Made by a program: the position numbers and the translations under genes
The notes under the pieces: generated by a model
Seen by the model: the letters and a program-made list of their open reading frames with translations, nothing else
Told to the model about the DNA's origin: nothing
Databases searched by the model: none
Shown here: positions 1 to 64,000 of the stretch, in pieces
Position numbering within the stretch: the stretch's first letter is position 1
How the letters are laid out: each line of letters opens with the position of its first letter
Assembly: GCA_963764715.1 (NCBI GenBank)
Contig: CAVXTP010000001.1
Span: 11,504 to 75,503 of the forward strand
Length of the DNA: 64,000 nucleotides
DNA from: an uncultured Acidobacteriota bacterium
GTDB lineage: Bacteria > Acidobacteriota > Thermoanaerobaculia > UBA5066 > Gp7-AA6
Reading direction: 5' to 3'

Positions 1-513
1 GCCCGCGCGGCGGCGCCTGCCCACCCGGCCGAGACCGCCGGGAAAGCCTGGACCCTCCGCAAGTCGCTCTTCGTCCTGGCCGCGGCCGTCGTCGCGACCG
101 GGGCCGCGAGCGAGCTGCTCGTAGGCGCCATCGACCCGGTGTCGAAATCCCTCGGCCTCTCGCAGTTCTTCGTGGGCCTGATCGTGGTCCCGCTCGTCGG
201 CAACGTGGCGGAGAACTACGGGGCGATCAAGTTCGCGCGCCGGAACCAGATGGAGCTCGCGCTCTCCATCGCGGCCAATTCGTCGACGCAGATCGCCGTG
301 TTCGTGGCCCCTGTGCTCGTGCTCGCGAGCCTCTTCTTCCACCCCATGGACCTGGTCTTCCAGCCGATCGAGCTCGTGACGCTCTACGCCTCGACGGCGA
401 TCTTCGCCTACGTGTCGCTCGACGGCGAAACGAACTGGCTCGAGGGGTTCCAGCTCCTCGCGCTCTACCTGATCGCCGCGGTTTCCTTCTACTTCCTGCC
501 CGGCCGGATCTGA
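1..513 (+). CDS. Ca2+/cation:H+ antiporter (CaCA family), C-terminal portion; the 5' end lies outside the window
   Basis: The frame is open from base 1. It has a GNVAE alpha-repeat signature and a multi-TM hydrophobic profile. Confidence 0.6.
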   Translation, partial: ARAAAPAHPAETAGKAWTLRKSLFVLAAAVVATGAASELLVGAIDPVSKSLGLSQFFVGLIVVPLVGNVAENYGAIKFARRNQMELALSIAANSSTQIAVFVAPVLVLASLFFHPMDLVFQPIELVTLYASTAIFAYVSLDGETNWLEGFQLLALYLIAAVSFYFLPGRI

Positions 514-520
514 GCCCGTC

Positions 521-1429
521 TCAGGCGATCGCCGGCTCGGTCTTTCGTCTCGTCGCCGCGAGCAGCACGGCCAGCAGGATGAGGGCCGCACCCGCGAGGA
601 CCCTCGGGGACAGCGACTCCCCGAGAACGAGGCTGCCGAGGACGACGGCGATGACGGTGTCGACGATCGGGATCGTCCCGATCACCGAGACCGGCACGCG
701 GTGCAGGAGCCAGAAGAGCCCGGCAAAGGGCAGCGCCGTCCCGAACAGGGCGAGATAGACGAGCGCTCCGACGGAGCTCGGCGTCCAGCGCATGACGGCG
801 CCGGGCTCGAAGGCCGCCGCCAGCGCGAGCAGGAGGGCCGAGCCCGCGAGCGTCTGGAGCCAGACGTTCCAGACCGGCGGCACGGCCGAGAGGTACTTTT
901 TGTTGTAGACGTTGGCGTACGCCGCGACGAGCGAGGCCGCGAGGATGAGCGCGCTGCCGGCGAGGAGCGGCCGCGTCTGCGCCGAGAAGAGGGTCGCCAG
1001 CGCCGGCGCCTCGATCACCGCGACGCCGCCGAGGCCGAGGATCGCGGAGCCCGCCGTCCGCGCGGTCAGCGGTTCGGCCGCGAGCATGAAGTGCGCGAAG
1101 AGCCCGGCGAAGATCGGAAACGTCGCGAAGAGGACCGCCGAGAGGCCCGAGTCGATCCACTGCTCCGCGAGGAAGATGCACGCGTAGTTGACGCCGATCT
1201 GGAGGACGCCGCTCCAGAGGATGCGCCGCGTCCTTCCCCGCGCGCCCTCGCGGCCGCCCCGGGCGAGGGCGAAGGGCGCGAGCAGCGCGCAGGCGAGCGC
1301 CATGCGGACGCCGCCGAACCACAACGGCGGCAGGTCCCGCAGGCCGATCTTTATGACGAGCCACGTCGAGCCCCAGACCGCGCACAGCGCGACGTACATC
1401 GCGAGGCGGCGGCCCGAGAGCGCGGACAT
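521..1429 (-). CDS. EamA/DMT-family membrane transporter
   Basis: About 300 aa, 10-TM-like, with two EamA-like halves. Start chosen at MSALSGRR inside a longer GC-driven ORF. Confidence 0.6.
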   Translation of the reverse strand: MSALSGRRLAMYVALCAVWGSTWLVIKIGLRDLPPLWFGGVRMALACALLAPFALARGGREGARGRTRRILWSGVLQIGVNYACIFLAEQWIDSGLSAVLFATFPIFAGLFAHFMLAAEPLTARTAGSAILGLGGVAVIEAPALATLFSAQTRPLLAGSALILAASLVAAYANVYNKKYLSAVPPVWNVWLQTLAGSALLLALAAAFEPGAVMRWTPSSVGALVYLALFGTALPFAGLFWLLHRVPVSVIGTIPIVDTVIAVVLGSLVLGESLSPRVLAGAALILLAVLLAATRRKTEPAIA

Positions 1430-1456
1430 GGTCGCGCATCCTATAGAATTCGCGCG

Positions 1457-1954
1457 ATGTTCGAGGCCACGATCGACCACAGCCGCGGGAAATCGGCGCT
1501 CTACGGCGATCTCGCCGCCTCGCTCGCCGCGATGCTCGAGGGCGAGTCGGACCCCGTGGCCAACCTGGCGAACGCGTCGGGACTGCTCGCGCAGGCCCTC
1601 GACCGCATCAACTGGTGCGGCTTCTACCTGCTGCGCTCGGGCGAGCTCGTCCTCGGACCCTTCCAGGGCAAGCCCGCCTGCGTGCGCATCGCGATGGGCC
1701 AGGGCGTCTGCGGAACCGCCGCCGCGCGGCGCGCGACACTCGTCGTTCCGGATGTCAACGCGTTTCCGGGACACATTGCCTGCGACGCGGCCTCGCGCTC
1801 GGAGATCGTGGTCCCGATCCTCGACGGCGGGTCGCTCCGCGGCGTCCTCGACGTGGACGCGCCCGAGCCCGGCCGCTTCGACGCCGAGGACCAGGCGGGG
1901 CTCGAGGAATTCGTCCGCGTGCTGACGCCGCGAGTGGCCTGGACGAAGCTCTAG
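1457..1954 (+). CDS. GAF-domain protein, free methionine-(R)-sulfoxide reductase (fRMsr)-like
   Basis: 165 aa GAF fold with conserved Cys residues. Start taken at MFEATID. Confidence 0.55.
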   Translation: MFEATIDHSRGKSALYGDLAASLAAMLEGESDPVANLANASGLLAQALDRINWCGFYLLRSGELVLGPFQGKPACVRIAMGQGVCGTAAARRATLVVPDVNAFPGHIACDAASRSEIVVPILDGGSLRGVLDVDAPEPGRFDAEDQAGLEEFVRVLTPRVAWTKL

Positions 1955-1968
1955 GAGCGGCTTTCTAA

Positions 1969-2058
1969 GGGGGTCAGGTCTTCATTTTTCGGATCTCGGT
2001 TCCTGCGTCGCGTGAGCAAGACTCGCCTGAGATCTCGAAAAAGTGAAGACCTGACCCC
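1969..2058. terminator. Long inverted repeat (GGGGGTCAGGTCTTCATTTTTCGG ... CGAAAAAGTGAAGACCTGACCCC) between convergent genes; member of a 3-copy repeat family
   Basis: Perfect arms of about 23 nt. AT-rich in a 70% GC context. Sits between the 3' ends of two convergent genes. Confidence 0.6.
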
Positions 2059-2087
2059 GACCTCGTCTCGACGACCGTTCCGACGGT

Positions 2088-3257
2088 CTAGGTCAGCGGC
2101 AGGCGGCCGGCGAAGCCTTCGTCGTACGAGTGGAAGTGGTTGAGGCCCGCCTCGGGGTACTTCCAGCAGTAGTAGCCGCCGCCCGAGTCGAAGTCGACGA
2201 GCCAGACGCCCTTGATCTCGAGGCCCATCCCCTGGAGCTCCTCGGCCCAGGCGCGCACGATTTCCTGCCGCGCCTCCTCGAGGTCGCCCGGCAGCTTCGA
2301 GAACTGGGCCACGGCCTCCGAGGTGATCTCCTGGACGCGCGGAAGGAGCTCCCGGGCTTCCTCGAGCGTGAAGATCCGCCGCTCCGAGGCCGGGGCCGCG
2401 CCGTATTCCGAATCCTCCTCGTCGTCGATCTCGCCGGCCTCGCCGCGCAGACGCGCCCGCACCGCCTCGATGAGCCGGGTGATGCCCTCGGCGTCCTCGC
2501 CGGCGGCCACCGCGGCGTATGCCTCGAGCACCGGGAGCGCCTCCTCCGGCCGGCCGCACTTGATCAGCAGGAGCCCGCGCTCGCGGACGATCTCGGGATC
2601 GTCGGGCTCGAGCGCCTCGGCGCAGGTGAGCACCTCGAGGGCGTCCTCCCAGCGGTCGCGCTGCTCGTAGGAGCGCCGCAGGTTGAGCAGCACGCGCGCG
2701 AGAATCGCGCGGGGCGGGTCCGGCTGCAGGATCTCTGGCCCGACGGCCACCGGCTGCCCGAAGATCGCGGCGAGCCGGCGCGCCAGCCCGCCCGCCTCGT
2801 AGAGCTCGCCGCCGTCGAAGGGGTCGAGGTACATGCCGTCGGGCAGGTCCGGGCCGCCCACGACGAAGTGGCCGGGCAGCCCCACGCCGGTCAGCCGCAG
2901 GCCGGCGAGCCGGCCGACTTCGATCGCGAGGATCGAGAGCGTGATCGGAAGGCCGCGGTGGCGAAAGAGCGCCCGCGCGACCGAGGAGTTGGAAGGCTGG
3001 TCGTAGTCCTCGTCGTCGCCGCGGAAGCCCTCCTCCTCGAAGAGGACCTGGCCGAGCGCCGCGTGGGGCGCCGCGCCGGCGGCGATCTTCTCCTCGACGC
3101 GTGTCGCGAGGGCCGCGACGGCCTCGCGCGCCGCCCCGACGTCCTCGCCCGGGTCGACGAGCTCGGCGACGAGGAGCGCGCCCTCGAAGAGATCGGGCTC
3201 GGCCGCGTCGGCGAACCGGCGGAATCTCGCCGAGACGGAGTCCCGATCGCCGGGCAC
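2088..3257 (-). CDS. SirB1-like transglutaminase-like/TPR protein with DUF2203-like C-terminal extension
   Basis: N-terminal transglutaminase-like region, central TPR-like helices, C-terminal YCWKYPE...LNHFH motif. Confidence 0.5.
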   Translation of the reverse strand: MPGDRDSVSARFRRFADAAEPDLFEGALLVAELVDPGEDVGAAREAVAALATRVEEKIAAGAAPHAALGQVLFEEEGFRGDDEDYDQPSNSSVARALFRHRGLPITLSILAIEVGRLAGLRLTGVGLPGHFVVGGPDLPDGMYLDPFDGGELYEAGGLARRLAAIFGQPVAVGPEILQPDPPRAILARVLLNLRRSYEQRDRWEDALEVLTCAEALEPDDPEIVRERGLLLIKCGRPEEALPVLEAYAAVAAGEDAEGITRLIEAVRARLRGEAGEIDDEEDSEYGAAPASERRIFTLEEARELLPRVQEITSEAVAQFSKLPGDLEEARQEIVRAWAEELQGMGLEIKGVWLVDFDSGGGYYCWKYPEAGLNHFHSYDEGFAGRLPLT

Positions 3258-3262
3258 GCGCC

Positions 3263-3898
3263 CTACCCTTCCCGCCGCGCGATGGCGACGCCGTCGCGCA
3301 GGGGAACGATCGCGGTCTCGAACTCCTGCAGGGCGAAGAGGCGCCGGTTGAACTGCCGGATGCCTTCCGTCGCCGCGTCCTGGACCTTCGGGTCGACGAC
3401 CTTGCCCGACCAGAGCACGTTGTCGGCGACGAGATACCCGCCCCGGCGCACGCGCGGCGCCGCCGCCTGGAGGGCCTTCGGGTAGCCGTCCTTGTCGACG
3501 TCGATGAAGATGACGTCGTAATACCCCGTCGTCGCCTCGAGCGACGTGACGGCGTCGCCCACGCGAATCGCGACGCGGTCGAGGTAGCCGAGGCGCTCGA
3601 GGTACCCCTTCGCCCGCTCGGCGTTATCGGCGTTCCCGTCGGTGTAGGTGACCTGGCCGCCCTTGCCGACCGCGCGCGCGAAGAAGGCCGTGGAGTAGCC
3701 GATGGCGCTTCCGAGCTCGAAGACACGCTGCGCGCCGATCGAGCGCGCCAGGATCTCCAGCAGCGTCGCGACGGCGGGCCCCACGATCGGCACGTCGTGC
3801 TTCGCGGCGTAGGCCTCCATCTCCGCGATCACGGGGTCGCGCGGCGGCAGCAGGTCGAGTACGTAGCGGTCGAGCTCGGGGGCGATCAATCCGGCCAT
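3263..3898 (-). CDS. class I SAM-dependent O-methyltransferase (caffeoyl-CoA OMT-like)
   Basis: ELGSAIGYS SAM-binding motif and DVDK motif. 211 aa. Confidence 0.7.
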   Translation of the reverse strand: MAGLIAPELDRYVLDLLPPRDPVIAEMEAYAAKHDVPIVGPAVATLLEILARSIGAQRVFELGSAIGYSTAFFARAVGKGGQVTYTDGNADNAERAKGYLERLGYLDRVAIRVGDAVTSLEATTGYYDVIFIDVDKDGYPKALQAAAPRVRRGGYLVADNVLWSGKVVDPKVQDAATEGIRQFNRRLFALQEFETAIVPLRDGVAIARREG

Positions 3899-3963
3899 GG
3901 GCTGAATCTTATAAGGATCGCAGACATCCGGCAGGCCGGCCCGAACCCTATAATCCCGCGCGC

Positions 3964-5130
3964 ATGGAGAAGCTCGAAAAGCTGCTGGCCGACTTTCCGA
4001 CGGAGGAGCAGGCGCTCCTCGTCGCGACGCGGCGCGACCTCCACGTCCATCCCGAGCTCGCCTACGAGGAGACGCGCACCGGGCAGGTCGTCGCGGATCG
4101 GCTCGCGGCGCTCGGCCTGACGCCGCGGCGCGGGATCGGGCGGACCGGCGTCTTCGCGGACGCGGGGCCGGAGGGACGCCGGCTGCTGCTGCGCGCGGAC
4201 ATGGACGCCCTGCCCATCGACGAGGAGTCGGGCGAGCCGTACGTCTCGCGGAGCCCGGGGAGCATGCACGCCTGCGGGCACGACGGCCACGTCGCGATCG
4301 GCCTCGCCGTCGCCGGGCGTCTGGCGCGCCGTCCGGCGGAGCGCGGCCTGCGCTTTCTCTACCAGCCGGCCGAGGAGGGCCGCGGCGGCGCGGACTCCTG
4401 CGTGCGCGACGGAGCGCTCGAGGGCGTCGCGGCGGCCCTCGGCCTCCACCTCTGGAGCCCGCTGCCGGTCGGGAAGATCGGGATCAACCGGGGCGCGCTG
4501 ATGGCGGCCGTCGACCAGTTCACGATCGAGGTCCAGGGCCGAGGAGGCCACGGCGCGATGCCCCACGAGGCCGTGGACCCGGTCCTCGCCGCGGCGCGCA
4601 TCGTCGAGTCCCTGCAGTCGGTCGTGTCGCGGGAGATCTCGCCCCTCGATTCCGCGGTCGTCACGATCGGGTCGATCCACGGCGGCACCGCCTTCAACGT
4701 CATCCCCCCGAACGTGACGCTCGCCGGAACCGCCCGCTCCTTCACGCCGGAAACCGGCCGCGCGCTTCCCGAGAAGATCCGCCGCGTCGTCGAGGGCACC
4801 GCCGCGGCGTGCGGCGTCTCGGCGGCCCTGAAGTACGACCGCACCAACGCCGCAACGGTCAACGACCCGGCAATCGCCGACGTCGTGATCGAAGCGGCCG
4901 CGCGGCTCCTCGGAGAGGAGAACGTCGAGACCGATACACGCACGCTCGCCGGCGAGGACATGTGCGTGTACCTCGAGCGCGTCCCCGGCGCCTTCTTCTT
5001 CGTCGGCTGCGCGCGGGAGGGCGAGCCGCGGCCGCACCACTCGCCCCGCTTCGACCTCGACGAGCGGGCGCTCGCGATCGGGACGCTCGTCCTCGAAGAG
5101 GCCGCCCGGGAGCTCGCGCGACGCATCTGA
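3964..5130 (+). CDS. M20-family amidohydrolase (N-acyl-amino-acid / hippurate hydrolase-like)
   Basis: Metal-binding motifs (HACGHDGH, ...E) of the M20D family. 388 aa. Confidence 0.7.
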   Translation: MEKLEKLLADFPTEEQALLVATRRDLHVHPELAYEETRTGQVVADRLAALGLTPRRGIGRTGVFADAGPEGRRLLLRADMDALPIDEESGEPYVSRSPGSMHACGHDGHVAIGLAVAGRLARRPAERGLRFLYQPAEEGRGGADSCVRDGALEGVAAALGLHLWSPLPVGKIGINRGALMAAVDQFTIEVQGRGGHGAMPHEAVDPVLAAARIVESLQSVVSREISPLDSAVVTIGSIHGGTAFNVIPPNVTLAGTARSFTPETGRALPEKIRRVVEGTAAACGVSAALKYDRTNAATVNDPAIADVVIEAAARLLGEENVETDTRTLAGEDMCVYLERVPGAFFFVGCAREGEPRPHHSPRFDLDERALAIGTLVLEEAARELARRI

Positions 5131-5168
5131 CGCCGCGCCGGCCGGCGTCCAAGCCATAATGCCGCGCC

Positions 5169-6563
5169 GTGCCGACGCTTCCCCTCGCGGCCCTCGCCGT
5201 CTACCTCCTGGCCGTCCTCTCGATCGGCTTCGCGTACCGCCGCCGCGCCGGGCGTGACGAGGCGTCCTACTACCTGGCCGACCGCTCGCTCGGCACGTTC
5301 TGGGGATTCACGGGGCTGGCTTCGCTGACGACCGGCGGATCGACGACGATCGCCCTCGCCGCCCTGGTCTACACCCACGGGATCTCGGGCCTCTGGCTCG
5401 ACCTCGCCGGGGCCCTCGGCCTCGCCACGCTGGGCCTCTTTCTCGCCCGGCGGGTCCGCCGCGAGGGCGCCGTGACGCTGCCCGAGATCGTCGGCCGCTA
5501 CTACGGCGTCGCGGCGAGGCGTGTGGCGGCCCTCCTCGTCCTCGTCTCGGAGATCGTCTGGTTCGCGCTGCTGACGGAGACGACGCAGGTCGTCCTGACC
5601 GCTGCGCTCGGCCTCTCCCCCGTCCCCGCGATCGTCCTGTCGACCGCCGTCTTCGTGGCCTACACGTCGCTCGGCGGCCAGTTCGCGGTCGTGCGCACGG
5701 ACCTCCTGCAGTACGGCCTGATGCTCGTCGGGATCCCGGGCATCGCCCTCGTCTGCGCGCTCTCGGGGGCGGGCGGGCTCTCGGGGCTTCCGAAGGAGGT
5801 CTGGAGCTTCCCGACCTCGGCCTCCTTTCACTCCGGCGACATCGCGGCGATGCTCGTCCTCATCGGTCTTCCCCACCTCGTCGGCAGCGACGTGTACGCG
5901 AAGCTCCTCTCCTGCCGCGACGAGGAGACGGCGAGGCGCTCGGCGCTGCTCGCGGCCGGCTCGAAGGTCCTGTTCGGCTTCTCGGTCGCGGCGATCGCGC
6001 TCGCGGCGAGAAAGGCGCTGCCACCAATGGACGCCGCCGGCGCCCTGCCCGCCGCGGTCCTCGGCTTCGCGCCGCCGGCGCTCTCGGCCCTCGTCCTCGT
6101 GGCGCTCGTGGCGACGATGCAGACCTCGGCGGACGTCGTGCTGCTCTCGGCCACGGCCGTCACTGCGCGCGATCTCGCGCCGGCCGTTCTCGGGCGGACG
6201 CTGCCGCTCTCGGGCGCGCGCCTGCTCGCGCCGGTCTACGGTGCCCTGGGCCTCGCCGTCGCGCTCGCTCTCGACCGCAACGTCCTCGCGACCCTGAAGC
6301 TCGGCTACTCGATCTTCGCCGCGGGCCTGATCCTGCCGGTCCTCGCGGCGTTTCTCCCGGGGCGTCTCCGCATCCCGACGGGCGGGGCCATCGCGGCCAT
6401 GGCGGCGGGCGGCGCGATCGCGGCCGCGGGGCGCTTCGCGCCCGCCCTCGCGTTCGGGCGCGATCCGGTGCTCGCCGGCACCGCCGTCAACGCCGCGGTC
6501 CTCGCCGCCGCGTTCCTCGCGGGCCGCCGACGCGGCGCCTCGCCCGCGCCGGCCCGCGCATGA
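5169..6563 (+). CDS. sodium:solute symporter-family transporter
   Basis: 464 aa polytopic membrane protein. GTG start. Confidence 0.5.
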   Translation: MPTLPLAALAVYLLAVLSIGFAYRRRAGRDEASYYLADRSLGTFWGFTGLASLTTGGSTTIALAALVYTHGISGLWLDLAGALGLATLGLFLARRVRREGAVTLPEIVGRYYGVAARRVAALLVLVSEIVWFALLTETTQVVLTAALGLSPVPAIVLSTAVFVAYTSLGGQFAVVRTDLLQYGLMLVGIPGIALVCALSGAGGLSGLPKEVWSFPTSASFHSGDIAAMLVLIGLPHLVGSDVYAKLLSCRDEETARRSALLAAGSKVLFGFSVAAIALAARKALPPMDAAGALPAAVLGFAPPALSALVLVALVATMQTSADVVLLSATAVTARDLAPAVLGRTLPLSGARLLAPVYGALGLAVALALDRNVLATLKLGYSIFAAGLILPVLAAFLPGRLRIPTGGAIAAMAAGGAIAAAGRFAPALAFGRDPVLAGTAVNAAVLAAAFLAGRRRGASPAPARA

Positions 6564-7861
6564 AGTGGCGCCTGCGCCCCGAGGCGCATCCCGAGCTCGT
6601 CAAGCCGGCAGGGCCCAACCTCGGCGTCGCCCCGCCCCGCGGGGCCGAGGCGCCGCGCCGCGGGATGTTCGCCTCGCTCGCTCACACCCAGTACCGCCGC
6701 TACTGGACCGGCCTCTTCCTCTCGAACGTCGGGACGTGGATGCAGTCGGTGGCCCAGGGCTGGCTCGTCCTGCGCCTCTCGAACTCGGCGTTCCTGCTCG
6801 GCCTCGTCGGGTTCGTCGGCTCGATCCCGACGCTGCTGCTCGCGCCGCTCGCCGGCGTGGCCGCGGACCGCCTCGACCGGAGACGGCTCCTCCTCGCCAC
6901 CCAGGCGACCCAGATGGCCTGCGCGTTCACGCTCGCCGGCGCGGTCTACGGCGGCTTCGTCTCGGTCGGGCTCGTGGCCGGGGTGGCGATCGTCAACGGC
7001 GTGGCGAACGCGCTGACCACGCCGGCGCACCAGACGCTCTTCCTCGATCTCGTGGGGCCCGAGGACCTGACCAACGCCATCGCGCTCAACTCGATGCAGT
7101 TCAACCTCTCGCGCATCGTCGGCCCGGCGCTCGCCGGCCTCGCCATCGGCGCCCTCGGCGAGGCCGCGTGTTTCGCCCTCAACGGGATCTCGTTCGTCGC
7201 GATCCTCGTGCCCCTCGCGATCCTTCCCGCCATGCCCCCGTCCCGCCGCCGGGCCCGCAGCGCCTGGATCGACCTGCGCGCGGGCCTGCGCTTCGCCCGG
7301 CGGCATCCGCTGATCCCGCAGCTCCTCGTCCTGATCGCCTCGCTCGCCATCTTCGGGACGCCCGCGGTCACGATGGCCCCGCTCTTCGCGAAGAACCTGC
7401 TCGGCGTGGGGCCCGAGGGCCTCGGCGGCATGCTCTCGGCGGTCGGCGTCGGCGCCGTCGCGACCGCCCTGCTCATGGCTTCGGGCGGAGATTTCGGGCA
7501 CAAGGGCGCCGGCGTCCTCGCCGCCTCGACCGGGTTTGCGCTCTCGCTCGCGGGCTTCGCGCTGTCCCGCAGCTACGCGCTCTCGCTCGCCTGCCTGGTC
7601 CTGCTCGGCGGCTCGATGACCTCGACGGCCTCGCTCGTCAACACGCTCCTCCAGAAGAGCGCTCCCAGCCGCATGCGGGGCCGCGTGATCTCGCTCTACG
7701 CCCTGGCCTGGCTGGGTCTCGTCCCGCTCGGCAACCTTCAGGCCGGGATCGTGGCGGAGCGCTTCGGCGCGGCCTCGACGCTCCTCGTCGGCGCCGCCGG
7801 CATCACGCTGACTCTCGTGCTGCTCCGCCTCGTTCGCCCCGTGCCCCTCGAAGCGGCGTAG
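6560..7861 (+). CDS. MFS transporter
   Basis: 12-TM profile. ATGA overlap with the upstream gene. An alternative start lies at 6665. Confidence 0.65.
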   Translation: MKWRLRPEAHPELVKPAGPNLGVAPPRGAEAPRRGMFASLAHTQYRRYWTGLFLSNVGTWMQSVAQGWLVLRLSNSAFLLGLVGFVGSIPTLLLAPLAGVAADRLDRRRLLLATQATQMACAFTLAGAVYGGFVSVGLVAGVAIVNGVANALTTPAHQTLFLDLVGPEDLTNAIALNSMQFNLSRIVGPALAGLAIGALGEAACFALNGISFVAILVPLAILPAMPPSRRRARSAWIDLRAGLRFARRHPLIPQLLVLIASLAIFGTPAVTMAPLFAKNLLGVGPEGLGGMLSAVGVGAVATALLMASGGDFGHKGAGVLAASTGFALSLAGFALSRSYALSLACLVLLGGSMTSTASLVNTLLQKSAPSRMRGRVISLYALAWLGLVPLGNLQAGIVAERFGAASTLLVGAAGITLTLVLLRLVRPVPLEAA

Positions 7862-7865
7862 CTCC

Positions 7866-7903
7866 CTGCCTCCTGCCTCCTGCCTCCTGCCTCCTGCCTC
7901 CTG
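7866..7903. repeat. heptamer tandem repeat (CCTGCCT/GCCTCCT) x5
   Basis: Directly visible in the sequence. Lies in a convergent intergenic region. Confidence 0.85.
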
Positions 7904-7907
7904 AGGC

Positions 7908-9083
7908 TTACGGCTTCCCGCTCACCGGCGCCTCGCCCAGGCACTCGTACGCCGGCTCCTCGGGCGAGCGGATCAGGGCGAAGTCCCACAGGCTCTTGTC
8001 GCCTTCCCACTCGCGGAGAGGCTGGAACACGACGAGGTGCGCCGGGCAGTTGACGCGGTCGAAGTTGACGATCGCGAGCCCCGGCTGCCGTACCGTCACC
8101 TGGACGTCGCGCGCGTCGGGGTAACGCTTCTTCACGAGCTCGGTGGGGTCGAGCGCCCATGGCGCCTCGGCCACGACTTTCTTCTGGCGCTCCTGGAGCT
8201 TCGCGAGGTCGCTCGCAAAGGTCGACTGGTGGACGAGCCCCCAGTAGGAGAGATCCAGGCCGCCGCCCTGGGACCATTCCGGCTCGAGCGCCTCGGACGC
8301 GATCCGGAACTTGCGCTCGCCGAAGACGAAGTTGGTCGTCAGCGTGAAGCTCCGGTAGCGGGGCGGCAGCTCCTTGTTGATGAACGTGTCGACGGCGATC
8401 CGGCGCGTGATGCCCTCCGGGCCGAACTCGACGTCGACCGCCGTGCGCGGCAGCACGACCGAGAAGGTGGTGTCGAAGCGGTCGCGGTCGAGCCGGTAGA
8501 AGTGGGTCTCGGAGAGGCGCGGGTCGCCGGGGTGGATGACCTGGAGAGCGACCTGGGGCCGGTCGTCGAACCGGAAGTCGACGCTGCGGAAGGCGACGAG
8601 CTCGTCGCACTTGGTCGGGTCGTCGCTCTGCGAGCAGAGGAGCGGAAGGTGCCCTGCGAGCAGGAGCTCCCACTCCGCGCCCTTGCCCTTCTTGAAGACG
8701 GCGAGGATCGGGTTCTCGAACGGCAGGCGCGTCCGGGAGACGAAGCCGACGGCCGGAATGTCCGGCGGCAGCCCTTTGAACGAGCCGATGCCTTCGACGA
8801 GCGCCTCGAAGACGCCGTCGCGGTCGAGATCCACCTCCTCGACTCGCGTCAGCTTCGAGAAGGTCACGAAGCGGTTCTCGTACCGCGCGACCCGCGCGCC
8901 CGGGGCCGCGCCCTTGTACTGGCGACCCTCGCGCTCCGGCGGAACGGGCGTCGGGATGGGAGTCGGCGCGACCGTGGGCCGCGGGCGCGGGCGCGGCGTC
9001 TGGGCGGAGGCCGACGCGGGCAGCGACAGCGCCGCCGCCAGGGCGAGCACGCCGGCCAGGGCCGTTCGATTGTGGGGATGCAT
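7908..9083 (-). CDS. hypothetical secreted protein (signal peptide + Pro-rich linker)
   Basis: N-terminal signal peptide ALAAALSLPASASA followed by a PRPRPRP linker. Confidence 0.4.
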   Translation of the reverse strand: MHPHNRTALAGVLALAAALSLPASASAQTPRPRPRPTVAPTPIPTPVPPEREGRQYKGAAPGARVARYENRFVTFSKLTRVEEVDLDRDGVFEALVEGIGSFKGLPPDIPAVGFVSRTRLPFENPILAVFKKGKGAEWELLLAGHLPLLCSQSDDPTKCDELVAFRSVDFRFDDRPQVALQVIHPGDPRLSETHFYRLDRDRFDTTFSVVLPRTAVDVEFGPEGITRRIAVDTFINKELPPRYRSFTLTTNFVFGERKFRIASEALEPEWSQGGGLDLSYWGLVHQSTFASDLAKLQERQKKVVAEAPWALDPTELVKKRYPDARDVQVTVRQPGLAIVNFDRVNCPAHLVVFQPLREWEGDKSLWDFALIRSPEEPAYECLGEAPVSGKP

Positions 9084-9139
9084 CGGTTTCGCCGATTTTA
9101 CAGGACTCGGGCCCCGCTGGTTTAGGCTAGCGGCCGCGC

Positions 9140-9994
9140 ATGCGAGTCTTCGACGTCCACGTCCACGTCCAGCCCTGGGAGCAGATGAAGCCGGGCGTGC
9201 GCGCCCTGATGGCCGGGGGCCGCAAGGACCTTCCGGCGATCCAGGAAGCCCTCTCCGATCCGGCCGCGCTCCTGGCGCTGATGGACCGGGAGGGGGTCGA
9301 GAAGGCCGCCCTGATCAACTACGTGGCCCCCGAGGTGATGGGTTTCACGCCCGAGGCCAACGACTGGATCGCCCGCTACGTGCGCGGCCACGAGGACCGC
9401 CTGTACGCCGTCGGATCGGTCCACCCGCGGCACACGCGCGACGCCGCGGGCGACACCCGCCGCCTCTTCGAGTCGCTCGGCATCCGGCTCCTCAAGATCC
9501 ATCCGCCGCACCAGCTCTTCGCCGCCAACGCGTACCTCTCGGGCGAGCCGGGCCTCGCCGACGTCTACCGCGTCGCCGAGGAGCTCGGACGCCCGGTGAC
9601 GATCCACACCGGCACCTCGATCTTTCCGGGCGCCCGCAACCGGTTCGCCGACCCGATGCCGGTCGACGACGTCGCGGTGGACTTTCCGAAGTTGAAGATC
9701 CTGCTCGCCCACGCGGGCCGGCCGCTCTCCATGGAGACCGCCATGTTCCTCGTGCGGCGGCACCCCAACGTGCACCTCGACCTCTCGGGCATTCCGCCGA
9801 AGAAGCTCCTCGAGTACCTCCCCCGCCTCGAGGACCTCTCGGACCGTTGCCTCTGGGGGACGGACTACCCGAGCCCCGGGGTCGCCTCGATGCGAAAGAA
9901 CGTCGACGACTTCCTGGCGCTCCCGCTCTCCGAGGCGGCAAAAGAACGGATCCTCTGGGGCAACGCCGACCGGGTTTTCGGCCACTCCATATAA
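9140..9994 (+). CDS. amidohydrolase-2 family metal-dependent hydrolase (TIM barrel)
   Basis: HVHVQ motif at the N-terminus. 284 aa. Confidence 0.6.
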   Translation: MRVFDVHVHVQPWEQMKPGVRALMAGGRKDLPAIQEALSDPAALLALMDREGVEKAALINYVAPEVMGFTPEANDWIARYVRGHEDRLYAVGSVHPRHTRDAAGDTRRLFESLGIRLLKIHPPHQLFAANAYLSGEPGLADVYRVAEELGRPVTIHTGTSIFPGARNRFADPMPVDDVAVDFPKLKILLAHAGRPLSMETAMFLVRRHPNVHLDLSGIPPKKLLEYLPRLEDLSDRCLWGTDYPSPGVASMRKNVDDFLALPLSEAAKERILWGNADRVFGHSI

Positions 9995-10001
9995 TCCGGC
10001 C

Positions 10002-10901
10002 ATGGCCTCCGTCCTCGTCATCGGCGCGGGCACGATGGGCCGCGGGATCGCCGGGGTCTGCGCCCTCGCGGGCCACGACACGCGGGTCTTCGACGCCGAT
10101 CCCGACGCCCAGCGCGCCGTGCGCGGGCACGTGGAGTCGACCTGGAGCCGCGCCGTCGACAAGGGCAAGCTGACCGCCGCCGCGGCGGAGAGCGCGCGGC
10201 ACCGGCTGCGCATCATCGAGCGGCTCAAGGACGCGACGGAGGTCGACATCGCCATCGAGGCCGTGCCCGAGGCCCTCGACCTGAAGCAGATGCTCTTCTC
10301 GGAGCTCGACGACCTCTGCCCGCCGCGCACGATCCTCGCGTCCAACACGTCCTCGCTCTCGATCACCCGGATCGGAAAGGCCACGGGCCGCCGCGACCGC
10401 GTCATCGGCATCCACTTCTTCAACCCGGTCGCCGCGATGCCTCTCGTCGAGATCGTCCTGGGCCACGACACCTCCGCCGAGACCGAGACCCGGGCGCTCG
10501 AGCTCGTCCGCTCGCTCGGCAAGGAGGCGGTCCGGGTCCACGACTCGCCGGGCTTCGCCACCTCGCGCCTCGGCGTCGCGCTCGGCCTCGAGGCGATGCG
10601 GATGGTCGAGGAGGGGATCGCCAGCGCCGCGGACATCGACCGCGCCCTCGAGCTCGGCTACGGCCACCGGATGGGACCGCTCAAGACGACCGACCTCGTG
10701 GGCCTGGACGTGCGCCTCGCGATCGCCGAGACGCTCGCCGCCGAGCTGCCCTCGGACCGGTTCACGCCCCCGGAGATTCTGCGCACCCTCGTGGCCGAGG
10801 GGAAGGTCGGCCGGAAGTCCGGCGAGGGCTTCTACCACTGGGAGGGCGACAAGGCCGTCGGCCCGGGGCCACGGGCGGCCTCGCTCGCGAAGAAGCGATG
10901 A
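10002..10901 (+). CDS. 3-hydroxyacyl-CoA / 3-hydroxybutyryl-CoA dehydrogenase
   Basis: NAD-binding GAGTMG motif and HFFNP motif. Confidence 0.75.
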   Translation: MASVLVIGAGTMGRGIAGVCALAGHDTRVFDADPDAQRAVRGHVESTWSRAVDKGKLTAAAAESARHRLRIIERLKDATEVDIAIEAVPEALDLKQMLFSELDDLCPPRTILASNTSSLSITRIGKATGRRDRVIGIHFFNPVAAMPLVEIVLGHDTSAETETRALELVRSLGKEAVRVHDSPGFATSRLGVALGLEAMRMVEEGIASAADIDRALELGYGHRMGPLKTTDLVGLDVRLAIAETLAAELPSDRFTPPEILRTLVAEGKVGRKSGEGFYHWEGDKAVGPGPRAASLAKKR

Positions 10902-11404
10902 GCGTTCCGGACCGCCGGGGCCTGAACCTCGGGATCGCCCTGATGGCGCTCGGCGTCTTCTTCCTGGTGCGCCGCGAGCTGCACCTGACCGGTCCCGGGC
11001 CGATCCTGCTGCTGATCGGGACGGTGCTCTTCGCGATCTCGGCGCTGCGCAACTTCCGCGGGCCGGTCGTGCCCGCCGGGGTCCTCATCGGCCTGGGGAC
11101 GGGATTTCTCCTGCGCGACCCGCTCGAGCCCTGGATGCCTCACTGGGCGACGCTGCTCGCCTTTCTCGGGGGCGGCCTGCTCCTCGCCGCCGCCGTGGAT
11201 CGCTACGCGGGCCGGGAGCGGCGGCCGTCGACCCTGACCCCCGGCCTCGTGCTCGTCGCGATCGCGGCGGCGACCGCCTTCTCCCAGAACATCGAGCTGC
11301 CGGAGAACCTGTTCCAGATCGCCTGGAAGCTCTGGCCGTGGGCGCTCGTGGCGGCGGGGGTGATGCTCGTCGTCCAGGGGATGCGCGGGCGCCGGAGCAC
11401 GTAG
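10898..11404 (+). CDS. hypothetical membrane protein
   Basis: Several TM helices. ATGA overlap with the upstream gene. Confidence 0.4.
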   Translation: MSVPDRRGLNLGIALMALGVFFLVRRELHLTGPGPILLLIGTVLFAISALRNFRGPVVPAGVLIGLGTGFLLRDPLEPWMPHWATLLAFLGGGLLLAAAVDRYAGRERRPSTLTPGLVLVAIAAATAFSQNIELPENLFQIAWKLWPWALVAAGVMLVVQGMRGRRST

Positions 11405-11420
11405 GCCGGGCCCTCCGATT

Positions 11421-11628
11421 CGCGTCGAGGCACGACACGTCGCGGTCTGCGGCGTGCGAGGGCGGGGACGAGCCCCGCCCCTACGACCGGAGCGCGGCAC
11501 TCGCAGCGCCGGCTGCATCGTCGGCCCCACGGTCGTCGGGGCGCCCATGTCGCCGCCCTCTGCGTCGCGTCGAGGCACGACACGTCGCGGTCTGCGGCGT
11601 GAGGGGGCGGGGACGAGCCCCGCCCCTA
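11421..11628. repeat. two direct copies of a ~63 nt GC-rich REP-like unit containing the palindrome GGGGCGGGGACGAGCCCCGCCCC
   Basis: Near-identical 63-mers at 11421-11483 and 11565-11628. Related palindromes occur at about 20915-20945 and 45901-45957. Confidence 0.75.
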
Positions 11629-11651
11629 CTTTGTTCGACGGCGAGAGGACT

Positions 11652-12215
11652 TCAGTCCAGGTTCAGCACCCGCACGACCTCTTTCGGCTTCTCTGCCGGC
11701 GGCGGCGCGGAGCGGCGGGCGGCGAGCAGGCCCGCGGTCGCCACGAGCACCAGCGCGGCGGCCGCGATCTCGAGCGAGAAGAACCCCGTCGCCAGGCGGT
11801 GGTAGCGGTCGAGGAGGACGCGCGACGGGTCGGCGGCGGGCAGGCTGTCGATCAGCCCCGGCGCCTCCTCGCGGATGCGGTCGATCGGCGGGATCAGGAG
11901 CTGCCGGATGACGAGCGCCGCGAAGAACCCGAGGACCGGCATCCGGGTCAGGAGCGCGCGGGTCGCCTTCGGGGCGTCGCGCCGGGTCAGGAGCCAGGAG
12001 GTCGCGAAGAGCACCGCGAAGCTCGCCTCGGCGAGGACGCACATCTTCGAGAGGATCGGGCTCTGCACGGCCGCCGCGAGGTCGCGGGTCGGCAGGACGC
12101 GGAAGACCGACGGCGCGACGACCGCCCCGAAGAAGACCGGCGGAGCCAGCGCCAGGGCGAGGGCCGCCAGGTGGACCGTCAGGACGAGCGTGTCGAGCCG
12201 GCCGTCGGTCCTCAC
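11652..12215 (-). CDS. DUF4149-like membrane protein
   Basis: Small 4-TM protein. Confidence 0.4.
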   Translation of the reverse strand: MRTDGRLDTLVLTVHLAALALALAPPVFFGAVVAPSVFRVLPTRDLAAAVQSPILSKMCVLAEASFAVLFATSWLLTRRDAPKATRALLTRMPVLGFFAALVIRQLLIPPIDRIREEAPGLIDSLPAADPSRVLLDRYHRLATGFFSLEIAAAALVLVATAGLLAARRSAPPPAEKPKEVVRVLNLD

Positions 12216-12216
12216 C

Positions 12217-13056
12217 CTACGGAGCCCACTCGGCCTCGACCGCCGGGGTCAGGCCCGCGGCGTGCGCCCGATCGAGCAGGGTCTGGACCGCCCGGCGGCC
12301 CGCCTCGCCGTACCCCTGCGTCCAGGCGTTAACGTACATCCCGACGAATCGGTCGGCCTTTTCCCGGGGGAGCCCCCGGGCGTACTTCATGGCGTGATCG
12401 AGGGCCGCGCCGCGATGCGCCAGGCCGTACTCGATCGAGCGGGAGAGGGCGCGCGAGATGCGGCCGATCCGCTCGGCGCCGAGGTCCTTCCGGACGACGT
12501 TGCCCCCGAGGGGAAGCGGCAGCCCGGTCTCCTCCTTCCACCAGCGGCCGAGGTCGACGATTTCCGTCAGCCCCTCGTCGCGGAAGGTGAGCTGGCCCTC
12601 GTGGATGAGCAGGCCCGCACGCTCCTCGCCCGACGCCACCGCCTCCTGGATCCGGTCGAAGGAGAGCGGGCGCATGCGAACGCCCGGCGCCCAGAGCTGG
12701 AGGGCGAGCGCCGCGGTCGTCCAGGGCCCGGGCGACGCGACGACGACGTCGCCGGCGGCGATCGCGGCGCGTTCGATCGGCTCGCGCGCGACGACGACCG
12801 GCCCGTAGCCGTCGCCGAACGACGCGCCGTGGGGAAGGAGGAGGTAGCGGTCCGCCAGTCGCGTGTACGCGTGGAAGGACACGGCGGTGACGGCGAGCTC
12901 CCCGGCCATCGCGCGGCGGTTGAGCGACTCGATGTCGGACAGCTCGTGCGTGAACGCGAGGCCCTCGGTGTCGACGCGCCCCTCGGCGAGGGCGTAGAAC
13001 ATGAAGGCGTCGTCCGAGTCGGGACTGTGCGCGACGGTGATGGTCTCGGCGGTCAC
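12217..13056 (-). CDS. MqnA/MqnD-family menaquinone (futalosine pathway) biosynthesis protein
   Basis: HSPDSDDAFMFYAL N-terminal motif of the MqnA/MqnD fold. Confidence 0.5.
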   Translation of the reverse strand: MTAETITVAHSPDSDDAFMFYALAEGRVDTEGLAFTHELSDIESLNRRAMAGELAVTAVSFHAYTRLADRYLLLPHGASFGDGYGPVVVAREPIERAAIAAGDVVVASPGPWTTAALALQLWAPGVRMRPLSFDRIQEAVASGEERAGLLIHEGQLTFRDEGLTEIVDLGRWWKEETGLPLPLGGNVVRKDLGAERIGRISRALSRSIEYGLAHRGAALDHAMKYARGLPREKADRFVGMYVNAWTQGYGEAGRRAVQTLLDRAHAAGLTPAVEAEWAP

Positions 13057-13441
13057 GGGTCGGATTCTAGTCGCAGCCGGCGACGCGCGGGCGCGTCGGG
13101 ATCGCGGCCGGAGGAGACGCGAGGTCGCGCCGCGGGTCGCGGCGAGCCCGAAGTCGGGCTCCGGAGACGCCGCGGAGGTCGCGGCGACTTGACTTGCGTC
13201 CCCGCGAACGCCACAATGAAGTCAAGAGCGATTGCAAGGAAAAATCTTGTACCAACGCGAGGGATGCTTCTAAAATCAAATCGCCGGCTGGGTTGCGGCC
13301 CAACCGGCGATTTTGACGAGCGTATGACCCATCAAACATTCGGCAGCGGCAGACTGAAGGCGATACGCCCTTTGACGGGGGCGGAAAAACTAGCATCTCG
13401 CCCGAGGGCTGTCAATTGGCTGTCGGGAGGGAGGTGACGTA

Positions 13442-13501
13442 ATGGCGACGAAGAAGAAGGCCGCGAAGAAGGCGAAGAAGGCTACCAAGAAGAAGAAGTA
13501 A
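13442..13501 (+). CDS. 19-aa lysine-rich micro-protein (MATKKKAAKKAKKATKKKK)
   Basis: Strong SD (GGGAGGGAGGTGA) 6 nt upstream of the ATG, TAA stop, then an intrinsic terminator. Confidence 0.4.
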   Translation: MATKKKAAKKAKKATKKKK

Positions 13502-13534
13502 GTCAACGACTTACGCTTCGAACACGGTTTCTCG

Positions 13535-13560
13535 GGGGCCCGCGGGCCCCCTTTTTTTTC
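13535..13560 (+). terminator. rho-independent terminator GGGGGCCCGCGGGCCCCC-TTTTTTTT
   Basis: Perfect GC hairpin followed by a T8 run. Confidence 0.7.
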
Positions 13561-13609
13561 GCCTTGATTTTCACCACGAGAGGACACGCCCGGGCCGGAA
13601 CCCGCTCCA

Positions 13610-13633
13610 GACTATATCTATGTTGATATAGTC
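13610..13633. promoter_or_regulatory. palindromic operator-like site GACTATATCTA-TG-TTGATATAGTC immediately upstream of the PadR gene
   Basis: AT-rich inverted repeat 5 nt before the PadR GTG start. Confidence 0.5.
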
Positions 13634-13637
13634 GGCC

Positions 13638-14213
13638 GTGTCCCTCCCCCACCTGCTCCTCGGGTTGCTCCACGCCGAGCCGCGCACGGGCTACGATCTC
13701 GCGCGCGCGGTCCGCGACGAGGTCGACCCGGCGTGGAGCGCGGGCTACTCCCAGATCTACCCCGCCCTGGCGGGGCTGCGCCGCCGCGGGTGGGTCCTCC
13801 TCCGGACGCTGGGCCCCCGCCGCGGCCCCCCCCGCCTCCTCTACCGGGCGACCGCCGCCGGCCGCCGGGAGCTCCAGCGGTGGCTCGCGGAAGCTCCCCC
13901 GCCTCCCCGCCGCAACGACGCCATCCTCGCCCGGGTCGCGCTGCTCGACGCCCTCCCTCCCGCCGCCCGCGCCGGCGTCCTCTCGCGGCTCGCCGCGGTT
14001 CTCGCGGCGGAGGCCGACCGGCTCGAGGCGCTCGGCGCCGGCGAGGGGTCGCGCGGCTTCGCCCGGCGGGCCGCCGCGGCCGAGCGCCGGGGACTCGCGC
14101 TCTTCCTCGATCGCGGGGCCGCTCCCGCTCCCGCCGTCCGGCGCTCGGCGCTCTCCCGCCCCGGCTCGCCGCAAAGTCCTTCCGGCGCCCGCCGTCGGAA
14201 GTATCATCGGTAG
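13638..14213 (+). CDS. PadR-family transcriptional regulator
   Basis: N-terminal winged-helix PadR signature (LLLGLL...PRTGYDL...YPAL..LRRRGW). Confidence 0.6.
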   Translation: MSLPHLLLGLLHAEPRTGYDLARAVRDEVDPAWSAGYSQIYPALAGLRRRGWVLLRTLGPRRGPPRLLYRATAAGRRELQRWLAEAPPPPRRNDAILARVALLDALPPAARAGVLSRLAAVLAAEADRLEALGAGEGSRGFARRAAAAERRGLALFLDRGAAPAPAVRRSALSRPGSPQSPSGARRRKYHR

Positions 14214-14229
14214 CCCGAGGGGAGGAGCC

Positions 14230-14937
14230 ATGAGCGAAGAGCCGAAGGGCGGCTTCACGCGTCGAGACCTCGTCCGAGGCACGCTCGTCGGAGCGATCGC
14301 CGCCGGAGCACCCGTCAAGCTTCGCGCCGGCGAGACCGGGATCGTCGGCCCGGGTCCGGCGCCCGTCGACCTGAAGGTCAACGGCGAGGTGCATCACCTT
14401 TCCGTCGAGCCCCGGGTCACGCTCGTCGACGCACTGCGGGACCGCATCGGCCTGACCGGCACCAAGTCGGTCTGCGGCCGCGGCGCCTGCGGCGCCTGCA
14501 CGGTGCTCGTCGACGGAGTGGCCGTCTGCTCCTGCCTGACGCTCGCGCACGAGGTCGCGGGCCGGTCGATCACGACGATCGAGGGCCTCGCCGCCGACGG
14601 GCGGCTGTCTCCCCTCCAGGAGGCCTTCGTCGCCGCCGACGCCCTGCAGTGCGGCTTCTGCACCTCCGGCATGGTGCTTTCCTGCAAGGTCCTCCTGGAC
14701 CACAACCCGAAACCCTCCCGCGCCGAGATCCGCGCCGCCGTGGCCGGCAACCTGTGCCGATGCGGAACCTACCCGCACGTTTACGACGCCGTCGAGCGCG
14801 CGGCGGGCCTGAAGACGGCGGCGGCCGGTGAGGCGTTGCCGGAGGCCGCCGCGCTCGAGGCCCGGGCCCGGGGATTCCACGACGACTCCCGCGTCGCGCT
14901 CGCGACCGCGGAAGCCCTCGAAGCCGAGGAGGCCTGA
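14230..14937 (+). CDS. (2Fe-2S)-binding small subunit of a xanthine dehydrogenase/aldehyde oxidoreductase-family molybdoenzyme, with Tat signal
   Basis: TRRDLVRG twin-arginine motif. Two [2Fe-2S] Cys clusters (CGRGACGACT, CGFCTSG...CRCG). Confidence 0.75.
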   Translation: MSEEPKGGFTRRDLVRGTLVGAIAAGAPVKLRAGETGIVGPGPAPVDLKVNGEVHHLSVEPRVTLVDALRDRIGLTGTKSVCGRGACGACTVLVDGVAVCSCLTLAHEVAGRSITTIEGLAADGRLSPLQEAFVAADALQCGFCTSGMVLSCKVLLDHNPKPSRAEIRAAVAGNLCRCGTYPHVYDAVERAAGLKTAAAGEALPEAAALEARARGFHDDSRVALATAEALEAEEA

Positions 14938-14938
14938 C

Positions 14939-17236
14939 ATGACCGAGAAGCTTCGCGTCGGCTTCAACGGAGAGTTTCAGACCAAGGAGATCACGGTCTC
15001 GGCGGACGATCCCGCGCCCTGGGACCCGTCGGCCAGGCTGTCGATCGTCGGAACGCGCGTCCCGCGCCTCGACGGTCCGGCCAAGGCGAGCGGGGAGGCG
15101 CGCTACTCGATCGACGTCCGCCTCCCGGGGCTTCTCTATGGGCGGATCCTGCGGAGCCCCTGGGCGGCCGCCACGGTCAAGTCGATCGACCTCGCCCCGG
15201 CCCTGAAGCTCCCGGGCGTCCGGGCCGCGGTCGCGCTCGCCGAGCCGGGCGAGAAGGTCCGCTTCGCCGGCCAGGAGGTCGCCGCGGTCGCCGCCGACAC
15301 CCCGGAGCGGGCCGGCGACGCCCTCGCGGCGATCGTCGTCGCCTACGAGCAGCGTCCGTTCGTCGTCGGCATCGAGGCCGCCTCCAAGCCCGGCGCGCCC
15401 CTCGTCTTCGAGGGCCAGGCCCAGGAAAAGACCTCCGCCGGCGAGGTCGAGGAGCGCAAGTCCGGACTGCCCCGCAAGGGCAACGTCATGGGCCCCCGCC
15501 AGAGCGGCAAGGGCAGCGTCGAAGCGGGCTTCCGCCGGGCCGACGCCGTCGTCGAAGCCACCTACGTCACGCAGGTCCAGCTCCACACGGCCCTGGAGAC
15601 CCACGGCCTGGTGGCGCACTGGGACGGCGGGGACCTGAAGGTCTGGGCCTCGACGCAGGGCATCTTCTCGGTCCGCGACGAGCTCGCCGAGGCCCTGAAG
15701 ATCCCGGCCTCGCGCATCCAGGTGGTCACGGAGTACATGGGCGGAGGCTTCGGCGCCAAGTTCGGCGCCCGCATCGAGGGCGTCGCGGCCGCGAAGCTGG
15801 CGAAGCAGGCCGGCGCCCCGGTCAAGCTCTTCCTCGACCGCAAGGAGGAGCAGCTCGCGACCGGCAATCGCCCCTCCTCGATCCAGTGGATCAAGGCCGG
15901 CGCCACGAAGGACGGGAAGCTGACGGCCCTGCACCTGATCGCCCGCGGCACCGGCGGCACCAACGGGGGCACCGGCACGTCCGGGCCGATCAAGAACGTC
16001 TACGCCTGCGAGAACCTCAAGGTCGAGGAGTACGACGTCTTCACCAACGCCGGACCGTCGGCCGCGATGCGCGCGCCCGGGCACCCGCAGGGCGCCTTCG
16101 CCCTCGAGGCGACGATGGACGAGCTCGCGGCGAAGCTCGGCATGGATCCGCTCGAGTTCCGGATGAAGAACGACCCGTCGGAGGTCCGGCGGGAGGAGTT
16201 CCGGATCGGCGCCGAGAAGATCGGCTGGAAGACGCGCGACGCCCGCCGCAAGACCGACGACCCGGCCGTCCGGCGGGGCATCGGCGTCGGGGCGGCCGTC
16301 TGGTACGACACGGGCGGCACCGGCCCCCGGGCGACCGTCGCGATCAACCGGGACGGCTCGGCCGAGGTCGAGCACGGCGTCCAGGACCTCGGCACCGGCT
16401 CGCGCACGATGGTCGCGATCGTCGCGGCCGAAGAGCTCGGCCTGCCGCTCGAGAAGGTCTCGGTCCGCATCGGAAACACGCGCATGCCCTTCGGGCCGGC
16501 CTCGGGCGGGTCGACCACGACGCCCTCGAGCGCGCCCACGATCCGCCGGGCGGCCTGGCAGGCCAAGCAGAAGATGGCCGCGGCCGTCGCGAAGGAGTGG
16601 AAGGTCCCCGCCGCCTCGGTCTCGATCGAGCGCGGCGCGGTCACGGCCTCGGGCGGTACGCCCAGGAAGGCGAGCTGGGAGGAGGCCTGCAAGCTCCTGC
16701 CCGAGGAGGGCGTCTCCGCCACCGCCGACCGGGCCGAGAACAACGAGGGCGCCTGGAAGCGGTTCATCTGCGGGGCCCAGTTCGCGGAGGTCCTCGTCGA
16801 CACGGAGACCGGCCGGGTCACCGTCGAGAAGGTCGTCGCCGTGCACGACTGCGGCCTCGCGATCAACACCCTGACGACCGAGAGCCAGATCCAGGGCGGC
16901 GTCATCCAGGGGGTCTCCTACGCGCTGTTCGAGAACCGGGTGCTCGACCGCGGCAGCGGCCGGGTGCTCAACCCCAACGTCGAGCAGTACAAGATCGCCG
17001 GCGCGCTGGACTGTCCGGAGATCGAGACCGTCATCCTCCCGGTCTGGGCCGGGGTCAACAACACGCAGTCGACGGGCATCGGCGAGCCCGCGACGGTGCC
17101 CACGGCCGCCGCCATCGCCAACGCCGTCTCGCACGCCATCGGCGTGCGGATCACGAGGCTTCCGATCACGCCGGAGGTCGTTCTCGCCGCCGTGGACGCG
17201 GCCGGGAAGTCGAAGGCTAAGGGGGGTCGCGCATGA
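14939..17236 (+). CDS. molybdopterin-binding large subunit of the same molybdoenzyme
   Basis: 765 aa, MoCo-binding family. Start at MTEKLRV, inside a longer GC-driven ORF. Confidence 0.75.
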   Translation: MTEKLRVGFNGEFQTKEITVSADDPAPWDPSARLSIVGTRVPRLDGPAKASGEARYSIDVRLPGLLYGRILRSPWAAATVKSIDLAPALKLPGVRAAVALAEPGEKVRFAGQEVAAVAADTPERAGDALAAIVVAYEQRPFVVGIEAASKPGAPLVFEGQAQEKTSAGEVEERKSGLPRKGNVMGPRQSGKGSVEAGFRRADAVVEATYVTQVQLHTALETHGLVAHWDGGDLKVWASTQGIFSVRDELAEALKIPASRIQVVTEYMGGGFGAKFGARIEGVAAAKLAKQAGAPVKLFLDRKEEQLATGNRPSSIQWIKAGATKDGKLTALHLIARGTGGTNGGTGTSGPIKNVYACENLKVEEYDVFTNAGPSAAMRAPGHPQGAFALEATMDELAAKLGMDPLEFRMKNDPSEVRREEFRIGAEKIGWKTRDARRKTDDPAVRRGIGVGAAVWYDTGGTGPRATVAINRDGSAEVEHGVQDLGTGSRTMVAIVAAEELGLPLEKVSVRIGNTRMPFGPASGGSTTTPSSAPTIRRAAWQAKQKMAAAVAKEWKVPAASVSIERGAVTASGGTPRKASWEEACKLLPEEGVSATADRAENNEGAWKRFICGAQFAEVLVDTETGRVTVEKVVAVHDCGLAINTLTTESQIQGGVIQGVSYALFENRVLDRGSGRVLNPNVEQYKIAGALDCPEIETVILPVWAGVNNTQSTGIGEPATVPTAAAIANAVSHAIGVRITRLPITPEVVLAAVDAAGKSKAKGGRA

Positions 17237-18204
17237 AGCCGTTCACGCTGGTGCACGCGAAGTCGCTCGCCGAGGCCTCCCGCGCGACGGAAAAGCCGGA
17301 TACCGAGCTGAAGGCCGGAGGCGTCGACCTGCTCGATCGGATGAAGGAGGGCTGCGACAGCCCGGCGACCGTGGTCTCGATCGCCGAGGTGCCGGGGCTC
17401 GACCGCATCGAGGCGGGACCGCCCGGAAAGATCGGGGCGCTGGCGACCCTCGCGAAGATCGCGGCCGACCCGGGGCTCCGGAAGCACTACCCCGCCCTCG
17501 CCGCGTCCGCCGACGGGGCCGCCACGCCCCAGATCCGGAACATGGCGACCCTCGGCGGCAACCTCTGCCAGCGCCCGCGCTGCTGGTACTACCGCCTCGA
17601 GGAGTTCGACTGCCGCAAGAAGGGCGGCAACGACTGCTTCGCCCGCGACGGGGAGAACCGCTTTCACGCGATCTTCGACTCGAACCTGACCTGCTGCTGC
17701 GTCCATCCCTCGGCCACCGGGGTCGCCCTCTCGGCCTACGGCGCGACCCTCGAGGTCGTTTCCGCGAAGGGGCGGCGGACGCTTCCGATGGACAAGTTCT
17801 TCTTCCGGCCGGTCGACGATGCGACCCACGAGAACACGCTGTCGGCGGGCGAGATCGTCGAGACGATCGTGCTGCCCGCGCCGGCCGAGGGCGCCCGCTC
17901 GGTCTACCGGAAGCTCAAGGAGAAGGAGTCGTTCGACTGGCCGATCGTCGAGGTCTGCGTGGCGCTGACGATCTCGGGGGGGACGATCCGCAACCCGCGG
18001 GTCGTCTTCGGCTCGGTCGCACCGACCCCGCACCGGTCGCCCGAGGCCGAGACGGTCCTGAACGGCGCGAAGCCCTCGCCGGAGGTCGCCCGCAAGGCGG
18101 CCGAGGCCGCGGTCGCCTCCGCGAAGCCGCTCTCGCAGAACGCATACAAGGTCCGCCTGGCGAAAGTCGAGCTCGAGCGGGCACTCAAGGAGGTCTTCGC
18201 CTGA
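17233..18204 (+). CDS. FAD-binding subunit (CoxM/XdhB/PaoB-like) of the molybdoenzyme
   Basis: FAD-binding PCMH-type domain. ATGA overlap with the large subunit. Confidence 0.7.
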   Translation: MKPFTLVHAKSLAEASRATEKPDTELKAGGVDLLDRMKEGCDSPATVVSIAEVPGLDRIEAGPPGKIGALATLAKIAADPGLRKHYPALAASADGAATPQIRNMATLGGNLCQRPRCWYYRLEEFDCRKKGGNDCFARDGENRFHAIFDSNLTCCCVHPSATGVALSAYGATLEVVSAKGRRTLPMDKFFFRPVDDATHENTLSAGEIVETIVLPAPAEGARSVYRKLKEKESFDWPIVEVCVALTISGGTIRNPRVVFGSVAPTPHRSPEAETVLNGAKPSPEVARKAAEAAVASAKPLSQNAYKVRLAKVELERALKEVFA

Positions 18205-18289
18205 GGAGACCTCGGGTGGATGCGGGCTCTCGTCGTAGGGGCGGGGCTTGTGGCCGCCCGCTCAGAGAAGGGTTACGACCGGGGGCCCG

Positions 18290-18571
18290 ATGACGGACGA
18301 CCCGCTCGGCCCGATGCGGCGCTTCGCCCGCAAGGGCGAGGCGCCGATCGAGCCCGATGCTCTCCTCTGCCGCCACCTGCGGACCAAGACCTGGTTTTCC
18401 CCCGACGCGTTCGGCGAGGGGGATCCACGCCAGTCGCCCTCGACCGCGCAGTACTGGTGCCTGCGGACGATGCGCCCCAACGGGCCGGACGGCGACCTCG
18501 CACTGCCCGAAGAATGCACGGACGAGCGGATCTGCTTCGAGGCGCTGGTCGGAAAGAGCGGCGAGAGCTAG
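18290..18571 (+). CDS. hypothetical small Cys-containing protein
   Basis: ORF between the molybdoenzyme operon and the repeat hairpin. No recognisable family. Start uncertain. Confidence 0.25.
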   Translation: MTDDPLGPMRRFARKGEAPIEPDALLCRHLRTKTWFSPDAFGEGDPRQSPSTAQYWCLRTMRPNGPDGDLALPEECTDERICFEALVGKSGES

Positions 18572-18579
18572 AGGGCACC

Positions 18580-18678
18580 GGGGGTCAGGTCTTCATTTTT
18601 CGGCTCGGGGCGACAGTTCGCGACGGCTGAAAAATGAAGACCTGACCCCCTGCGGCTGAAAAATGAAGACCTGACCCC
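18580..18678. terminator. GGGGGTCAGGTCTTCATTTTTCGG inverted repeat plus an extra direct half-copy, between convergent genes
   Basis: Arms at 18580-18603 and 18623-18646. An additional copy of the right arm lies at 18650-18678. Confidence 0.6.
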
Positions 18679-18679
18679 T

Positions 18680-19264
18680 CTACCTCTTCTTCAGGTCCAT
18701 CAGGACCTGGCGCGCCACGGCCTTCAGGGTGTCGAAAACCCCGGCGCCGGTCGTGGCGACGGCTTCGAAGGTCGGCTCCCGCTTGATGTTGAGGCGCCGG
18801 TACATCTCGTCGGCCGCCATCGAGGTCGGCAGGTCCCGCTTGTTGAACTGCAGGACGTACGGCACGTTGGCGATGTCGTAGCCCTGCTCCTTGAGGTTCT
18901 TGTCGAGGTTGCGGATCGACTCGATGTTGGCTTCGAGGCGCGCCTCCTGCGAGTCGGCCACGAAGACGACGCCGTCGACGCCCTTGAGGATCAGCTTGCG
19001 CGAGGCGTCGTAGAAGACCTGGCCGGGGACGGTGTAGAGGTGGAACCGGGTCTTGAAGCCCTTGACCGTGCCGAGGTCGAGCGGCAGGAAATCGAAGAAG
19101 AGCGTGCGGTCGGTCTCGGTCGCGAGCGAGATCAGCTTGCCCTTGGCCGAGGGATTCGTGCGGTCGTAGATGTACTGGAGGTTCGTCGTCTTCCCGCAGA
19201 GGCCGGGGCCGTAATAGACGATCTTGCAGTTGATCTCCCGGGCCGCGTAATTGATGAACGTCAT
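18680..19264 (-). CDS. mglA: MglA-type Ras-like small GTPase
   Basis: [10 protein letters not shown]-loop, [10 protein letters not shown] switch region, FNKRDL motif. Confidence 0.8.
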
Positions 19265-19302
19265 GAGGGTGCCATCGCCCGCCGATCCCGGCCGTCCGCC
19301 GC

Positions 19303-19803
19303 CTACTCCGAGAAGAGGCGGTCGATGTCCTCGTCCGTGATCTCGGCGAAGGGCGAGTCGAAGTCGGCCTGGAGCGCCTGCTTCTCCTTCTCGGCCTTGC
19401 GGGCGATGTCCTGGAAGATGGTCTCGAGCTCGGCCATGGCCCGGCGGACGCGCAGGCGCACGAGCCCGAGGGAGGTCCGCTCGTCGAAGATCACGACGAG
19501 GATGACGCGCTGCGCCACGATCGAGATGTGGATGTTGTCGCGCTCGCCCTCGTGGAAGAGGATCGAGAACTCCTTCTCTCCGATCAGCCGGGCGAGGCCG
19601 TCGGTGGCGGCGACGTTGCCGGCGGTCAGGGAAGCGAGGGAGGTCGTGTCGAGCGTCGTGAGGTCGCCGACGGCCGCGATCTGCTGGCCGTTCTTGTCCA
19701 CCAGGAAGACCACGTTCGCGTTGGCGTCGGACGCCAGGCGGTGGAGCGATTCCTTGATCTTCCGGAATTCCTCGTCGTAGAGGACGAGGTCAGGCAGCGT
19801 CAT
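19303..19803 (-). CDS. mglB: MglB roadblock/LC7-domain GTPase-activating partner of MglA
   Basis: Roadblock/LC7 fold. Located immediately upstream of mglA in the same orientation. Confidence 0.7.
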
Positions 19804-19848
19804 GGATTAACTGATTCTCCTGTGAGGACTTATTCTAACAGCTTTATC

Positions 19849-20445
19849 TCACAACTCGCGCCGGTTCTCCAGCGACCGGGCCATCGTCACCTCGTCAGCG
19901 TACTCGATGTCTCCGCCGACCGGCAGCCCGAAGGCGATGCGGGTCACCCGCACGCCCGTCGGTTTGAGACGCCGGGCGAGATAGAGGGCCGTCGCCTCGC
20001 CCTCGACGTTGGGGTTCGTCGCGATCACGACCTCCCGGACCTCGGGCGTGACCCGCGACACCAGGCCGGCGACGTCGATCTCGTCGGGCCCGATGCCCTT
20101 CAGCGGCGAGAGGGCGCCCCAGAGGACGTGGTAGCGGCCCCGGAACTCGCGCGTCTTCTCCACGGCGGCGAGATTCCCGGGCTCCTCGACGACGCAGAGC
20201 AGCGACGGATCGCGCTGCGGGTCGGAGCAGATGTCGCACGGGTCTTCCTCGGTCAGCGTGTTGCAGGTCGAGCAGCGCTTGACCGAGGAGCGCGCGTCGG
20301 CGATCGCGTGGGCGAGGCGCTCGGCGTCCTCCGAGGGCGACCGGAGCAGGTAGTAGGCCAGCCGCGCGGCGCTCTTGGCGCCGATCCCGGGCAGGCGCTG
20401 GAACTCGGCGGCGAGGCGCTCCAGCGATTTCGGGGTTCCGGGCAA
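19849..20445 (-). CDS. recR: recombination protein RecR
   Basis: HhH motif, C4 zinc finger (CSTCN...CDIC), Toprim. Confidence 0.85.
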   Translation of the reverse strand: MPGTPKSLERLAAEFQRLPGIGAKSAARLAYYLLRSPSEDAERLAHAIADARSSVKRCSTCNTLTEEDPCDICSDPQRDPSLLCVVEEPGNLAAVEKTREFRGRYHVLWGALSPLKGIGPDEIDVAGLVSRVTPEVREVVIATNPNVEGEATALYLARRLKPTGVRVTRIAFGLPVGGDIEYADEVTMARSLENRREL

Positions 20446-20579
20446 GGCCTAGTGTCCTGTGGCGGGGGCCGTTTCGCGGGCCCGGCACGGCGACGACGGC
20501 CTCGCTCGGCCACAGGACCAGGAGCCGCTCAGCCGATCGCGCACCGTGCCGCCGACGTCAAGATCTCGGTGACTGAACA

Positions 20580-20876
20580 CTAGCGCATCCCCGGCATCAT
20601 TCCGCCGAGCATCGACGCCGTCTTCTTCTGTACGGCCTCGTCCACGCGCCGCGAGGCCTCGCGGGCCGCGGCGAGGACCAGGTCCTGCAGCGTCTCGACG
20701 TCTTCGGGATCGACGGCGGCCTTCTCGATGTGGACGGCGAGGACTTCCTTGGTCCCCGACATCTCGATCTTGACCATCCCGCCGCCCGAGGTCGCCTCGA
20801 CCCGCATGGCCGTGAGCTCCTCCTGCAGCTTCGTCTGCATGGCCTGGGCCTGCTGCATCATCTTCTGGATGTTCAT
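20580..20876 (-). CDS. ybaB: YbaB/EbfC nucleoid-associated protein
   Basis: 98 aa, typical YbaB sequence. Conserved dnaX-ybaB-recR synteny. Confidence 0.8.
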   Translation of the reverse strand: MNIQKMMQQAQAMQTKLQEELTAMRVEATSGGGMVKIEMSGTKEVLAVHIEKAAVDPEDVETLQDLVLAAAREASRRVDEAVQKKTASMLGGMMPGMR

Positions 20877-20949
20877 TGCGCCTCGGACGGGGTAGGGGCG
20901 GCCCTCGTGGCCGCCCGCCCGGGCGGGGGCAAGCCCCGCCCCTACTCCG

Positions 20950-22584
20950 CTATTCCTCCTCCTTGATCTCGGTCAGCTCGCCGTGGAAGAGCTCCATGGC
21001 CGAGCGCACCATCGGGTCGGCTTCCGCGCGGGTGCTCGCCCGCTCGCGGGAGATCGTCGAGCGCGGCACTTCCCGCGCGGCCTTGCCGAGATCGCCGTCG
21101 GCCGGCGGGCCCGTCTTCAGCACGATCTTGAGCGGCCGGCCGAAGGCCTCGCGGGCCACCTCGGCGAGCAGCTTCTTCGCGGCGTGCTCCTCGAGCGCCT
21201 CCTTGGCGGCCGCGCGGTCGATCCCGAAGCGCAGGACGAGCTCCTCGCCGGCCACGCCGATCGACTCGGCCAGGCTGACCTGGGCGGCCGTCACGCGGCG
21301 GCGCGAATCGAGGATCTCGTGGAAGCGCTCGATCGGATCGCCGGCCGCGGGCGCCGCCGCGGTCTCGCGGGGCTCCGGCTCGGGCTCGACCGGAACGAGG
21401 GAGACGATCCGGGGGCCCGCGTCCGCGGCGCGGGGCGGGACAGGCGTCGGCGGCGGCACGCTTCGCGCCGGGGGCGCTCCGCCGATCGACGCCTCGATGT
21501 CGCGCAGCCGCGGCAGCTCGGCGAGCTTCAGGACGAGCATCTGCACGACGAGGCCGGGGTCGTCGACGCGGCGCACCTGCTCCTCGGCCTGGAGCGTCAG
21601 CGAGACGGCGCGGAGCAGGTTTTCGTAGGGCATCGCCCGCGCGAGCGCCGCCATCCGCGCCTGCTCCTCCTTCGGGAGGTCGCTCGGGGCGCCGGCCGCC
21701 GAAAGGAGCGCGCGGCGCAGGAACACGACGAACTCGCGGAGCACGTGCCGCGGGTCCGCGCCCCCCTCGGTCAGGCGCGACAGGCTCGCGATCGCCGCGG
21801 CCCGGTCGCCGCCGGCGACCGCCGAGTACATGGCCTCGAGCAGGGTCGAGTCGACGAGCGCGAGGATCTCGGCGCAGCGTCCCTCGTCCACCCGGCCCGC
21901 GGCGAGGGTCGCCGCCTGGTCCAGCAGCGACAGGGCGTCGCGCAGGCTTCCCTCGGCGGCGCCCGCGAGCAGGCGCAGCGCGCCCGGCGTCGCGTCGATC
22001 TTTTCGGCCTTCGCCACCTTCGTGAGCTGCGCCGTGATCTCGGGGACGGTCAGCGCGCGGAACGCGAACCGCTGGCAGCGCGAGACGATCGTCGCCGGGA
22101 TCTTGTGGAGCTCGGTCGACGCCAGGATGAACCGCGCGTGGGGCGGAGGCTCCTCGAGGGTCTTCAGGAGGGCGTTGAACGCCTCGGTCGTGAGCATGTG
22201 GACTTCGTCGATGATGGCGATCCGGTAGCGGTCGCGCTGCGGCGCGTAGCGCACCGTCTCGATGAGCTCCCGGGCGTTCTCGATCTTTCGGTTCGACGCG
22301 CCGTCCATCTCGTGCACGTCGAGCGACTCGCCGCGATCCAGGATCTCGCGGCAGGACGCGCACTCGCCGCACGGACGGATCGTCGGCCCCTTGTCGCAGT
22401 TGAGGGCCCGGGCGAGCATCCGCGCCGTCGAGGTCTTTCCGACGCCGCGGGGACCGGTCAGCAGGTAGGCCTGCGCGACGCGCCCGTCGGCGATGGCGTT
22501 GGAGAGCGTCCGCGCGACCGCCTCCTGGCCGACCAGGTCTTCGAAGATGCGGGGCCGCCATTTGCGGGCAAGCGCGAGGTGCAT
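20950..22584 (-). CDS. dnaX: DNA polymerase III subunit gamma/tau
   Basis: AAA+ GPRGVGKTS Walker A motif and clamp-loader motifs. Confidence 0.85.
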   Translation of the reverse strand: MHLALARKWRPRIFEDLVGQEAVARTLSNAIADGRVAQAYLLTGPRGVGKTSTARMLARALNCDKGPTIRPCGECASCREILDRGESLDVHEMDGASNRKIENARELIETVRYAPQRDRYRIAIIDEVHMLTTEAFNALLKTLEEPPPHARFILASTELHKIPATIVSRCQRFAFRALTVPEITAQLTKVAKAEKIDATPGALRLLAGAAEGSLRDALSLLDQAATLAAGRVDEGRCAEILALVDSTLLEAMYSAVAGGDRAAAIASLSRLTEGGADPRHVLREFVVFLRRALLSAAGAPSDLPKEEQARMAALARAMPYENLLRAVSLTLQAEEQVRRVDDPGLVVQMLVLKLAELPRLRDIEASIGGAPPARSVPPPTPVPPRAADAGPRIVSLVPVEPEPEPRETAAAPAAGDPIERFHEILDSRRRVTAAQVSLAESIGVAGEELVLRFGIDRAAAKEALEEHAAKKLLAEVAREAFGRPLKIVLKTGPPADGDLGKAAREVPRSTISRERASTRAEADPMVRSAMELFHGELTEIKEEE

Positions 22585-22681
22585 CGGGGGTATCTTAATC
22601 GGTCGCTCGACGCGACCGGACGGGAGCGGAGAGCGGAATCGGCAAGATCGGGACCATCAAGAGTGTCCGGCGGCCGAAGAT

Positions 22682-22782
22682 GAGCTCAGGTTGACCTGCG
22701 GCGCACGGTGGCGCCTCCTGATCGCTGCTTCCTTCCGGACCTGACGAGGTTCGGAGACTTCCGTCGCACAGGGCCCGAACTC
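22682..22782 (-). ncRNA. ffs: signal recognition particle RNA (4.5S / ffs)
   Basis: Minus strand carries GTCAGGTCCGGAAGGAAGCAGC (the conserved SRP domain IV motif), flanked by pairing terminal segments. Sits at the usual position upstream of dnaX. Confidence 0.65.
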
Positions 22783-22807
22783 ATCTTCCGCCGCCGGACG
22801 AGCGATT

Positions 22808-23011
22808 CTATCCCACGGAGGACGGGCGGCGCGGACGGAGGAACGTCGCGAGAAGGACCGCGCCGAACAGCAGGCCCGCGGCGAGGTCCGAGCCGTGCAG
22901 GAATCCCTCGGGCGGCAGGGGCCACGCGCCGAAGGCCGCGCCCGCCGAAAAGACGAGAGCGAAGGCCGCGAGCCAGCCCGCGCCCGCCGCCGCGACCCGG
23001 GCGGGCGTCAT
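22808..23011 (-). CDS. small 2-TM membrane protein
   Basis: ATGA overlap with the anti-sigma stop. Hydrophobic segments. Confidence 0.3.
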   Translation of the reverse strand: MTPARVAAAGAGWLAAFALVFSAGAAFGAWPLPPEGFLHGSDLAAGLLFGAVLLATFLRPRRPSSVG

Positions 23012-23262
23012 TCCTTGTCGCGGCACCGCGCGCGGACGAACTCCATGACCACCTGGGCGAGATTTCGCGGCACCTCGCGCGGCTTGAGCATCCGGAGGGT
23101 TCGGCCGGTCGCCCGGTAGGTCTTCAGAAAGACCACGCAGGGCGGGCAATGGGAGAGGTGCTTCTCGAGGTCCTGGCGCACGTCCTCGGGCATGGAGCCG
23201 TCCTCGTAGTCCGCGAGGTAGTCGACGATCAGCTTGCGGCAGGAGATCTCGTCGTGGCTCAT
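23008..23262 (-). CDS. zinc-binding anti-sigma factor (ZAS/ChrR-like)
   Basis: HxxxCxxC motif (HLSHCPPC). Translationally coupled to the ECF sigma factor. Confidence 0.6.
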   Translation of the reverse strand: MSHDEISCRKLIVDYLADYEDGSMPEDVRQDLEKHLSHCPPCVVFLKTYRATGRTLRMLKPREVPRNLAQVVMEFVRARCRDKE

Positions 23263-23900
23263 GGCGCCACTCTCCTCTCCGCCGCGCGCCGGTCCGGGGG
23301 CGCCGAGGCGACTTCCGTGAGCCGCTGGCGCACGTAGAGACGGGCGCGGTGCAGCCGGGACTTCAGGGCCGCCAGGGAGATCTCGAGGGTCTCGGCCACG
23401 TCCGCCGGCTTCATCTCTTCGACGTCGACCATCCAGATCGCGTCCCGGTACGTCGGGGGCAGCTCGGCGATGAAGCCCTCCGCGCGCTCGGCCAGGTCGC
23501 GGGCGATCGCGTCGTTCTCGGTGCCGTCCACCCAGGCCGTGAACTCCGAGGACGGGGGCTGGCCGTCGCCGCCGAAGCGCGGCAGGTAGTCCTCGAGGGA
23601 GACCGTCGAGCCGGCGGACTTGCGGCGCCGGGCGCGGGTGTAGGCCGAATTCAGGGCGACGCGGTAGAACCAGGAGAAGAACTTCTTCGACTCGTCGAAG
23701 GTCCCGATCTTCCGGTAGAGCGTAAGGAAGGTGTCCTGCGTCGCCTCCTCCGCGTCTTCCGGGTTCCGGAGGACGCCGTAGGAGAGCGAGTAGACGCGAG
23801 CGTTGTATCGGTCGACCATGTCTCGAAAGGCCTGATCGTCGCCCCTCTTGATCCGCCGGACGAGGTCGAGGTCGGAGGCGTTGGGATCGTCTGCCATCAA
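23259..23900 (-). CDS. ECF-family RNA polymerase sigma factor
   Basis: Sigma-70 region 2 (FLTLYRKI..., YRVALN) and region 4 motifs. Confidence 0.8.
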   Translation of the reverse strand: MMADDPNASDLDLVRRIKRGDDQAFRDMVDRYNARVYSLSYGVLRNPEDAEEATQDTFLTLYRKIGTFDESKKFFSWFYRVALNSAYTRARRRKSAGSTVSLEDYLPRFGGDGQPPSSEFTAWVDGTENDAIARDLAERAEGFIAELPPTYRDAIWMVDVEEMKPADVAETLEISLAALKSRLHRARLYVRQRLTEVASAPPDRRAAERRVAP

Positions 23901-24000
23901 AAGTACGCTATCGCGTGCAGGGCTGATTCGGGAAATGAGTTGGGCGGGTTGCGCGATTTGGACGGGACAAGCGGGTTTGGGCGCGGATTCAGCTCAACTG

Positions 24001-24090
<90 letters not shown>

Positions 24091-24150
24091 GGGGCGGGGA
24101 ATCCTACAACACCAGGCGACAGTCGCATGCGAGTAAACGCCGCGCGCCGC

Positions 24151-24232
24151 GCGGCGTTGCCTACTGCCGGGGGTCTGCCTCTGGTGGTCGGCTCCAAGCG
24201 TGCTCCTTAAGCCACTCGGACACCTCTCCGGG
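24151..24232 (-). repeat. mosaic repeat: duplicated 5' half of tRNA-Ser (acceptor through anticodon loop) fused to core CCGACCACCAGAGGCAGACCCCCGGCAGTAGG
   Basis: 24195-24232 repeats the tRNA 5' 38 nt. The adjacent core also occurs twice downstream of tRNA-Ser(CGA) at 53.7-54.0 kb. Confidence 0.7.
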
Positions 24233-24334
24233 GCGCGGAATCCTAACAGGGTCACCGACCATAAACGAAGGGTCCGAGAGCCTGCGCCGAGTGATGTCCG
24301 GACGTTTTAGGGTTAGGGGGGTTACACTCAACGC

Positions 24335-24973
24335 GTGACGGGAGAGCGGGCGGCGAGGGGCGATCGGGCCGATTTCGTGTTTCTGGGGGGGCACCCCTGC
24401 CTCGATTTCCTCAATACGCGTCCTTTCGTGCGCGGACGGGCGGTCGAGCTGCTGCCGGACCTCGAGGCCTTCATCCGCTGGCTGGGGCGCGCGGGGAGGC
24501 TCGATCCGCGAACCGCGGCCGACGCACTCAAGCGGTGGGGTGAAAACCCCGAAGGCGCGCGAATCGCCGAGCGCGCCCGGGCCTTCCGCGAAACGCTCCG
24601 GCAAACCATCGACGGGCTGACCCGGGGACGCGGCGTCTCGACCGAGGGGTTCGCCGCGATCAACTTCATCCTGGCCGAGAACGACGGGAACCTCCGCCTC
24701 GAACGCATCGGCGGCGGATTCCGGACCCGCTTCACCTCCCGCCCCACGCACCCGATCTCGCTCCTCGGGAACGTCGCCGAGGCGGCCGCGGACCTCCTCT
24801 GCACGAAGAAGCCGGAGCTCATCCGCCGCTGCGGGAACCCGGATTGCGTGCTCTTCTTCTACGACGCGACGCGCAACCACCGGCGCCAGTGGTGCGCGAT
24901 GGGGACCTGCGGGAACCTGATGAAGGTGCGGGCCTTCCGCCGGCGGCACCGGCGTCCGACCGAGAAGCGGTGA
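24335..24973 (+). CDS. CGNR zinc-finger / ABATE-domain protein
   Basis: C-terminal CGNPDC...WCAMGTCGN zinc-finger motif. Confidence 0.6.
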   Translation: MTGERAARGDRADFVFLGGHPCLDFLNTRPFVRGRAVELLPDLEAFIRWLGRAGRLDPRTAADALKRWGENPEGARIAERARAFRETLRQTIDGLTRGRGVSTEGFAAINFILAENDGNLRLERIGGGFRTRFTSRPTHPISLLGNVAEAAADLLCTKKPELIRRCGNPDCVLFFYDATRNHRRQWCAMGTCGNLMKVRAFRRRHRRPTEKR

Positions 24974-25027
24974 GTTCGGTTCAGCGCGGGCGGTCGACTC
25001 GCTCCCGCTCGTAACGCTCATTCAAGT

Positions 25028-25336
25028 CTACGCGCCGGAGGCCATCCGCCGCAGCGACTCGAACGAATAGATCCCGTCGTTGTGGCCGTCGGCCCAGTCG
25101 ATCTGCAGGGCGTACGAGCCGACCCACCGGTGGGCCGCCGCCTGGATCGACAGGGGCGTGAGCGGCCGGTCCGGCCCGCGGTAGATCTTGCCGAAGAGGT
25201 CGGGCTCCCCCTTGCACATGGCGCACGGGCAGGCGCGGCGGAGCTTCTCGAGCGACAGGTAGTCCTCGCGCCCGTCGTCCCAGACGATGACGAGCTCCTG
25301 GCCTAGGACCTGGACCTGCTTCGGGACCGAGATCAC
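25028..25336 (-). CDS. DUF971-family protein (gamma-butyrobetaine hydroxylase-like N-terminal domain)
   Basis: CPCAMC motif. ATGA overlap with the stop of the first kinase. Confidence 0.55.
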   Translation of the reverse strand: MISVPKQVQVLGQELVIVWDDGREDYLSLEKLRRACPCAMCKGEPDLFGKIYRGPDRPLTPLSIQAAAHRWVGSYALQIDWADGHNDGIYSFESLRRMASGA

Positions 25337-27939
25337 CGGATGCCTTCGGCCAGGAAGAGGTCCGAGAGGATGCGGTTGTACGAGTAGACGTACGTCTTGC
25401 CGTCGGGCGTCAGGGCGGGAGGCGACAGGAGGTCAATCCCCGCGGGGTCGAGCGGCACGAGCTCTTTCCAGAGCTCGCGCTTCCCGGTCGAAAGCTCGAC
25501 GCGGAACACGCGGCCCGGAATCTTTTGCCGGTCGAAGAGAAACAGCCAGTGGCTGTCCCCCATCCAGCCGACCGGATCCTCTCCCGGCACGAGGCTCGGG
25601 ATCGGCTGCGGCTCCCCGCCGGCGAGCGGATAGAGATATCGGCGGCGGTCGGGTCCCTGCACGGACGCGAACTTCCCGTCCGGCGAAATCGACCGAAGGA
25701 AGGCCCGATAGCCGGGAGGACTGATGGAACGCGGTTTGGCATCGGCCGAATCCAGAAGGTAGAGGCGCTCGCCCCGGGTTCCCTCGCTCGCGGTGATGAG
25801 GATCGTCTGCCCGTTGGGGAACCACTCGGCGGTCTTGACGACGAGCCCCCCGGCGGTGACCGGCCGCGGAGATCCCGCGCCGGTTGGCAGCATCGAGAGC
25901 TTCGGGTCCTTCGAAATGTTCGTGACTCCCAGTACCCATCGGCCGTCCGGCGAGATCGACATCGGGATTCCCTCGCCGAGCCTGACCGGGGGCGATCCGT
26001 CCATGCGCCGCGTGTACGCCGAGTAGCCCGCTCCCCCGCCCTCGCCCGACTCGACGAACGCGAACCACGAGCCGTCGGCGGCGATGTCGCGCACGCCGGA
26101 CCAGTCGAGCCACGAGAGATCCTTTTCGCCCCTGTCGCCCGGGGCGTAACCGAGGATGCCCGACCGCAGTGTGTCGTGCGCGACGAGAACGCGCCCGTCC
26201 CGGGCCACGTCGTGGAGAGTCAGGTTGCCGGTCACGCGGGCGAGCACCCGCGTCCGACCCGAGAGGCTCGCGGCGTAGATGCTGCGATTCCCGCCGACCT
26301 CGGCGGCCGTAAACCACACCTCGCGGCCGCCCGGGGGCCACGCGAGGCCGCCCGCCGTGGAGAACTCGCGCGCCAGCGTCGTCATCTTCCCGGCCCGGTC
26401 GATCACGGCCACCGATCCCCCGTCGTCGCCGATGGAAGGATGGTTGATGAAGGCCACGGAATCGCCGCCCGGCGAAACGCGCAGGTTGGTGATCCAGCCG
26501 TCGGTCTCGTAGAGCGTCTTGCCGATCGGATATTCGACTCGGGTCTTGGATCCGACGGTGCGCACGATCGCGAGCGTCTGGCCGTCGGGAGCCCAGTCGG
26601 CGAACTGGACCTCCTCCTGGATCTCCCGGGGCGTTCCCCCGCCCGTGATCCCGATGCGGGCGAGCGTGCCGGCCCGCTCGAACGGTCCGACGAAGTGTCG
26701 ATTCAGGCCGACGGCCATCTCGCCGGACGACGAGATCGACAGGACGTCGGCTCCCACGAGCCCGAACGGCCGGGCCTCGGGGCTCTCCAACCGGCTCACG
26801 TAGATTTCGACCGGCCTCCCCTCCCAGGCCGCGGAGTAGATGATGGTCTGGCCGTCGGGCGCGAAGCGCGCCGTGAAGATCTCGCCGCGCTGGAAGGTCA
26901 GCTCCCGGAAGGACGGCGGGGTCGTCGCGCCCGCCTTCTTCCCGCCGGCGAACGCGGCGGCGCCGACGATCGCGGCGAGGGCCAGGGCGGCGAGGATCCA
27001 CGGCCAGGCCCGCCGGCCCGATCGGACCGCCGCCGTTGCCGCGGCCGTCTGATCGGTCGACGTCGAGAACGACGCTTCCGAGAGATGGTCGCGCACGTCC
27101 GCGAGATCGCGCGCGAGGTCCTTCGTCGTGCCGAACCGGTCCTCCGGGTCCTTCGCGAGGCAGCGCTCGACGAGCCAGCGCACGGGCGAGGGCACCTTCG
27201 GGTTGAGCTGCCCGAGAGGCGCCGGCTCCTCGCGGATGATCGCCGTCATCGTCTCCGCCGTCGTCGCCCGCTCGAAGGCGCGCTTGCCCGTCGCGAGCTC
27301 GTAGACCATCGATCCGAAGGAGAACTGGTCGGAGCGAAAGTCGACCATCCGTCCGGACGCCTGCTCCGGCGACATGTAGCCGACCGTCCCCATGACCATG
27401 CCCGGCCGCGTCGGCTCTCCGACCGCCGTCTTCAGGGCCGAGACCTCCTGGTCCTCGGGCGTGATGAGCTTGGCGAGGCCGAAGTCCAGGATCTTCGCGA
27501 ACCCGTGCTTGGAGACCATGACGTTCTGCGGCTTCAGGTCGCGATGAACGATTCCGGCGGCGTGGGCCGCGGCGAGCCCGTCGGCGATCTGCACCGAAAT
27601 CTCGAGGAGCTTCTTGACCGGCACGGGGCCGGCCGCCGAGAGGTCCTTCAGCGTCCCGCCCTCGACGAGCTCCATCGCGATGTAGACGTTCGACTCGTGG
27701 GTGCCGATGTCGTAGATCGTCAGGATGTTCGGGTGCGAGAGCGCCGAGGCCGCCCGGGCCTCCCGCTCGAAGCGGGACCGGCGCTCCGGGTCCGAGGCGA
27801 GCTCGGGAGGCAGCACCTTGACGGCGACGTCGCGTTTCAAACGCTCGTCGCGCGCGCGGTAGACCTCCCCCATCCCGCCGGCCCCGATGGGCGCGACGAT
27901 TTCGTAGGGTCCGAGCTTCGTTCCGGCGGCGAGGGTCAT
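25333..27939 (-). CDS. receptor-type Ser/Thr protein kinase with single TM and periplasmic TolB-like beta-propeller (paralog 1)
   Basis: GxGxxG, VAVK, HRDLKPQN, DFG and SPEQ motifs, then a TM segment, then PDGQ/PDG-repeat propeller. Confidence 0.8.
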   Translation of the reverse strand: MTLAAGTKLGPYEIVAPIGAGGMGEVYRARDERLKRDVAVKVLPPELASDPERRSRFEREARAASALSHPNILTIYDIGTHESNVYIAMELVEGGTLKDLSAAGPVPVKKLLEISVQIADGLAAAHAAGIVHRDLKPQNVMVSKHGFAKILDFGLAKLITPEDQEVSALKTAVGEPTRPGMVMGTVGYMSPEQASGRMVDFRSDQFSFGSMVYELATGKRAFERATTAETMTAIIREEPAPLGQLNPKVPSPVRWLVERCLAKDPEDRFGTTKDLARDLADVRDHLSEASFSTSTDQTAAATAAVRSGRRAWPWILAALALAAIVGAAAFAGGKKAGATTPPSFRELTFQRGEIFTARFAPDGQTIIYSAAWEGRPVEIYVSRLESPEARPFGLVGADVLSISSSGEMAVGLNRHFVGPFERAGTLARIGITGGGTPREIQEEVQFADWAPDGQTLAIVRTVGSKTRVEYPIGKTLYETDGWITNLRVSPGGDSVAFINHPSIGDDGGSVAVIDRAGKMTTLAREFSTAGGLAWPPGGREVWFTAAEVGGNRSIYAASLSGRTRVLARVTGNLTLHDVARDGRVLVAHDTLRSGILGYAPGDRGEKDLSWLDWSGVRDIAADGSWFAFVESGEGGGAGYSAYTRRMDGSPPVRLGEGIPMSISPDGRWVLGVTNISKDPKLSMLPTGAGSPRPVTAGGLVVKTAEWFPNGQTILITASEGTRGERLYLLDSADAKPRSISPPGYRAFLRSISPDGKFASVQGPDRRRYLYPLAGGEPQPIPSLVPGEDPVGWMGDSHWLFLFDRQKIPGRVFRVELSTGKRELWKELVPLDPAGIDLLSPPALTPDGKTYVYSYNRILSDLFLAEGIR

Positions 27940-27966
27940 GGAGAGCGGGGGGATTCTACCGGAGGC

Positions 27967-30546
27967 CTATTTCAGGCCTTCGACGAGCTGGAGATAGGAC
28001 AGAACCCGCAAATAGCTGTACGCGTAGAAGCTGCCGTCGGGAGTGCACACGAAACGGCTGGCGCCCGCGAGGCCCGCGGCGTCGGCGGGCGAAACTTCCT
28101 TCCAGAGGTCGAGCCGGCCCGTGACCGGGTCATACCGCCAGACCTGCATCGGAAGTCGGTTGGCGTCCTGCACGAAGAGGCTCCGCCCGTCCGGCGCCCA
28201 GCGGATGGGGCGATGGTTGGAGGTCAGGCCCGGGAGCGCGGTGGGCTCGCCGCCCCCGACGGCGTAAAGATAGATCCGCTGGTCCGGGCCGCTCACGACG
28301 ACGGACTTTCCGTCGGGCGTCACGGTTCCCCGGAAAAGCGAATAGCCTTCCGGCGAAATGGCGCGCGCTTTCGCTCCCGCGATGTCCCGCACGTACAGCC
28401 GCGTTCCCCGGCCGGCCTCGGACGCGGTAAAGATCAGCGTCTTCCCGTCGGGAAGAAAGTCGGCGTTGAACACGTCGAGCCCGTCGTGCGAAAGAGCCCG
28501 GGGCTCGCCCACGCTCGTGGGAAGCAGGTGAATCTGCGGGGTGGCCGTGTGCGTGATTGCGATCGCCCAAGCGCCGTCGGGCGAGAACGCCTCGGTGGAG
28601 CCGTCGCCGATTCGCACCGCCGGAGTGCCGTCGAAGCCCCGAAGGTATGAGGAGTAGGCGGGACCGCCGCCCTCTCCCGACTCCGTAATGAGGATCTTGC
28701 TCCCGTCGGAGCGAATGTCGGTCACGAGGGAGTAGTCGAGCCACGAAAGCTCCCGCTCCTTGGCATCGCTCGGCCCCCGCGCCAGAATCCCGAGCCGGGC
28801 GCTCTCGTTGGTCATCAACACCCGCCCCTGCTGAGAAATGTCGCGGATCGTGCTGATGCCCGGCACGCGCCCGACCAGGCGCACCTTCCCGGACAGCGTC
28901 ACGCCGTGGACGGCCCGGTTGAAGCCGCCCACGGCCGCCGTGTACCAGATCTCGCTGCCGTCCGGCCTCCAGACGAGGCCCTGGGCCGTCGCATAGAGAG
29001 GCGACACGTCCCGCTTCTTCCCGGCCCGATCCACGACGGAGACGACCCCCCCGTCGTCGTTGGGGACCTGATGGTCGAGGAAGGCGACGAGCCCCCCATC
29101 CGGAGAGATCCGAGGGTGGCTGATCCAGCCCGAGGTTTCGTAGAGCACCTTCCCGATCGGATACTCCACGCGACACTTCGCGCCGACGTCCCGCACGATC
29201 GCCAGGTCCTTCCCGTCGGGAGACCAGTCCGCGAACTGGACGTCGTCGAGGATGTCGCGCGGAGCGCCCCCGGCGATCGATATCCGGGCGAGCCGGCCCG
29301 TCGTCACGAAAGCTTTCGAGCGACGGGGAGCGAGCTTGATCGCCATCTCGCCGGCCTTCGAGATGGCGAGCACCTCGGCGGGGGGCAGGCCGAAGGGCCG
29401 CGATTCCGGGCTTTCCGGTCGGTTGATGAAGATCTCGAAGGGCGCCCCTTCCCAGGCGGCGGAATAGACGACCGTCTGGCCGTCCGGGGCGAAGAGCGAG
29501 CCCGCGACCTCGCCGCGCGAGAACGTGATCTGGTGAAACTCGGGCGGTTCGACGACGCCGGCCTTCTTGCCGGCGGAGTAGAGGAACGGCGCGGCGATGG
29601 CCGCGCCGAGGACCGCCGCGAGGATCAGCGCCGGCCAGGGCCGCTTCTTCCCGGCCGACGGCAGGGCGCGCACGCCGGTCGTCGTCCCGGAGACGCCGGA
29701 GAGCGCCTCGAGGTCGAACGCGACGTCGCGCGCCGACTCGAACCGCTCCTCCGGGTTCTTCTCCAGGCAGTGCCGCACGATCCGGTCGAGGCCCGGATGC
29801 ACCTCCTTGTTCGTCGCGGACAGGTCGGGCGGCTCCTTGGTCAGGATCGCCGTGATCGTATCGGCCGCCGTGTCCCCGCGGAATGCGCGCTGGCCCGAGA
29901 GCATCTCGTACAGGATCGTCCCGAACGCGAAGATGTCGGACCGGCGGTCGGCGGCCTTCCCGCGCACCTGCTCGGGCGCCATGTAGCCCATCGTGCCGAG
30001 GACGACGCCGGGCTCGGTGCCGCCCGAGACGGTGTTCATGTCCGTCTGGCCGTGCTCGTCCCGCTCGGTCTTCAGCTTCGCCAGTCCGAAGTCGAGGATC
30101 TTCACCCGCCCGTCCTTCGTCAGGAAGAGGTTCTCGGGCTTGAGGTCCCGATGCACGATCCCCTTCTCGTGCGCGGCCGCGAGACCCCGCGCCATCTGGA
30201 CGGCGTACTCGATGGCCTTCCGCACCGGGAGCGAGCCCGTCAGCAGCCGCGCCCGCAGCGTTTCGCCTTCGAGGAGCTCCGTCACGATGTAGGGCGCGCC
30301 CGCGTGCATTCCGAAGTCGTAGACCGCGGTGATGCCCGGATGGTTCAGCACGCCCGCCGCCCGCGCCTCCTGCTCGAAGCGCTTGAGGCGGTCGGGGTCC
30401 TGCGAGAAGGTCGCGGGCAGCACCTTGATCGCCACGTCGCGCCCCAGCCGCGGATCCTTCGCCCGGTAGACCTCGCCCATGCCGCCCGCGCCGATCGGCG
30501 CGAGGATCTCGTAGGGACCGAGCTTCGATCCGGCGGAAAGCGTCAC
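27967..30546 (-). CDS. receptor-type Ser/Thr protein kinase with TolB-like beta-propeller (paralog 2)
   Basis: Same architecture as paralog 1. N-terminus nearly identical to paralog 3. Confidence 0.8.
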   Translation of the reverse strand: MTLSAGSKLGPYEILAPIGAGGMGEVYRAKDPRLGRDVAIKVLPATFSQDPDRLKRFEQEARAAGVLNHPGITAVYDFGMHAGAPYIVTELLEGETLRARLLTGSLPVRKAIEYAVQMARGLAAAHEKGIVHRDLKPENLFLTKDGRVKILDFGLAKLKTERDEHGQTDMNTVSGGTEPGVVLGTMGYMAPEQVRGKAADRRSDIFAFGTILYEMLSGQRAFRGDTAADTITAILTKEPPDLSATNKEVHPGLDRIVRHCLEKNPEERFESARDVAFDLEALSGVSGTTTGVRALPSAGKKRPWPALILAAVLGAAIAAPFLYSAGKKAGVVEPPEFHQITFSRGEVAGSLFAPDGQTVVYSAAWEGAPFEIFINRPESPESRPFGLPPAEVLAISKAGEMAIKLAPRRSKAFVTTGRLARISIAGGAPRDILDDVQFADWSPDGKDLAIVRDVGAKCRVEYPIGKVLYETSGWISHPRISPDGGLVAFLDHQVPNDDGGVVSVVDRAGKKRDVSPLYATAQGLVWRPDGSEIWYTAAVGGFNRAVHGVTLSGKVRLVGRVPGISTIRDISQQGRVLMTNESARLGILARGPSDAKERELSWLDYSLVTDIRSDGSKILITESGEGGGPAYSSYLRGFDGTPAVRIGDGSTEAFSPDGAWAIAITHTATPQIHLLPTSVGEPRALSHDGLDVFNADFLPDGKTLIFTASEAGRGTRLYVRDIAGAKARAISPEGYSLFRGTVTPDGKSVVVSGPDQRIYLYAVGGGEPTALPGLTSNHRPIRWAPDGRSLFVQDANRLPMQVWRYDPVTGRLDLWKEVSPADAAGLAGASRFVCTPDGSFYAYSYLRVLSYLQLVEGLK

Positions 30547-33128
30547 TTCAAGCCCTCGACGAGATACAGGTCCGACAGCGTGCGCTGAAAGCTGTAGACG
30601 TAACCTGTGCCGTCCGGAGTGATGATGATCGGCGCGATGTCGACGATCCCCGAACCGTCGGCCGGCATGACCTCGCGCACGAAGTCCTTCTTTCCGGTGC
30701 CGAGGTCCAGTCGAAACACGCGCCCGGGCAGATCGCGTCTTCGGAAGACGTAGAGGGATTTGCCGCCGGCTCCCCAGCCTGCAGGCGACTCGTCATCGGC
30801 GAGTCCCGGGACCGGAACGGGCTCGCCACCGGCCATGGGATAGAAGTAGCGCTTCCGGTCGGGCCCGACGACCAGGACCCGGGTGCCGTCCGGCGTGACG
30901 CCTCGGGAGAACGACCGATACCCCTCCGGCGTCAGCGCCCGCGGTTTGCCGGCTTCGATCGGGATGACCCAGATCCGCGGGCCGTGCCCCGGCTCGTTCG
31001 CCGTGAAAACGATGCTCTTTCCGTCGGGGGTGAACGAGCTTCCGCCCTGGGTCTCGAGATCACCCGTCGCAAGGACCTTTTTCTCGCCGGCCCCCGTCGG
31101 GTAGAGGGTGATGGTGCGTTTCTCCCGACCGACCTGGACCGCGGCCCATTGCCCGTCGGGGGAAAGCGCCTGGCCGCCACCCTCGCCGAGACGGACCGGG
31201 GGCGCGCCATCGGTGCTCCGAACGAAGGTCGAGTACGCCGGACCCGAGCCTTCGCCGGTTTCCGAAAAGAGAATCGTTTTCCCGTCGTCGGAAAGGTCGA
31301 AGAGCGAGGACCAGTCGAGCCACGTGAGCTCCTTCTCCCTGGCCTGGCCTTCCCTCCCCCCGAGGATCCCGATGCGGATCGAGTCGTGCGCGACGAGGAC
31401 GCGCCCGTCCCGCGAAACGTCCTGGAGCGTGAGGCTCTGCGTCACCCGGGCGAGCAGGCGTTCGCCGCCGCTCAGCAGAAAGGCGTGAATCGCGCGATTG
31501 CCCCCCACCTTGGCTCCGGTGACCCAGATCTCCTTCCCGTTCGGCGACCACGCGAGGCCGTATTCCGACGAGAACGCCCCGGCGAGCGACGTCTTTTTCC
31601 CGGCCCGGTCGACGATCGCGACCGACCCTCCGTCGTCGCCGCGCTGCGGATGGTCGAGAAAGGCGACGATTTTGCCGTCGGGAGAAACGCGCGCATGGCT
31701 GATCCAGCCGGCCGTCTGGTAGAGGACCTTCCCCGCGGGAAACTCGAGCTGGTTGCGCAGGTTCACGTCCCGAACGAGCGCCAGATCTTTCCCGCCCGGC
31801 CCCCAGTCCGCCCATTGCACTTCTTTGTGGATCTCGCGGGGAGCGACTCCGCCGCTCACGCCCACCTCGGCGAGCGTGCCGCTCCGGGTGAAGGGCCCGT
31901 CGTTGTGGCGGTCGAGCGAGACCGCCATTTCGCCGGTCTCGGAGATCGCGAGAAGGTCCGCGCCGACGAGGCCGAACACGCGGGACTCGGGGCGGTCCGT
32001 GCGGGTCGAGAAGAGCTCGACCGGCCTTCCGTCCCACGCCGCCGCGTAGACCACGGTCTGGCCGTCGGGCGCGAACCTCGCGGAGTAGACCTCGCCCCGC
32101 CGGAACGTGAGCTGCTGGTAGTTCGGCGGCGGAACGTAACCCGCCTTCTTGCCGTACCGGTATCCGGCCGCGACGCCGGCCGCGAGGGCGAGCAGGGCGG
32201 CGAGAAGCGCCGGCCCGATCCAACGCGAGCGCTTCGCCACGACCGGGGTGAGGACGGCGCCCGTCTGCGAGGAGACGCTCGAAAGGGATTCCAGGTCGAA
32301 CGCGACGTCCCGCGCCGACTCGAAACGCTCCTCCGGGTTCTTCTCGAGGCAGTGCCGCACGATCCGGTCGAGGCCGGGATGGATTTCCTTGTTGGTCTGC
32401 GAGAGGTCCGGCGGCTCCTTGGTCAGGATCGCCGTGATCGTGTCCGCCGCCGTGTCCCCGCGGAACGCGCGCTGACCCGACAGCATCTCGTAGAGGATCG
32501 TTCCGAACGCGAAGATGTCCGACCGCCGGTCGGCCGTCTTGCCCCGCACCTGCTCCGGCGCCATGTAGCCCATCGTCCCCAGCACGACGCCCGGTGTCGT
32601 CCCGCCCGAGACGGTCTGCATGTCGGTCTGGCTGCCGTCGCCCTTCTCGGTCTTCAGCTTCGCGAGGCCGAAGTCGAGAATCTTCACCCGTCCGTCCTTC
32701 GTGAGGAAGACGTTCTCGGGCTTCAGGTCCCGGTGGATGATCCCCTTCTCGTGCGCCGCCGCGAGACCCTTCGCGAGCTGCACGGCATAGTCGACGGCCT
32801 TGCGGACCGGCAGCGAACCGGAGAGAAGGCGCGCCCGGAGCGTCTCGCCCTCGAGAAGCTCGGTCACGATGTACGGCGCATCGTCGTGCGTCCCGAAATC
32901 GTAGACCGCCGTGATGTTCGGGTGGTTCAGAAGGCCCGCGGCGCGCGCCTCCTGCTCGAAGCGCTTGAGGCGGTCCGGGTCCTGCGAAAACGACGCCGGG
33001 AGCACCTTGATCGCGACGTCGCGCGAAAGGCGCGGGTCCTTCGCCCGGTAGACCTCGCCCATCCCTCCCGCGCCGAGCGGCGAGAGGATCTCGTAGGGAC
33101 CGAGCTTGTTTCCGGCGGAGAGCGTCAT
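30543..33128 (-). CDS. receptor-type Ser/Thr protein kinase with TolB-like beta-propeller (paralog 3)
   Basis: Same architecture as paralog 1. ATGA overlap with paralog 2. Confidence 0.8.
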
Positions 33129-33154
33129 TAAGGCGGCAGGATTCTAACCGCGAA

Positions 33155-35725
33155 TCACTTGACGCCGTCGACGAGGTAGAGGTCCGACAGCAGCCGGAAG
33201 TAGCCGTAGACGTAGGACTGGCCGTCGCTCGCCGGCCCAGGATTGATGTTCGAGACGCCTGCGGCGTCGGCCGGCATCAGCGTTCGCCAGAGCTCCTTCT
33301 TCCCCGTGGCGAGCTCCAGGCGGTAGGCCTTCGCCGGCACTTCGCTGCGTCGGTGAACATAGAGAAAGCGGCCGTCGGCGCTGCGCTGGTCGACCGAGTC
33401 GTCGTCGTCGAGCCCCGTTATGGGAGAAGGTTCTCCGCCAGCGAGCGGATAGAGGTAACGCCGTCGATCCGGGCCGCCGACGACGGTCCACTTTCCGTCG
33501 GGAGCGGTGACTCCGGCCAGCGAGTAGCCCTCCGGAGTCAGGGCCTTGGGCTTGCCGCCCGCCACGTCGAGCCGGAAGACCCGCGAGCCGCGGCCCGGTT
33601 CGGCCGCCTCGATGAGAACGCTCTTTCCGTCGGGGACCCACGCGGCTCCGAAAACCCTGAGGCCGTCGGTCTTGAAGACCTTCATCTCTCCCGCCCGGGT
33701 CGGATACGCAACGAGGCGGGGATCGGAGGACGTGCGCTGGATCGCCAGTGCCCACTCTCCGTCCAGCGACAGGTCCCGGGCTCCGCCCTCGCCCAGCCTC
33801 ACGGCCGGAGAGCCGTCCGTCTTCCGTATGTAGACGGAGTACCCGGCGCCTCCTCCCTCCCCTGTCTCGGAGAAGAGGATCGTCCGGCCGTCGGCGGCGA
33901 TGGCGGCGCCGAGCGTCCAGTCGAGCCAGGTCATGTCGCGCTCCTTCGTCTCGCCCGGAGCCAGGCCGACCATCTCGGAACGAAGCGTGTCGCGCGTGAC
34001 CAGCATGCGGCCTTCCCGCGAGATGTCCTGCAGCGTGAGGCATCCCGGCACCCCGGCGCGAAGCGCCGCCTTCCCCGAAAGGGTGGTCACGTAAAGAGCG
34101 CGGTTGCCCCCGACCTCCGTCGCCGTGAACCAGATCCGCCCGTCGGCGCTCCATGCGAGACCCTGCGCCGACGCAAACGACTGCGAGGCTGTCCGCTTCT
34201 TCCCGGAGCGGTCGACCACCGCGATCGACCCGCCGTCGTCCCCGGGCGTGGGATGGTCGTCGAAGGCCACGAGCTCTCCGTCGGGCGAAACGCGCAGGTG
34301 ACTGACCCATCCGCTCGTCTCGTAGACGGTCTTGCCGACCGGGTACTCGATTCGGCTCTTTCCAGCTCCTCGGAGAGAGACGGCAAGGGCCTTGCCGTCG
34401 GGCGCCCAGTCCGCCCATTCCACCCCTTCGAGGATCTCGCGTGGCGCCGCGCCCCCCGCGACGGAGATCTGCGCGAGCGTTCCCTGGCGCCGGAACCCAC
34501 TCACGGATCTCCGGTTGAGCGAAACGGCCATGTCCCCCGTTCGCGAGATCGCGAGGAGCTCCGCGCCGACGAGGCCGAACGGCCGCGATTCCGGGCTCTC
34601 GGGACGCCCCACGAAGATCTCCATGGGGCCGCCGTCCCAGGCGGAGGAGTACACGACCGTCTGGCCGTCGGGTGCGAAGCGCGCGGCGTAGATCGTGCCG
34701 CGGCGGAAGGTGAGCTGACGAAACGACGGCGTGTCGAACTTCACCGTGCCGCGGCCGAGGAAGAACGTCGCCGCCATACCCGCGACTGCGAGCGCGCCGA
34801 CGAGGAGAAGCGCCCGGCGCGGCCGCGACATCACGACCCCCTTCGCCGCCGCGGCGACCGCCGCCGGGGTCGACCCGGACAGCGCCTGGAGGTCGAACGC
34901 CAGATCGTGCGCCGAGTGGAAACGTTCCTCGGGGTTCTTCTCGAGGCAGTGGCGCACCACGCGCTCGAGGCCCGGCGCCACGTTCTTGTTCGTCGCGGAA
35001 AGGTCCGGCGGCTCCTCGCGCAGGATCGCCGACATCGTCTCGGCCGCGGTGTCGCGGTGGAAGGCGCGCGATCCCGAGAGCATCTCGTAGAGCACTGCCC
35101 CGAACGCGAAGATGTCCGAGCGAGCGTCCGCCGGCTTTCCCTTGACCTGCTCGGGCGCCATGTAGCCGAGCGTCCCGAGGACGACGCCGGGCTCCGTCCC
35201 GTCCGCCGTCGGAAGGTTGGTCTGGGGATTCGTTTGATTTTCGGGCTGGGTCAGCTTCGCCAGGCCGAAGTCGAGGATCTTGACCCGCCCGTCCTTCGTC
35301 AGGAACAGGTTCTCGGGCTTCAGGTCGCGGTGGACGATGCCCTTCTCGTGCGCCGCCGCGAGACCGCGCGCGATCTGCGTCGCGTAGTCGGTGGCCTTGC
35401 GGACCGGCAGCGCTCCGCCCGAGAGGCGCGCGCGCAGCGTCTCCCCTTCGAGGAGCTCCGTGACGATGTACGGCGCGCCGTCGTGGGTGCCGAGGTCGTG
35501 GACGGCGGTGATGTTCGGGTGGTTGAGCCCGCCGGCCGTCTGGGCCTCCTGCTCGAAGCGCCGCAGCCGTTCCGGGTCGCCCGAGTACGACGCCGGCAGG
35601 ACCTTGACGGCGACCTCGCGCTTCAAGCGCTCGTCGCGCGCCCGGTAGACCTCCCCCATCCCTCCGGCGCCGATCGGCGCGAGGACCTCGTAGGGCCCGA
35701 GCTTCGTTCCGGCGGCGAGGCTCAT
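33155..35725 (-). CDS. receptor-type Ser/Thr protein kinase with TolB-like beta-propeller (paralog 4)
   Basis: Start taken at MSLAAGTKLGPYEV, inside a 1257-aa GC-driven ORF. ATGA overlap with paralog 5. Confidence 0.75.
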   Translation of the reverse strand: MSLAAGTKLGPYEVLAPIGAGGMGEVYRARDERLKREVAVKVLPASYSGDPERLRRFEQEAQTAGGLNHPNITAVHDLGTHDGAPYIVTELLEGETLRARLSGGALPVRKATDYATQIARGLAAAHEKGIVHRDLKPENLFLTKDGRVKILDFGLAKLTQPENQTNPQTNLPTADGTEPGVVLGTLGYMAPEQVKGKPADARSDIFAFGAVLYEMLSGSRAFHRDTAAETMSAILREEPPDLSATNKNVAPGLERVVRHCLEKNPEERFHSAHDLAFDLQALSGSTPAAVAAAAKGVVMSRPRRALLLVGALAVAGMAATFFLGRGTVKFDTPSFRQLTFRRGTIYAARFAPDGQTVVYSSAWDGGPMEIFVGRPESPESRPFGLVGAELLAISRTGDMAVSLNRRSVSGFRRQGTLAQISVAGGAAPREILEGVEWADWAPDGKALAVSLRGAGKSRIEYPVGKTVYETSGWVSHLRVSPDGELVAFDDHPTPGDDGGSIAVVDRSGKKRTASQSFASAQGLAWSADGRIWFTATEVGGNRALYVTTLSGKAALRAGVPGCLTLQDISREGRMLVTRDTLRSEMVGLAPGETKERDMTWLDWTLGAAIAADGRTILFSETGEGGGAGYSVYIRKTDGSPAVRLGEGGARDLSLDGEWALAIQRTSSDPRLVAYPTRAGEMKVFKTDGLRVFGAAWVPDGKSVLIEAAEPGRGSRVFRLDVAGGKPKALTPEGYSLAGVTAPDGKWTVVGGPDRRRYLYPLAGGEPSPITGLDDDDSVDQRSADGRFLYVHRRSEVPAKAYRLELATGKKELWRTLMPADAAGVSNINPGPASDGQSYVYGYFRLLSDLYLVDGVK

Positions 35726-38292
35726 TTCAATCCCTCGACGAGGTAGAGATTCGACAGGTTGCGGAAGTAGCTGTAGGCGTAGGCACCGTTCGGCGCATTT
35801 CGGAACGCGACCAGACCGTTCACGCCGGTCGCGTCGGCCGGAAAGAACTCGCGCCAGAGCTCCTCGCGTCCGGTCTCCGGGTCGAGCGCGTAGATCCGCA
35901 TCGGAATCTCGGTCGAGGTCCCCTTGCGCACGAGAAGGCGGCCGTCGGGCGCCCAACCGGCCAGCGATGATGATGCCTCGAATCCGGGAACCGCCTTCGG
36001 TTCTCCGCCGTCGACCGACACGATGAACGCTTCGCCCTTCGGTCCCCTGGCCGCGAAACGCTTTCCGTCCGGGGACACCGTGGCCCCGCTGACGCCCTCC
36101 GCGGTCAGCGGCCGCGGAGCGCCACCCTCGACGTCGAAGACGTACGTCCGCGCGGCGCGTCCCTTCTCGACGGCGACGCCTAGAAAGTGCCGTCCGTCGG
36201 GCAGCCACCGGGCAGCCCGAACCGCGAGGCCCCCGTTCGGCACCTTCTTCGCTTCGCCGGCGCCCGTCGGGTACACGACGAGCTCGGGCGCGTCGGGCGG
36301 GCCCACGAACGCCAGCACGCTCTTCCCGTCGGCGGAAATGGACTGCGCGTTGCCTTCTCCCAGCCGCACCGCCGGCGAACCGTCGATCGCGCGCACGTAG
36401 ACCGAATAGCCCTTTCCACCGCCCTCGCCCGCTTCGCTGAACAGGACGGTCCGACCGTCCTGGGAGATGTCCGACATCAGGCTCCAGTCGAGCCAGCTCA
36501 GGTCGACTTCCTTCGCGTCGCCGGCGCCGCGGGCGAGAACCCCGATCTGCGCGGTGTCGTGCGAGATGAGGACCCGGCCGTCCCGCGAGACGTCCTCGAG
36601 CGTCAGCGACCCCGCGACGCGGGCGAGCGTCCGAATCCGGCCCGACAGCGTGGCGGAGCGGAGAACGCGGTTGCTGCCGACCTCCGCCGCCGTGAACCAG
36701 ACTTCCGAGCCCCCGGGCGACCAGGCGAGCCCGCTCGACGACGCGTAGACGGGCGAGATCGTGGTCTTCTTCCCGGCGCGGTCGACCACGGCCACGGATC
36801 CTCCGTCGTCGTTGACCGCCGGATGATCCAGGAACGCGATCCGGGCGCCGTCGGGCGAGATACGGGGATTGCCGATCCATCCCGCGGTCTCGAACAGGAC
36901 CTTTCCGGTCGGGAACTCGAGCCGGCACTTGCGGTTCAGGACCCGCACGATCGCGAGGTCCTTGCCGTCGGGAGACCAGTCGGCGTAGTCCACGTTCTCG
37001 AGGAGCTCGCGCGGCGCGCCGCCGGTCGCGCTCACGCGCGCGAGAGTGCCGGCGCGCGTGAAGGCGGTGTCGAAGTCGGCCTTGAGGATGACGGCGACTT
37101 CGCCCGAAGCCGACACGGCCGCGACGTCGGCGCCGGGAAGGCCGAACGGCCGCGACTCCGGGCTGTCGGGACGGCTGACGTAGATCTCGGCGGGCTTGCC
37201 GTCCCAGGCCGCCGTCGTCAGGATCGTCTTCCCGTCGGACCCGAAGCGGGCGCCCCAGATGGCGCCCTTGCGGAACGTGAGCTGGTGGAACGTCGGGGGC
37301 TCGGTCGCTCCCTTCCCGTGGCCGAGGAAATAGCCGACCGCCACGGCGGCCGCGAGGGCCGCGGCGCCGAGCGCGTACGGAACGACGCGCATCCGCGCGG
37401 ACCGCTCCGGGACGGCCGGAACCGCGGTGGAGCCGGTCGTGCCCGACAGGGCCTCGAGGTCGAACGCCAGGTCGTGCGCCGAGTGGAAGCGCTCCTCGGG
37501 ATTCTTTTCGAGGCAGTGCCGCACGACGCGGTCGAGGCCGGGCGCGACGTTCTTGTTGGTCGCCGAGAGGTCCGGCGGATCCTCCCGCAGGATCGCGGAC
37601 ATCGTCTCGGCCGCGGAGTCGCGATGGAAGGCGCGCGAGCCCGAGATCATCTCGTAGAGGACCGCTCCGAACGAGAAGATGTCCGAGCGCGCGTCCGCCT
37701 TCTTTCCCTTGACCTGCTCGGGCGCCATGTAGCCGAGCGTGCCCAGAACGACGCCGGGTTCGGTGCCGTCGGCGGTCGGCAGGTTCGTCTGCGGGCCCGC
37801 AGCGCCATCGGCCTGCGTGAGCTTGGCGAGCCCGAAGTCGAGGATCTTCACCCGCCCGTCGTTGGTGACGAAGAGGTTCTCAGGCTTCAGGTCCCGGTGA
37901 ACGATCCCCTTCTCGTGCGCGGCCGCCAGCCCTCGGGCGACCTGGATCGCGTAATCGGTCGCCTTGCGGACCGGCAGCGCGCCGCCCGAGAGGCGCGCCC
38001 GCAGCGTCTCGCCCTCCAGAAGCTCGGTGACGATGTACGGCGACCCCTCGAACGCGCCGAGCTCGTAGACCGAGGTGATGTTGGGGTGGTTGAGCCCGCC
38101 CGCGGACTGGGCCTCCTGCTCGAACCGGCGCAGCCGCTCCGGGTCCTGCGCGAAGGACGCTGGCAGCACCTTGACCGCGACGTCGCGTTTCAACCGCTCG
38201 TCGCGCGCCCGGTAGACCTCTCCCATCCCGCCGGCGCCGAGCAGGCCGAGGACCTCGTAGGGACCGACCTTCGTACCCGCGGCAAGGCTCAC
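35722..38292 (-). CDS. receptor-type Ser/Thr protein kinase with TolB-like beta-propeller (paralog 5)
   Basis: Same architecture as paralog 1. N-terminus close to paralog 4. Confidence 0.8.
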   Translation of the reverse strand: MSLAAGTKVGPYEVLGLLGAGGMGEVYRARDERLKRDVAVKVLPASFAQDPERLRRFEQEAQSAGGLNHPNITSVYELGAFEGSPYIVTELLEGETLRARLSGGALPVRKATDYAIQVARGLAAAHEKGIVHRDLKPENLFVTNDGRVKILDFGLAKLTQADGAAGPQTNLPTADGTEPGVVLGTLGYMAPEQVKGKKADARSDIFSFGAVLYEMISGSRAFHRDSAAETMSAILREDPPDLSATNKNVAPGLDRVVRHCLEKNPEERFHSAHDLAFDLEALSGTTGSTAVPAVPERSARMRVVPYALGAAALAAAVAVGYFLGHGKGATEPPTFHQLTFRKGAIWGARFGSDGKTILTTAAWDGKPAEIYVSRPDSPESRPFGLPGADVAAVSASGEVAVILKADFDTAFTRAGTLARVSATGGAPRELLENVDYADWSPDGKDLAIVRVLNRKCRLEFPTGKVLFETAGWIGNPRISPDGARIAFLDHPAVNDDGGSVAVVDRAGKKTTISPVYASSSGLAWSPGGSEVWFTAAEVGSNRVLRSATLSGRIRTLARVAGSLTLEDVSRDGRVLISHDTAQIGVLARGAGDAKEVDLSWLDWSLMSDISQDGRTVLFSEAGEGGGKGYSVYVRAIDGSPAVRLGEGNAQSISADGKSVLAFVGPPDAPELVVYPTGAGEAKKVPNGGLAVRAARWLPDGRHFLGVAVEKGRAARTYVFDVEGGAPRPLTAEGVSGATVSPDGKRFAARGPKGEAFIVSVDGGEPKAVPGFEASSSLAGWAPDGRLLVRKGTSTEIPMRIYALDPETGREELWREFFPADATGVNGLVAFRNAPNGAYAYSYFRNLSNLYLVEGLK

Positions 38293-40871
38293 TTCAGGTC
38301 CCTCACGCGGTACAGGGTCGAAAGAATGCGATTGAACCCCGCCGTCATGATCCGCCCGTCGGGGATGACGCGGGCCGGGCCGAACGCCGTCACGCCGGCG
38401 CTGTCGGGACCGACGAGGTCCCGGACGTGCGTTCGGTGGCCGGAGACGATGTCGATCAAGTCGACGCGGCAGGGAATGCCCACAACCGAGACGTAGAGGC
38501 CCTTTCCGTCCGCCGACCAGCCCGCGGGATAGTCGCCAACCTGCGAGGCGGGCAGATCCACGGGCGGTCCGCCGCCGACCGGATAGAGATGGACCTTCTG
38601 GTCGGGGCCGGTCGCCGTGACGAAGCGACCGTCGGGGGACACAAACAGGCGGCTCGGGTTCAGACCTTCCGCGCTGATCGGGGTCGGCTTCCCTCCCGCA
38701 ACGGGCTGGGCATACAGCCGCGCTCCATGGCCCGGCGCCGCGGCTTCGAAGAAGAATTTCGACCCGTCCGGAAGGAACGCGCCGTACGTGGGCCTCCCGA
38801 GCCCGTCCGGCGGGAACTCGCGGGGCTGCCCCGCCTTGACCGGAACGAGCACGAAGTGGGACGGCTCGGTGTAGGTCCGCGTCAGGGCCCAGGCGGCGTC
38901 CGGCGAGAGCGCCAGCCCCACCCCGTCGCCGAGTCGCACGGCGGGGGATCCATCCGTTTGCCGCAGGTACACCGACCCGTTGGCGCCTCCGCCCTCGCCC
39001 GATTCGTCGAACAGAAGGAGCTTCCCGTCGCTGGACAAAGCGCGATCGCCCGACCAGTCGAACCAGCCCAGATCGCGGCCCGCCGACTGATCCGGCAGGA
39101 ATGCCAGGACTCCGGAGCGATAGTCGTCCTCCGTGACGAGAGCGTTCGTGCCGGCCAGATCGAGCAGGGCCGGTGTTCCTTGCATCGTCCGAAGCAGGCG
39201 CAGCTTGCCCGAAAGCGTAACCGCCCAGATCTCACGCTCGATGCCCTGGCTTGCGGCCGTAAACCAGATCTCGCGTCCTCCCGGCGCCCAGACGAGGCCC
39301 TGGACGGTGGACCATCCCCCGGCGAGGTCGAGCTTCTTCCCCGAACGGTCCACGACGGCGATCGTGCCGTCGTCCCCGAATCCCGGGTGATCGATGAAGC
39401 CGATCTGCGATCCGTCCGGCGAGAAGCGCGGGCCCTGGATCCAGCCGGCCGTTTCGTAGAGCACCTTGCCGATCGGGAATTCGAGGCGCTCCTTTCCCGA
39501 CGTTCGCTGGACCACCGCGAGATCCGTCCCTCCCGGCGCCCAATCGGCATACGTCACGTCCTGCAGGATCTCCTTCGGCGCGCCCCCCGAGAGCGGCGCC
39601 CTCGCGAGCGTTCCGGTGTAGGCGAAGCCGGCCGGAGACGGTTTCGAGTCGAGTTGAATCGCAACCTCGCCGCCGGAGGAGATTCCGAGCAGGTTCGCCG
39701 CCGGGAGATTCAGCGCGGAGGATTCCGGATTTCCCGGCCTCAGGGAATAGATGCGAGGAGCGGCGCCTTCCCAGGCGGCACCGTAATAGACGGTCTGGCC
39801 GTCGGGCCCGAACCGGGCCGCGAGGATCGTCCCTCGCTGAAACGTCAGGCGCTGGAAGGTGGGCTGAGCTGCCGGAGCCGCCCGACGGCCGACGAACAGG
39901 CCGACCGCCGCGCCGAGAAGGATTCCGGCCGCGACGAGCGGGATCGCCCACGACCTCCGGCGCACCGGCTCGGCGACGGCCATCCCTCCGGAGGCCGACG
40001 TCGTGACCTCCGAAATGTGCTCGCGCACGCTCTTCAAGTCCCTCGCGAGGTCGCGCGTCGACGCATAGCGCTCGTCGGCGTCCTTGGCGAGGCAGCGTTC
40101 CACGATCCATCGGAACGGGGCGGGCGCGCGCGGGTTGACCTGCGCGACCGGCTCCGGTTCGTCCCGGATGATCGCCGTCAGCGTCTCCGCGCCCGTGTTC
40201 TTCTGAAACGCGCGCTTCGAGGTCGCCATCTCGTACAGGATCGAGCCCAGCGCAAACTGGTCGGACCGGAAGTCGACCGGGCGGCCGCTCGCCTGCTCCG
40301 GGGACATGTACCCCACCGTTCCCATCACCGTGCCGGGCTGTGTCTCCTGGGGGATCGCGGTCGGGGCCCCGGACTCCTTGTCGCTCGGCGCGACGAAGAG
40401 CTTCGCGAGACCGAAGTCGAGGATCTTGACGAAGCCGTCCTTCGTGACCATCACGTTTTCGGGTTTCAGGTCGCGGTGGACGATCCCTGCGCCGTGCGCC
40501 TTGGCGAGGCCTTCCGCGATCTGGACGGCGACGTCGAGCAGCTTCTTGCCCGCGAGGGGCCCGGAGGCGAGCAGCTCGCGCAGGCTCGCGCCTTCGACCA
40601 GCTCCATCGCGAGGTAGGGGGACCCGTCCGAGGATCCGATCTCGTGGATCGTGATGATGTTGGGATGGTTGAGGGCGGACGCAGCTCGCGCCTCCTGCTC
40701 GAAGCGCTTGAGGCGGTCCGGGTCCTGCGAGAACGAGGCCGGCAGGACCTTGATGGCCAGCTCGCGCGAGAGGCGGGGATCCTTCGCGCGATAAACCTCC
40801 CCCATGCCTCCCGCCCCGAGAGGCGCAAGGATCTCGTAGGGTCCGAGCTTTGTTCCGGCGGAGAGGGTCAA
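38289..40871 (-). CDS. receptor-type Ser/Thr protein kinase with TolB-like beta-propeller (paralog 6)
   Basis: Same architecture as paralog 1. Kinase domain most similar to paralog 1. Confidence 0.8.
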   Translation of the reverse strand: MTLSAGTKLGPYEILAPLGAGGMGEVYRAKDPRLSRELAIKVLPASFSQDPDRLKRFEQEARAASALNHPNIITIHEIGSSDGSPYLAMELVEGASLRELLASGPLAGKKLLDVAVQIAEGLAKAHGAGIVHRDLKPENVMVTKDGFVKILDFGLAKLFVAPSDKESGAPTAIPQETQPGTVMGTVGYMSPEQASGRPVDFRSDQFALGSILYEMATSKRAFQKNTGAETLTAIIRDEPEPVAQVNPRAPAPFRWIVERCLAKDADERYASTRDLARDLKSVREHISEVTTSASGGMAVAEPVRRRSWAIPLVAAGILLGAAVGLFVGRRAAPAAQPTFQRLTFQRGTILAARFGPDGQTVYYGAAWEGAAPRIYSLRPGNPESSALNLPAANLLGISSGGEVAIQLDSKPSPAGFAYTGTLARAPLSGGAPKEILQDVTYADWAPGGTDLAVVQRTSGKERLEFPIGKVLYETAGWIQGPRFSPDGSQIGFIDHPGFGDDGTIAVVDRSGKKLDLAGGWSTVQGLVWAPGGREIWFTAASQGIEREIWAVTLSGKLRLLRTMQGTPALLDLAGTNALVTEDDYRSGVLAFLPDQSAGRDLGWFDWSGDRALSSDGKLLLFDESGEGGGANGSVYLRQTDGSPAVRLGDGVGLALSPDAAWALTRTYTEPSHFVLVPVKAGQPREFPPDGLGRPTYGAFLPDGSKFFFEAAAPGHGARLYAQPVAGGKPTPISAEGLNPSRLFVSPDGRFVTATGPDQKVHLYPVGGGPPVDLPASQVGDYPAGWSADGKGLYVSVVGIPCRVDLIDIVSGHRTHVRDLVGPDSAGVTAFGPARVIPDGRIMTAGFNRILSTLYRVRDLK

Positions 40872-40903
40872 GTCGGGGCGATTCTACGACGGCCGCGCTT
40901 CGT

Positions 40904-43594
40904 CTAACCGGCGGCAGCAATGAGCTTCTGAAACCGAGGATTCCCGCGCAGCGGATCGAAGTTCGGGTCGATCTTCAGCCAGCCGGGCGAAAGGATGTAG
41001 GGGATCTTTAGAAGGGGCTCGAGCTGGTCGAGCGCTTTGTCGGGCTCCCCCGCCAGGATGTAGATCCGCGCGAGCTGGTGCTGCAGGAATGGGCCGGTGA
41101 ACCCGTCCTTCGCGATCGGGAGCATCGCCACGCCCTTCTGCGCCTCGGCGATCCCCTGCGCGGTGTCGCCCGCGTAGGCGAGCGCCAGACCGAGGCCCAC
41201 GCGGCGCTGCGCGTCCTCGGGGGAGGACTGCAGCTGCTCCTCGATCGCCTTCCTTGCCGCGTCGGCGTGCGCGCGCGTCTTCGCCGCGTCGCCGCGGAGG
41301 GCCCAGGCCTGCGCGAGGCAGAGGCCCCAGGTGGCGCGATCGCCGTCGAAGGCGCTCGGCGCCAGGCTCACGAGAAGGTCTCGCTGCTTCTCGTCGAGGA
41401 GCCACACGACGTCCCAGTAGGCCGCCACGTAGGCGACGAGCGCCGCGGGTTCGACCTCCCGGGGCGCCGCGGCGAGCACGCTCCTCGCTCCCGCCAGATC
41501 GGCCTCTCCGAGAAACGTCATGGCCTTGCCTTCGATCAGGCCGAGGTGCGTCGGCGCGATGACGAGCCCCCGGTCGAAGGCCTCCCGCGCCGGGGAAAAG
41601 CGACGAAGCCAGTAGTACGCGTCGCCCAGCCGGCGCAGCACGCTGACCGAGCGGGGGTCGAGCCGTTCCGCCTTCTGCAGCGTCTCGACGGCGGCGTCCC
41701 ACCGGCCGAGCGCCACATCGGCCACGGCGATCGCCGAGAGCAGGTCGGCGTTTCCGGGCGAAAGGGCCCGCGCGCGGGCGTACTGCTCGAGGGCCCGGTC
41801 GGAGTCCTTCGTCACGAGCCGTTCGTACTGGCCCATGGCGACGTAACCGTCCGGGCGATTCGGCGCGAGGCGGACGGCCCGCTCGGCGGCCTGCCGCGCG
41901 GCCTCGGCGAGCGCGGGCGTCGGCCCGCTGTTGCCGTAGAGCATGGAGTTCGCCCTCGAAACCCTCGCCCAGGCCTGCGCAAACCCGGCATCGAGCGCCA
42001 CGGCCCGCTCGTAGAAGGAGAGGGCCTGGCGCAGGCTCGGCGGGTCCTGGACACCCATGCTCCGGGAGACCTGCTCGCCCCGGAGAAACTCGTCGTACGC
42101 GGCGAGGTCCTTCGTGGGCCTTTCGTTCAACTGCTGCTGCTCGCGCGGCTGGAGCACGACGCCGAGCTCCTGCGCCACGCGCGAGGCGATGTCCGACTGC
42201 ACCTGGAACACGTTGGTCAGGGCGGCGTCGAAGGGCTGCTGCCACTTGGACGCCGGCGCCTCCGAGCCCGCCACTTCGACGAGCTCCGTCGAGACGTGCA
42301 CCCGACTCTCCGCCGCGGCCTTGTCCCAGCGCACCGTCGCGGTCAGGAGGTATCGCACGCCGAGCTCCCGGGCGATCTCCTGAGGCGTCTTCGTCGTCTT
42401 GCGGTAGGGAGTCGAGCTGCCGCGCGCGATCACCTGCAGCCCCGGCAGGAGCGTCAGCTTGCCGCGGACCTCGTCGGCGATCCCGTCGGCGAAGTACTCG
42501 TCCTCGGGCGCGCCGAGATTTTCGAACGGCAGCACGGCGAGTCGGGTCGGGGCGGCCGGAGCCGCCGCGGTGGTCTTCGCCGGCCGTTGCGGCCTCAGCA
42601 GGAGGAAGAGGCCGACGGCGGCGGCGAGCCCGATCCCGCCCCAGAGGGCGAGCCGGCCGACCGGTCTCCGGCGCCTCCGGGGCGGAGGAGGCTCGGGCGC
42701 AACGGGCCGGGGGCCGCTTCCCGCCACCGCGGCCGCCGCGGAGAGCGAGGCCTCCGAGAGCGCGAAGACGACGTCCTTGGCCGACTGAAAACGGTGGTTC
42801 GGGTTTTTCTCCAGACAGTGGCGCACGACGTGGTCGAGAGCCGGCGCGATCCCGCGACCGGACTCGGCCGGATCGGGCGGTTCGTCGCGCAGGATCGCCG
42901 TCATGGTCTCGATCGCAGAGGTCCGCCGGAAGGCCCGCTGGCCCGACAGCATCTCGTAGAGGATCGCTCCGAACGAAAAGATGTCCGAGCGGTGATCGGT
43001 TTTCGCGGCGCGCACCTGCTCCGGTGACATGTAGCCGGCCGTGCCGAGCACGACGCCGGGTTCGGTCAGGCCCGGGTCGGTGAGCGCCGGCGACGCCGAG
43101 CCCGCGGGGTCGCCGCCGACGCGCTTGGCGAGCCCGAAGTCGAGGATCTTCAAATGCCCTGCGTTGGTCACGAAAATGTTCTCGGGCTTCAGGTCCCGGT
43201 GGACGACCCCCTTCTCGTGCGCCGCGGAGAGCCCACGCGCGATCTGGAGCGCGTAGTCGACGGCCGCCGCCTCGGTGAGAGGGCCCGCCTCGAGGCGTCC
43301 GCGCAGCGTGTCGCCCTCGAGCAGCTCGGTGACGGCGTACGCGACGCCCTGCGCGCTTCCGAACTCGTGGATCGCAAGGATGTTCGGATGCGACAGGGCC
43401 GCGACGGCCTTGGCCTCGCGCTCGAACCGCGCATACGCGTCCTGGTCCAGCGCGAGGTTCCCGGGCAGCACCTTGATCGCCACCTCGCGATCGAGCGTCG
43501 TGTCGCGGGCGCGGTAGACCTCCCCCATGCCTCCGGCTCCGAGGGGCGCAAGCACCTCGTAGTGGCCGAGGAGGCTGCCCTCGGAGAGTGGCAT
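40904..43594 (-). CDS. Ser/Thr protein kinase with TM segment, TolB-N-like region and C-terminal TPR repeats
   Basis: Kinase motifs ([15 protein letters not shown]). Start taken at MPLSEGSLLGHYEV. The C-terminal half is TPR-rich rather than a propeller. Confidence 0.75.
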   Translation of the reverse strand: MPLSEGSLLGHYEVLAPLGAGGMGEVYRARDTTLDREVAIKVLPGNLALDQDAYARFEREAKAVAALSHPNILAIHEFGSAQGVAYAVTELLEGDTLRGRLEAGPLTEAAAVDYALQIARGLSAAHEKGVVHRDLKPENIFVTNAGHLKILDFGLAKRVGGDPAGSASPALTDPGLTEPGVVLGTAGYMSPEQVRAAKTDHRSDIFSFGAILYEMLSGQRAFRRTSAIETMTAILRDEPPDPAESGRGIAPALDHVVRHCLEKNPNHRFQSAKDVVFALSEASLSAAAAVAGSGPRPVAPEPPPPRRRRRPVGRLALWGGIGLAAAVGLFLLLRPQRPAKTTAAAPAAPTRLAVLPFENLGAPEDEYFADGIADEVRGKLTLLPGLQVIARGSSTPYRKTTKTPQEIARELGVRYLLTATVRWDKAAAESRVHVSTELVEVAGSEAPASKWQQPFDAALTNVFQVQSDIASRVAQELGVVLQPREQQQLNERPTKDLAAYDEFLRGEQVSRSMGVQDPPSLRQALSFYERAVALDAGFAQAWARVSRANSMLYGNSGPTPALAEAARQAAERAVRLAPNRPDGYVAMGQYERLVTKDSDRALEQYARARALSPGNADLLSAIAVADVALGRWDAAVETLQKAERLDPRSVSVLRRLGDAYYWLRRFSPAREAFDRGLVIAPTHLGLIEGKAMTFLGEADLAGARSVLAAAPREVEPAALVAYVAAYWDVVWLLDEKQRDLLVSLAPSAFDGDRATWGLCLAQAWALRGDAAKTRAHADAARKAIEEQLQSSPEDAQRRVGLGLALAYAGDTAQGIAEAQKGVAMLPIAKDGFTGPFLQHQLARIYILAGEPDKALDQLEPLLKIPYILSPGWLKIDPNFDPLRGNPRFQKLIAAAG

Positions 43595-43664
43595 CGGGCG
43601 TTGTCCGGATTCTACCCGCAGTCGTGGAATATCCTTGCCGCGCTTACTCAATCGAAAGGCCGTC

Positions 43665-45872
43665 ATGAGACCAGCGCCGACGCGTCGCCTCGCCTCGCTC
43701 ATCGCCCTTCTCGGGGCCCTTCCGCTCCTGGCCCAGACCCCGCGCGAGCTCACCGTCGACTGGATCTACGGCGAGGAAGCGACCGCGGCGGCGAGGCTTC
43801 CGAAGTTCGCCTGGACGACCGCCGACGACGTCCTCGTCCTCGATGAGCGGGCCGCTCCGCCCCGGCGGACGATCGAGCGGATCCGGGCGAAGACCGGGCA
43901 GCGCTCCGCGGCCGTCGACGCCGCCGCCGCGCTCGCGAGCCTCCGGGCGATCTCTTCGGAGAACGCCCCGGCGTCCCTCGCCTGGCCGGAGGCGTTCGAT
44001 CCCGCGGGAGCCACCGGGATCTACGTCCTGGGAGACGACCTCTACGCCCTCGACCTGGCGGCGTCGCGCTTCTCGCGCCTGACCACGACGGACGCGAAGG
44101 AGACCCTGCCTCGATTCTCGCCGGACGGCCGGAAGCTCGCGTTCGTCCGAAGCAATGACCTCTACGTGATGGACCTCGCCACGAAGCGGGAGTCGCGGCT
44201 CACCTCCGACGGAAGCGACACGATCTTGAACGGCACGCTCTCCTGGGTCTACTGGGAAGAAATCTTCGACCGCGGCGATACCGGTTACTGGTGGTCGCCC
44301 GACTCGAAGTCCATCGCCTTTCTGCGGACCGACGAATCCGGCGTCGACGTCACGACGTTCACCGACTTCGCTCCGGCGGTGCCGCGCGAGATTCGCCAGC
44401 GCTACCCGCGAACGGGCCGGCCGAACCCGGCCGTCCGACTCGCAATCACGGACCTCGCCGGGGCGAAGACGGCCTGGATGGAGCCGTCCGGAGCCGCCTA
44501 CGAGTACCTCCTCGGCGTGGACTGGCTGCCCGACAGCTCCGCCGTCGTCGTCCAGACGATGAACCGGGCCCAGACGAAGCTCGACGTCTGGCGATTCGAT
44601 CGCGCCGCCGGGAGAGCGACCGTGGTCCTGAGCGACAGCGATCCCGCCCTCGTGTACCAGAAGGAGATCCAGTTCGCGGACGGCGGGAGAACGTGGATCG
44701 TCTCGTTCGAGAAGAACGGCTACACGCACCTGTACCGCTACGGCGCCGACGGCGTTCGGAAGAACGCGATCACGCAGGGCGACTGGTCGGTCCGCGGAGG
44801 CGGCGGGTACGACGCGCCCCAGGGTTCGACCTTCATCGACGACGTGAGCGGCGACATCTATTTCTCGTCGACCGAGAAATCGCCTCTCGAATCCCACATC
44901 TACCGGATCCGGTCCGACGGCACCGGAAAGGTCCGCATCACGAAGGACGACGGAACGCACAAGGTCACGTTCTCTCCGGACCGCCGCTACTTCGTGGATG
45001 CGTACTCGAACCGGAACACCCTGCCGTCGCTGGCGCTGTACGCCGCTTCCGGCGAGCGGCTGGCGACGATCTGGGAAACCGGGCCGGACTTCCTCGCGCC
45101 CTACGGTCTGACCGCCCGCGAGCTCCTCACGATCCCGGCGCCCGACGGCTTCCCCATCCCGGCGAGCATCCTGAAGCCGGCGGATTTCGACCCCGCCAGG
45201 AAGTATCCCGTCCTCATCCACGTCTACGGAGGGCCGGGCTCTCCGATCGTCCTGGACCGCTGGGGCCGCGACGATCTCTTCGAGCACCTTCTCGTCCAGC
45301 AGGGCTACGTCGTGGCGTCCTTCGATCCGCGCAGCGCCGCGGGTCGGAGCAAGGCGCTGGAGGACCCCGTCGTCGGCAAGATGATGAGCGACTCCGAGCT
45401 CGCCGACCTCCAGGCCGCCGTGAAGTGGCTCAAGGCCCAGTCCTGGGCGGACCCGTCGCGTTTCGGCATCTGGGGCTGGAGCGGCGGGGGCTCCTACACG
45501 CTCCTTGCGATGACCAGGACGTCGGAGTTCAAGGCCGGCATCGCCGGCGCGCCCGTGACCGACTGGCACTTCTACGACACGAAGTTCGGCGAGGCCTACA
45601 TGCAGACCGCGGAGACGAACCCGGAGGGCTACGCTTACACGTCCTTCGTGAAGCGCGCGAAGGACCTCTCGGGGCGGCTGCTCCTGGTCTTCGGGACCTA
45701 CGACGACAACGTCCACCCGCAGAACGAGTGGGCCTTCGCAGACGCCCTGATCGCGGCGGGCAAGCCCTTCGACATCATGGTCTACCCGATGCGCAAGCAC
45801 GGCTTCGTCGACAAGCCGGCGATCCGCCACCGGGCCGCGAAGATGCTGGAGTTCTGGAAGCTCTACCTTTGA
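43665..45872 (+). CDS. S9-family prolyl oligopeptidase / dipeptidyl-peptidase IV-like
   Basis: Signal peptide, beta-propeller region, and a C-terminal alpha/beta hydrolase with GWSGGG nucleophile elbow. Confidence 0.7.
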   Translation: MRPAPTRRLASLIALLGALPLLAQTPRELTVDWIYGEEATAAARLPKFAWTTADDVLVLDERAAPPRRTIERIRAKTGQRSAAVDAAAALASLRAISSENAPASLAWPEAFDPAGATGIYVLGDDLYALDLAASRFSRLTTTDAKETLPRFSPDGRKLAFVRSNDLYVMDLATKRESRLTSDGSDTILNGTLSWVYWEEIFDRGDTGYWWSPDSKSIAFLRTDESGVDVTTFTDFAPAVPREIRQRYPRTGRPNPAVRLAITDLAGAKTAWMEPSGAAYEYLLGVDWLPDSSAVVVQTMNRAQTKLDVWRFDRAAGRATVVLSDSDPALVYQKEIQFADGGRTWIVSFEKNGYTHLYRYGADGVRKNAITQGDWSVRGGGGYDAPQGSTFIDDVSGDIYFSSTEKSPLESHIYRIRSDGTGKVRITKDDGTHKVTFSPDRRYFVDAYSNRNTLPSLALYAASGERLATIWETGPDFLAPYGLTARELLTIPAPDGFPIPASILKPADFDPARKYPVLIHVYGGPGSPIVLDRWGRDDLFEHLLVQQGYVVASFDPRSAAGRSKALEDPVVGKMMSDSELADLQAAVKWLKAQSWADPSRFGIWGWSGGGSYTLLAMTRTSEFKAGIAGAPVTDWHFYDTKFGEAYMQTAETNPEGYAYTSFVKRAKDLSGRLLLVFGTYDDNVHPQNEWAFADALIAAGKPFDIMVYPMRKHGFVDKPAIRHRAAKMLEFWKLYL

Positions 45873-45900
45873 CGCCTGAACCTCGGCGAAGCTCCCGGTC

Positions 45901-45957
45901 GTAGGGGCGGCCCTTGCGGCCGCCCTCGGACGGGGACGAGCCCCGCCCCCTGCCCGG
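45901..45957. repeat. GC-rich REP-like palindromes (GTAGGGGCGG...CCGCC ; GGACGGGGACGAGCCCCGCCCCC)
   Basis: Same family as at 11.4 kb and 20.9 kb. Lies in a convergent intergenic region. Confidence 0.6.
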
Positions 45958-45975
45958 AGCCGGAACGACGCTGCT

Positions 45976-46809
45976 TCAGCCCCGCATCGCCAGAAGCCGC
46001 CGGATCCGCTCTTCGAGCGGCGGGTGGGTCGAGAAGAGCGCCATGAGGCCTCCGCCCGTCAGCGGATTGACGATGCAGAGGTGGGCGTTCGTCGGCGTCG
46101 CGCCCTCGAGCGGAATGCGGCCGGACGCGGCGCCGAGCTTCTCGAGCGCGCTCGCGAGCGGGCGCGGGTCTCCCATGAGCGTCGCTCCCGAGGCGTCGGC
46201 GCCGTACTCGCGGCTCCGGCTGACGGCGAACTGGATGAGCATCGCGGCGATCGGGGCGAGGATCACGAAGAGCAGGGCGAGCGGGTTCCCGCCGCCGCGG
46301 CGGTCGTCGCCGCTCCTCGGCGTCATGTAGGCGAACCGCGTCAGGAACGTCAGCGCGCCGGCGAGCGTCGCGGCGATCGACGACGTCAGGATGTCGCGGT
46401 TCAGGACGTGGGAGATCTCGTGGGCGAGAACCCCCTCGAGCTCGGCCTCGTTCATCGCCTGGAGGATGCCCTCCGTCGCGGCGACCGCGGCGTGCTGCGG
46501 GTTGCGCCCGGTCGCGAAGGCGTTCAAGGCCGGGCTCGGGACGACGTAGAGCCGCGGCATCGGGATGCCGGCCTTGCTCGCCAGGCGCTGGACGATCGCG
46601 TGGAGCTTCGGCGACTCGGCCTCGGTGACGGGCTGCGCCCGGTAGGCGGCGAGCGCGAGCTTGTCGCTGAAGAAGTACGAGACGAAGTTCATCACCGCCG
46701 AGAAGGCCAGGGCGAGGAGCATCCCCTGCTCGCCTCCGAGGGCGTACCCCGCGAGCAGGAAGAGTCCCGTGAGGAGCCCCAGCAGGAGCGTGGTCTTCAT
46801 CATGTTCAT
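45976..46809 (-). CDS. htpX: M48 zinc metalloprotease HtpX
   Basis: HEISH zinc motif. TM segments. Confidence 0.8.
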   Translation of the reverse strand: MNMMKTTLLLGLLTGLFLLAGYALGGEQGMLLALAFSAVMNFVSYFFSDKLALAAYRAQPVTEAESPKLHAIVQRLASKAGIPMPRLYVVPSPALNAFATGRNPQHAAVAATEGILQAMNEAELEGVLAHEISHVLNRDILTSSIAATLAGALTFLTRFAYMTPRSGDDRRGGGNPLALLFVILAPIAAMLIQFAVSRSREYGADASGATLMGDPRPLASALEKLGAASGRIPLEGATPTNAHLCIVNPLTGGGLMALFSTHPPLEERIRRLLAMRG

Positions 46810-46858
46810 CGCCGCACCTCCGCCGTGGTGTCGACGATATCGCTGTAACGGCGGGACG

Positions 46859-48138
46859 CTACTCGTAACGGAGCGCTTCGATCGGATCGAGCCGCGACGC
46901 CTTCACCGCCGGGTACAGGCCGAAGAAGATCCCGACCGACAGCGAGACGACGAGCCCGAGGACGACGGACCACAACGGCGTCTCGGCCGGCAGGGCGTCG
47001 AAGGCCGCCTTGATCGCGGCGGGCACCGCGACGCCGACGGCGACGCCGATGATGCCGCCGAGGACCGAAAGGGTCGTGGCCTCCGTCAGGAACTGCAGCA
47101 CGATGTCCCGGCGAAAGGCGCCGACGGCCTTGCGCACGCCGATCTCCCGCGTCCGCTCGGTCACCGAGACGAGCATGATGTTCATCACGCCCACGCCGCC
47201 GATCACGAGCGACACGAACGCGATGAAGATCATGGCCAGGGTGATGCCCTGGGTGATCCCGCGGAAGCTCTCGATCATCTTGTCCGGCGTGACGATCCCG
47301 AAGTCGTTCGGCTGGTCGAACCGGACGTGGCGCCGGGTCCGCAGGACCTGCTGGACCTTGTCGATGAGGGCGGGGACCTGGTCGGGCCGGTGCGGCACCA
47401 TGGCGATCCGGAGCGCGTCGCCGTCGAGGCCGCCGACCTTGATCCAGGGGAAGCGCCGGTCGAAGGTCGTCAGCGGGATCGTGACGAAGTTGTCCTGCGA
47501 CTCGCCGAACATCTTCCCCTTCTTCTCGAAGACCCCGATCACCGTGTAGGCGTCGTGGCCGAGCGTGATCCGCTTCTGCAGGGGGTCCTCGCCGGGGAAA
47601 GAGCTTCTCCGCGATCTCCGCTCCGAGCACGATGACGTCGGCCGCGTGCTCCACGTCGAGCTCGTTCAGGAACCGTCCCTGCGACACGAAGCGGCTCAGG
47701 GCGACGGCGTAGGGCTCCATCACGCCGAAGACCCTCGGCGACTGGACCTCGTTGTCGCGGTACTTCAGGTGGAAGTTCGAGTTGTCCCAGAGGTAGCGCT
47801 GCGGCGAGACGGCCCGCGCCTCCGGCACCTGCTTCCCGGATCGCTTCGGCGTCGGCGAGGGTCAGGTCCTTCCTCCGCAGCTCCCCTTCCGGGCGCGGCC
47901 CGCCGGGCCCGAAGCGCGGCTCGTACTTCTGGACCATGACGAGGCTCGCGCCGAAGCTCTGGAAGTTGCGGACCATGTTGTTGTTGAAACCGGTGACGAT
48001 CGAGACCATCGCGATGACCGTCGCCACGCCGACGACGATCCCGAGAACCGTCAACCCGGCGCGCAGCTTGTGCAGGCGCACGGCGAGCATCGCGAACCGC
48101 AGGTTCTCCCCGAACCCGCGCCTCAGGTGCTGGAACAC
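46859..48138 (-). pseudogene. FtsX/MacB-type ABC transporter permease interrupted by two +1 frameshifts
   Basis: Three consecutive ORFs (47539-48138, 46806-47828, 46859-47542) together match the intact 425-aa paralog at 48199-49476. Single extra bases near 47594-47597 (C4 run on the coding strand) and near 47830. Confidence 0.55.
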
Positions 48139-48167
48139 GGGCGGACGCTATCAGCAGTCAGGCGCCC

Positions 48168-48190
48168 TGCCTCCTGCCTCCTGCCTCCTG
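48168..48190. repeat. heptamer tandem repeat (CTGCCTC/GCCTCCT) x3; on the minus strand it reads (GGAGGCA)n upstream of the permease start
   Basis: Same unit as the x5 repeat at 7866-7903. Confidence 0.8.
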
Positions 48191-48198
48191 CGGGCGGG

Positions 48199-49476
48199 CT
48201 ACTCGTACCGCAGCGCTTCGATCGGGTCGAGCCGCGAGGCCTTCACGGCCGGGTAGAGCCCGAAGAAGATGCCGACCGACATCGACACGAGGAGGCCAAC
48301 GAGGATCGCCCAGAAGGGCGTCTCCGCCGGAAGGGCCGCGAAGGCCGCCTTGATCCCTGCCGGGACGGCGACCCCGACGACGACCCCGATGACGCCGCCG
48401 AGCAGCGACAGCGTCGTGGCCTCGGTCAGGAACTGGAGGACGATGTCGCGGCGGAAAGCGCCGACGGCCTTGCGCACGCCGATCTCCCGCGTCCGCTCCG
48501 TCACCGACACGAGCATGATGTTCATCACGCCGACGCCGCCGATCAGAAGCGAGATGAAGGCGATGAAGATCATCGCGCCCGTGACGCCGTTGGTGATGCC
48601 GCGGAACGACTCGATCATCTTGTCGGGCGTCAGGATGTAGAAGTCGTCCTCGGCGTTGAACGGAACGGCCCGGCGCGCGCGCAGCAGGGCCCGCCCCTTC
48701 TCGATCACGGCGTCGACCTGGTCCGGCCGGTACGGCACCGTCGCGATGTGGATCGTGTCGCCCCGGCTGTTCTTGATCTGCGGGAACTGGTGGTCGAAGG
48801 TCGAGAAGGGAATGAAGAACCAGTGGTTGCTCGAGCCTCCACCGAAGTCGCCCTTCTCTTCCATGATGCCGACGACGGTGTACTTCCAGCCGTTCAGCTC
48901 GACGGTCTTGTTGAGCGGGCTCTCGTTGGGAAAGAGCGCCTTCTGGACGTCGGTGCCGATGACGCAGACCTCGGACGAGTGCGCGATGTCCGTCTCCGTG
49001 AAGAAGCGGCCGTGCTCGACGAAATGGTTGTTCGCGAGCGTGTAGTCGGGATAGACGCCCGCGACGGTCGGCGAGGTCGACTCGTTGCCGCGGTACTTGA
49101 CCGTGACGTTGGTGCCGTCGAACAGGTAGCGCTCGGGCGACACGCCGCGGATCTCCGGGATCTGGGCCTTGAGCGCGAGCGCGTCCTCGAGCGTCAGGTC
49201 CTTGCGGTTGCGCTCCGTGTCGGAGCGGTGGCCGGGCCCGAAGCGCATCGAGAACTTCTGGAACTGCACCAGGGTCGCGCCGAAGCTCTGGAACTGGCGC
49301 GCCATGCTGTTGTTGAAGCCGTTGACGATCGACACCATCGCGATGACCGTCGAGACGCCCACGACGATGCCGAGCACCGTCAGCGAGGCCCGCAGCTTGT
49401 GCGCGCGGACCGCGAGCATCGCGAACCGCATGTTCTCGCCGAAACCGCGGCGCAGGTGGGAGATCAGGGAGGACAT
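48199..49476 (-). CDS. FtsX/MacB-type ABC transporter permease (no ATPase domain)
   Basis: N-terminal TM, large periplasmic domain, and a C-terminal 3-TM FtsX domain. Confidence 0.75.
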   Translation of the reverse strand: MSSLISHLRRGFGENMRFAMLAVRAHKLRASLTVLGIVVGVSTVIAMVSIVNGFNNSMARQFQSFGATLVQFQKFSMRFGPGHRSDTERNRKDLTLEDALALKAQIPEIRGVSPERYLFDGTNVTVKYRGNESTSPTVAGVYPDYTLANNHFVEHGRFFTETDIAHSSEVCVIGTDVQKALFPNESPLNKTVELNGWKYTVVGIMEEKGDFGGGSSNHWFFIPFSTFDHQFPQIKNSRGDTIHIATVPYRPDQVDAVIEKGRALLRARRAVPFNAEDDFYILTPDKMIESFRGITNGVTGAMIFIAFISLLIGGVGVMNIMLVSVTERTREIGVRKAVGAFRRDIVLQFLTEATTLSLLGGVIGVVVGVAVPAGIKAAFAALPAETPFWAILVGLLVSMSVGIFFGLYPAVKASRLDPIEALRYE

Positions 49477-49495
49477 GGCGACTAGCCCCCGGTCC

Positions 49496-50710
49496 TTACT
49501 CGTATCTCAGCGCTTCGACCGGCGGCAGCTTGCTCGCCTGCGACGACGGGATCCAGCCCGCCAGGATGCCGGTCACGGTGGCGACGCCGACGCCGAGCAG
49601 GATGAACGAGAGTCGGACCTGCGCCGGGAACACCTGCTTGACCGCGAGCGCGATGAGGGTGCCGAGGATCACGCCGATGACGCCGCCGATCGAGGACAGC
49701 AGGGCCGCCTCGAGAAGGAACTGCCGGCGGATGTCCCGGCGCCGCGCGCCGAGAGCCCGCCGCACGCCGATCTCCTTGGTCCGCTCGACGACCGACACGA
49801 ACATGATGTTCGCGACCACGATCGCGCCGACGACGAGCGAGATGCCCGAGATCAGGACCATCAGCAGGAACATCCCCGCCGAGATGCCGCGCCACAGGGT
49901 CTGGAGCAGCTCCGCCGTGACGAGGCCGAACGGATCGTCCTTCTCGAAGCCCGTCTTCCGGAGCGCCCGGAGGATCGTCCGGACCTCGTCGGTCGCGGCC
50001 GTCACGCCCTCGACGCCGCCTTTCGGCTTCAAGAAGATGCCGATGTCCTCGCTCGGCGCGATGTGCTTGTGGAAGAGCGTCAGCGGGATGTAGATCACGT
50101 TGTCCTGGCTCTGGCCCAGGACCGAGCCCTGCTTGGCGAGCGTCCCGATGACCTTGACCGGATAGCCGTCGATCTTCATCACGCGGCCGATCGGATCGAT
50201 ATTCGGGAAGAGCTCGTCCTGCACGTCCCAGCCGATGACGGCGACGGGGAACGACTGGTTGTACTCGGTCTCGGTGAAGTAGCGCCCGTTGACGATGTCG
50301 AACTTCATGGCCTCGCCCATGTTCGGCGTGTGGCCCTGGATCTCGACCTGCGGGAGCTTGCGGTCCTCGTACTTGACGGGACGGTTGCGGTCGCCGCGCG
50401 CGCCGATCGACGCACAGAGCTTGCACTCGCGGCGCACGACCTCCATGTCCGTCAGCGTGAGGTCCTTGCGCTTGCGGGCCATCAGCCACTCTTCGCGGCT
50501 CGTGATGATCCCGTACTTCGTGAAGATGACGATGTCGGGATTGAGGCCGATCACCTTGTCCTTGACGTAGGCGTTCAACCCCGAGATGACCGAGACGACG
50601 CCGACGACGGTGGCCACGCCGATGATGACGCCGAGCAGCGTCAGGAACGCGCGGAGCTTGTGCCGCGTGAGCGCCGACCCCGAGACGCGGAAGAGCTCGG
50701 CGGTGGTCAT
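49496..50710 (-). CDS. FtsX/MacB-type ABC transporter permease (no ATPase domain)
   Basis: Same architecture as above. A more distant paralog. Confidence 0.75.
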   Translation of the reverse strand: MTTAELFRVSGSALTRHKLRAFLTLLGVIIGVATVVGVVSVISGLNAYVKDKVIGLNPDIVIFTKYGIITSREEWLMARKRKDLTLTDMEVVRRECKLCASIGARGDRNRPVKYEDRKLPQVEIQGHTPNMGEAMKFDIVNGRYFTETEYNQSFPVAVIGWDVQDELFPNIDPIGRVMKIDGYPVKVIGTLAKQGSVLGQSQDNVIYIPLTLFHKHIAPSEDIGIFLKPKGGVEGVTAATDEVRTILRALRKTGFEKDDPFGLVTAELLQTLWRGISAGMFLLMVLISGISLVVGAIVVANIMFVSVVERTKEIGVRRALGARRRDIRRQFLLEAALLSSIGGVIGVILGTLIALAVKQVFPAQVRLSFILLGVGVATVTGILAGWIPSSQASKLPPVEALRYE

Positions 50711-50712
50711 CG

Positions 50713-51978
50713 CTAGCCCTTCTTCGGCCCGTCCTTGCCCGGCCCGCTCTCCTTCTCGATGATGACCCGGTCGCCTTCCTTGATCTGCCGCAGCACCTTG
50801 AAGGGCCCCGTGACGATCTCCTGCCCCACGGCCGGTCCCTGCTTGACCTCGATCATGAGCTCGCCGGCGATGCCCGGCACGACCTTCGTGAAGGCGAGCT
50901 TGCCGTCCTTGATGGTGTACACGCCCTCCTCGGTCTCGGGGCGGCCGGTCGACGGCGCCTTGCCCTTCTTGTCGACGTCGCGGACGATGAGCGCCTGGAT
51001 CGGGATCGTCGTCGCGCCGTCGCGGCGGCCGGTGACGATGTCGGCCGTCACCGAGAAGCCGGGGCGGATCGTGTCCGGCGGGTTGTCGATCTTGATCTTG
51101 ACCTTGAAGTTGATCGCCTCCGAGTTGGCGGTCAGCGCGAGCAGGTCCGGGTCGTTCTTGGGGATCGGCGAGGAGCCGACCTCGGTGACGGTGCCGATGA
51201 ACTTGGTGTTCGGGTAGGCGTCGATCGAGAGGGTGGCCTTCTGCCCGACCTTGACCTGCGGCACGGAGGTCTCATCGACCATCATGACCGCCTCGACCGT
51301 CGCCATGTCGGAAATCGTCATGAGCTGCGTGCCGGCGTTGTTCATCGTGCCGATGACCGTGACCTCGCCCTCCTTGATCGGAAGCGCGGTCACGACGCCT
51401 TCGAGGGGAGCCGTCACCGTCGTCTTCGACAGCGAGTCGCGACTCGCCGCGAGGCTCGCCGAGGTGGAGCGCATGCGCTGCTCGGTCGCCGCGAGGTTCG
51501 CCTCCGCCGTGTCGAGGTTCGACTTGGCCTTCTGGAGGTCGGCCTCGGCGAGGATGTTCCCCTTGAAGTTCGCGGCGGCGCGCTCGTAGTCGAACTTCGC
51601 CTGCGCGGCGGTCGCCCTGGCCGCGTCGAGGTCGTGGCGCATCGCCTCGAGATTCGACTCCGCTCCCTGGGCCTGGGCGGCGAGCTGCGCGCGGTCGATC
51701 TGGAGAAGGAGCTGGCCCTTCTTGACGTGGTCGCCTTCCTTGACCGCCAGGTTCACGATCTGTCCCATGACGAGGGCGGACATGTCGACCTTGCGCTGGG
51801 CCTGGATCTTGCCGTTGGCGGTGACCTTCGAGACGAGGTCGAGCTTCTCGACCTTGGCGGTCGTCACGCGGGGCACGTCCTTGTCCCGCCCGCGGATGAA
51901 GGCGGTCAGGGCGCCGATGACGGCGACCCCCAGGATGGCCCCCCCGATGATCTTGGTCCTCTTCGACATGGCCCTCAA
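50713..51978 (-). CDS. efflux periplasmic adaptor (membrane fusion protein, MacA/HlyD family)
   Basis: N-terminal TM, coiled-coil hairpin, beta-barrel and lipoyl-like regions. Confidence 0.75.
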   Translation of the reverse strand: MRAMSKRTKIIGGAILGVAVIGALTAFIRGRDKDVPRVTTAKVEKLDLVSKVTANGKIQAQRKVDMSALVMGQIVNLAVKEGDHVKKGQLLLQIDRAQLAAQAQGAESNLEAMRHDLDAARATAAQAKFDYERAAANFKGNILAEADLQKAKSNLDTAEANLAATEQRMRSTSASLAASRDSLSKTTVTAPLEGVVTALPIKEGEVTVIGTMNNAGTQLMTISDMATVEAVMMVDETSVPQVKVGQKATLSIDAYPNTKFIGTVTEVGSSPIPKNDPDLLALTANSEAINFKVKIKIDNPPDTIRPGFSVTADIVTGRRDGATTIPIQALIVRDVDKKGKAPSTGRPETEEGVYTIKDGKLAFTKVVPGIAGELMIEVKQGPAVGQEIVTGPFKVLRQIKEGDRVIIEKESGPGKDGPKKG

Positions 51979-52096
51979 TCCTCCGGTCTAACGCGGTTTT
52001 CCTGCGTATTCCTTTCTACGGAACGGCCCTCGGAAAGTTCAATTCCCCGGAGCCCATTGAAAAGACTGGGGCTTTTCGCTAGCCTTCCGCTCCCCT

Positions 52097-52173
52097 GCGC
52101 CCATAGCTCAATTGGATAGAGCGTCTGACTACGGATCAGGAGGTTGGGGGTTCGACTCCCTCTGGGCGCACCA
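52097..52173 (+). tRNA. tRNA-Arg (anticodon ACG)
   Basis: Manual cloverleaf with acceptor GCGCCCA/TGGGCGC. Anticodon loop CTACGGA. Confidence 0.85.
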
Positions 52174-52199
52174 CTTCCGACTGGGGTAGCCTCCCCGCG

Positions 52200-52658
52200 G
52201 TGTCTTTCACGGACCAGGACCGCCGTTTCATGGCCGAGGCCCTCGCCTTCGCGCGCATCGCCTATGCCGAGCAGGAGGTCCCCATCGGGGCGGTCGTCGT
52301 TCGGGACGGACGGATGATCGGCCGGGGGCGCAACCGCCGGGAACGGCTCGCCGACCCCACCCACCACGCCGAGATCGAGGCCATCCGGGAGGCCGCCCGC
52401 GAGGTCGGTCACTGGCGCCTCGAGGACTGCACCCTCTATGCCACGGTGGAGCCCTGCGCGATGTGCGCCGGCGCCGCGGTCAACGCCCGGATCCGACGGA
52501 TCGTCTTCGGCTGCACGGACCCCAAGGCCGGCTATTGCGGCACCCTCGGAAACATCCCGGGGGACGCGCGGCTGAACCACCGGCCCCAGGTCGAAGGGGG
52601 CCTTCTGGCCGACGAGTCGGCCGAGATGCTCCGCCAGTTCTTCCAGGCGAAACGCTGA
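52200..52658 (+). CDS. tadA: tRNA adenosine(34) deaminase
   Basis: HAE and PCxMC zinc motifs. Adjacent to tRNA-Arg(ACG), its substrate. Confidence 0.8.
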   Translation: MSFTDQDRRFMAEALAFARIAYAEQEVPIGAVVVRDGRMIGRGRNRRERLADPTHHAEIEAIREAAREVGHWRLEDCTLYATVEPCAMCAGAAVNARIRRIVFGCTDPKAGYCGTLGNIPGDARLNHRPQVEGGLLADESAEMLRQFFQAKR

Positions 52659-52682
52659 CGGGGTCAGGTCTTCATTTTTCGG
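52659..52682. repeat. single arm of the GGGGTCAGGTCTTCATTTTTCGG repeat family
   Basis: Exact 23-mer found immediately after the tadA stop, between convergent genes. Confidence 0.7.
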
Positions 52683-52704
52683 TTCGAGGCCCGACCCGGT
52701 TCCG

Positions 52705-53091
52705 TCAGGCCACCTGGTAGATCTGGATCAGGTTGCCGCAGGTATCGGCGAAGACCGCCATCGTGACCGGCCCGGCCGGAGTCGGCTCCATGGTGAACGC
52801 CACGCCCTTCGCCTTGAGCTTCGCGCACTCGCCGCGGATGTCGGACGACTCGAACGCCGCGATCGGGATCCCCTGCGCGAACATCGCCTCCTGGAACTTC
52901 TTCGCCGCGGGGTTCGCATTGGGCTCCAGCGCGAGCTGCACGTCGTCGCCCGCCTCCGGCGACACGACCGTGATCCAGCGGTACTCCCCGACGGGAAAGT
53001 CGAGCTTCGTCCTGAAGCCCAGGACCTCCGTGTAGAACTTCTGCGCCCGGGCCTGGTCCTCGACCATGACGCTCGTGAGCTTGATCTTCAT
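52705..53091 (-). CDS. VOC/glyoxalase-family protein
   Basis: 128 aa with the glyoxalase/bleomycin-resistance fold pattern. Confidence 0.6.
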   Translation of the reverse strand: MKIKLTSVMVEDQARAQKFYTEVLGFRTKLDFPVGEYRWITVVSPEAGDDVQLALEPNANPAAKKFQEAMFAQGIPIAAFESSDIRGECAKLKAKGVAFTMEPTPAGPVTMAVFADTCGNLIQIYQVA

Positions 53092-53144
53092 TGCGTCGCT
53101 CCTTTCTCTGACGGCCGGGCGGAAGTCTGCCCGAGCGCCGGGAG

Positions 53145-53588
53145 TCAGGCTTCTCGAAAACTGCGAAACGCCGACGGCGGCAGGCGGCCCATGAGCGAAA
53201 GGCAGCCCGGGAAGAGCTCCCGCGGCAGCCCGCCCGGCACCCGGACCATCGACCGAGCGCGGCGGCGGAACCCCGACGGCGTCTCCCCGACGCGGCGCGT
53301 GAAGACATCACTGAAGCTGCCGAGGCTCGAGAAGCCGACCTCCATGCAGACCTCGGTGACGGAAAGCTCGCCTTTTGCCAGGAGCCGCCGGGCGCGGTCG
53401 AGCCGCGCCTCGATCCGGTACTGGTGCGGCGTCGCGCCGAAGACCGCATCGAATCGCCGGATGAAGTGGAATGGCGAGATACCCGCAAGCCTCGCCGCTT
53501 CCTCGACCGAAAGCGGCCGTTCCGTGACGCTCCGGAGCGCCCGGCGAGCACGGCAGAGTCCGGAAAAGAGGCTCGGCCCGACCAGCAT
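53145..53588 (-). CDS. AraC-family transcriptional regulator (HTH only)
   Basis: Dual helix-turn-helix AraC signature (LSVEEAARLAGISPFHF, VTEVCMEVGFSSLGSFS). Confidence 0.6.
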   Translation of the reverse strand: MLVGPSLFSGLCRARRALRSVTERPLSVEEAARLAGISPFHFIRRFDAVFGATPHQYRIEARLDRARRLLAKGELSVTEVCMEVGFSSLGSFSDVFTRRVGETPSGFRRRARSMVRVPGGLPRELFPGCLSLMGRLPPSAFRSFREA

Positions 53589-53654
53589 TCGAGCCCCAGT
53601 CTACGACTGACAGCGCCCCAAAAATCCGCTAGGATGCGCCCCTTCCACCCGCGC

Positions 53655-53744
53655 GGAGAGGTGCTGGAGTGGTTGATCAGGCCGGTCTCGAAAACCGGTA
53701 GGCCCGAAAGGGTCTCGTGGGTTCAAATCCCACCCTCTCCGCCA
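53655..53744 (+). tRNA. tRNA-Ser (anticodon CGA)
   Basis: Manual cloverleaf: acceptor GGAGAGG/CCTCTCC, anticodon loop CTCGAAA, long variable arm, CCA encoded. Confidence 0.85.
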
Positions 53745-54084
53745 CTACTACTGCCTCGCGACAGTCGTGGGTTCACCCGACCACCAGCGGCAGACCCCCG
53801 GCAGTAGGGAGCCGTCCACCAGAGATCGACCCCCGATCTTAGGCAACGCTGGCCGAAGGCCAGCGGTAACCCACGCTGCGCGAAGCGCAGCGGTAAATCC
53901 CACCCTCTCCGCCACTAATGTTGCCTCGAGACAGTCGTGGGTTCGCCCGACCACCAGAGGCAGACCCCCGGCAGCAGGGAGCCGTCCACCAGAGATCGAC
54001 CCCCGATCTTAGGCAACGCTGGCCGAAGGCCAGCGGTAACCCACGCTGCGCGAAGCGCAGCGGTAAATCCCACCCTCTCCGCCA
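53745..54084 (+). repeat. two tandem ~170 nt units, each a tRNA-Ser 3' fragment (T-arm to CCA) whose T-loop is interrupted by a ~135 nt insert beginning CCGACCACCAG(C/A)GGCAGACCCCCGGCAG
   Basis: Units at 53745-53913 and 53914-54084. Each ends with AAATCCCACCCTCTCCGCCA, identical to the 3' end of tRNA-Ser. Confidence 0.75.
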
Positions 54085-54120
54085 TTATTGCTCCTCGAGA
54101 GAGTCGTGGGGTCGGCGCCC

Positions 54121-54423
54121 TCACCGGATCGGATCGATCGGCGTGCGCCTGGGCTCCTTGCCGAAGCGGATCCGCGACTTCTCGATCATCTTGCGGATCT
54201 CGACATCGCGATCCTTTGGCGGGGCGTTGGTCACCCACCCATGGACCAGTCGCTCGGCCGCCGCGGCGACCTCGTCCACCGCGCGTTGGAACAACGCCTC
54301 ATTGGCGCGCGAGGGCTTGTTGGCCCCGCTCAGCTTGCGGACGAACTGCAGCGACGAGGCCCGGATCTCGGCCGCGGTGGCCGGGGGCGCGAAGTTGGCC
54401 AGGGTACGGATGTTGCGGCACAT
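54121..54423 (-). CDS. DUF2277-family small protein
   Basis: MCRNIRTL...FxPPAT N-terminal signature. Confidence 0.45.
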   Translation of the reverse strand: MCRNIRTLANFAPPATAAEIRASSLQFVRKLSGANKPSRANEALFQRAVDEVAAAAERLVHGWVTNAPPKDRDVEIRKMIEKSRIRFGKEPRRTPIDPIR

Positions 54424-54515
54424 GCGTTCACACTAACCCAGCCCCCCGGCGGACGGGTGGTCTCCGGTTTTTCCTAAACCCCGCCCCAAGGAATCCGTAA
54501 TAATCCGCGAGCCCC

Positions 54516-55442
54516 ATGGAAAACGCGATCGAGCTGGAGCACGTCGCCAAGAGCTTCGGCCGCTTCAAGGCGGTCGACGACCTGTCGCTGAAGGTCCCGA
54601 AGGGCTCGATGTTCGGCCTTCTCGGGCCCAACGGCGCGGGCAAGACGACGACGATCCGGATGACGATGAACATCACGGCGCCCGACTCCGGCGAGATCCG
54701 GATCCTCGGGCACCCGATGGACCGCGCCACGCAGAACCGCATCGGCTACCTTCCCGAGGAGCGCGGGCTCTACCGGAAGATGAAGGTGATCGACCACCTC
54801 TACTTCCTGGCCGCGATCAAGGAGGTCGGCCGCGAGACCGCGAAGGAGCGCATCTCCGGCTGGATCGACAAGATGGAGCTGCGCCCCTGGCTCAACAAGA
54901 AGGTCGACGAGCTCTCCAAGGGCATGCAGCAGAAGGTCCAGTTCATCGCGACGATCGTCCACGATCCGGAGATCCTGATCCTCGACGAGCCGTTCTCGGG
55001 ACTCGACCCGCTGAACGTCGCCCTGATGCGCGACTACTTTCTCGACTTCCGCGCCAAGGGCAAGACGATCATTTTCTGCACGCACGTCCTCGAGCAGGCC
55101 GAGAAGCTCTGCGACGAGATCTGCCTGATGGCCAAGTCGAAGAAGATCCTCGAGGGCAGCCTCAGGGACTTGAAGCGCCGCAACTCGAGCGGGCTCCTGC
55201 GGCTTTCGACCAACGCCAGCCTCGCCGACGTCTCGGCTCTCCCGGGCGTCGACTCCGCGAAAGCCGTCGACGGGTCCTTCGTCATCGCGCTCGCGCCGGG
55301 CGTCGCGCAGAAGGACTTTCTGAAGCGGGCCCTCGACACGTACACGGTCGAGGCCTTCTCGCAGAAGGAGCCCGACCTCGAGGAAATCTACATCGACGCC
55401 GTCCGGAACGCGGGCCTGGAAGAGACCCGCACGATCGAATGA
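54516..55442 (+). CDS. ABC transporter ATP-binding protein (ABC-2 type)
   Basis: Walker A GPNGAGKTT, LSKGMQQK signature, Walker B ILILDEP. Confidence 0.8.
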   Translation: MENAIELEHVAKSFGRFKAVDDLSLKVPKGSMFGLLGPNGAGKTTTIRMTMNITAPDSGEIRILGHPMDRATQNRIGYLPEERGLYRKMKVIDHLYFLAAIKEVGRETAKERISGWIDKMELRPWLNKKVDELSKGMQQKVQFIATIVHDPEILILDEPFSGLDPLNVALMRDYFLDFRAKGKTIIFCTHVLEQAEKLCDEICLMAKSKKILEGSLRDLKRRNSSGLLRLSTNASLADVSALPGVDSAKAVDGSFVIALAPGVAQKDFLKRALDTYTVEAFSQKEPDLEEIYIDAVRNAGLEETRTIE

Positions 55443-55449
55443 GGCCCGC

Positions 55450-56775
55450 ATGAACTGGAAGAAGACCTTCGCGATCGTCCGGCGGGAGTACATCGAGCGC
55501 GTCCGCACGAAGTCGTTCTGGGTGGCGACGCTCCTCATCCCGTTCCTGTTCCTCGCCTACATCGCCTTCCAGATCTCCTCGTCCCGCAAGACCGGCGGCG
55601 AGCGGACGATCGTGGTCGTCGACCAGACCGGCACGCTGTACGCCCCGCTCGAGAAGGAGCTCGCGGCGACCGAGTCCGAGCAGAAGGCGAAGGGATCCGG
55701 GAACAAGGGGCCGCACTGGAACCTGAAGCTCGCTCCGGCCGGCGGAGATCTCGCGGCGACGAAGGAGGCCCTTCGCAAGCAGGTCCTCGCCAAGGACATC
55801 AGCGGCTACCTCGTCCTCGAGCCGCAGAAGATCAAGAACGACGAGGTCGAGTACTACTCGACGACGGTGTCGGACTTCATCGCGCTGAACCAGCTCGAAC
55901 GCTCCCTCAACCGCGTGCGCATGCGGGAGAAGATGCACGACCGCGGACTGCCCACGGACCTCGCCGGCGAGCTCGAGAAGCGGATCGACTTCAAGGCCTT
56001 CAAGGTCACCGAGAAGGGAACCGCCGAGGAAAAGGGCGCCGGCATCATCGCCGCGATCATCTTCATGGTGCTCATGTACACGACCTTCTTCGTGTACGGC
56101 GGCCAGGTCATGCGCGGGGTCATCGAGGAAAAGTCGAGCCGGATCGTCGAGATCATCATCGCCTCCGTGCGGCCGACCGAGCTGATGCTGGGCAAGATCA
56201 TCGGCATCGGCCTCGTCGGCCTGACGCAGTACCTGGTGTGGTCGCTCCTCGCGATGAACCTGTCGCTCCCGGGGATCGCCACCGTTCTGTCGTCGAGCGA
56301 CATGGGCGTGCCCCGGATTCCGGTCGCGATGCTCGGCTACTTCATCCTGTTCTTCGTGCTCGGCTACTTCGTCTACGCCAGCGTCTACACGACGATCGCG
56401 GCGCCGTTCAACAGCGAGCAGGAAGCCACCCAGTTCATGATGATCCCGATCATCCTCATCCTCGCCGGCTTCATGGTTTACCCGGCCGTGATGAACAACC
56501 CCAACGGCAACGTGGCGGTCTTCTTCTCGCTCTTCCCGTTCACGTCCTCGCTCGTTATGTTCCTCCGGACGGCCGTCTCCGAGCCCCCGGCCTGGCAGGT
56601 ACTTCTCTCGATCGCCCTCCTGATCGCCACGACCGTCGGCCTCGCCTGGTTCGCGGGCCGCGTCTACCGCGTCGGCATCCTCATGTACGGCAAGAAGCCC
56701 ACGATCCCCGAGATCCTGCGGTGGGTCAGCTACAAGCCTGGCAAGGCTCCCCAGCCGGCGGCGAAGGCGCCGTAG
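55450..56775 (+). CDS. ABC-2 family transporter permease
   Basis: N-terminal TM, large extracytoplasmic loop, then 5 TM segments. Confidence 0.7.
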   Translation: MNWKKTFAIVRREYIERVRTKSFWVATLLIPFLFLAYIAFQISSSRKTGGERTIVVVDQTGTLYAPLEKELAATESEQKAKGSGNKGPHWNLKLAPAGGDLAATKEALRKQVLAKDISGYLVLEPQKIKNDEVEYYSTTVSDFIALNQLERSLNRVRMREKMHDRGLPTDLAGELEKRIDFKAFKVTEKGTAEEKGAGIIAAIIFMVLMYTTFFVYGGQVMRGVIEEKSSRIVEIIIASVRPTELMLGKIIGIGLVGLTQYLVWSLLAMNLSLPGIATVLSSSDMGVPRIPVAMLGYFILFFVLGYFVYASVYTTIAAPFNSEQEATQFMMIPIILILAGFMVYPAVMNNPNGNVAVFFSLFPFTSSLVMFLRTAVSEPPAWQVLLSIALLIATTVGLAWFAGRVYRVGILMYGKKPTIPEILRWVSYKPGKAPQPAAKAP

Positions 56776-56838
56776 GGCCTGTCCCGGCGGGCGGTTGCCC
56801 CGATCGCGACGGCTGTGCTACCTTTCGCGCCCCCGTTT

Positions 56839-56913
56839 GGCCCATTCGTCTAACGGTTAGGACGCGGCCCTCTCAAGGCCGAAATACGGGTTCGATTCCC
56901 GTATGGGCTACCA
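56839..56913 (+). tRNA. tRNA-Glu (anticodon CTC)
   Basis: Manual cloverleaf: acceptor GGCCCAT/ATGGGCT, D-loop TTCGTCTAACGG, anticodon loop CTCTCAA, T-arm ACGGGTTCGATTCCCGT, CCA encoded. Confidence 0.8.
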
Positions 56914-57083
56914 GCTCCCCGCCGCTTCGTTATTAGCCCGCCGCGTCCTCCGGACGCGACCCTCTCAAGGCGGCTTCCTTTGAGCGCGCCCTTCCGGGCG
57001 CGACACGGGTTCGATTAGCGCCGGGCGGACCCGGCGCTTGTCGCGGCGCTTTCGCGCCGCTCGGTGCCCCGTATGGGCTACCA
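56914..57083 (+). repeat. degenerate tRNA-Glu-derived repeat unit, copy 1; ends with an exact duplicate of the tRNA-Glu 3' end CCCGTATGGGCTACCA
   Basis: Contains GGACGCGACCCTCTCAAGGCGG (tRNA-Glu anticodon-arm-like), then a GC hairpin insert, then ACGGGTTCGATT (the T-arm), then the 3'-end duplicate at 57068-57083. Confidence 0.75.
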
Positions 57084-57182
57084 GATCTCCCCGCGCTGTC
57101 AGCTCCCGCCGACGGGGGTCAACGCTGCTTTCCTGCAGCGTCACGTCGGCACAGGATTGCAGCGTTGACCCTGTTCACCTGT

Positions 57183-57716
57183 TTACCGGTCCTGCTCCTG
57201 CGGGACGCGAACGATGCGCGAGACGTCGTAACCCTGCTCGCCGACCAGCGCGAGGAGGCGCGCGTAGTCGGCCTCTGGAATGCGCGGAGTGCGCGCCATG
57301 ATCCAGACGTGATCGCGCTTGTTGCGGCTGATGATGGTGGTGGAGTAGTCCTCGTCCAGGTACGTGATCAGGTACTCCGCCTCGATCGGCCACACGAACT
57401 GCATGCCCCAGGTGGCGTTGGTGCGCTTGTCGCGCACGTACCCCCTGGGCGTGTAGCGCTTCGGTTTGCCGTCGAAGCCGCCCTTGCGGAAGGTGAAGGT
57501 CGTCTCCACGACGCCGTCCGGGCGCAGGCGGTACGACTCGATGGCGGCGTAGGCGCCCTTCTCGAGCGAGGTCGGGATGCTGGCGATGACGTACCAGTCC
57601 CCCATGAACCTCGCGAGATCCACGTGGTCCACGGTCTTCAGCGGCCGTAGCGCGGAGGTCGAGCATCCCGTCGCGGCGACGAGGAGGCCCGCCAGGAGGA
57701 AGCGGGCGCCGGCCAC
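57183..57716 (-). CDS. blc: bacterial lipocalin (Blc-like) lipoprotein
   Basis: Lipobox LVAATGC. Lipocalin SCR1 motif FMGDWYVIA. Confidence 0.7.
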   Translation of the reverse strand: MAGARFLLAGLLVAATGCSTSALRPLKTVDHVDLARFMGDWYVIASIPTSLEKGAYAAIESYRLRPDGVVETTFTFRKGGFDGKPKRYTPRGYVRDKRTNATWGMQFVWPIEAEYLITYLDEDYSTTIISRNKRDHVWIMARTPRIPEADYARLLALVGEQGYDVSRIVRVPQEQDR

Positions 57717-57720
57717 GATT

Positions 57721-58383
57721 TCAGAGCAGTTCGTAGAGGAGGCGGTGGCCGCCTTCGAGCTGCGACTCCAGGCCGAGCCAGCCTCCGCCGGGCGCGTACC
57801 AGAGGTCGATCGCCATGCCCGGCGCCTTCAGCCGGTATCGTTCCGCCCGGGTCACCGCGCCGCGCACCGGGAACGTCTCCTCGCCCAGCGGTTGCACCTC
57901 GACGGCCACGAGTTCGCCCGTCTGGCTGTTCAGCAGCGACGAGCGCTCGAGGAACTCCGGGTTCCAGTAGGCGAAAGAGCTGACGCAGGACGGCCCTGCT
58001 CGCCGCGCGCCCCGGCTTTCGACGAGGAATTGATTCCCGGCCGAGGCCCCGCGCACTTCGTACGTTCTGCCGTTGTCGTCGGTGCGCGACTGGATGCTGG
58101 CCAGACAGCGATCGTCCCAGACCTCCACGGCCTCGTGCCGGTACTCGTAGGCCGTGACGAAGAGGAGCTTGACCTTGAGCGCGGCCTCGCTCCGAAGCAC
58201 TTTCCGCGAGCCCTCGGTCCGGAGAACGAAGTCGTGACGCCCCACCTCGCGCCCGTCGAGGAGAACGCGGAAGCGCCATTGCTGCGTCGGCTCCGCGTCC
58301 GCCCGGGCGGCCCGCGCCCCGTTCGGAGTGATCGCGCCGAGCACGGCCAGCGCGAGTGCGGCCAGAACGTTCCGCGACTTCAT
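57721..58383 (-). CDS. hypothetical secreted protein
   Basis: Signal peptide MKSRNVLAALALAVLGA. Start chosen inside a longer ORF. Confidence 0.4.
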   Translation of the reverse strand: MKSRNVLAALALAVLGAITPNGARAARADAEPTQQWRFRVLLDGREVGRHDFVLRTEGSRKVLRSEAALKVKLLFVTAYEYRHEAVEVWDDRCLASIQSRTDDNGRTYEVRGASAGNQFLVESRGARRAGPSCVSSFAYWNPEFLERSSLLNSQTGELVAVEVQPLGEETFPVRGAVTRAERYRLKAPGMAIDLWYAPGGGWLGLESQLEGGHRLLYELL

Positions 58384-58708
58384 GCGAGCCCCCTCCTGAC
58401 TGCCAGGAGCCGGCATTCTCCTCGACCTGGGGCTCGATGCGTGCAGGTTGTCCAGGTCGGAAAGGCCGGCGCCGCCGAGCCGTGGGGCTACCCGATCTCC
58501 CGCCCTTCCCGCCGCCCGGAGCGCCGGCGCCCGGGGCCGAGAAAGCTTTCGCCCACCAGGACCGTGACGCCGTCCGAGCGGAACGAGAAGGTGTGCCCCG
58601 CCGGGTTGTCGTCTCCGGCCGGAGGACGAATGCGGACCGGGGTGCCACCTACGCCGGCCGCCGAAGGCGTTCGATTCCCGCGAAGAACGTCGAAAGGTTC
58701 CAGGTCGC

Positions 58709-58846
58709 GCCCGTATGGGCGACCAACTCCAGCCGGCTTCGCGAGGGACGGCTGCGTCCCGCCGCAGCCCTCTCAAGGCGGCTCACTCTCAGGCGTCGCT
58801 CCGCGACGCGCGCGCCCCTTCTCGCGCGACACGGGGTCGTTTGGCG
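58709..58846 (+). repeat. tRNA-Glu-derived repeat unit, copy 2 (most diverged)
   Basis: GCGCCCGTATGGGCGACCA ... CAGCCCTCTCAAGGCGGCT ... GCGCGACACGGGGTCGTTTGGCG. An upstream 3'-end-like 25-mer lies at 58479-58503. Confidence 0.65.
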
Positions 58847-58877
58847 TTGCCGCCGAGCATCGGCGTCGTGAACGCGG

Positions 58878-60236
58878 TCAGAACTCGCGTGGCAGGCCCA
58901 TTTTTCTCAGGCGATCGTCAAAGCGCGGATCATCGCGCAGGCCATCCCAATCCGGTGCGACCGCCAGGTGAACCAGTGCCGGGTCGCGCTGTGCGATGGC
59001 CTGATCGAGGCAGTCGAACGCTTCATCGAGCCGGCCTGCTCCCCCGTAGATTCTGGCGCGGAAGAACGGCATCTTGAGCAACACGTCGAAGTCCAGCTGC
59101 GGGTTCGAGATTTGATCCACCCAGAATTGGCTCAGTCCGGAGAGGCCGGCCGTCGCGTACGCGTGCTGCGCTTCCGCGGTGACCTGCTTCACTACCGCCA
59201 GCCACTCTTCGGGTAAGCCGAACTCGATGGCATTGCGGACGGCCAGGGCCGCGAATCGATCGAGGTCGACGATCTTCAAATAGACGTAGCCAATGAATTG
59301 GCACGCCTGCGCATGCTTCGGGTTGACGTCAAGCGCTCGCCGGGCCCAGCCAAGCGCGTCGTCGTACTTCCGCTGGTGCCAATACGAGATGGCGATCTGC
59401 ACCAGAACGCCGGGCGATCGCGGATCGCGCGCGAGCGCCTGTTGCTTGCATCGCAGCCCGTCGTCGAGCCGCCCGAGCGCTTCCTGGAGCGACCCATACT
59501 GCAGGAGCGCCTCGGTGTGATCCGGATTGATTTCGAGCGCGCGTTGCAGGCTGCGCTCCGCCGCCGTCCAGTCCCACTCGCTGAGAAAAAGGACGGTGCC
59601 AAGGGCAACCTGCGCGTCCGCCGAGGCGCTGTCCATCGCCAGCGCGCGTAAGGCAGACGCCTTCGCCTCTGCAAACGCCTCCTGGTGCGGCACCCCGTGA
59701 GACGCTGCCAGCACGCACTGTGCGCGCGCCAGGCCGGCGTGCGCCGGCGCGTAGGTCGGATCGATCTCGATCGCGGAACGAAAGGCTTCCACGGCGGCCG
59801 GCAGTTCGAAAAACGAGTCGGACAACAGGTGAGACCGGCCGCGGCCGACAAGCTCGTAAAGTTCGACGGGTCGCGCCACGGCGCTCGATACGAATGGCCT
59901 CTCGTCCTCCGAATCAACCCTGACTGCAGCGATGAAGCGGTACCCGGACCCCGCCACCGTTTCGATATAGATCGGCCGGTGGGCGTCCTCGTGAAGCGCC
60001 TTGCGCAGCGCCGACATGTGAACCGTGAGACCGCCTTCTTCGACGAATGACTCGGGCCAGATGCGCTTCAGCAATTCGTCCTTCGTGACCAGGCGGCCCC
60101 GCTGTCGTACCAACGCAACCAGCACATCGTAGGCCTTCGGTGACACGCGGACGACTTCCGCGCCGCGCAGGAGCCGCCGCTCTCGCACGTCGAGCGTGAA
60201 TTCGTCGAAATGAAATACCTCACTGCTGGTGGCCAT
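58878..60236 (-). CDS. CadC/OmpR-type winged-helix transcriptional regulator with TPR repeats
   Basis: N-terminal DNA-binding winged helix (FDEFTLDVRERRLLRG...YRF), followed by TPR-like helices. Confidence 0.6.
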   Translation of the reverse strand: MATSSEVFHFDEFTLDVRERRLLRGAEVVRVSPKAYDVLVALVRQRGRLVTKDELLKRIWPESFVEEGGLTVHMSALRKALHEDAHRPIYIETVAGSGYRFIAAVRVDSEDERPFVSSAVARPVELYELVGRGRSHLLSDSFFELPAAVEAFRSAIEIDPTYAPAHAGLARAQCVLAASHGVPHQEAFAEAKASALRALAMDSASADAQVALGTVLFLSEWDWTAAERSLQRALEINPDHTEALLQYGSLQEALGRLDDGLRCKQQALARDPRSPGVLVQIAISYWHQRKYDDALGWARRALDVNPKHAQACQFIGYVYLKIVDLDRFAALAVRNAIEFGLPEEWLAVVKQVTAEAQHAYATAGLSGLSQFWVDQISNPQLDFDVLLKMPFFRARIYGGAGRLDEAFDCLDQAIAQRDPALVHLAVAPDWDGLRDDPRFDDRLRKMGLPREF

Positions 60237-60321
60237 CAGATTTCGGCGAATCTTAGCAAGTCCTTAAGGACGCGTCACGGCCGGGACAGCTGTCATGAAC
60301 GCGCTTTCAAAGGAGAAGAGA

Positions 60322-60855
60322 ATGATCACCCGATCGTTGGTCGCCTTCATTCTGAGCTGCGGATTCACGGCACTCTCACTCGCGCAAGCTCCACCAGAGC
60401 CCCCGAAGCCGGGCCCCGAGCAGAAGAAGTTGGAGTACTTCCTTGGCACTTGGAGGGTGGAAGGCGAGGTTAAACCGAACGACTACATGCCGGCCGGTAA
60501 GAGTGTCATCACCGCGACATATGCATTGGGTCCGGGGGGATTCTCTGTCGAGTCCCGAGGTGAAGGGGAAAATTACCCGACGACCCACGGAATCACGGCC
60601 TACGACAGCCAGGCGAAGCTCTACACGACATTTTATGCGAGCAGTGCCGGACTCGTGGGTGGCGGCACAGCAACGGTTGACGGAAATACCTGGACGTGGA
60701 TGCTTGAAGACAAGTGGCTTGGCCAAGCATTCAGAGGAAGAACGACAGTCACCGTCAAATCGGCGTCTCAGTACACGGCCAAGTATGAATATCTCGACCC
60801 GAACGGCAGTTATGTAACGCTCGTAGAAAGCACCGCCACCAAAGTCGCGCCTTAG
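60322..60855 (+). CDS. DUF1579-like secreted protein
   Basis: AAGGAG SD. Signal peptide. The local GC content is clearly lower than the surroundings. Confidence 0.5.
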   Translation: MITRSLVAFILSCGFTALSLAQAPPEPPKPGPEQKKLEYFLGTWRVEGEVKPNDYMPAGKSVITATYALGPGGFSVESRGEGENYPTTHGITAYDSQAKLYTTFYASSAGLVGGGTATVDGNTWTWMLEDKWLGQAFRGRTTVTVKSASQYTAKYEYLDPNGSYVTLVESTATKVAP

Positions 60856-61107
60856 AGACGCAGACACCAGCCGTTCGAAGTGGAGCAGAACCTGGTCCTC
60901 GCCCTAGAAGCGAAGCGGGCTCGCCTCCCAGATCCGGACTTGGCGTCTTATCCGAACCAGCTTCTCGATGCCTGCAGCGAGGTCTGGCAGGGGTTCACGG
61001 CGATCCTGGAACACGGCTTTCCAGGTCAACCTTCAGTCTTCCCAGCTGCGTGAGCCAGTCTTGGATCTGGTTTCAGCTGGGGCCAGATCAACCCCACTCC
61101 AAGTCTC

Positions 61108-61225
61108 ACGCCGCGTCCTGCGGATGCAGCCCTCTCAAGATGGCTGCCTTTGAGCGCGCCCTTTCGGGCGCGACACGGGTGAAATTGGCGCCGGGGGGTA
61201 CCCGGCGCCTTGTGTCTGCTCTTCG
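61108..61225 (+). repeat. tRNA-Glu-derived repeat unit, copy 3
   Basis: GCAGCCCTCTCAAGATGGCTGCCTTTGAGCGCGCCCTTTCGGGCGCGACACGGGTGAAATTGGCGCCGGGG. Confidence 0.7.
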
Positions 61226-61257
61226 CGCGCTCGCGCGCTCTCCCCGGAGGGGGACCC

Positions 61258-61722
61258 CTACTTCACCGTGAACGTCTTCGAAGGCCCGGGTTTCCCGTCC
61301 ACCGTGGTTTCGACCTTGTAGCTGCCCTTCGGCCAGCCCGACGGCTTCTGGATCGAGAACTCCGTCGTCGCCGGACCCGTGGGCGCGATGGTCCTCGAGT
61401 CTTCCTTGACCACCTGTCCATCGCCGAAGGTCCACTTCACCGCGATCACCGAAGCGGCCGCCGAGCCGTCCGTCGATACGGCGGCAAAGATCGTGTCTTT
61501 CGGCGAAAACGTGTCGGTCGGCGCCTGGACCTTCTTGTCGGGTCCGAGGGACTTCCCGAGCGAGAGATCCGTGACGGTGACGGCGGGGGCCGGGACGGCC
61601 GTCGGCACGACCGGGACGGGGGTGGGCATCGGGGCCGGGGCCTCTGCCTTCTTGCATGCGCTCAGAGCGACCGCCGAAGCCAGGACTGCCGCCACGAGGG
61701 CGGCGTGAGTACGTGTCGTCAT
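61258..61722 (-). CDS. hypothetical lipoprotein
   Basis: Lipobox LSAC. Pro-rich linker. Confidence 0.45.
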   Translation of the reverse strand: MTTRTHAALVAAVLASAVALSACKKAEAPAPMPTPVPVVPTAVPAPAVTVTDLSLGKSLGPDKKVQAPTDTFSPKDTIFAAVSTDGSAAASVIAVKWTFGDGQVVKEDSRTIAPTGPATTEFSIQKPSGWPKGSYKVETTVDGKPGPSKTFTVK

Positions 61723-61756
61723 CTGCTCTCCTTCTGCCTGGGAACGGCGCTGCCGC

Positions 61757-62023
61757 TCATTCGGGAATCCGGAGCTTCCAGCCCGGCTGGATGAGGTCCG
61801 GATTTTTCACGATGTCCCTGTTCGCTTCGAAAATCCGCTTCCACGAATTCGCGTTGCCGTAGAACTTCTTGGAAATCTTCGAGAGACTGTCTCCGCTCTG
61901 GACGACGTACGTTCGGGAGGTCTCGGCGGCCACTCCCGCCTTGTTCCCCGAGGGCGATGGCGCCGTCGACGAGCTTCCGGATTCGACGTCCGAGAAGTCC
62001 GGCTTGTTGGGGTCATCCGTCAT
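61757..62023 (-). CDS. LysM-domain protein
   Basis: C-terminal LysM motif (YVVQSGDSLSKISKKFYG...W..I...N). Confidence 0.6.
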   Translation of the reverse strand: MTDDPNKPDFSDVESGSSSTAPSPSGNKAGVAAETSRTYVVQSGDSLSKISKKFYGNANSWKRIFEANRDIVKNPDLIQPGWKLRIPE

Positions 62024-62069
62024 TCCATCCTCCTTCTCGACCCGTTTGCCGGGTCGGCAGTGTTCGTTC

Positions 62070-62318
62070 TCACGCCGGCTTGGCCGTGAACTTCCGGTAG
62101 ATCCAGGTGACGGCGATCGCGCCGATGACCGCCACGATGATCGTATAAATCAGGCCGCCTTCCGCCTTGAAGCCGAACAGGCTCATCAGGAAGCCGCCCG
62201 CCAGAGCTCCCACGAGGCCGAGGATGATGTCCATGAGAACTCCACCCCCGCCTCCCATGATCTTGCCGGTGAGCCATCCCGCAATCAGGCCCACGATCAG
62301 CCACCAGATGATGCCCAT
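62070..62318 (-). CDS. GlsB/YeaQ/YmgE-family transglycosylase-associated membrane protein
   Basis: 82 aa with Gly-rich TM helices (GIIWWLIVGLIAGWL). Confidence 0.7.
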   Translation of the reverse strand: MGIIWWLIVGLIAGWLTGKIMGGGGGVLMDIILGLVGALAGGFLMSLFGFKAEGGLIYTIIVAVIGAIAVTWIYRKFTAKPA

Positions 62319-62321
62319 GGC

Positions 62322-62879
62322 TCATCTCCTCGCCTGAGAAATCTTGGACATGAGGAGCGCCAGTGCGCCGGCGCCGATCGCCTTGACGAGCGTCGGGTGT
62401 TGCGCGTAAAAGCCCGCGGCCTTGTCCATGATTGACGGATCTCTTGTCGCCGCCTGCCGGGCGATCGTCTGGACCGCCTCGGGGCTCACATCCTGAGCCT
62501 GCTGCGGCGTCACGCTCTGGCCGGCGACCGCCCCGGCAAGGCCTCCGAGTCCCAGGGAACCCAGGATCTGGGAGCCGGCGGGACCGAGCGATGCGAGCAG
62601 CTGGTTGAGAAGTCCCGCTTTCTGATCGGGGTTGGACTGGCCGAAGAGCCCGGACACCATCTGCTCGAACGGCGGTGTTTGATCGGACTTGAAGGCGTGA
62701 CCGAGGCCGGCCGCGAGGCTCCCCTGCGGAACGGCGGAGGCCACTTGATCGTAGGCCGCGTGCACGTCGGAGTCCGATGCACTGCCACGGGTGAACTGAT
62801 CGACGATGCTGCCGAGGTTATCCATAAGACCCATGGCGTCCTCCTTACGATTCGATGATTCGTCGACATCGAGAAACAC
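62322..62879 (-). CDS. hypothetical protein (DUF937-like, Gly/Ala-rich)
   Basis: ORF adjacent to the upstream gene. Start uncertain; an alternative is MGLMDNL. Confidence 0.35.
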   Translation of the reverse strand: MFLDVDESSNRKEDAMGLMDNLGSIVDQFTRGSASDSDVHAAYDQVASAVPQGSLAAGLGHAFKSDQTPPFEQMVSGLFGQSNPDQKAGLLNQLLASLGPAGSQILGSLGLGGLAGAVAGQSVTPQQAQDVSPEAVQTIARQAATRDPSIMDKAAGFYAQHPTLVKAIGAGALALLMSKISQARR

Positions 62880-63037
62880 GCCGGCGAAACAGCGACAGTG
62901 GCGTTCGCCGTCCGCGACCTCGAGGAACCGAGTCTATAACCGGTTCCTAACCCCACCTCGAACGTGCCGGGGGGCAGGACCGGGCCGCCGTCCGCCGCAA
63001 GATCCTTTAAGAATCTTTCGACGTGGTTCCATCTCGG

Positions 63038-63165
63038 GCCCGTATGAGCTACTTGCTCTCTGCCGCTTCGTTAGTTACCCGCCGCGTCCTGCGGTCACGA
63101 CCCTCTCAAGGCGAATCCCTTTGAGCGCGCCCTTTCGGGCTCGATACGGGTTCGATTCCGGCATG
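63038..63165 (+). repeat. tRNA-Glu-derived repeat unit, copy 4 (begins with the 3'-end-like CCCGTATGAGCTAC)
   Basis: CCCGTATGAGCTAC...CGCTTCGTTAGTTACCCGCCGCGTCCTGCGG..ACGACCCTCTCAAGGCGAATCCCTTTGAGCGCGCCCTTTCGGGCTCGATACGGGTTCGATTCCGG. Confidence 0.7.
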
Positions 63166-63404
63166 TGTTCCGAAAGCGGCTTCAAAGAGATAATGGTCGT
63201 GTGAAGCACTCGTCGCCCAACCGCCGACCTCAGTCGGCTGCCGCAAAAGCTCGTGTCAAGGCCCTGAGTCGCGGCGAGGCGCCGGTCGTGCGCGACCCGG
63301 AGGAGGCTCGAGGGCTCCCCTTCGTATCCCCGGCCGAACGCCAGGCGGCGTTTGCCATGGCGGCCAGGAAACGGGCAGCCGAAGAGAAGCGCCGGAAGAA
63401 GTAG
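63165..63404 (+). CDS. hypothetical small basic protein
   Basis: ORF only. Its 5' end overlaps the repeat unit, so the real start is probably downstream. Confidence 0.2.
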   Translation: MFRKRLQRDNGRVKHSSPNRRPQSAAAKARVKALSRGEAPVVRDPEEARGLPFVSPAERQAAFAMAARKRAAEEKRRKK

Positions 63405-63417
63405 TCCTTCGGGCCAG

Positions 63418-64000
63418 CTACGCGCGTCCCCTCATCAGCTCGTTGATCTTGCCGTACGGCAGCTCGCTCTCGACTGCCGCCTCGAAGGCTCCCGTCTTCA
63501 GGAATGACTCCGCCAGCGCCTCGGTCCTCGCGAGGACGGCGCCGGCGATTCCCGATCCCGCGCTCAAGCGGCGGACGCCCAGGGCCTCGAGCTCGGCCGC
63601 GCCCGGCAGTCCGGGCCAGGCCAGGACGTTGACGGGCAAGAGCGACGCCTTCGCGACGGCGCGGATCTCGGCCGCGTCGACGATGCCCGGCACGAAGATC
63701 CCGTCGGCGCCGGCGGCCCGATAGCGCTCGGCCCGCGCGAGCGTCTCGGCGACGCGGCTTTCGGGGGGCACGAGACCTCTCAGGTAGACGTCCGTCCGGG
63801 CGTTCACGAAGAGATCGACACCGCGCTGCGCCGCAACGCGCCTGACGCTTTCGAGCTTGGCGCAGAGGAGGTCGGGCGACTCGTCGCCGTCCTCGAGGTT
63901 GATCCCGACAGCGCCCGCGTCGATCACCGCGCCGACGGTCGCACCGACCTCCGCCGGGTGGCTCGAGTATCCGCCCTCCACGTCGGCCGATACGGGGACC
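63418..64000 (-). CDS. isocitrate lyase/PEP mutase-family protein (methylisocitrate lyase / carboxyvinyl-carboxyphosphonate phosphorylmutase-like); N-terminus beyond the window end
   Basis: TIM-barrel ICL/PEPM motifs (GINLEDG, CAKLE..R). Confidence 0.6.
   Translation of the reverse strand, partial: VPVSADVEGGYSSHPAEVGATVGAVIDAGAVGINLEDGDESPDLLCAKLESVRRVAAQRGVDLFVNARTDVYLRGLVPPESRVAETLARAERYRAAGADGIFVPGIVDAAEIRAVAKASLLPVNVLAWPGLPGAAELEALGVRRLSAGSGIAGAVLARTEALAESFLKTGAFEAAVESELPYGKINELMRGRA

Follow-up and report, generated by a model that had tools for sequence, protein, structure and literature searches.

Lysine- and alanine-rich segments that bind DNA occur in bacteria in Hc1/Hc2, in AlgP, and in the C-terminal tails of mycobacterial HupB/Hlp. 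These segments, which resemble the C-terminal domain of eukaryotic histone H1, combine K with A, T, S, G, or P, use Lys far more than Arg even in high-GC genomes, extend over 50 to 200 residues, and usually sit on a folded domain. In trpL, hisL, thrL, and pheL, a very short ORF dominated by the codons of one amino acid is followed by an intrinsic terminator. Riboswitch platforms, RNA thermometers, and ribosomal-protein leaders employ an anti-Shine-Dalgarno strand (anti-SD) that pairs with the Shine-Dalgarno sequence (SD), together with an exclusive helix that captures the anti-SD. Among ribosomal proteins, bS22, eL41/mS38, bL37, and bTHX are 24 to 33 amino acids long, more than half basic, and encoded by tiny stand-alone genes missed by annotation; they were found only through cryo-EM (PMC10618245, PMC12123416).

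The micro-gene analyzed here can be compared with each of these systems. Its product has the low-complexity K/A/(S,T,G,P) composition of H1-like segments (pooled over 117 peptides), from which binding to DNA or RNA is predicted, but it is a single 19-residue unit with exactly 11 lysines and its own mRNA, which is predicted to be regulated. Like trpL, hisL, thrL, and pheL, it is a very short ORF rich in codons for one amino acid and followed by an intrinsic terminator; unlike them, it has neither an antiterminator nor a downstream biosynthetic operon, the gene that follows probably has a promoter of its own, and ORFs of this kind occur by themselves in other phyla. Its leader contains an anti-SD conserved in 137 of 137 sequences and an exclusive fold of comparable predicted stability, so that the two states are iso-energetic in prediction, as in SD-sequestering riboregulators, but it matches none of the 4,227 Rfam families and precedes a 19-amino-acid peptide rather than an enzyme, a transporter, or a known ribosomal protein. 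Finally, at 19 amino acids and 58% Lys, and as the product of a stand-alone gene, the peptide falls within the range of the bS22/eL41 type (fewer than 35 amino acids, more than 50% basic). However, bS22, eL41, bL37, and bTHX have a fixed length and contain Arg, His, and hydrophobic residues, whereas the present peptides consist of K, A, and T (with G or S), with a K:R ratio of about 320:1 and spacers of variable length, and no sequence similarity between the two was detectable by phmmer on look-alike peptides or by eye.

The micro-gene is located in the genome of an uncultured lineage of Thermoanaerobaculia (Acidobacteriota), within a 64-kb stretch of DNA that was analyzed as a whole (the window). 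The gap of 580 nt between a divergent mqnD-like gene and a PadR gene holds the entire unit (Table 1), and GC content at 13150-13650 is 0.53 to 0.62, compared with 0.69 for the whole window and 0.70 to 0.86 for the flanks, which agrees with the AT-richer noncoding stretch described in a first-pass annotation of this DNA. The PadR gene lies 3' of the micro-ORF and in the same direction in 136 of 137 loci, and the genes found downstream are PadR, a 2Fe-2S protein and a molybdopterin dehydrogenase, or an amidohydrolase. No ribosomal or nucleoid genes are present in the neighborhood. Immediately 5' of the GTG start of PadR, an inverted-repeat search identified a perfect palindrome that is kept, with its extended -10-like motif, in relatives L001 to L005; this segment is probably PadR's own operator and promoter and would give a nearly leaderless padR mRNA. 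The micro-gene is syntenic in all of the more than 100 relatives with sufficient flanking sequence and behaves as a strictly vertical, single-copy gene. As a plasmid search with the region (blastn) and a scan of viral contigs with the ORF pattern were both empty, there is no sign of an origin in mobile elements.

Table 1. Features of the micro-gene unit and its surroundings, in window coordinates
Feature	Position	Strand	Remarks
mqnD-like gene	12217-13056	minus	Divergent; left border of the gap
Sigma-70-type promoter, TTGACT-17 nt-CACAAT	13189-13217	+	Motif search: 1 site, 0.0 expected from shuffles
5' leader, noncoding, ~218 nt	13224-13441	+	First ~55 nt poorly conserved, last 124 nt very conserved
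Leader hairpin H1 (CGCCGG.UGGG / CCCA.CCGGCG)	13278-13313	+	Hairpin flagged in the first-pass annotation
Leader fold A, SD free, long irregular stem-loop (predicted)	13340-13426	+	RNAalifold consensus
Fold A helices	P1 13340-46/13420-26; P2 13348-52/13409-13; P3 13359-63/13398-402; P4 13366-71/13378-83
Leader fold B, SD sequestered (predicted)	13394-13436	+	Anti-SD CAYCUC 13394-13399 : GAGGUG 13431-13436
Shine-Dalgarno GGGAGGGAGGUGA (DNA GGGAGGGAGGTGA), core GGAGGUGA	13425-13437	+	8-nt SD, 4 nt 5' of ATG
Micro-gene MATKKKAAKKAKKATKKKK then TAA	13442-13501	+	19 codons, 11 Lys, all AAG
Stop-codon hairpin (G-UAA-GU ... AC-UUA-C)	13498-13514	+	RNAalifold consensus, pair scoring
Intrinsic terminator GGGGGCC-CGCG-GGCCCCC + U8	13534-13559	+	7 G-C pairs, 4-nt loop
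Palindrome GACTATATC-N6-GATATAGTC + TGATATAGT (extended -10-like)	13610-13640	+	Context, outside the micro-gene unit
PadR gene	13638-14213	plus	Right border of the gap

The promoter, leader, SD, ORF, stop-codon hairpin, and terminator together form a predicted unit of about 336 nt that would be expressed as a discrete transcript, with a predicted start near 13224. All 136 distinct upstream regions of relatives carry TTGAC(T/A), a spacer of 16 to 18 nt (17 nt in 119 of them), and (G/C)A(G/C)AAT, with the -10 element ending 211 to 234 nt 5' of the ATG. The terminator, which the first-pass annotation had rightly called a textbook example, begins 32 nt after the stop codon of the micro-ORF and is kept in relatives. 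The outer four pairs of the stop-codon hairpin are almost invariant, and at its pair 13502-13510 a compensatory change is seen: of 137 sequences, 79 have G-C and 35 have A-U.

Among the ORFs of 8 to 80 amino acids in the window, only the micro-ORF has at least 25% Lys. Its earlier description as a Lys-rich ORF of 19 codons holds, with 11 lysines in place of the 12 first counted. These lysines are the sole charged residues and form clusters of 3-2-2-4 with small residues between them. The window's own copy contains K, A, and T only, with no hydrophobic, acidic, or metal-binding residues and no signal sequence; removal of Met would be expected before Ala, giving an 18-residue product, ATKKK.... 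The strong SD noted beforehand is likewise borne out, as it is unchanged in 46 of 46 genome or synteny rows, which were chosen by the ORF or a neighboring gene and not by the leader; the bases of the SD-AUG spacer vary, and its length is constant in nearly all rows.

Comparative analysis shows the micro-gene to be real and under selection at the level of the peptide, with promoter, SD, terminator, and leader all conserved. The ORF itself, and not merely the nucleotide sequence, is intact in all 117 loci retrieved via the leader alone. These loci encode 32 peptide variants of 19 to 26 amino acids, all of the form MATK(K/R)K...KKKK-stop; every change in length is in frame and restricted to the spacers between Lys clusters, which differ by up to 7 residues, and each of the 117 peptides has exactly 11 basic residues. 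The pooled composition is K 1283, A 498, T 206, G 109, S 47, and R 4 (K:R = 1283:4). Codon-position entropy is 0.158/0.149/0.609 in 96 unbiased rows, the stop codon alternates between TAA and TAG only, and in the relatives retrieved by synteny the peptide is identical in 5 of 5, with all five variable columns at synonymous third positions. This variation at third codon positions indicates that the peptide is under selection. Since the pattern used for genome scans fixed the first 13 residues, these coding statistics rest on loci found by synteny or leader only. The third-position variation, the in-frame indels, and the constant number of basic residues thus uphold the premise on which a poly-Lys peptide had been proposed, namely, a conserved coding ORF.

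Across 39 rows chosen independently of the leader, the mean pairwise nucleotide identity of the leader core is 0.885, which exceeds that of the flanking genes (mqnD 0.767, padR 0.728). An upstream frame from ATG 13324 to TGA 13437 (37 codons), open in most relatives, was rejected as coding because its variation is lowest at the third position (entropy 0.31/0.35/0.21 by codon position) and single-nucleotide indels occur; its ATG is ACG in L031 and L050. Of the perfect 16-bp hairpin claimed earlier, the hairpin itself is present as H1, with arms of 15 nt (13278-13292 and 13299-13313) that lie 6 nt apart and are 93% complementary, with one C/A mismatch. The fold of 13222-13320 is predicted at -36.1 kcal/mol (z = -3.5), H1 never varies in its outer 6 bp, and two pairs further in have changed in a compensatory way (GC to AU in 5 of 137 sequences and UA to CG in 3 of 137). 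Only this genome and a few relatives have a T-run after H1; most others have AAGAAA or AUGAC there. H1 is therefore regarded as an element of the leader, and its candidacy as the terminator of a separate sRNA of about 90 nt was rejected because the U-run is not conserved.

Downstream of H1, two alternative folds are predicted. As RNAalifold applied to a 137-sequence MAFFT alignment gave a poorer, inconsistent structure, a 46-sequence model was scored pair by pair instead. In fold A, the internal loops are conserved, including GAAAAAYUAGCAY, at least 95% of cells are paired (99.2% overall, against 39 to 51% with slid partners), one-sided changes retain pairing (G-U to A-U or G-C), and one compensatory change is found in P3. 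In single-sequence folding of 13336-13445, fold B has the minimum free energy (-40.3 kcal/mol, z = -2.1). It additionally has a CCC:GGG pairing and a small inner hairpin, and none of the 137 sequences has a nonstandard pair among the six anti-SD:SD pairs, where U and C alternate opposite G. Fold B and helices P1 to P3 of fold A are mutually exclusive, and the predicted constrained energies average -38.7 kcal/mol for A and -38.9 kcal/mol for B, and A is favored in 70 of the 137. Since the anti-SD could be caught either by the SD or by the P1-P3 strand, the leader looks like a translational ON/OFF gate. Most leader base pairs are invariant and covariation support is thin, as there are four compensatory pairs in total and only one falls within P1-P4. 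The anti-SD could also be unchanging because of its part in P3. A different, long-range anti-SD proposed by RNAalifold (UGACC..UC) was unsupported, being broken without compensation in several sequences.

The micro-gene was never annotated and is without a curated protein or RNA family. Pfam and NCBIfam gave no family match for the peptide, and no Rfam family, ribosomal-protein leaders, Acido-type motifs, and sRNAs included, reached its gathering score either in the window or at 12 related loci; the best Rfam match in 13050-13700, PtaRNA1, scored 20.8 bits against a gathering score of 47 and covers a generic hairpin only. A phmmer search of PDB chains returned 0 matches at E ≤ 10 with look-alikes of 22 and 31 amino acids as queries in place of the 19-residue peptide, and low-complexity filtering may contribute to this outcome. 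In an exact look-up among about 15 billion predicted proteins, eight peptides from other phyla and two longer Thermoanaerobaculia forms were absent (MMATKKK... and a 28-amino-acid form with an upstream start, as the 19-residue peptide itself is below the 20-amino-acid minimum). A full-text literature search, of incomplete coverage so that an earlier description is possible, found no account of such ORFs. Gene callers would miss this class of gene because it is too short, and standard proteomics would miss the peptide because trypsin cuts it to di- and tripeptides; the case illustrates how tryptic proteomics and minimum-length gene calling together conceal such genes.

Stand-alone look-alike ORFs of 22 to 31 amino acids were found in Pyrinomonadaceae, Gemmatimonadota, Bacteroidota, and Steroidobacteraceae in unrelated contexts, and the genes that follow them are unrelated or convergent (convergent in Gemmatimonadota). 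They share the start MATKKKAAKKAKK, and the amino acid pattern is held across genomes of 31 to 72% GC, with codon usage that tracks each genome. Because the search pattern fixed the first 13 residues, their identity across phyla is a product of the search, and the shared start may be convergence, given the two-letter K/A composition, so we do not count these ORFs as established homologues across phyla. The same 13 residues also begin a 92-amino-acid K/A/P-rich protein (L060) and the N-terminal tails of Verrucomicrobia PpdK. With respect to the leader, an nhmmer profile had 0 matches in 23 loci from other phyla, and the Pyrinomonadaceae leader is predicted to occlude both SD and AUG (z = -3.8).

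As the lysines provide the only charge and hydrophobic, acidic, and metal-binding residues are lacking, the peptide is only plausible as a soluble polycation acting on a polyanion. The most probable function, which we infer, is that of a polycation that binds polyanions and whose translation is gated. With confidence a little better than even, we interpret the locus as an independent chromosomal single-gene unit of about 336 nt that is gated by its leader and encodes such a polycation, with function and feedback being the conjectural parts. The sigma-70-type promoter would yield an mRNA with a structured leader of about 218 nt, and the final ~100 nt of this leader are predicted in silico to adopt two mutually exclusive folds. 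In the closed fold, the anti-SD CAYCUC would lie on the SD core GAGGUG and block initiation; in the open fold, the long-range stem P1-P3 would take the anti-SD strand and free the 8-nt SD, whereupon ribosomes would produce the 19-residue peptide. From its composition, the peptide could bind DNA or RNA in the manner of a histone H1 tail, the main alternative partner being the ribosome, with a pocket in rRNA as for bS22/eL41. The simplest form of control would be feedback, in which free peptide or the balance of polyanion and polycation favors the closed fold, much as in autoregulation by ribosomal proteins. An exact count of 11 lysines and a dedicated leader, conserved beyond the flanking coding sequences and predicted to hide or expose the SD, argue for a specific, dosage-sensitive polycation role.

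A broader proposal is possible but doubtful: the micro-gene may belong to a widely distributed new class of lysine-only polycations of 19 to 31 amino acids, either a kind of minimal "H1 tail" or protamine for bacteria or a ribosomal micro-protein of a new type, the synthesis of which in Thermoanaerobaculia would be set by a new bistable riboregulator reading free peptide or the polyanion/polycation balance. No part of bacterial genomes is charted less well than their small proteins, and this micro-gene is among the most constrained sequences of its neighborhood. If its role is nucleoid or ribosome binding, it would represent a new component of the nucleoid or ribosome in the abundant soil phyla Acidobacteriota, Gemmatimonadota, and Bacteroidota. 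Its leader would be a new candidate class of riboregulator.

Could the peptide instead be a new lineage-specific ribosomal micro-protein seated in an rRNA pocket (compare bS22, eL41, bL37, and Thx), with the leader as its autoregulatory binding site? Its size, its Lys content of 58%, its stand-alone, unannotated gene, and its strong expression signals all resemble bS22 and bL37, which were likewise unannotated and encoded outside ribosomal-protein operons (PMC10618245, PMC12123416), and autoregulated ribosomal proteins typically have a conserved, structured leader next to the SD. We nevertheless consider this unlikely. The known micro-proteins mix Arg, His, and hydrophobic residues, as in bS22 of Flavobacterium johnsoniae (MPSGKKRKRHKVATHKRKKRARANRHKKKK; PMC10618245 supplement), whereas the present peptide has K, A, and T only; by eye, it is unlike the bS22 of Mycobacterium smegmatis, F. 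johnsoniae, and Borrelia burgdorferi (PMC10618245 supplement), and the look-alike queries had no PDB sequence match. A fixed rRNA pocket is also hard to reconcile with spacers that vary by up to 7 residues between Lys clusters. Ribosomes of F. johnsoniae and Porphyromonas gingivalis already hold bS22 and bL38 (PMC12123416, PMC10618245), and it is other Bacteroidota genomes that have a look-alike ORF. Mimicry of rRNA by the leader was rejected, as the longest k-mers shared with Escherichia coli 16S and 23S rRNA are 11 and 12 nt, which is chance level (about a quarter of shuffled leaders reach an 11-nt k-mer and about 10% reach 12 nt), and the matching leader bases are not conserved in relatives.

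The first-pass annotation also suggested a leader that senses lysine or tRNA-Lys. At this locus, such a leader would let the speed of the ribosome over the 11 Lys codons set read-through into the PadR operon. Eleven Lys in 19 codons, a Lys count strictly kept while spacers vary, a terminator 32 nt past the stop codon, and a co-directional PadR gene downstream in 136 of 137 loci are all consistent with this idea, which we regard as very unlikely on other grounds. The terminator is conserved, and neither an antiterminator nor an upstream complement to GGGGGCC was seen in the fold of 13316-13562 or in the 46-sequence consensus, where only the stop-codon hairpin lies between ORF and terminator. 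PadR has its own conserved palindrome and extended -10 at its start codon, the look-alike ORFs elsewhere precede unrelated or convergent genes, and the Rfam covariance models found neither a lysine riboswitch nor a T-box. The accompanying expectation of similar micro-ORFs upstream of lysine genes likewise failed, as no lysine gene lies downstream in any lineage.

That the whole region is a noncoding sRNA of about 336 nt, with an A/G-rich segment open by chance, is highly improbable. A discrete transcript is predicted, with its own promoter and terminator, a leader conserved beyond the neighboring genes, and conserved hairpins with some covariation, and to this extent the earlier suggestion of an sRNA stands. 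The part that fails is RNA only, which the clear coding signature of the ORF does not support: its variation has a threefold periodicity, the frame survives every length change at all 117 loci, both the start codon and the stop codon are conserved, an unchanging 8-nt SD lies at a fixed spacing, and the amino acid pattern is kept over genomes of 31 to 72% GC with each genome's own codon usage. The transcript may be a dual-function RNA.

An exported cationic antimicrobial or cell-surface peptide is hardly credible, for although short Lys-rich peptides are often antimicrobial and the string KKKAAKK was found in the literature only in predicted or designed antimicrobial peptides and in histone H1 (PMC7261198), the peptide lacks a signal or leader sequence as well as a hydrophobic face, genes for transport, immunity, or maturation are absent from its neighborhood in every lineage, and the gene behaves as strictly vertical, syntenic, and single-copy. 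The small ORF of a type I toxin was rejected as a candidate, the peptide having no hydrophobic stretch and the PtaRNA1 match being subthreshold.

The choice of basic residue in the micro-gene is also at odds with its surroundings: exactly 11 lysines are encoded in a genome that otherwise prefers arginine, with K/(K+R) at 0.28 in the neighboring proteins.

The AT-richer island flagged in the first-pass annotation is borne out by base composition: GC is 0.53-0.62 across 13150-13650, compared with 0.70-0.86 in the flanks and a whole-window mean of 69.3%, and the stretch corresponds to a 580-nt intergenic gap between an mqnD-like gene and padR. Within this gap lies a micro-ORF that is the only one among the 8-80 aa ORFs of the window to contain at least 25% Lys; 11 of its 19 codons, and not 12 as first counted, specify Lys, and every one is AAG. 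The Shine-Dalgarno (SD) region and terminator claimed for it were both found. The SD core GGAGGTGA is an 8-nt complement to the 16S 3' end, with the ATG 4 nt further on, and the predicted transcript is ~336 nt (roughly 13224 to 13559). The leader also holds the reported hairpin (H1), although it is shorter than the 16 bp described and not perfect.

Features of the micro-gene region and RNA genes elsewhere in the window
Feature	Position	Strand	Detail
MqnA/MqnD-family menaquinone gene	12217-13056	minus	PF02621, E = 1e-73
Micro-gene promoter	13189-13217	plus	TTGACT-17 nt-CACAAT; promoter scan, 1 site vs 0.0 expected (shuffles)
H1 hairpin arms	13278-13292 / 13299-13313		15 nt each, 93% complementary, one C/A mismatch
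Fold A helix P1	13340-46/13420-26		RNAalifold
Fold A helix P2	13348-52/13409-13		RNAalifold
Fold A helix P3	13359-63/13398-402		RNAalifold
Fold A helix P4	13366-71/13378-83		RNAalifold
SD region	13425-13437	plus	GGGAGGGAGGTGA, upstream of micro-ORF
Micro-ORF	13442-13501	plus	encodes MATKKKAAKKAKKATKKKK, then TAA
Stop-codon-containing hairpin	13498-13514		RNAalifold
Intrinsic terminator	13534-13559	plus	GGGGGCC-CGCG-GGCCCCC + T8; terminator scan
padR palindrome	13610-18/13625-33		GACTATATC-N6-GATATAGTC; perfect, 9-nt arms; conserved in five relatives (L001-L005)
PadR regulator gene	13638-14213	plus	GTG start
Bacterial small SRP RNA	22681-22780	minus	
tRNA-Ser(GGA)	24001-24089	minus	
tRNA-Arg(ACG)	52097-52173	plus	
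tRNA-Ser(CGA)	53655-53744	plus	
tRNA-Glu(CTC)	56839-56913	plus	

Conservation makes it very probable that a real micro-gene lies here, missed by annotation and equipped with a promoter, leader, and terminator of its own. The closest of MqnD's thousands of protein homologues share 83-95% identity with it and carry the name Thermoanaerobaculia, a class within the Acidobacteriota. All five relatives retrieved via the MqnD gene alone (L001-L005) encode the identical peptide at the same position, and the five columns that vary within the ORF in the 6-way alignment are all synonymous third codon positions. An unbiased sample of at least 120 loci was obtained by scanning metagenome contigs with a 27-base, leader-only pattern, CTGTCAATNNNCTGTCGGGAGGGAGGTGAC. 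Among the matches listed, the ORF is intact in all 117 loci with sufficient downstream sequence; the peptides comprise at least 32 variants of 19-26 aa, all of the form MATK(K/R)K...KKKK-stop, with length differences that are in frame and confined to small-residue spacers such as MATKKKSGSKKSSSSSSRKGGSKKKK. Basic residues number exactly 11 in every one of these peptides, with a pooled K:R of 1283:4, whereas K/(K+R) is 0.28 in five neighbouring proteins of the source genome. Mean column entropy by codon position (0.158/0.149/0.609 in 96 rows obtained through synteny or the leader) is a clear protein-coding signature, and what relatives conserve is an ORF and not just a nucleotide sequence. Selection acts on lysine specifically, in 3-2-2-4 clusters.

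In all unbiased rows the final two Lys codons (13493-13498) are AAG and their third-position entropy is zero, although the remaining Lys codons switch between AAG and AAA; the stop-codon hairpin accounts for the final G only. Bases of the SD-ATG spacer have mutated to ATG in L004, L005, and three loci from metagenomes, which creates an extra in-frame start (MMATKKK...). A 37-codon frame in the leader (ATG 13324..TGA 13437) was rejected as coding, as its third positions vary least (0.31/0.35/0.21) and it shows single-nucleotide indels and start-codon loss.

The surrounding unit is similarly constrained. The promoter TTGAC(T/A)-N16-18-(G/C)A(G/C)AAT occurs in 136/136 distinct upstream regions, its -10 element ending 211-234 nt before the ATG, which would give a 5' UTR of ~205-228 nt. 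MqnD lies upstream wherever there is room for it (108/108 loci) and PadR lies downstream in 136/137, while protein identity across syntenic loci falls to 63% and 53%, respectively. Averaged over pairs of rows that were chosen independently of the leader, nucleotide identity is 0.885 in the final 124 nt of the leader and 0.927 in the ORF, as against 0.767 in mqnD and 0.728 in padR, so that constraint at the nucleotide level is stronger on the non-coding leader than on the flanking genes. Carriage of the unit by plasmid or phage was rejected after a plasmid search of the region and an ORF-pattern scan of viral contigs, neither of which gave a hit. Between the start of mqnD and the promoter of the micro-gene (13070-13160), the source genome carries ~75-90 additional GC-rich bases that L001-L005 lack, seen as a gap block in their alignment. 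A perfect 8-nt inverted repeat, CTTGACTT / AAGTCAAG (13188-13195 and 13219-13226), flanks the promoter, spanning the -35 element and predicted start site. This repeat may serve as an operator, or it may arise by coincidence from the TTGACT hexamer.

The RNAalifold consensus of 46 distinct units predicts H1, a stem-loop of four helices that leaves the SD free (fold A), the stop-codon hairpin, and the terminator. When scored over 137 sequences, standard pairs fill 99.2% of cells of the consensus structure, compared with 39-51% for slid partners. Compensatory changes occur at four pairs, a number reached in none of 500 shuffles; as most pairs never vary, support comes mainly from conservation and thermodynamics. 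Covariation is clearest in H1 and in the stop-codon hairpin; at one pair of the latter, 79 of 137 sequences have G-C and 35 have A-U. Folding of 13336-13445 as a single sequence gives an alternative (fold B; -40.3 kcal/mol, z = -2.1) in which the SD core GAGGUG (13431-36) is paired with CAUCUC (13394-99), and CCC:GGG together with a small hairpin extends the pairing. All six CAUCUC:GAGGUG pairs are standard in 137/137 sequences, with U/C varying opposite G. Both folds use 13398-13402 and 13420-13426 and so cannot coexist; when each is enforced on the 137 sequences, fold A (SD free) averages -38.7 kcal/mol and fold B (SD sequestered) -38.9 kcal/mol, with fold A having the lower energy in 70. 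We read the leader as a predicted bistable translational gate, and a switch-like leader able to sequester the SD is, on these models, slightly more likely than not.

The first-pass annotation had suggested a translated leader that senses lysine or tRNA-Lys. This reading was rejected: region folding and the consensus structure contain no antiterminator, the genes downstream in the lineages examined do not include lysine genes, and the PadR gene has its own conserved palindrome and an extended -10-like element. No Rfam family matched the whole window, 12 related loci, or, at a relaxed threshold, the region itself, so the unit is not a lysine riboswitch, T-box, or known ribosomal-protein leader. 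The -10-like element, TGATATAGT, overlaps the palindrome and ends 5 nt upstream of the GTG; if it is the padR promoter, as we infer, this arrangement points to a padR mRNA that is almost leaderless and autoregulated.

With 18-19 residues, 11 of them Lys and the others only Ala/Thr/Gly/Ser, the peptide cannot fold alone, insert into membranes, or bind metal; polyanion binding is its one obvious candidate activity. A location in the ribosome is possible and has precedent in bS22 and bL38, whose genes were unannotated until cryo-EM showed the proteins (PMC10618245, PMC12123416). The peptide is not bS22 itself, being unlike the printed Flavobacterium johnsoniae (MPSGKKRKRHKVATHKRKKRARANRHKKKK) and Mycobacterium smegmatis (33 protein letters) sequences (PMC10618245 supplement), and no PDB chain matched its 22-aa and 31-aa look-alikes. 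It is closer to nucleic-acid binders of the histone-H1-tail type than to known ribosomal micro-proteins in using Lys exclusively in a 70%-GC genome, in tolerating variable spacer length, and in sharing its opening sequence with K/A/P-rich proteins and enzyme tails. A dosage-sensitive polycation would account for the elaborate translational gate, and in the simplest circuit the free peptide would feed back on its own leader. Nucleic-acid or polyanion binding with such feedback control is offered only tentatively.

Trypsin cuts after every Lys, and the peptide would consequently be invisible to routine proteomics; gene callers would likewise overlook the micro-gene. No Pfam or NCBIfam model matches it. 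A look-up of ~15 billion predicted proteins had a 20-aa minimum, placing the 19-aa peptide outside its scope; two longer Thermoanaerobaculia forms (MMATKKK... and a 28-aa upstream-start form) and eight peptides from other phyla were absent from it. No earlier description was found in the searchable literature; its coverage is incomplete, so one may exist.

Scanning one genome per species with the first 13 residues in back-translated form gave 68 loci, of which about 50 belong to Thermoanaerobaculia or "uncultured Acidobacteriota." In these, the same SD context is invariant, and the ORFs are 19-20 aa long with ATKKKK, GGKKKK, TTKKKK, or SSSKKKK at the end. The remainder are mostly stand-alone ORFs of 22-31 aa, found in Pyrinomonadaceae (MATKKKAAKKAKKGGKKKAAKKR), Gemmatimonadota (...AAPKKKAAKKK), Bacteroidota including Chitinophaga, and a Steroidobacteraceae MAG. 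Given the two-letter composition and fixed 13 residues, these matches cannot prove homology across phyla, nor can they be used to judge selection on those residues. Neighbours differ between lineages (formate-dehydrogenase-like, alanine dehydrogenase, PAS histidine kinase, HemD), and a leader profile search of the other-phyla loci found no match. The SD and AUG are also predicted to be occluded in the unrelated Pyrinomonadaceae leader (z = -3.8); in that of Gemmatimonadota, predicted occlusion is not clear.

The same 13 residues (MATKKKAAKKAKKP...) open the N-terminal K/A-rich tail of Verrucomicrobia pyruvate phosphate dikinase-like proteins (KYVYTWGAGKADG...; Luteolibacter / Akkermansiaceae loci L015, L023, L026, and L027); this basic tail of a metabolic enzyme could reflect either fusion or convergence. 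They also begin a 92-aa K/A/P/V-rich protein in an Acidobacteria MAG (L060; start at position 6861 of the reverse-complemented locus, minus strand), which has (P/V)(A/V)KKAKK repeats, a Pro/Met-rich C-terminus, and no match in Pfam or NCBIfam. The Pyrinomonadaceae unit (L062, L045, L054, and others) carries an AT-rich UP-like element, TAATAAATTG, followed by TTGACA-17 nt-TATATA. The 3' UTR of this unit is conserved as well, spanning ~115 nt and including two hairpins ahead of the terminator. On the Steroidobacteraceae contig (L037), a 6S RNA (661-847; RF00013, 66 bits) lies ~1.4 kb upstream of the 31-aa ORF.

Follow-up and report, generated by a model that had tools for sequence, protein, structure and literature searches.

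The kinase genes described here are best explained as old receptor-kinase paralogues that carry distinct, ancient sensors and whose kinase modules have been exchanged between neighbours, a reading to which we assign a probability of about 0.7. Sensor lineages A to F, as well as X and Y of the relatives, are without exception ancient and arose before the sampled species diverged. The kinase module has been exchanged or homogenised between E and D, and likewise in lineage X and in the gene L005.12061; for C and B such an exchange is suggested. Neighbouring genes resemble fresh duplicates for two reasons: strong purifying selection acts on the kinase modules (residues 1 to ~295), and gene conversion or unequal crossing-over, breaking within the linker, has exchanged these modules or made them uniform among paralogues. 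The exchange itself is not recent but older than the split of the genome studied from L001 and L007.

In the window, i.e., the whole 64,000-nucleotide stretch of DNA that was analysed, which belongs to the genome of a soil Acidobacteriota bacterium (Thermoanaerobaculia), six tandem kinase-propeller genes occupy positions 25333-40871 of the minus strand in the order F, E, D, C, B, A (Table 1), and the span 27967-38292 comprises four of them (B, C, D and E) in full. An initial annotation of that span numbered the paralogs 1 to 6, either from F to A or from A to F, a choice that does not affect the pairs. The first gene of the array, G, lies outside the span and its start has been refined to 43594; its kinase shares ~60% identity with the E, D, C and B kinases and 47-49% with those of F and A. 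D is overextended to 36928 in the list of open reading frames. The small DUF971 gene is found at the same position after the A-type kinase in L002 and L004, whereas in L001 and L005 it has been called as one fused gene together with the A-type kinase.

Table 1. Features of the kinase array and its surroundings (positions in the window)
Feature	Position	Strand	Remarks
G: Ser/Thr kinase with C-terminal TPR sensor	40904..43594	(-)	Pkinase 172 bits; several TPR families
F: kinase of class K1 (first 64 residues B/C-like), transmembrane helix, double propeller	38289..40871	(-)	
E: kinase class K3, E-lineage sensor	35722..38292	(-)	E stop and D start overlap by 4 nt
D: kinase class K3, D-lineage sensor	33155..35725	(-)	true start is the ATG at 35725
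C: kinase class K2, C-lineage sensor	30543..33128	(-)	C stop and B start overlap by 4 nt
B: kinase class K2, B-lineage sensor	27967..30546	(-)	
A: kinase class K1, A-lineage sensor; last array kinase	25333..27939	(-)	stop overlaps next gene by 4 nt
Small GBBH-like_N (DUF971) gene after the A-type kinase	25028..25336	(-)	Pfam PF06155, 69.9 bits
Kinase module of D, residues 1 to ~295	34841..35725	(-)	groups with E by genome, not by orthology
Kinase module of E, residues 1 to ~295	37408..38292	(-)	exchange partner of the D module
D sensor, residues 336-856: tandem double beta-propeller, PD40 repeats	33155..34720	(-)	
GGTAGAATC motif	27952..27960	(-)	13 nt upstream of the A start codon
GTTAGAATC motif	33140..33148	(-)	12 nt upstream of the C start codon
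TAGAATC motif	40880..40886	(-)	9 nt upstream of the F start codon
GGTAGAATC motif	43608..43616	(-)	14 nt upstream of the G start codon

Each of the six proteins combines a cytoplasmic Hanks-type Ser/Thr kinase with a PD40 double beta-propeller of ~520 residues, and between the two lie a disordered juxtamembrane linker and one transmembrane helix. The Pfam family Pkinase (PF00069) has been detected in the six copies and in G at 163-177 bits (cut-off 31.7), the PD40 repeats of the array kinases score above the Pfam cut-off, and F, E, D, C, B and A share the catalytic motifs GAGGMGEV, (V/L)A(I/V)K, HRDLKP(E/Q)N, DFG and (S/A)PE as well as one hydrophobic helix each. In the AlphaFold model of D, the kinase extends over residues 1-283, the helix over 309-323 and an all-beta region over 334-853, a modelled layout with the PknD-type order of kinase, transmembrane helix and extracytoplasmic beta-propeller. 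The kinase is predicted to adopt the bilobal kinase fold, and its model matches PknA and PknB of M. tuberculosis (TM(target) 0.8-0.9, 36-39% identity, E ~1e-20). A Foldseek search with the full-length D model has returned kinase matches only and is uninformative for the sensor, for which a separate model has been built from the window sequences and four D orthologues (mean pLDDT 89.8, pTM 0.86). With this D sensor, Foldseek has found double-propeller proteins as well as TolB, with tricorn protease and DPP-IV among the matches, at TM values of 0.3-0.37 and 10-16% identity; the phmmer match of the sensor to TolB is weak (E=6.5e-5), and the precomputed Pfam matches to Tricorn_N and Tricorn_2nd are weak or faint.

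The array kinases are not members of the PASTA kinase family (PknB/Stk1, NF033483), for which they reach 290-305 bits against a cut-off of 450 over the kinase part only, and the Pfam scan has found no PASTA domain in them. Neither are they members of the PknD equivalog (NF009651; 155-160 bits against 839, kinase region only), and with the TolB equivalog (TIGR02800; 28-40 bits against 343) they have only the PD40 repeats in common. PADLOC matches to PD-T4-6, MADS MAD6 and BREX PglW span only ~residues 5-300 and have been rejected as evidence for a role in defence, as the kinase domain alone is covered; the NCBIfam models of MAD6 and PglW score far below their cut-offs for the array kinases, and defence partner genes are absent among the ten flanking proteins scanned. 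Nothing thus speaks for defence, although, going by sequence, a relation to PD-T4-6, a single-gene system, may exist. The sensors probably recognise distinct periplasmic ligands, each controlling its own kinase, and the array probably feeds several inputs into phosphorylation signalling.

The resemblance between neighbours is concentrated in the kinase. Within residues 1-280, E and D are 88.5% identical in amino-acid and 85.2% in nucleotide sequence and C and B 90.3% and 86.0%, against 72-76% in the cross pairs between E/D and C/B, so that the pairing of paralogs 2/3 and 4/5 in the initial annotation is well founded. Its grouping of paralog 6 with paralog 1 agrees with the kinases of F and A, which are 66.1% identical and form class K1, class K2 being B and C and class K3 D and E. 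The stronger divergence of the propeller has been confirmed as well: E/D share 50.6% and C/B 49.6% of their propeller residues, D/C (53.6%) and D/A (53.5%) even exceed E/D, and all identities among A to E lie at ~50-54%. Along the gene, identity falls steeply at ~residue 275-285. This fall at the kinase end has been discounted as a breakpoint signal, because even between orthologues the linker is unconstrained (34-90% identity). The description of the pairs as nearly identical was overstated, as the kinases differ at 10-12% of amino acids and 14-15% of nucleotides, and near-identical repeats of 2.6 kb are absent: the best windows of 236-300 nt reach 80-87%, and the longest exact run between copies is 44 nt, which leaves only a small assembly hazard.

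Synonymous sites among the paralogues are near saturation. The dS of the kinase is 0.54 for E/D and 0.51 for C/B and thus similar to the 0.55-0.61 of cross pairs, and propeller dS reaches 0.8-1.0. At identical residues the same codon is used in fractions of 0.68-0.71 in the pairs and 0.65-0.70 in cross pairs (~0.60 by chance). Where residues are conserved, the level of codon identity is the one also found with orthologues from genomes as remote as L002 and L009; in the E/D propeller, codons are shared slightly more often (0.594) than expected (0.50). Nucleotide identity is inflated because of the codon bias (GC3 ~0.9), and in a GC-rich genome of this kind high identity in one domain does not amount to recent duplication.

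Orthologous arrays with the same flanks are present in L001-L005, L007 and L009, and every sensor lineage of the window has orthologues in conserved arrays of other Thermoanaerobaculia genomes. For the propeller, these are 76% (L009), 74% (L007), 69% (L002) and 64% (L004) identical to A, 90% (L005), 78% (L001), 76% (L009), 75% (L007 and L003) and 68% (L002) to B, 91% (L001, L005 and L012) and 75% (L007) to C, and 95% (L001), 84% (L007) and 56% (L004) to E. D has more than 100 full-length homologues of 64-97% identity, and F and its orthologue L002.7416 share 90% of their kinase and 80% of their propeller residues; no exact copy of protein D has been found in the collection of contigs. L007 keeps the order E-D-C-B-A at a propeller dS to the window of 0.57-1.13, which places the origin of all four genes before the split of the two lineages. 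The content of the array varies among relatives from 4 to 7 genes, with lineages F, X and Y present or absent. Across 11 arrays no paralogues exceed ~90% kinase or 66% propeller identity and no younger duplicate has been found, and the most similar kinases of seven related arrays are 86-90% identical, regardless of the sensor types paired. The "recent" and "ongoing" duplication that had been proposed for the array is at odds with these orthologues and with the similar dS of pairs and cross pairs.

Trees of the two halves, computed by neighbour-joining with bootstrap rather than by likelihood, are discordant. In the propeller tree (200 bootstraps), B+C and an exclusive D+E have been recovered in 0/200 replicates each and A+F in 0%, whereas D+X is found in 100%. 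The propeller clades are supported at 92-100% (E clade 92-98%, B and D clades 100%) and the deep nodes are weak (D+X+B 65.5%, C+A 64.5%, D+X+E 26.5%); the C propeller joins the A clade in 64.5% of bootstraps and B never, and E could be an old sister of D+X. The tie of the E clade to L004.4658 rests on 56% identity. In the kinase tree, K2 and K3 are supported at 99-100%, and K2 includes lineage X (100% support; 83-87% identity to C/B and 73% to D), the propeller of which is D-like (61-62% identity). The gene L005.12061 has a kinase 93% identical to that of X, yet its sensor falls in the Y clade (100%); compared with L001.12584, its kinase is 93% identical and its sensor only 54%. L004 carries separate E-, D- and X-type sensors. 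The proposal of whole-gene pairs that later diversified is not supported by these trees, in which the sister of D is X, with a kinase of B/C type; in a test for recent duplicates, the copies have been found not to be closest relatives over the whole gene, with closer orthologues in other genomes.

Site patterns locate the exchange within the gene. In quartets of E and D from the window and L004, 14 kinase sites group by genome, 1 by orthology and 1 across (p=1.2e-5), whereas 5, 34 and 10 propeller sites do so, respectively (p=2.7e-7); with either the window or L007 set against L004, the kinase yields 14-15 sites for genome versus 1-2 for orthology and the propeller 30-34 for orthology versus 5-6 for genome. 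Informative sites at residues 14-293 are nearly all genome-grouping, and those from ~300 onwards nearly all orthology-grouping. This switch at residues 293-300 argues for an exchange or gene conversion confined to the kinase module of E/D. The E and D kinases are 88.5% identical within the window and 88.4% within L004, more than between orthologues (E-E 79.9%, D-D 85.5%). The C/B quartets, which hold few informative kinase sites, lean likewise (kinase 4-9 versus 1-4; propeller 19-33 for orthology). The hallmark of concerted evolution, namely paralogues being closer than orthologues in one segment only, is present in E/D and faint in C/B. The exchange has been derived entirely from comparison between genomes; among the window copies, a run-length permutation test has detected no long recent conversion tract except a 44-nt run between F and C. 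Conversion from E as the source of the excess kinase dS of D between the window and L001 has been dismissed as unlikely on a rough estimate, since ~17 amino-acid changes would be expected and 4 are seen. Only tentatively, the array may be regarded as a mix-and-match receptor system, in which K1, K2 and K3 modules have repeatedly been copied onto old sensors by recombination in the juxtamembrane linker.

Selection on the sensor has been assessed from orthologues. Between the window and L007, dN is 0.012-0.066 in the kinase and 0.10-0.19 in the propeller, and orthologue comparison yields a rate of change 3-10 times as high in the sensor as in the kinase, in line with the initial description of tandem receptor kinases that diverge faster in the sensor. 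The omega of orthologue sensors (~0.2) means that the sensor is under relaxed purifying selection; taken gene-wide, it gives no sign of the diversifying selection typical of immune-like receptors. Clade-specific conservation mapping on the sensor has revealed no localised hot spot, and all but 19% of the sensor columns vary between clades. Between paralogues, omega is 0.39-0.57 in the propeller and 0.13 in the kinase, but with dS saturated the propeller values are no guide to selection and have been set aside.

Several features of the array could be accounted for by a recent whole-gene tandem duplication of E/D and C/B, followed by fast divergence of the propellers under diversifying selection with near-static kinases: the pairs are adjacent and 88-90% identical in the kinase with sensors at ~50%, C-type and E-type sensors occur mainly in closer relatives, the E/D propellers share slightly more codons than expected, and paralogue omega is higher in the propeller (0.47-0.57) than in the kinase. 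We nevertheless regard such a history as improbable, considering that the kinase dS of pairs equals that of cross pairs with codon identity near chance, that the conserved gene order and propeller dS of L007 place the genes before the split, that B+C and an exclusive D+E are never recovered by propeller bootstraps, that L004 has E-, D- and X-type sensors side by side, that orthologue sensor omega is low and that none of the 11 arrays holds a younger duplicate. Old whole-gene duplications without exchange, with a true kinase tree ((E,D),(C,B),(A,F)) and a propeller tree scrambled by saturation or long branches, would fit the plateau-like propeller identities of A to E (50-54%), the weak deep nodes and the low share of invariant sensor columns. 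This history is unlikely too, because the conflict extends to well-supported shallow nodes (X with D in the propeller and in K2 in the kinase, each at 100%; the X-like kinase of L005.12061 beside its Y-clade sensor), and because saturation is unable to make the E and D kinases of one genome closer than orthologues or to yield a clean switch of site patterns.

That copies have been collapsed, expanded or made chimeric during assembly from 2.6-kb repeats has very little probability. The copies do recur with a period of 2567-2723 nt, and a neighbouring MacB-like gene (at about 46859-48147) is split over three reading frames, so that the assembly is not error-free; against this, even the best-matching windows of 236-300 nt show 13% or more divergence between copies, with no exact common run beyond 44 nt, all six reading frames are intact with conserved motifs, and independent assemblies of relatives contain the same genes in the same order.

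The sensor of PknD is one six-bladed NHL-repeat propeller. With PknD of Mycobacterium tuberculosis the array proteins have in common a Hanks-type kinase at the N-terminus, followed by a juxtamembrane linker, a single transmembrane helix and, outside the cytoplasm, a beta-propeller sensor, whereas their sensor is a ~520-residue PD40 double propeller instead of an NHL one, and PknD is a single gene and not a tandem array. PknD has been described as a receptor kinase that acts on a sigma-factor regulator (PMC1847690). Mycobacterial PknA, PknB and PknE are closest to the modelled fold of the array kinases. Lineage-specific expansions of membrane Ser/Thr kinases in Planctomycetota and Myxobacteria carry periplasmic WD40 or TPR repeats and are in some cases tandem (PMC11032199); duplication and/or recombination is proposed there as the mechanism (citing Perez et al. 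2008). They resemble the array in their many paralogues with a cytoplasmic Pkinase and a periplasmic repeat sensor, of which G has the TPR version. They differ in that species-specific kinase clades are read there as recent duplication, whereas the array genes are old according to their sensors and their kinase similarity partly reflects module exchange, and in that the array repeats are PD40 (TolB-like) rather than WD40.

TolB, tricorn and DPP-IV resemble the array sensors in their PD40 repeats, in the weak sequence similarity to TolB and in the Foldseek matches, but the array sensors lack the N-terminal domain of TolB and a peptidase domain. Tandem clusters of plant receptor-kinase or NLR genes undergo concerted evolution of a conserved module. 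By analogy, the array may be compared with them as a family with a homogenised signalling module, separate recognition lineages and members gained and lost; it differs in being bacterial and operon-like, with sensors under purifying selection (omega ~0.2) and without near-identical young copies. A search of the literature on the kinase-PD40 architecture and on gene conversion among Hanks-type kinases has found nothing specific.

The array offers a clean bacterial example of a receptor whose kinase and sensor halves have different histories. This bears on the reading of kinase-domain trees, as work on kinome expansion in bacteria usually relies on that domain by itself when it infers lineage-specific duplication. 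The array also represents a widespread Acidobacteriota receptor class of kinase and double PD40 propeller with thousands of database members. For specialists none of these points is very surprising. Should the mix-and-match system hold true, several periplasmic inputs would stay wired to the same few phosphorylation pathways, and the "species-specific kinase clades" of bacterial kinomes would often reflect concerted evolution and not recent duplication.

Fragmented genes have been noticed in several related contigs (L001, L003, L005), probably owing to sequencing errors. The N-terminus of F is a mosaic, in which nt 1-225 are 81-83% identical to C/B; the exact 44-nt run between F and C lies at alignment nt 142-185 (run-length permutation test, p=0.0005) and is old, since the L002 orthologue of F has the same mosaic. 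The GGTAGAATC motif upstream of A looks like a promoter -10 box and is kept in the equivalent spacers of L001, L004, L007 and L009.

Seven kinase genes have been found in a single orientation on the minus strand (see table), in a window of ~70% GC and with a kinase-gene GC3 of 0.89. All six genes from F to A join a Pkinase domain (163-177 bits) to PD40 repeats, with intact catalytic motifs and a single hydrophobic helix at residues ~303-333 in each, and the seventh, G, carries a similar kinase with a TPR sensor instead. Neighbouring genes overlap by 4 nt at the junctions F/E, E/D, C/B and A/next gene, and spacers of 26-32 nt lie at G>F, D>C and B>A. The initial annotation, whose paralogs 1 to 6 are F to A and whose span comprised genes B, C, D and E, had read E/D and C/B as recent pairwise duplicates, nearly identical in their kinase part, with fast-diverging sensors.

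Positions of the array genes, their neighbours and the upstream motif in the window
Feature	Position	Strand	Remarks
G	40904-43594	-	kinase with TPR sensor
F	38289-40871	-	kinase-propeller gene
E	35722-38292	-	kinase-propeller gene
D	33155-35725	-	kinase-propeller gene; true start is the ATG at 35725
C	30543-33128	-	kinase-propeller gene
B	27967-30546	-	kinase-propeller gene
A	25333-27939	-	kinase-propeller gene
DUF971 (GBBH-like_N)	25028-25336	-	small gene 3' of A, overlapping its stop by 4 nt
S9 peptidase	43635-45872	+	DPPIV_N/PD40 propeller; divergent, directly upstream of the array
MacB/FtsX-type permease	~46859-48147	-	adjoins an M48 peptidase
(G)GT(T/A)AGAATC sites	43608-43616, 40880-40886, 33140-33148, 27952-27960	-	5' of G, F, C and A
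(G)GT(T/A)AGAATC site	13063-13069		5' of an unrelated gene

The pairing has proved real in the kinase module, where over residues 1-280 E/D share 88.5% aa (85.2% nt) and C/B 90.3% aa (86.0% nt) identity, against 72-76% between the two pairs; F/A reach 66.1% aa. Such values fall short of near identity. Divergence is not uniform along the gene: identity drops steeply at residue ~275-285, amounts to 22-44% in linker and helix of every pair, and is ~50% in the propeller as against 88-90% in the kinase, so that the propeller regions do differ more, as had been stated. The propeller has kept no trace of the pairing (E/D 50.6% and C/B 49.6%, versus D/C 53.6% and D/A 53.5%), and F is 43-45% identical to the rest. 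The copies do not pose the assembly hazard of near-identical 2.6-kb repeats that had been feared, since their best windows of 236-300 nt are only 80-87% identical; exact matching extends over at most 44 aligned nt between any two of them.

A recent origin of the pairs is contradicted by their synonymous divergence. Nei-Gojobori estimates of kinase dS are 0.54 for E/D and 0.51 for C/B, close to the 0.55-0.61 of cross pairs, and dN alone separates pairs (0.064-0.068) from cross pairs (0.18-0.21). Identical kinase residues use the same codon at frequencies of 0.68 (E/D) and 0.71 (C/B), with cross pairs at 0.65-0.70 and a chance level of 0.59-0.61 under kinase-specific codon usage; these are the levels of orthologues as distant as those on the related contigs L009 (0.707) or L002 (0.64-0.67). 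The 85% nucleotide identity results from 88-90% protein identity combined with a GC3 of 0.92-0.95. No young duplicate has been found in seven related arrays by within-array identities, the highest being 86-90% for kinases, whatever sensors are paired, and 53-66% for propellers.

Duplication of whole genes in pairs has likewise found no support in neighbour-joining trees of the sensor. The propellers form distinct clades A, B, C, D, E, F, X and Y (X and Y being extra sensor lineages from related genomes), each drawn from several genomes with 92-100% support. Over 200 bootstraps, B+C, exclusive D+E and A+F are each recovered in 0%, D+X in 100%, D+X+B in 65.5%, D+X+E in 26.5% and C+A in 64.5%, and A-E with X and Y form one group at 99%. 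The kinases fall into other classes, namely K1 (A, F; 96%), K2 (B, C, X; 100%) and K3 (D, E, Y; 99%). X combines a D-like sensor (61-62%) with a K2 kinase (83-87% to C/B, 73% to D), and the L007 C-type kinase groups with the L009 B-type kinase at 94%. The kinase of L005.12061 is 93% identical to that of X on L001, and its Y-type sensor only 54%, which is a clear case of either sensor replacement or kinase copying; the two genes occupy the same array position (L005 12304-14892, L001 12599-15181). The G kinase is ~60% identical to E, D, C and B, to which the A/F kinases show only 54-61%, and kinase kinship therefore does not track sensor type. The A/F kinases cluster, if weakly, with homologues from Terriglobales.

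Kinase-module exchange is directly evidenced by four-sequence site patterns, with E and D taken from two genomes and sites counted as genome / orthology / cross. Window versus L004 gives 14 / 1 / 1 in the kinase (p=1.2e-5) and 5 / 34 / 10 in the propeller (p=2.7e-7), L007 versus L004 gives 15 / 2 / 1 and 6 / 30 / 10, and the change from one pattern to the other falls between residues 293 and 300, inside the juxtamembrane linker. E/D kinases within a genome are 88.5% (window) and 88.4% (L004) identical, above the orthologues (E-E 79.9%, D-D 85.5%). Orthology prevails in kinase and propeller for window versus L007 (0 / 27 / 0 and 2 / 138 / 1) and versus L001 (0 / 22 / 0 and 0 / 220 / 0). The E/D kinases were therefore homogenised once the L004 lineage had split off and, since both halves follow orthology against L007 and L001, before window, L001 and L007 separated. 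C/B quartets with deeper B orthologues lean the same way, with 4-9 kinase sites joining B with C versus 1-4, which are small counts, and 19-33 propeller sites for orthology. The F kinase is itself chimeric, as residues 1-64 (40680-40871) are B/C-like, with a 44-nt exact run in common with C, and the remainder is of the A class (K1); the L002 orthologue carries the same mosaic, and the event is therefore old.

The faster divergence of the sensor has been borne out between orthologues. From window to L007, kinases are 88-98.5% identical (aa; dN 0.012-0.066, omega 0.03-0.13) and propellers 74-84% (dN 0.10-0.19, omega 0.17-0.20), and sensor omega is 0.15-0.34 in deeper orthologue pairs; judged by these ratios, the faster change appears to be under constraint. 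Paralogue propeller omega (0.39-0.57) has been discarded as a selection measure because dS is saturated. Sensor columns compared over seven clades are 19% invariant, 13% clade-specific and 68% variable, and variation extends along the whole domain, somewhat greater in the second propeller. Of the initial reading, the faster sensor and family turnover thus stand, and recent, pairwise whole-gene duplication does not.

Modelled at full length (mean pLDDT 82), D comprises a kinase (1-283), a disordered segment (284-308), a helix (309-323) and an all-beta part (334-853). Its kinase most resembles PknA/PknB of M. tuberculosis (36-39% identity, TM 0.8-0.9). The sensor alone (pLDDT 89.8, pTM 0.86) weakly matches two-propeller proteins (2ymu, LRP6, GH74 enzymes, tricorn protease) and TolB (TM 0.3-0.37, identity 10-16%), and the sole match in a sequence search of solved structures is the TolB propeller (E=6.5e-5). 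NCBIfam equivalogs gave no match at its cut-off, and PADLOC matches cover the kinase domain only. We infer receptor kinases, the sensors of which would recognise distinct periplasmic ligands. In layout they correspond to receptor kinases such as PknD of M. tuberculosis (PMC1847690). As a family they recall the membrane-kinase expansions with periplasmic WD40 or TPR repeats of Planctomycetota and Myxobacteria, for which PMC11032199 proposes duplication and/or recombination. Unlike in that account, the array sensors are PD40 double propellers, their phylogeny shows old genes, and kinase likeness stems partly from exchange.

More than 100 full-length homologues of D (64-97% identity) have been retrieved, those with a named source labelled Thermoanaerobaculia or Acidobacteriota. 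A species-genome scan has placed the full architecture across Acidobacteriota (Thermoanaerobaculia, Terriglobales, Vicinamibacteria, Solibacteraceae), with a few matches in other phyla. The nearest genomes are Microflora Danica MAGs, and each of seven related contigs has an array of three to six such genes in tandem. L007 keeps the window order E-D-C-B-A; L001 reads G-E-D-X-C-B-A, without F. Upstream MacB/FtsX genes are common to the window and the L001-L005 arrays, where the fetched flanks extend so far, and DUF971, ABATE/zf-CGNR, and ECF sigma and anti-sigma factor genes follow downstream in the window, L002 and L004.

Against L001, the closest genome, divergence is a mosaic (33155-38292 versus L001 7509-12571): dS is 0.16 in D and E propellers, 0.37-0.45 in their kinases and 0.29-0.47 in C; the propellers of B and A reach only 78% identity (protein), and in the flanks MacB is 95% and the S9 peptidase only 77% identical. 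The mosaic is suggestive of recombination among related lineages, or else of hidden paralogy. Compared with its L001 orthologue, the MacB/FtsX gene is broken into three reading frames, reflecting either two assembly frameshift errors or a pseudogene. The S9 peptidase, which shares its PD40 repeat type with the kinase sensors, also occurs in L001 and L005 and is fragmented in L003.

The DUF971 gene overlaps the A-type stop by 4 nt in L002 (20487-20828) as well, lies 5 nt downstream in L004 (15218-15529), and is called as one fused gene with the A-type kinase in L001 and L005; its product could be a dedicated partner or substrate. The conserved motif (G)GT(T/A)AGAATC stands 7-14 nt 5' of the starts of G, F, C, A and one unrelated gene. 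TAGAATC has 6 copies in the window, all on the minus strand (1.8 expected over both strands together), and the motif also occupies the corresponding spacers of L001, L002, L004, L007 and L009, being almost absent elsewhere on that strand of those loci. It resembles a -10 promoter box with very short leaders, which would divide the array into the units G, F-E-D, C-B and A-DUF971.

Follow-up and report, generated by a model that had tools for sequence, protein, structure and literature searches.

Behind the gene for tRNA-Ser(CGA), the 64-kb window (that is, the whole stretch of DNA analysed here) carries two tandem copies of a tRNA 3' end whose T-loop holds a small structured element, and this element in turn holds a second member of its own family. 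The family is a previously undescribed structured repeat, of which we found ~175 copies overall, confined to genomes of one group of soil bacteria (Acidobacteriota/Thermoanaerobaculia) or environmental metagenome contigs. We consider it probable that the element is a non-autonomous, strand-specific repeat resembling REPs and MITEs, with a preference for the arm loops of tRNAs, and that it is kept by selection. The T-loop is among the most conserved sequences in biology, and bacterial tRNA genes are known targets of large integrating elements and, rarely, of group I introns. Our literature searches returned no description of an equivalent element, i.e., a non-coding element of ~60 nt that occurs in all three kinds of tRNA loop and, as far as tRNAs are concerned, only in spare fragments.

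A nested element behind tRNA-Ser(CGA)

The intact tRNA-Ser(CGA) gene (53655-53744, plus strand), called by both ARAGORN and Rfam, is preceded on the same strand by a promoter-like site, CTGACA-17-TAGGAT, at 53607-53635. Tandem Repeats Finder delimits an array of period 170 at 53725-54114, with 2.3 copies and 94% matches. Its two full units, 53745-53914 and 53915-54084, have no ORF and can be told apart by 7 nucleotides, none of which lies beyond the first 61 nt. The three programs agree with an earlier reading made from the sequence only, which had described a tRNA-Ser(CGA) followed by two tandem 170-nt units. Each unit is laid out as a 22-nt trailer, GTGGGTTC(A/G), an insert and (A)AATCCCACCCTCTCCGCCA. 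When the insert is deleted in silico, the T-arm GTGGGTTCAAATCCCAC is regained with a junction ambiguity of 1 nt within an A run, so the proposed position of the insert in the T-loop was right. Its proposed length and composition were not: instead of 135 nt with two GC hairpins, the insert of unit 1 measures 119-120 nt (53776-53895) and holds three hairpins.

All parts of unit 1 lie on the plus strand. The trailer and a copy of the T-stem 5' strand with the T-loop 5' half, GTGGGTTCA, occupy 53745-53775 and are followed at 53776-53810 by the 5' part of an outer element (leader CCCGA, 28-mer, G, A). A complete inner element of 62 nt (53811-53872; 71.6 bits) comes next; its 28-mer is a variant, CCACCAGAGATCGACCCCCGATCTTAGG, and it has a hairpin and a GTAACCC tail of its own. 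The outer element then resumes at 53873-53895 with its 3' part, the hairpin CGCTGCGC-GAA-GCGCAGCG and GTA, and the unit closes at 53896-53914 with a copy of the tRNA 3' end (T-loop 3' half, T-stem 3' strand, acceptor 3' strand and CCA). Unit 2, also on the plus strand (53915-54084), repeats this layout with trailer and T-stem 5' strand at 53915-53945, outer 5' part at 53946-53980, inner element at 53981-54042, outer 3' part at 54043-54065 and tRNA 3' fragment at 54066-54084. The array ends on the same strand with a partial third trailer and a degenerate T-stem 5' strand, GTCGTGGGGTC (54085-54113), beyond which lies a convergent DUF2277 gene (54121-54423, minus strand). Because the tRNA has a promoter-like site and no terminator-like site occurs from there to the array end, before the convergent gene, the array is probably co-transcribed with tRNA-Ser(CGA).

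Comparison with related loci resolves the insert into its two parts. In L062, the ortholog of the window locus (the downstream gene is shared), the tRNA-Ser(CGA) fragment has just one element, of 58 nt, in its T-loop, and L054 has a one-module element in a fragment that lies inverted and upstream of the tRNA. Neither locus has the inner element; the two window units differ from them by an extra 62-nt block between TAGGGA and ACGC, spanning N to the tail GTAACCC. Since this block is itself a complete element, the window insert consists of one element inside another and is not the single unit first described.

The second site of the window, on the minus strand, lies at tRNA-Ser(GGA) (24001-24089), an intact gene according to ARAGORN and Rfam. 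Upstream of this gene, beyond its promoter and a spacer (24090-24130, minus strand), there is a single complete element (24131-24192, minus strand; 89.5 bits with our covariance model), preceded by a duplicated promoter with the -10 box TAGGAT and by positions 1-37 of the tRNA (24193-24247, minus strand). This 5' fragment stops within the anticodon loop (TTGGA) and is fused there to the element. The fusion of the core to the anticodon loop of a duplicated tRNA-Ser(GGA) 5' half, recognized earlier from the letters, is thus confirmed at 24131-24247. The 28-nt core has three sites in the window (53777 and 53947, and 24164-24191 on the minus strand) where 100 shuffles give an expectation of 0, and the covariance model finds copies in the 64 kb only at the two tRNA-Ser genes. 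Pfam searches of the neighbor genes of both sites identified a TadA-like deaminase, the DUF2277 protein and ABC-transporter/HlyD components, and no integrase or transposase.

Distribution, fold and conservation of the family

A degenerate core pattern, scanned against one representative genome per species, returned 83 loci; ~60 came from Acidobacteriota/Thermoanaerobaculia MAGs, often several per genome, and the others were scattered chance matches. A covariance model built from the element alignment (R1) found 87 copies in the genome loci, all of them in Acidobacteriota/Thermoanaerobaculia, none in 22 chance loci, and 87 further copies in an independent metagenome sample. The exact-pattern scan gives at least 5 to 10 copies per MAG. 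There was no match in viral contigs and hence no link to phages, and clustering of ORFs within 3 kb of the element, at 61 and then at 120 loci, disclosed no recurring transposase, integrase or reverse transcriptase.

In parsed copies, the element of ~58 to 62 nt consists of a 5-nt leader N-CCG-R, an almost invariant 28-mer, CCACCAGMGGCAGACCCCCGGCAGTAGG, with the general form CCACCAG(M)GGCAGACCCCCGGCAGTAGG, a nucleotide N' complementary to N of the leader, a GC-rich hairpin starting directly after N', and a tail of the GTAAC(CC) type, AAYCC-like. Two helices are adjacent to each other. The first, of 3 bp (N-CC/GG-N'), closes the 28-mer, and its N:N' pair is G:C in 40 copies, C:G in 15 and T:A in 10, with 3 exceptions. 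The second is the hairpin, with the consensus CGCCGnnn / 3- to 7-nt loop / nnnCGGCG, which comprises 8 to 10 bp, shows compensatory changes in 7 of 8 pairs and can be extended outward by a purine-purine mismatch and one further pair. RNAalifold independently yields both helices.

Covariation supports this fold in two samples. Among 40 distinct copies of the genome set, 98.7% of the cells are paired versus 85.2% in shuffled alignments, and the covariation score of 0.362 (0.115 when shuffled) is reached in 0 of 500 shuffles, slid registers giving at most 0.073. The independent metagenome set gave 97.0% versus 85.8% for pairing and 0.271 versus 0.086 for covariation, together with a compensatory change in the second pair of the closing helix as well, seen in L122. 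Mutual information flags exactly the helix partners and nothing besides. One-sided changes on the plus strand are of the G.U type in 12 cases versus A.C in 4, which indicates that the fold belongs to the tRNA-sense strand; for this reason, the earlier suggestion of an uncharacterised structured RNA may also be true. Two further structures were considered and rejected, namely, a longer inner helix in the 5' half, pairing CCGRCCACC with GGCAGTAGG, for which the fifth base of the leader shows no covariation with the base it would have to pair with, and a hammerhead-like three-way junction, whose strands differ on inspection from the catalytic core. Rfam searches of the window and seven loci, at gathering and at relaxed thresholds (to E<=10), returned only tRNAs and the SRP RNA, and no class of the element matched a covariance model of Rfam 15, be it of a ribozyme, a small RNA or an intron.

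The element is maintained and not merely decaying. When the Ser(GGA) and Ser(TGA) sites are compared among species-level orthologs, identity is 96 to 97% for the tRNA and 92 to 96% for the leader with the 28-mer, against 66 to 88% for the hairpin, which remains fully paired, and only 52 to 66% for the adjoining spacer. Hairpin sequences also vary among the copies of one genome, with pairing kept, so that the copies are unlikely to be homogenized by wholesale gene conversion. Of the two 28-mers in a nested pair, the inner one varies far more than the outer. Inert selfish DNA would not be expected to keep the 28-mer so strongly conserved in old orthologous loci, and this argues for a function at the level of the host or of an RNA; it suggests that the tRNA-sense strand is the functional one, as RNA or as single-stranded DNA. 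Neither this tRNA-like conservation nor the covarying helices can be explained by recombination scars alone, another candidate of the sequence-only reading.

Host sites and insertion

About 37 of the 90 copies from the genome loci and the window (~40%) adjoin tRNA-derived sequence. Genes for tRNAs with a 300-nt margin make up, as a rough estimate, <1% of such genomes. The tRNA-linked copies occupy the D-, anticodon- or T-loops of truncated tRNA copies, derived from Ser(TGA, GGA, CGA, GCT), Ala(GGC, CGC), Met(CAT) and Arg(TCT), i.e., from at least eight tRNAs, and the precise junctions of the window recur in many genomes and in all three loops. Copies upstream of a tRNA gene come after a duplicated promoter and tRNA positions 1-21 (D-loop) or 1-37 (anticodon loop), and downstream copies come before the last 16 to 20 nt of the tRNA. 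The strand is that of the nearest tRNA in 33 of 36 cases. Arrays like that of the window occur elsewhere, with 3 units after tRNA-Ser(TGA) in L122 and 5 after tRNA-Arg(TCT) in L120, and all tRNA contexts recur in the metagenome sample. Every tRNA host found is a truncated or redundant copy beside an intact gene, and the intact gene is never interrupted. The most complete host is an almost full-length pseudo-tRNA-Ser(GGA) in L009, adjacent to the intact gene, with one element in its anticodon loop and a degenerate one in its T-loop.

More than half of the copies lie away from tRNAs, in REP-like palindromes (of the types GTAGGGGCGG...CCGCCCCTAC, GTCATCCYGAGCG...GATCCC and GGGTGAGGGG) or just past the 3' ends of genes. 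Many are antisense to the neighbor gene or in such palindromes without an obvious promoter. Copies tend to avoid sites upstream of co-oriented genes: the next gene downstream converges on the element 20 times and has the same orientation 7 times. The idea that copies without tRNA fragments would make this a generic REP element is thus half borne out, the tRNA-linked share being the other side. Among the earlier candidates, a miniature element targeting tRNA loops is the one favored by the evidence, with its eight tRNAs, sharp junctions and empty and filled units side by side (see below), although more than half of the copies lie elsewhere.

At non-redundant junctions, positions -3 to -1 read Y-G-A, and conservation after the hairpin extends to +7. 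With Y-G-A before and the conserved tail after, the flanks resemble a T-loop cut in two (TTCGA | AATCC), also away from tRNAs. The flanks are complementary to each other only weakly beyond the control and in a subset of copies (mean of -10.4 versus -9.3 kcal/mol for mismatched flanks, with 29 of 2,000 permutations reaching the observed value); we therefore replaced a rule of insertion always inside a hairpin loop by a short (Y)GA^A target. Targeting of GTTC/CTTG as by IS91-like elements was also discarded, since these tetranucleotides precede the element only where a tRNA loop provides them and not at non-tRNA sites.

The element is an insertion into tRNA fragments that were present beforehand, as follows from empty and filled neighboring units and from nested copies. 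In L052 and L051, units of ~200 nt stand in tandem after tRNA-Ala, each ending in a T-arm and acceptor 3' fragment; the neighboring units are near-identical, and the T-arm of unit 1 is intact (GACGGTTCGATCCCGTT...) while the T-loop of unit 2 holds the element. Nested copies are further found in L015, L041, L078, L107, L121 and L149. Neither kind of comparison shows a target-site duplication; the junctions are ambiguous by at most 1 nt (an A).

The tRNA pieces are local redundant copies and not cargo of the element; the T-stem of the L024 fragment, for instance, matches that genome's own tRNA. Their sources are tRNA-linked repeats, tandem gene duplicates and att-type fragments of islands. In L045, a tRNA-Met 3' fragment beginning within the anticodon loop forms the end of an islet that encodes an MNT/HEPN toxin-antitoxin pair; the T-arm of this att-type fragment is empty, and a unit of trailer, element and fragment repeats after it. 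The element and a tRNA 3' fragment occur again 1.5 to 4 kb downstream of the tRNA in L051, L080 and L045, with accessory genes between, and the distal copy of L080 has a hybrid T-arm, foreign in type on its 5' strand and local on its 3' strand. The tRNA loci of element-bearing genomes are hotspots for islands, which supply redundant tRNA fragments and also keep alive the reading of the element as a recombinase site, considered below. The frequency of partial tRNA duplicates beside the element is accounted for only indirectly, by survivorship and by the att fragments of islands. Gene cassettes bounded by elements were considered and rejected: at most loci, what separates clustered copies is ordinary DNA, genic or intergenic, and islets occur at only three tRNA loci.

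Model, alternative explanations and known systems

The comparisons show that the element inserts after (Y)GA without target duplication, with a preference for D-, anticodon- and T-loops in the tRNA-sense orientation, and that it can nest and be amplified in tandem. On this we base a model. By analogy with GTAG-tagged REPs and their RAYTs, it may move as folded single-stranded DNA through an enzyme acting in trans. Copies are seen only in redundant tRNA pieces, in REP-like palindromes and at gene 3' ends; hits in functional tRNA genes would damage the host, and we infer that their absence reflects counter-selection. The array of the window probably arose in four steps: (i) the final ~30 nt of tRNA-Ser(CGA), comprising the T-arm, the acceptor 3' strand and CCA, were present a second time 22 nt behind the gene as a tRNA-linked repeat, (ii) a 58-nt member of the family entered the T-loop of this spare copy, (iii) a 62-nt member entered the first element at the GA^A junction between its helices, and (iv) the resulting 170-nt unit was duplicated in tandem, unequal crossing-over being the simplest route. 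Against the model stand the lack of a recurring enzyme within 3 kb of the element in 120 loci and the apparently low copy number in our sample (at least 5 to 10 per genome). If correct, it bears on redundant tRNA fragments as safe insertion sites and on why a supposedly selfish repeat matches the neighboring tRNA in conservation, and the element offers a case for how a small repeat recognizes its target. It also explains the odd "tRNA pseudogene arrays" in Acidobacteriota MAGs, which the R1 covariance model can annotate.

The closest known kinds are REP- or MITE-like repeats for behavior, the tyrT/rtT repeats for the layout of arrays and the att fragments of islands for the hosts; the element differs from each in a defining feature. 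We know of no strong preference for tRNA arm loops described for REPs. Like these abundant imperfect palindromes of 20 to 40 nt, the element has a short GC-rich palindrome in which the stem sequence varies and pairing is kept, with GTAG(G) just 5' of the hairpin foot. Its copies are extragenic, mostly downstream of genes or between convergent ORFs, and strand-asymmetric, and they also land in other REP-like palindromes. GTAG-tagged REPs carry the tag beside a variable palindrome, lie downstream of genes and are cleaved in single-stranded form by RAYTs, and REPs (BIMEs, REPINs) are thought to be mobilised by these HUH transposases (PMC3733652). In our element, GTAGG-N' ends at the hairpin foot with the T conserved in 78%; however, GTAG is embedded in the 28-mer, where it overlaps the 3' strand of the closing helix. 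What sets the element apart from REPs is an extra 5' half, ~33 nt long and almost invariant, which has its own covarying closing helix; its copy number is apparently low for a typical REP family, and, unlike in REPtrons, no RAYT or other Y1 transposase lies within 3 kb of any copy in 120 loci.

MITE-type repeats (ERIC, Correia/NEMIS, RPE) share with the element that they are small, non-coding, dispersed, structured, and found in nested and tandem copies; such small repeats are often transcribed. However, neither end of the element (NCCGRCCACC... and ...CGGCGGTAACCC) is the inverted repeat of the other, it makes no target-site duplication of fixed length, we found no parent insertion sequence, and its target is the loop of a tRNA-like arm. 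Without terminal inverted repeats and target duplication, it is not a classical MITE. IS1397 and IS621 are insertion sequences that target REP hairpins. ISPpu9 does so as well (PMC8450116), and the element resembles this group in its structure- or sequence-specific insertion, including into palindromes. The comparison with IS200/IS605-derived palindrome-associated elements, which have subterminal hairpins at both ends and insert strand-specifically 3' of a short fixed target without duplication, gives a mixed picture: our element is strand-specific, makes no duplication and prefers a (Y)GA target, but its two helices are dissimilar and no TnpA gene is nearby; recognition guided as in that family was rejected, as mutual information shows no covariation between flank and interior. 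Introns of tRNA genes (group I introns of anticodon loops in bacteria and, in archaea, those at non-canonical positions, D- and T-loops among them) also sit exactly in tRNA loops on the sense strand. The hosts of our element, in contrast, are truncated or redundant, there is no ribozyme match, and 58 to 62 nt is far too small for group I.

A further possibility, which we hold tentatively, goes beyond a REP/MITE-like repeat. The family could represent a new class of strand-specific, structure-defined elements that home to tRNA-like arm loops and are under selection, either as a small RNA module using tRNA promoters or transcripts or as a folded single-strand recombination site, similar in logic to an integron attC, that marks or disables tRNA-derived att sites at hotspots for islands. 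If so, tRNA fragments would serve as dedicated landing pads across a whole bacterial class.

It is less likely that the element is simply a host-maintained structured small RNA, no longer mobile, made from tRNA promoters or co-transcribed behind tRNAs. The tRNA fragments would then provide promoters or signals for processing or stability, tandem units would be multicopy small-RNA genes in the manner of rtT, and base pairing with G-rich targets could involve the C-rich stretches CCACC and ACCCCC, which are exposed. Such a small RNA would agree with the tRNA-like conservation of the 28-mer in orthologs whose spacers diverge, with hairpins that vary within a genome and stay paired, and with compensatory and G.U-type changes specific to the tRNA-sense strand. 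The absence of a terminator-like site from the tRNA to the array, the duplicated promoters with a -10 box of upstream units, the arrays of 3 to 5 units at several tRNAs and the avoidance of sites upstream of co-oriented genes point the same way. There is also a documented precedent in the tyrT operon of E. coli, where tandem units of ~170 to 180 nt lie directly downstream of the tRNA gene and one encodes the small RNA rtT. Each of these units reportedly contains the tRNA 3' end, and the window units are likewise tandem, behind a tRNA gene, with a tRNA 3' end and probably co-transcribed. Nevertheless, they have no likeness to rtT in sequence or structure (the RtT family of Rfam is unmatched in the window and the other loci searched), and their body, unlike that of the tyrT repeats, consists of a dispersed element with other copies remote from any tRNA or in D- and anticodon-loops. 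Empty and filled units and nested copies are the behavior of an insertion, many copies are antisense or in REP-like palindromes without an obvious promoter, and Rfam gave no match. A small-RNA role would be compatible with the REP/MITE-like reading if the element is a domesticated mobile repeat.

We find it distinctly improbable that the element is a site for an integrase or recombinase, either part of the att site of islands in tRNA loops or a folded site like the attC of integrons, with the tRNA fragments as attL/attR-type duplications and the short units as islands without their former cargo. Integrases that target tRNA genes classically cross over in the anticodon or T-loop. As at the att sites of islands and phages, direct repeats of a tRNA 3' or 5' part lie beside the intact gene, the breakpoints fall in loops (the T-loop for 3' fragments, the D- or anticodon loop for 5' fragments), and true islets with such repeats exist at element loci. 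The status of tRNA loci as integration hotspots, the L045 islet, the distal element and fragment with accessory genes in L051, L080 and L045 and the hybrid T-arm of L080 would all fit, and a conserved fold with variable stem sequence resembles the logic of attC. However, there is no integrase in 120 loci, including the islets L045, L051 and L080 that do carry cargo, and no match in viral contigs. The element lies inside the loop where strand exchange would be expected, with no duplicated overlap of 6 to 8 bp, most units are without cargo, and fragments are both empty and filled, the clear att-type fragment of L045 having an empty T-arm. Moreover, one nearly invariant 28-mer occurs in the D-, anticodon- and T-loops of eight tRNAs and at non-tRNA sites, and it nests in itself, which is at odds with att arms specific to an integrase.

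Plain local duplication and decay, with an arbitrary spacer and an intragenomic copy or coincidence at tRNA-Ser(GGA), is extremely improbable and is refuted by the recurrence of the core outside the array: unit 2 certainly arose from unit 1 by tandem duplication (7 differences), but the core occurs ~175 times in unrelated contexts of many genomes, where 0 are expected, and its helices covary.

Possible recombination at tRNA fragments

Tandem tRNA-linked units of ~200 nt lie 3' of tRNA-Ala and tRNA-Met genes in four of the loci from other genomes returned by the degenerate element-core scan (L052, 4494-4900; L051, 2694-3260; L045, 451-700; and L021, 5908-6130), and each unit combines a direct tRNA 3' fragment with the T-arm region of the tRNA in inverted orientation. 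One such inverted copy, gcgacggttggatcgaaccgtcgacctcc, is antisense to tRNA-Ala. If present in one co-transcript with the tRNA, the inverted T-arm copy would pair with it.

Another locus from the scan, L080, carries two copies of the element, whose flanks do not agree. While the proximal copy (3869-3941) has both flanks of the ACGGG/CCCGT type, unlike the local tRNA, the T-arm around the distal copy (7559-7631) is a hybrid, whose left flank is of the ACGGG type and whose right flank, CCTGGTCAGCTCCACCA, agrees with the tRNA-Ala of that locus. This mismatch between the two copies suggests that these tRNA fragments were involved in recombination or transfer.

The tRNA-Ser(CGA) site of the window retains, 5' of the gene (53555-53600), tRNA positions 42-53 and spacer as a decayed remnant (ccgg...ggcccgacc). 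Its counterpart in L062, the locus orthologous to this site, and in L013 comes after an element that sits in a duplicated tRNA 5' half, at the anticodon loop; the upstream element seems to have been lost in the window lineage.

Cargo between repeated tRNA fragments

In L045, an islet of lower GC (0.598; positions 700-2029) encodes an MNT-type nucleotidyltransferase and a HEPN protein, both assigned from reading translations; its end is formed by a tRNA-Met 3' fragment of the att type, which starts within the anticodon loop. No integrase was found in the 8-kb L045 locus. Comparable cargo lies between repeated tRNA fragments at L051 (an XRE-type HTH protein and a membrane protein) and at L080 (unannotated ORFs together with a gene resembling an OmpR-type response regulator).

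Element copies in other repeats and at gene 3' ends

Two further REP-like repeat families, both abundant in these genomes, also host the element: the GTAGGGGCGGGGC...GCCCCGCCCCTAC palindromes (L055, L017, L018, L039, and others) and the GTCATCCYGAGCG(N)AGCGAGGGATCCC units (L001, L003, L027, and others), the latter forming a hairpin with tandem G.A mismatches. Several other copies lie directly past the 3' ends of genes for large, paralogous proteins with repeat domains, which terminate in ...MVKTFGL (L019, 5150-5330; also L031, L056, L026, and L046). A ~24-nt stretch of the gene's end, duplicated in direct orientation, flanks these copies. The resulting order, duplicate - element - spacer - duplicate, is the layout shared with the tRNA gene sites.

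Additional features of the window

Immediately 3' of tRNA-Arg(ACG), whose anticodon is edited by TadA, stands a gene (52200-52658) for a TadA-like tRNA adenosine deaminase; this pairing (52097-52658 in the window) is kept in L013, L024, L054, and L062. About 1.2 kb separates the tRNA-Ser(GGA) site from the bacterial small SRP RNA (22681-22780, minus strand; 68 bits). The heptamer CCTGCCT forms two perfect tandem arrays far apart in the window, at 7865-7903 (5.6 copies) and 48166-48191 (3.7 copies).
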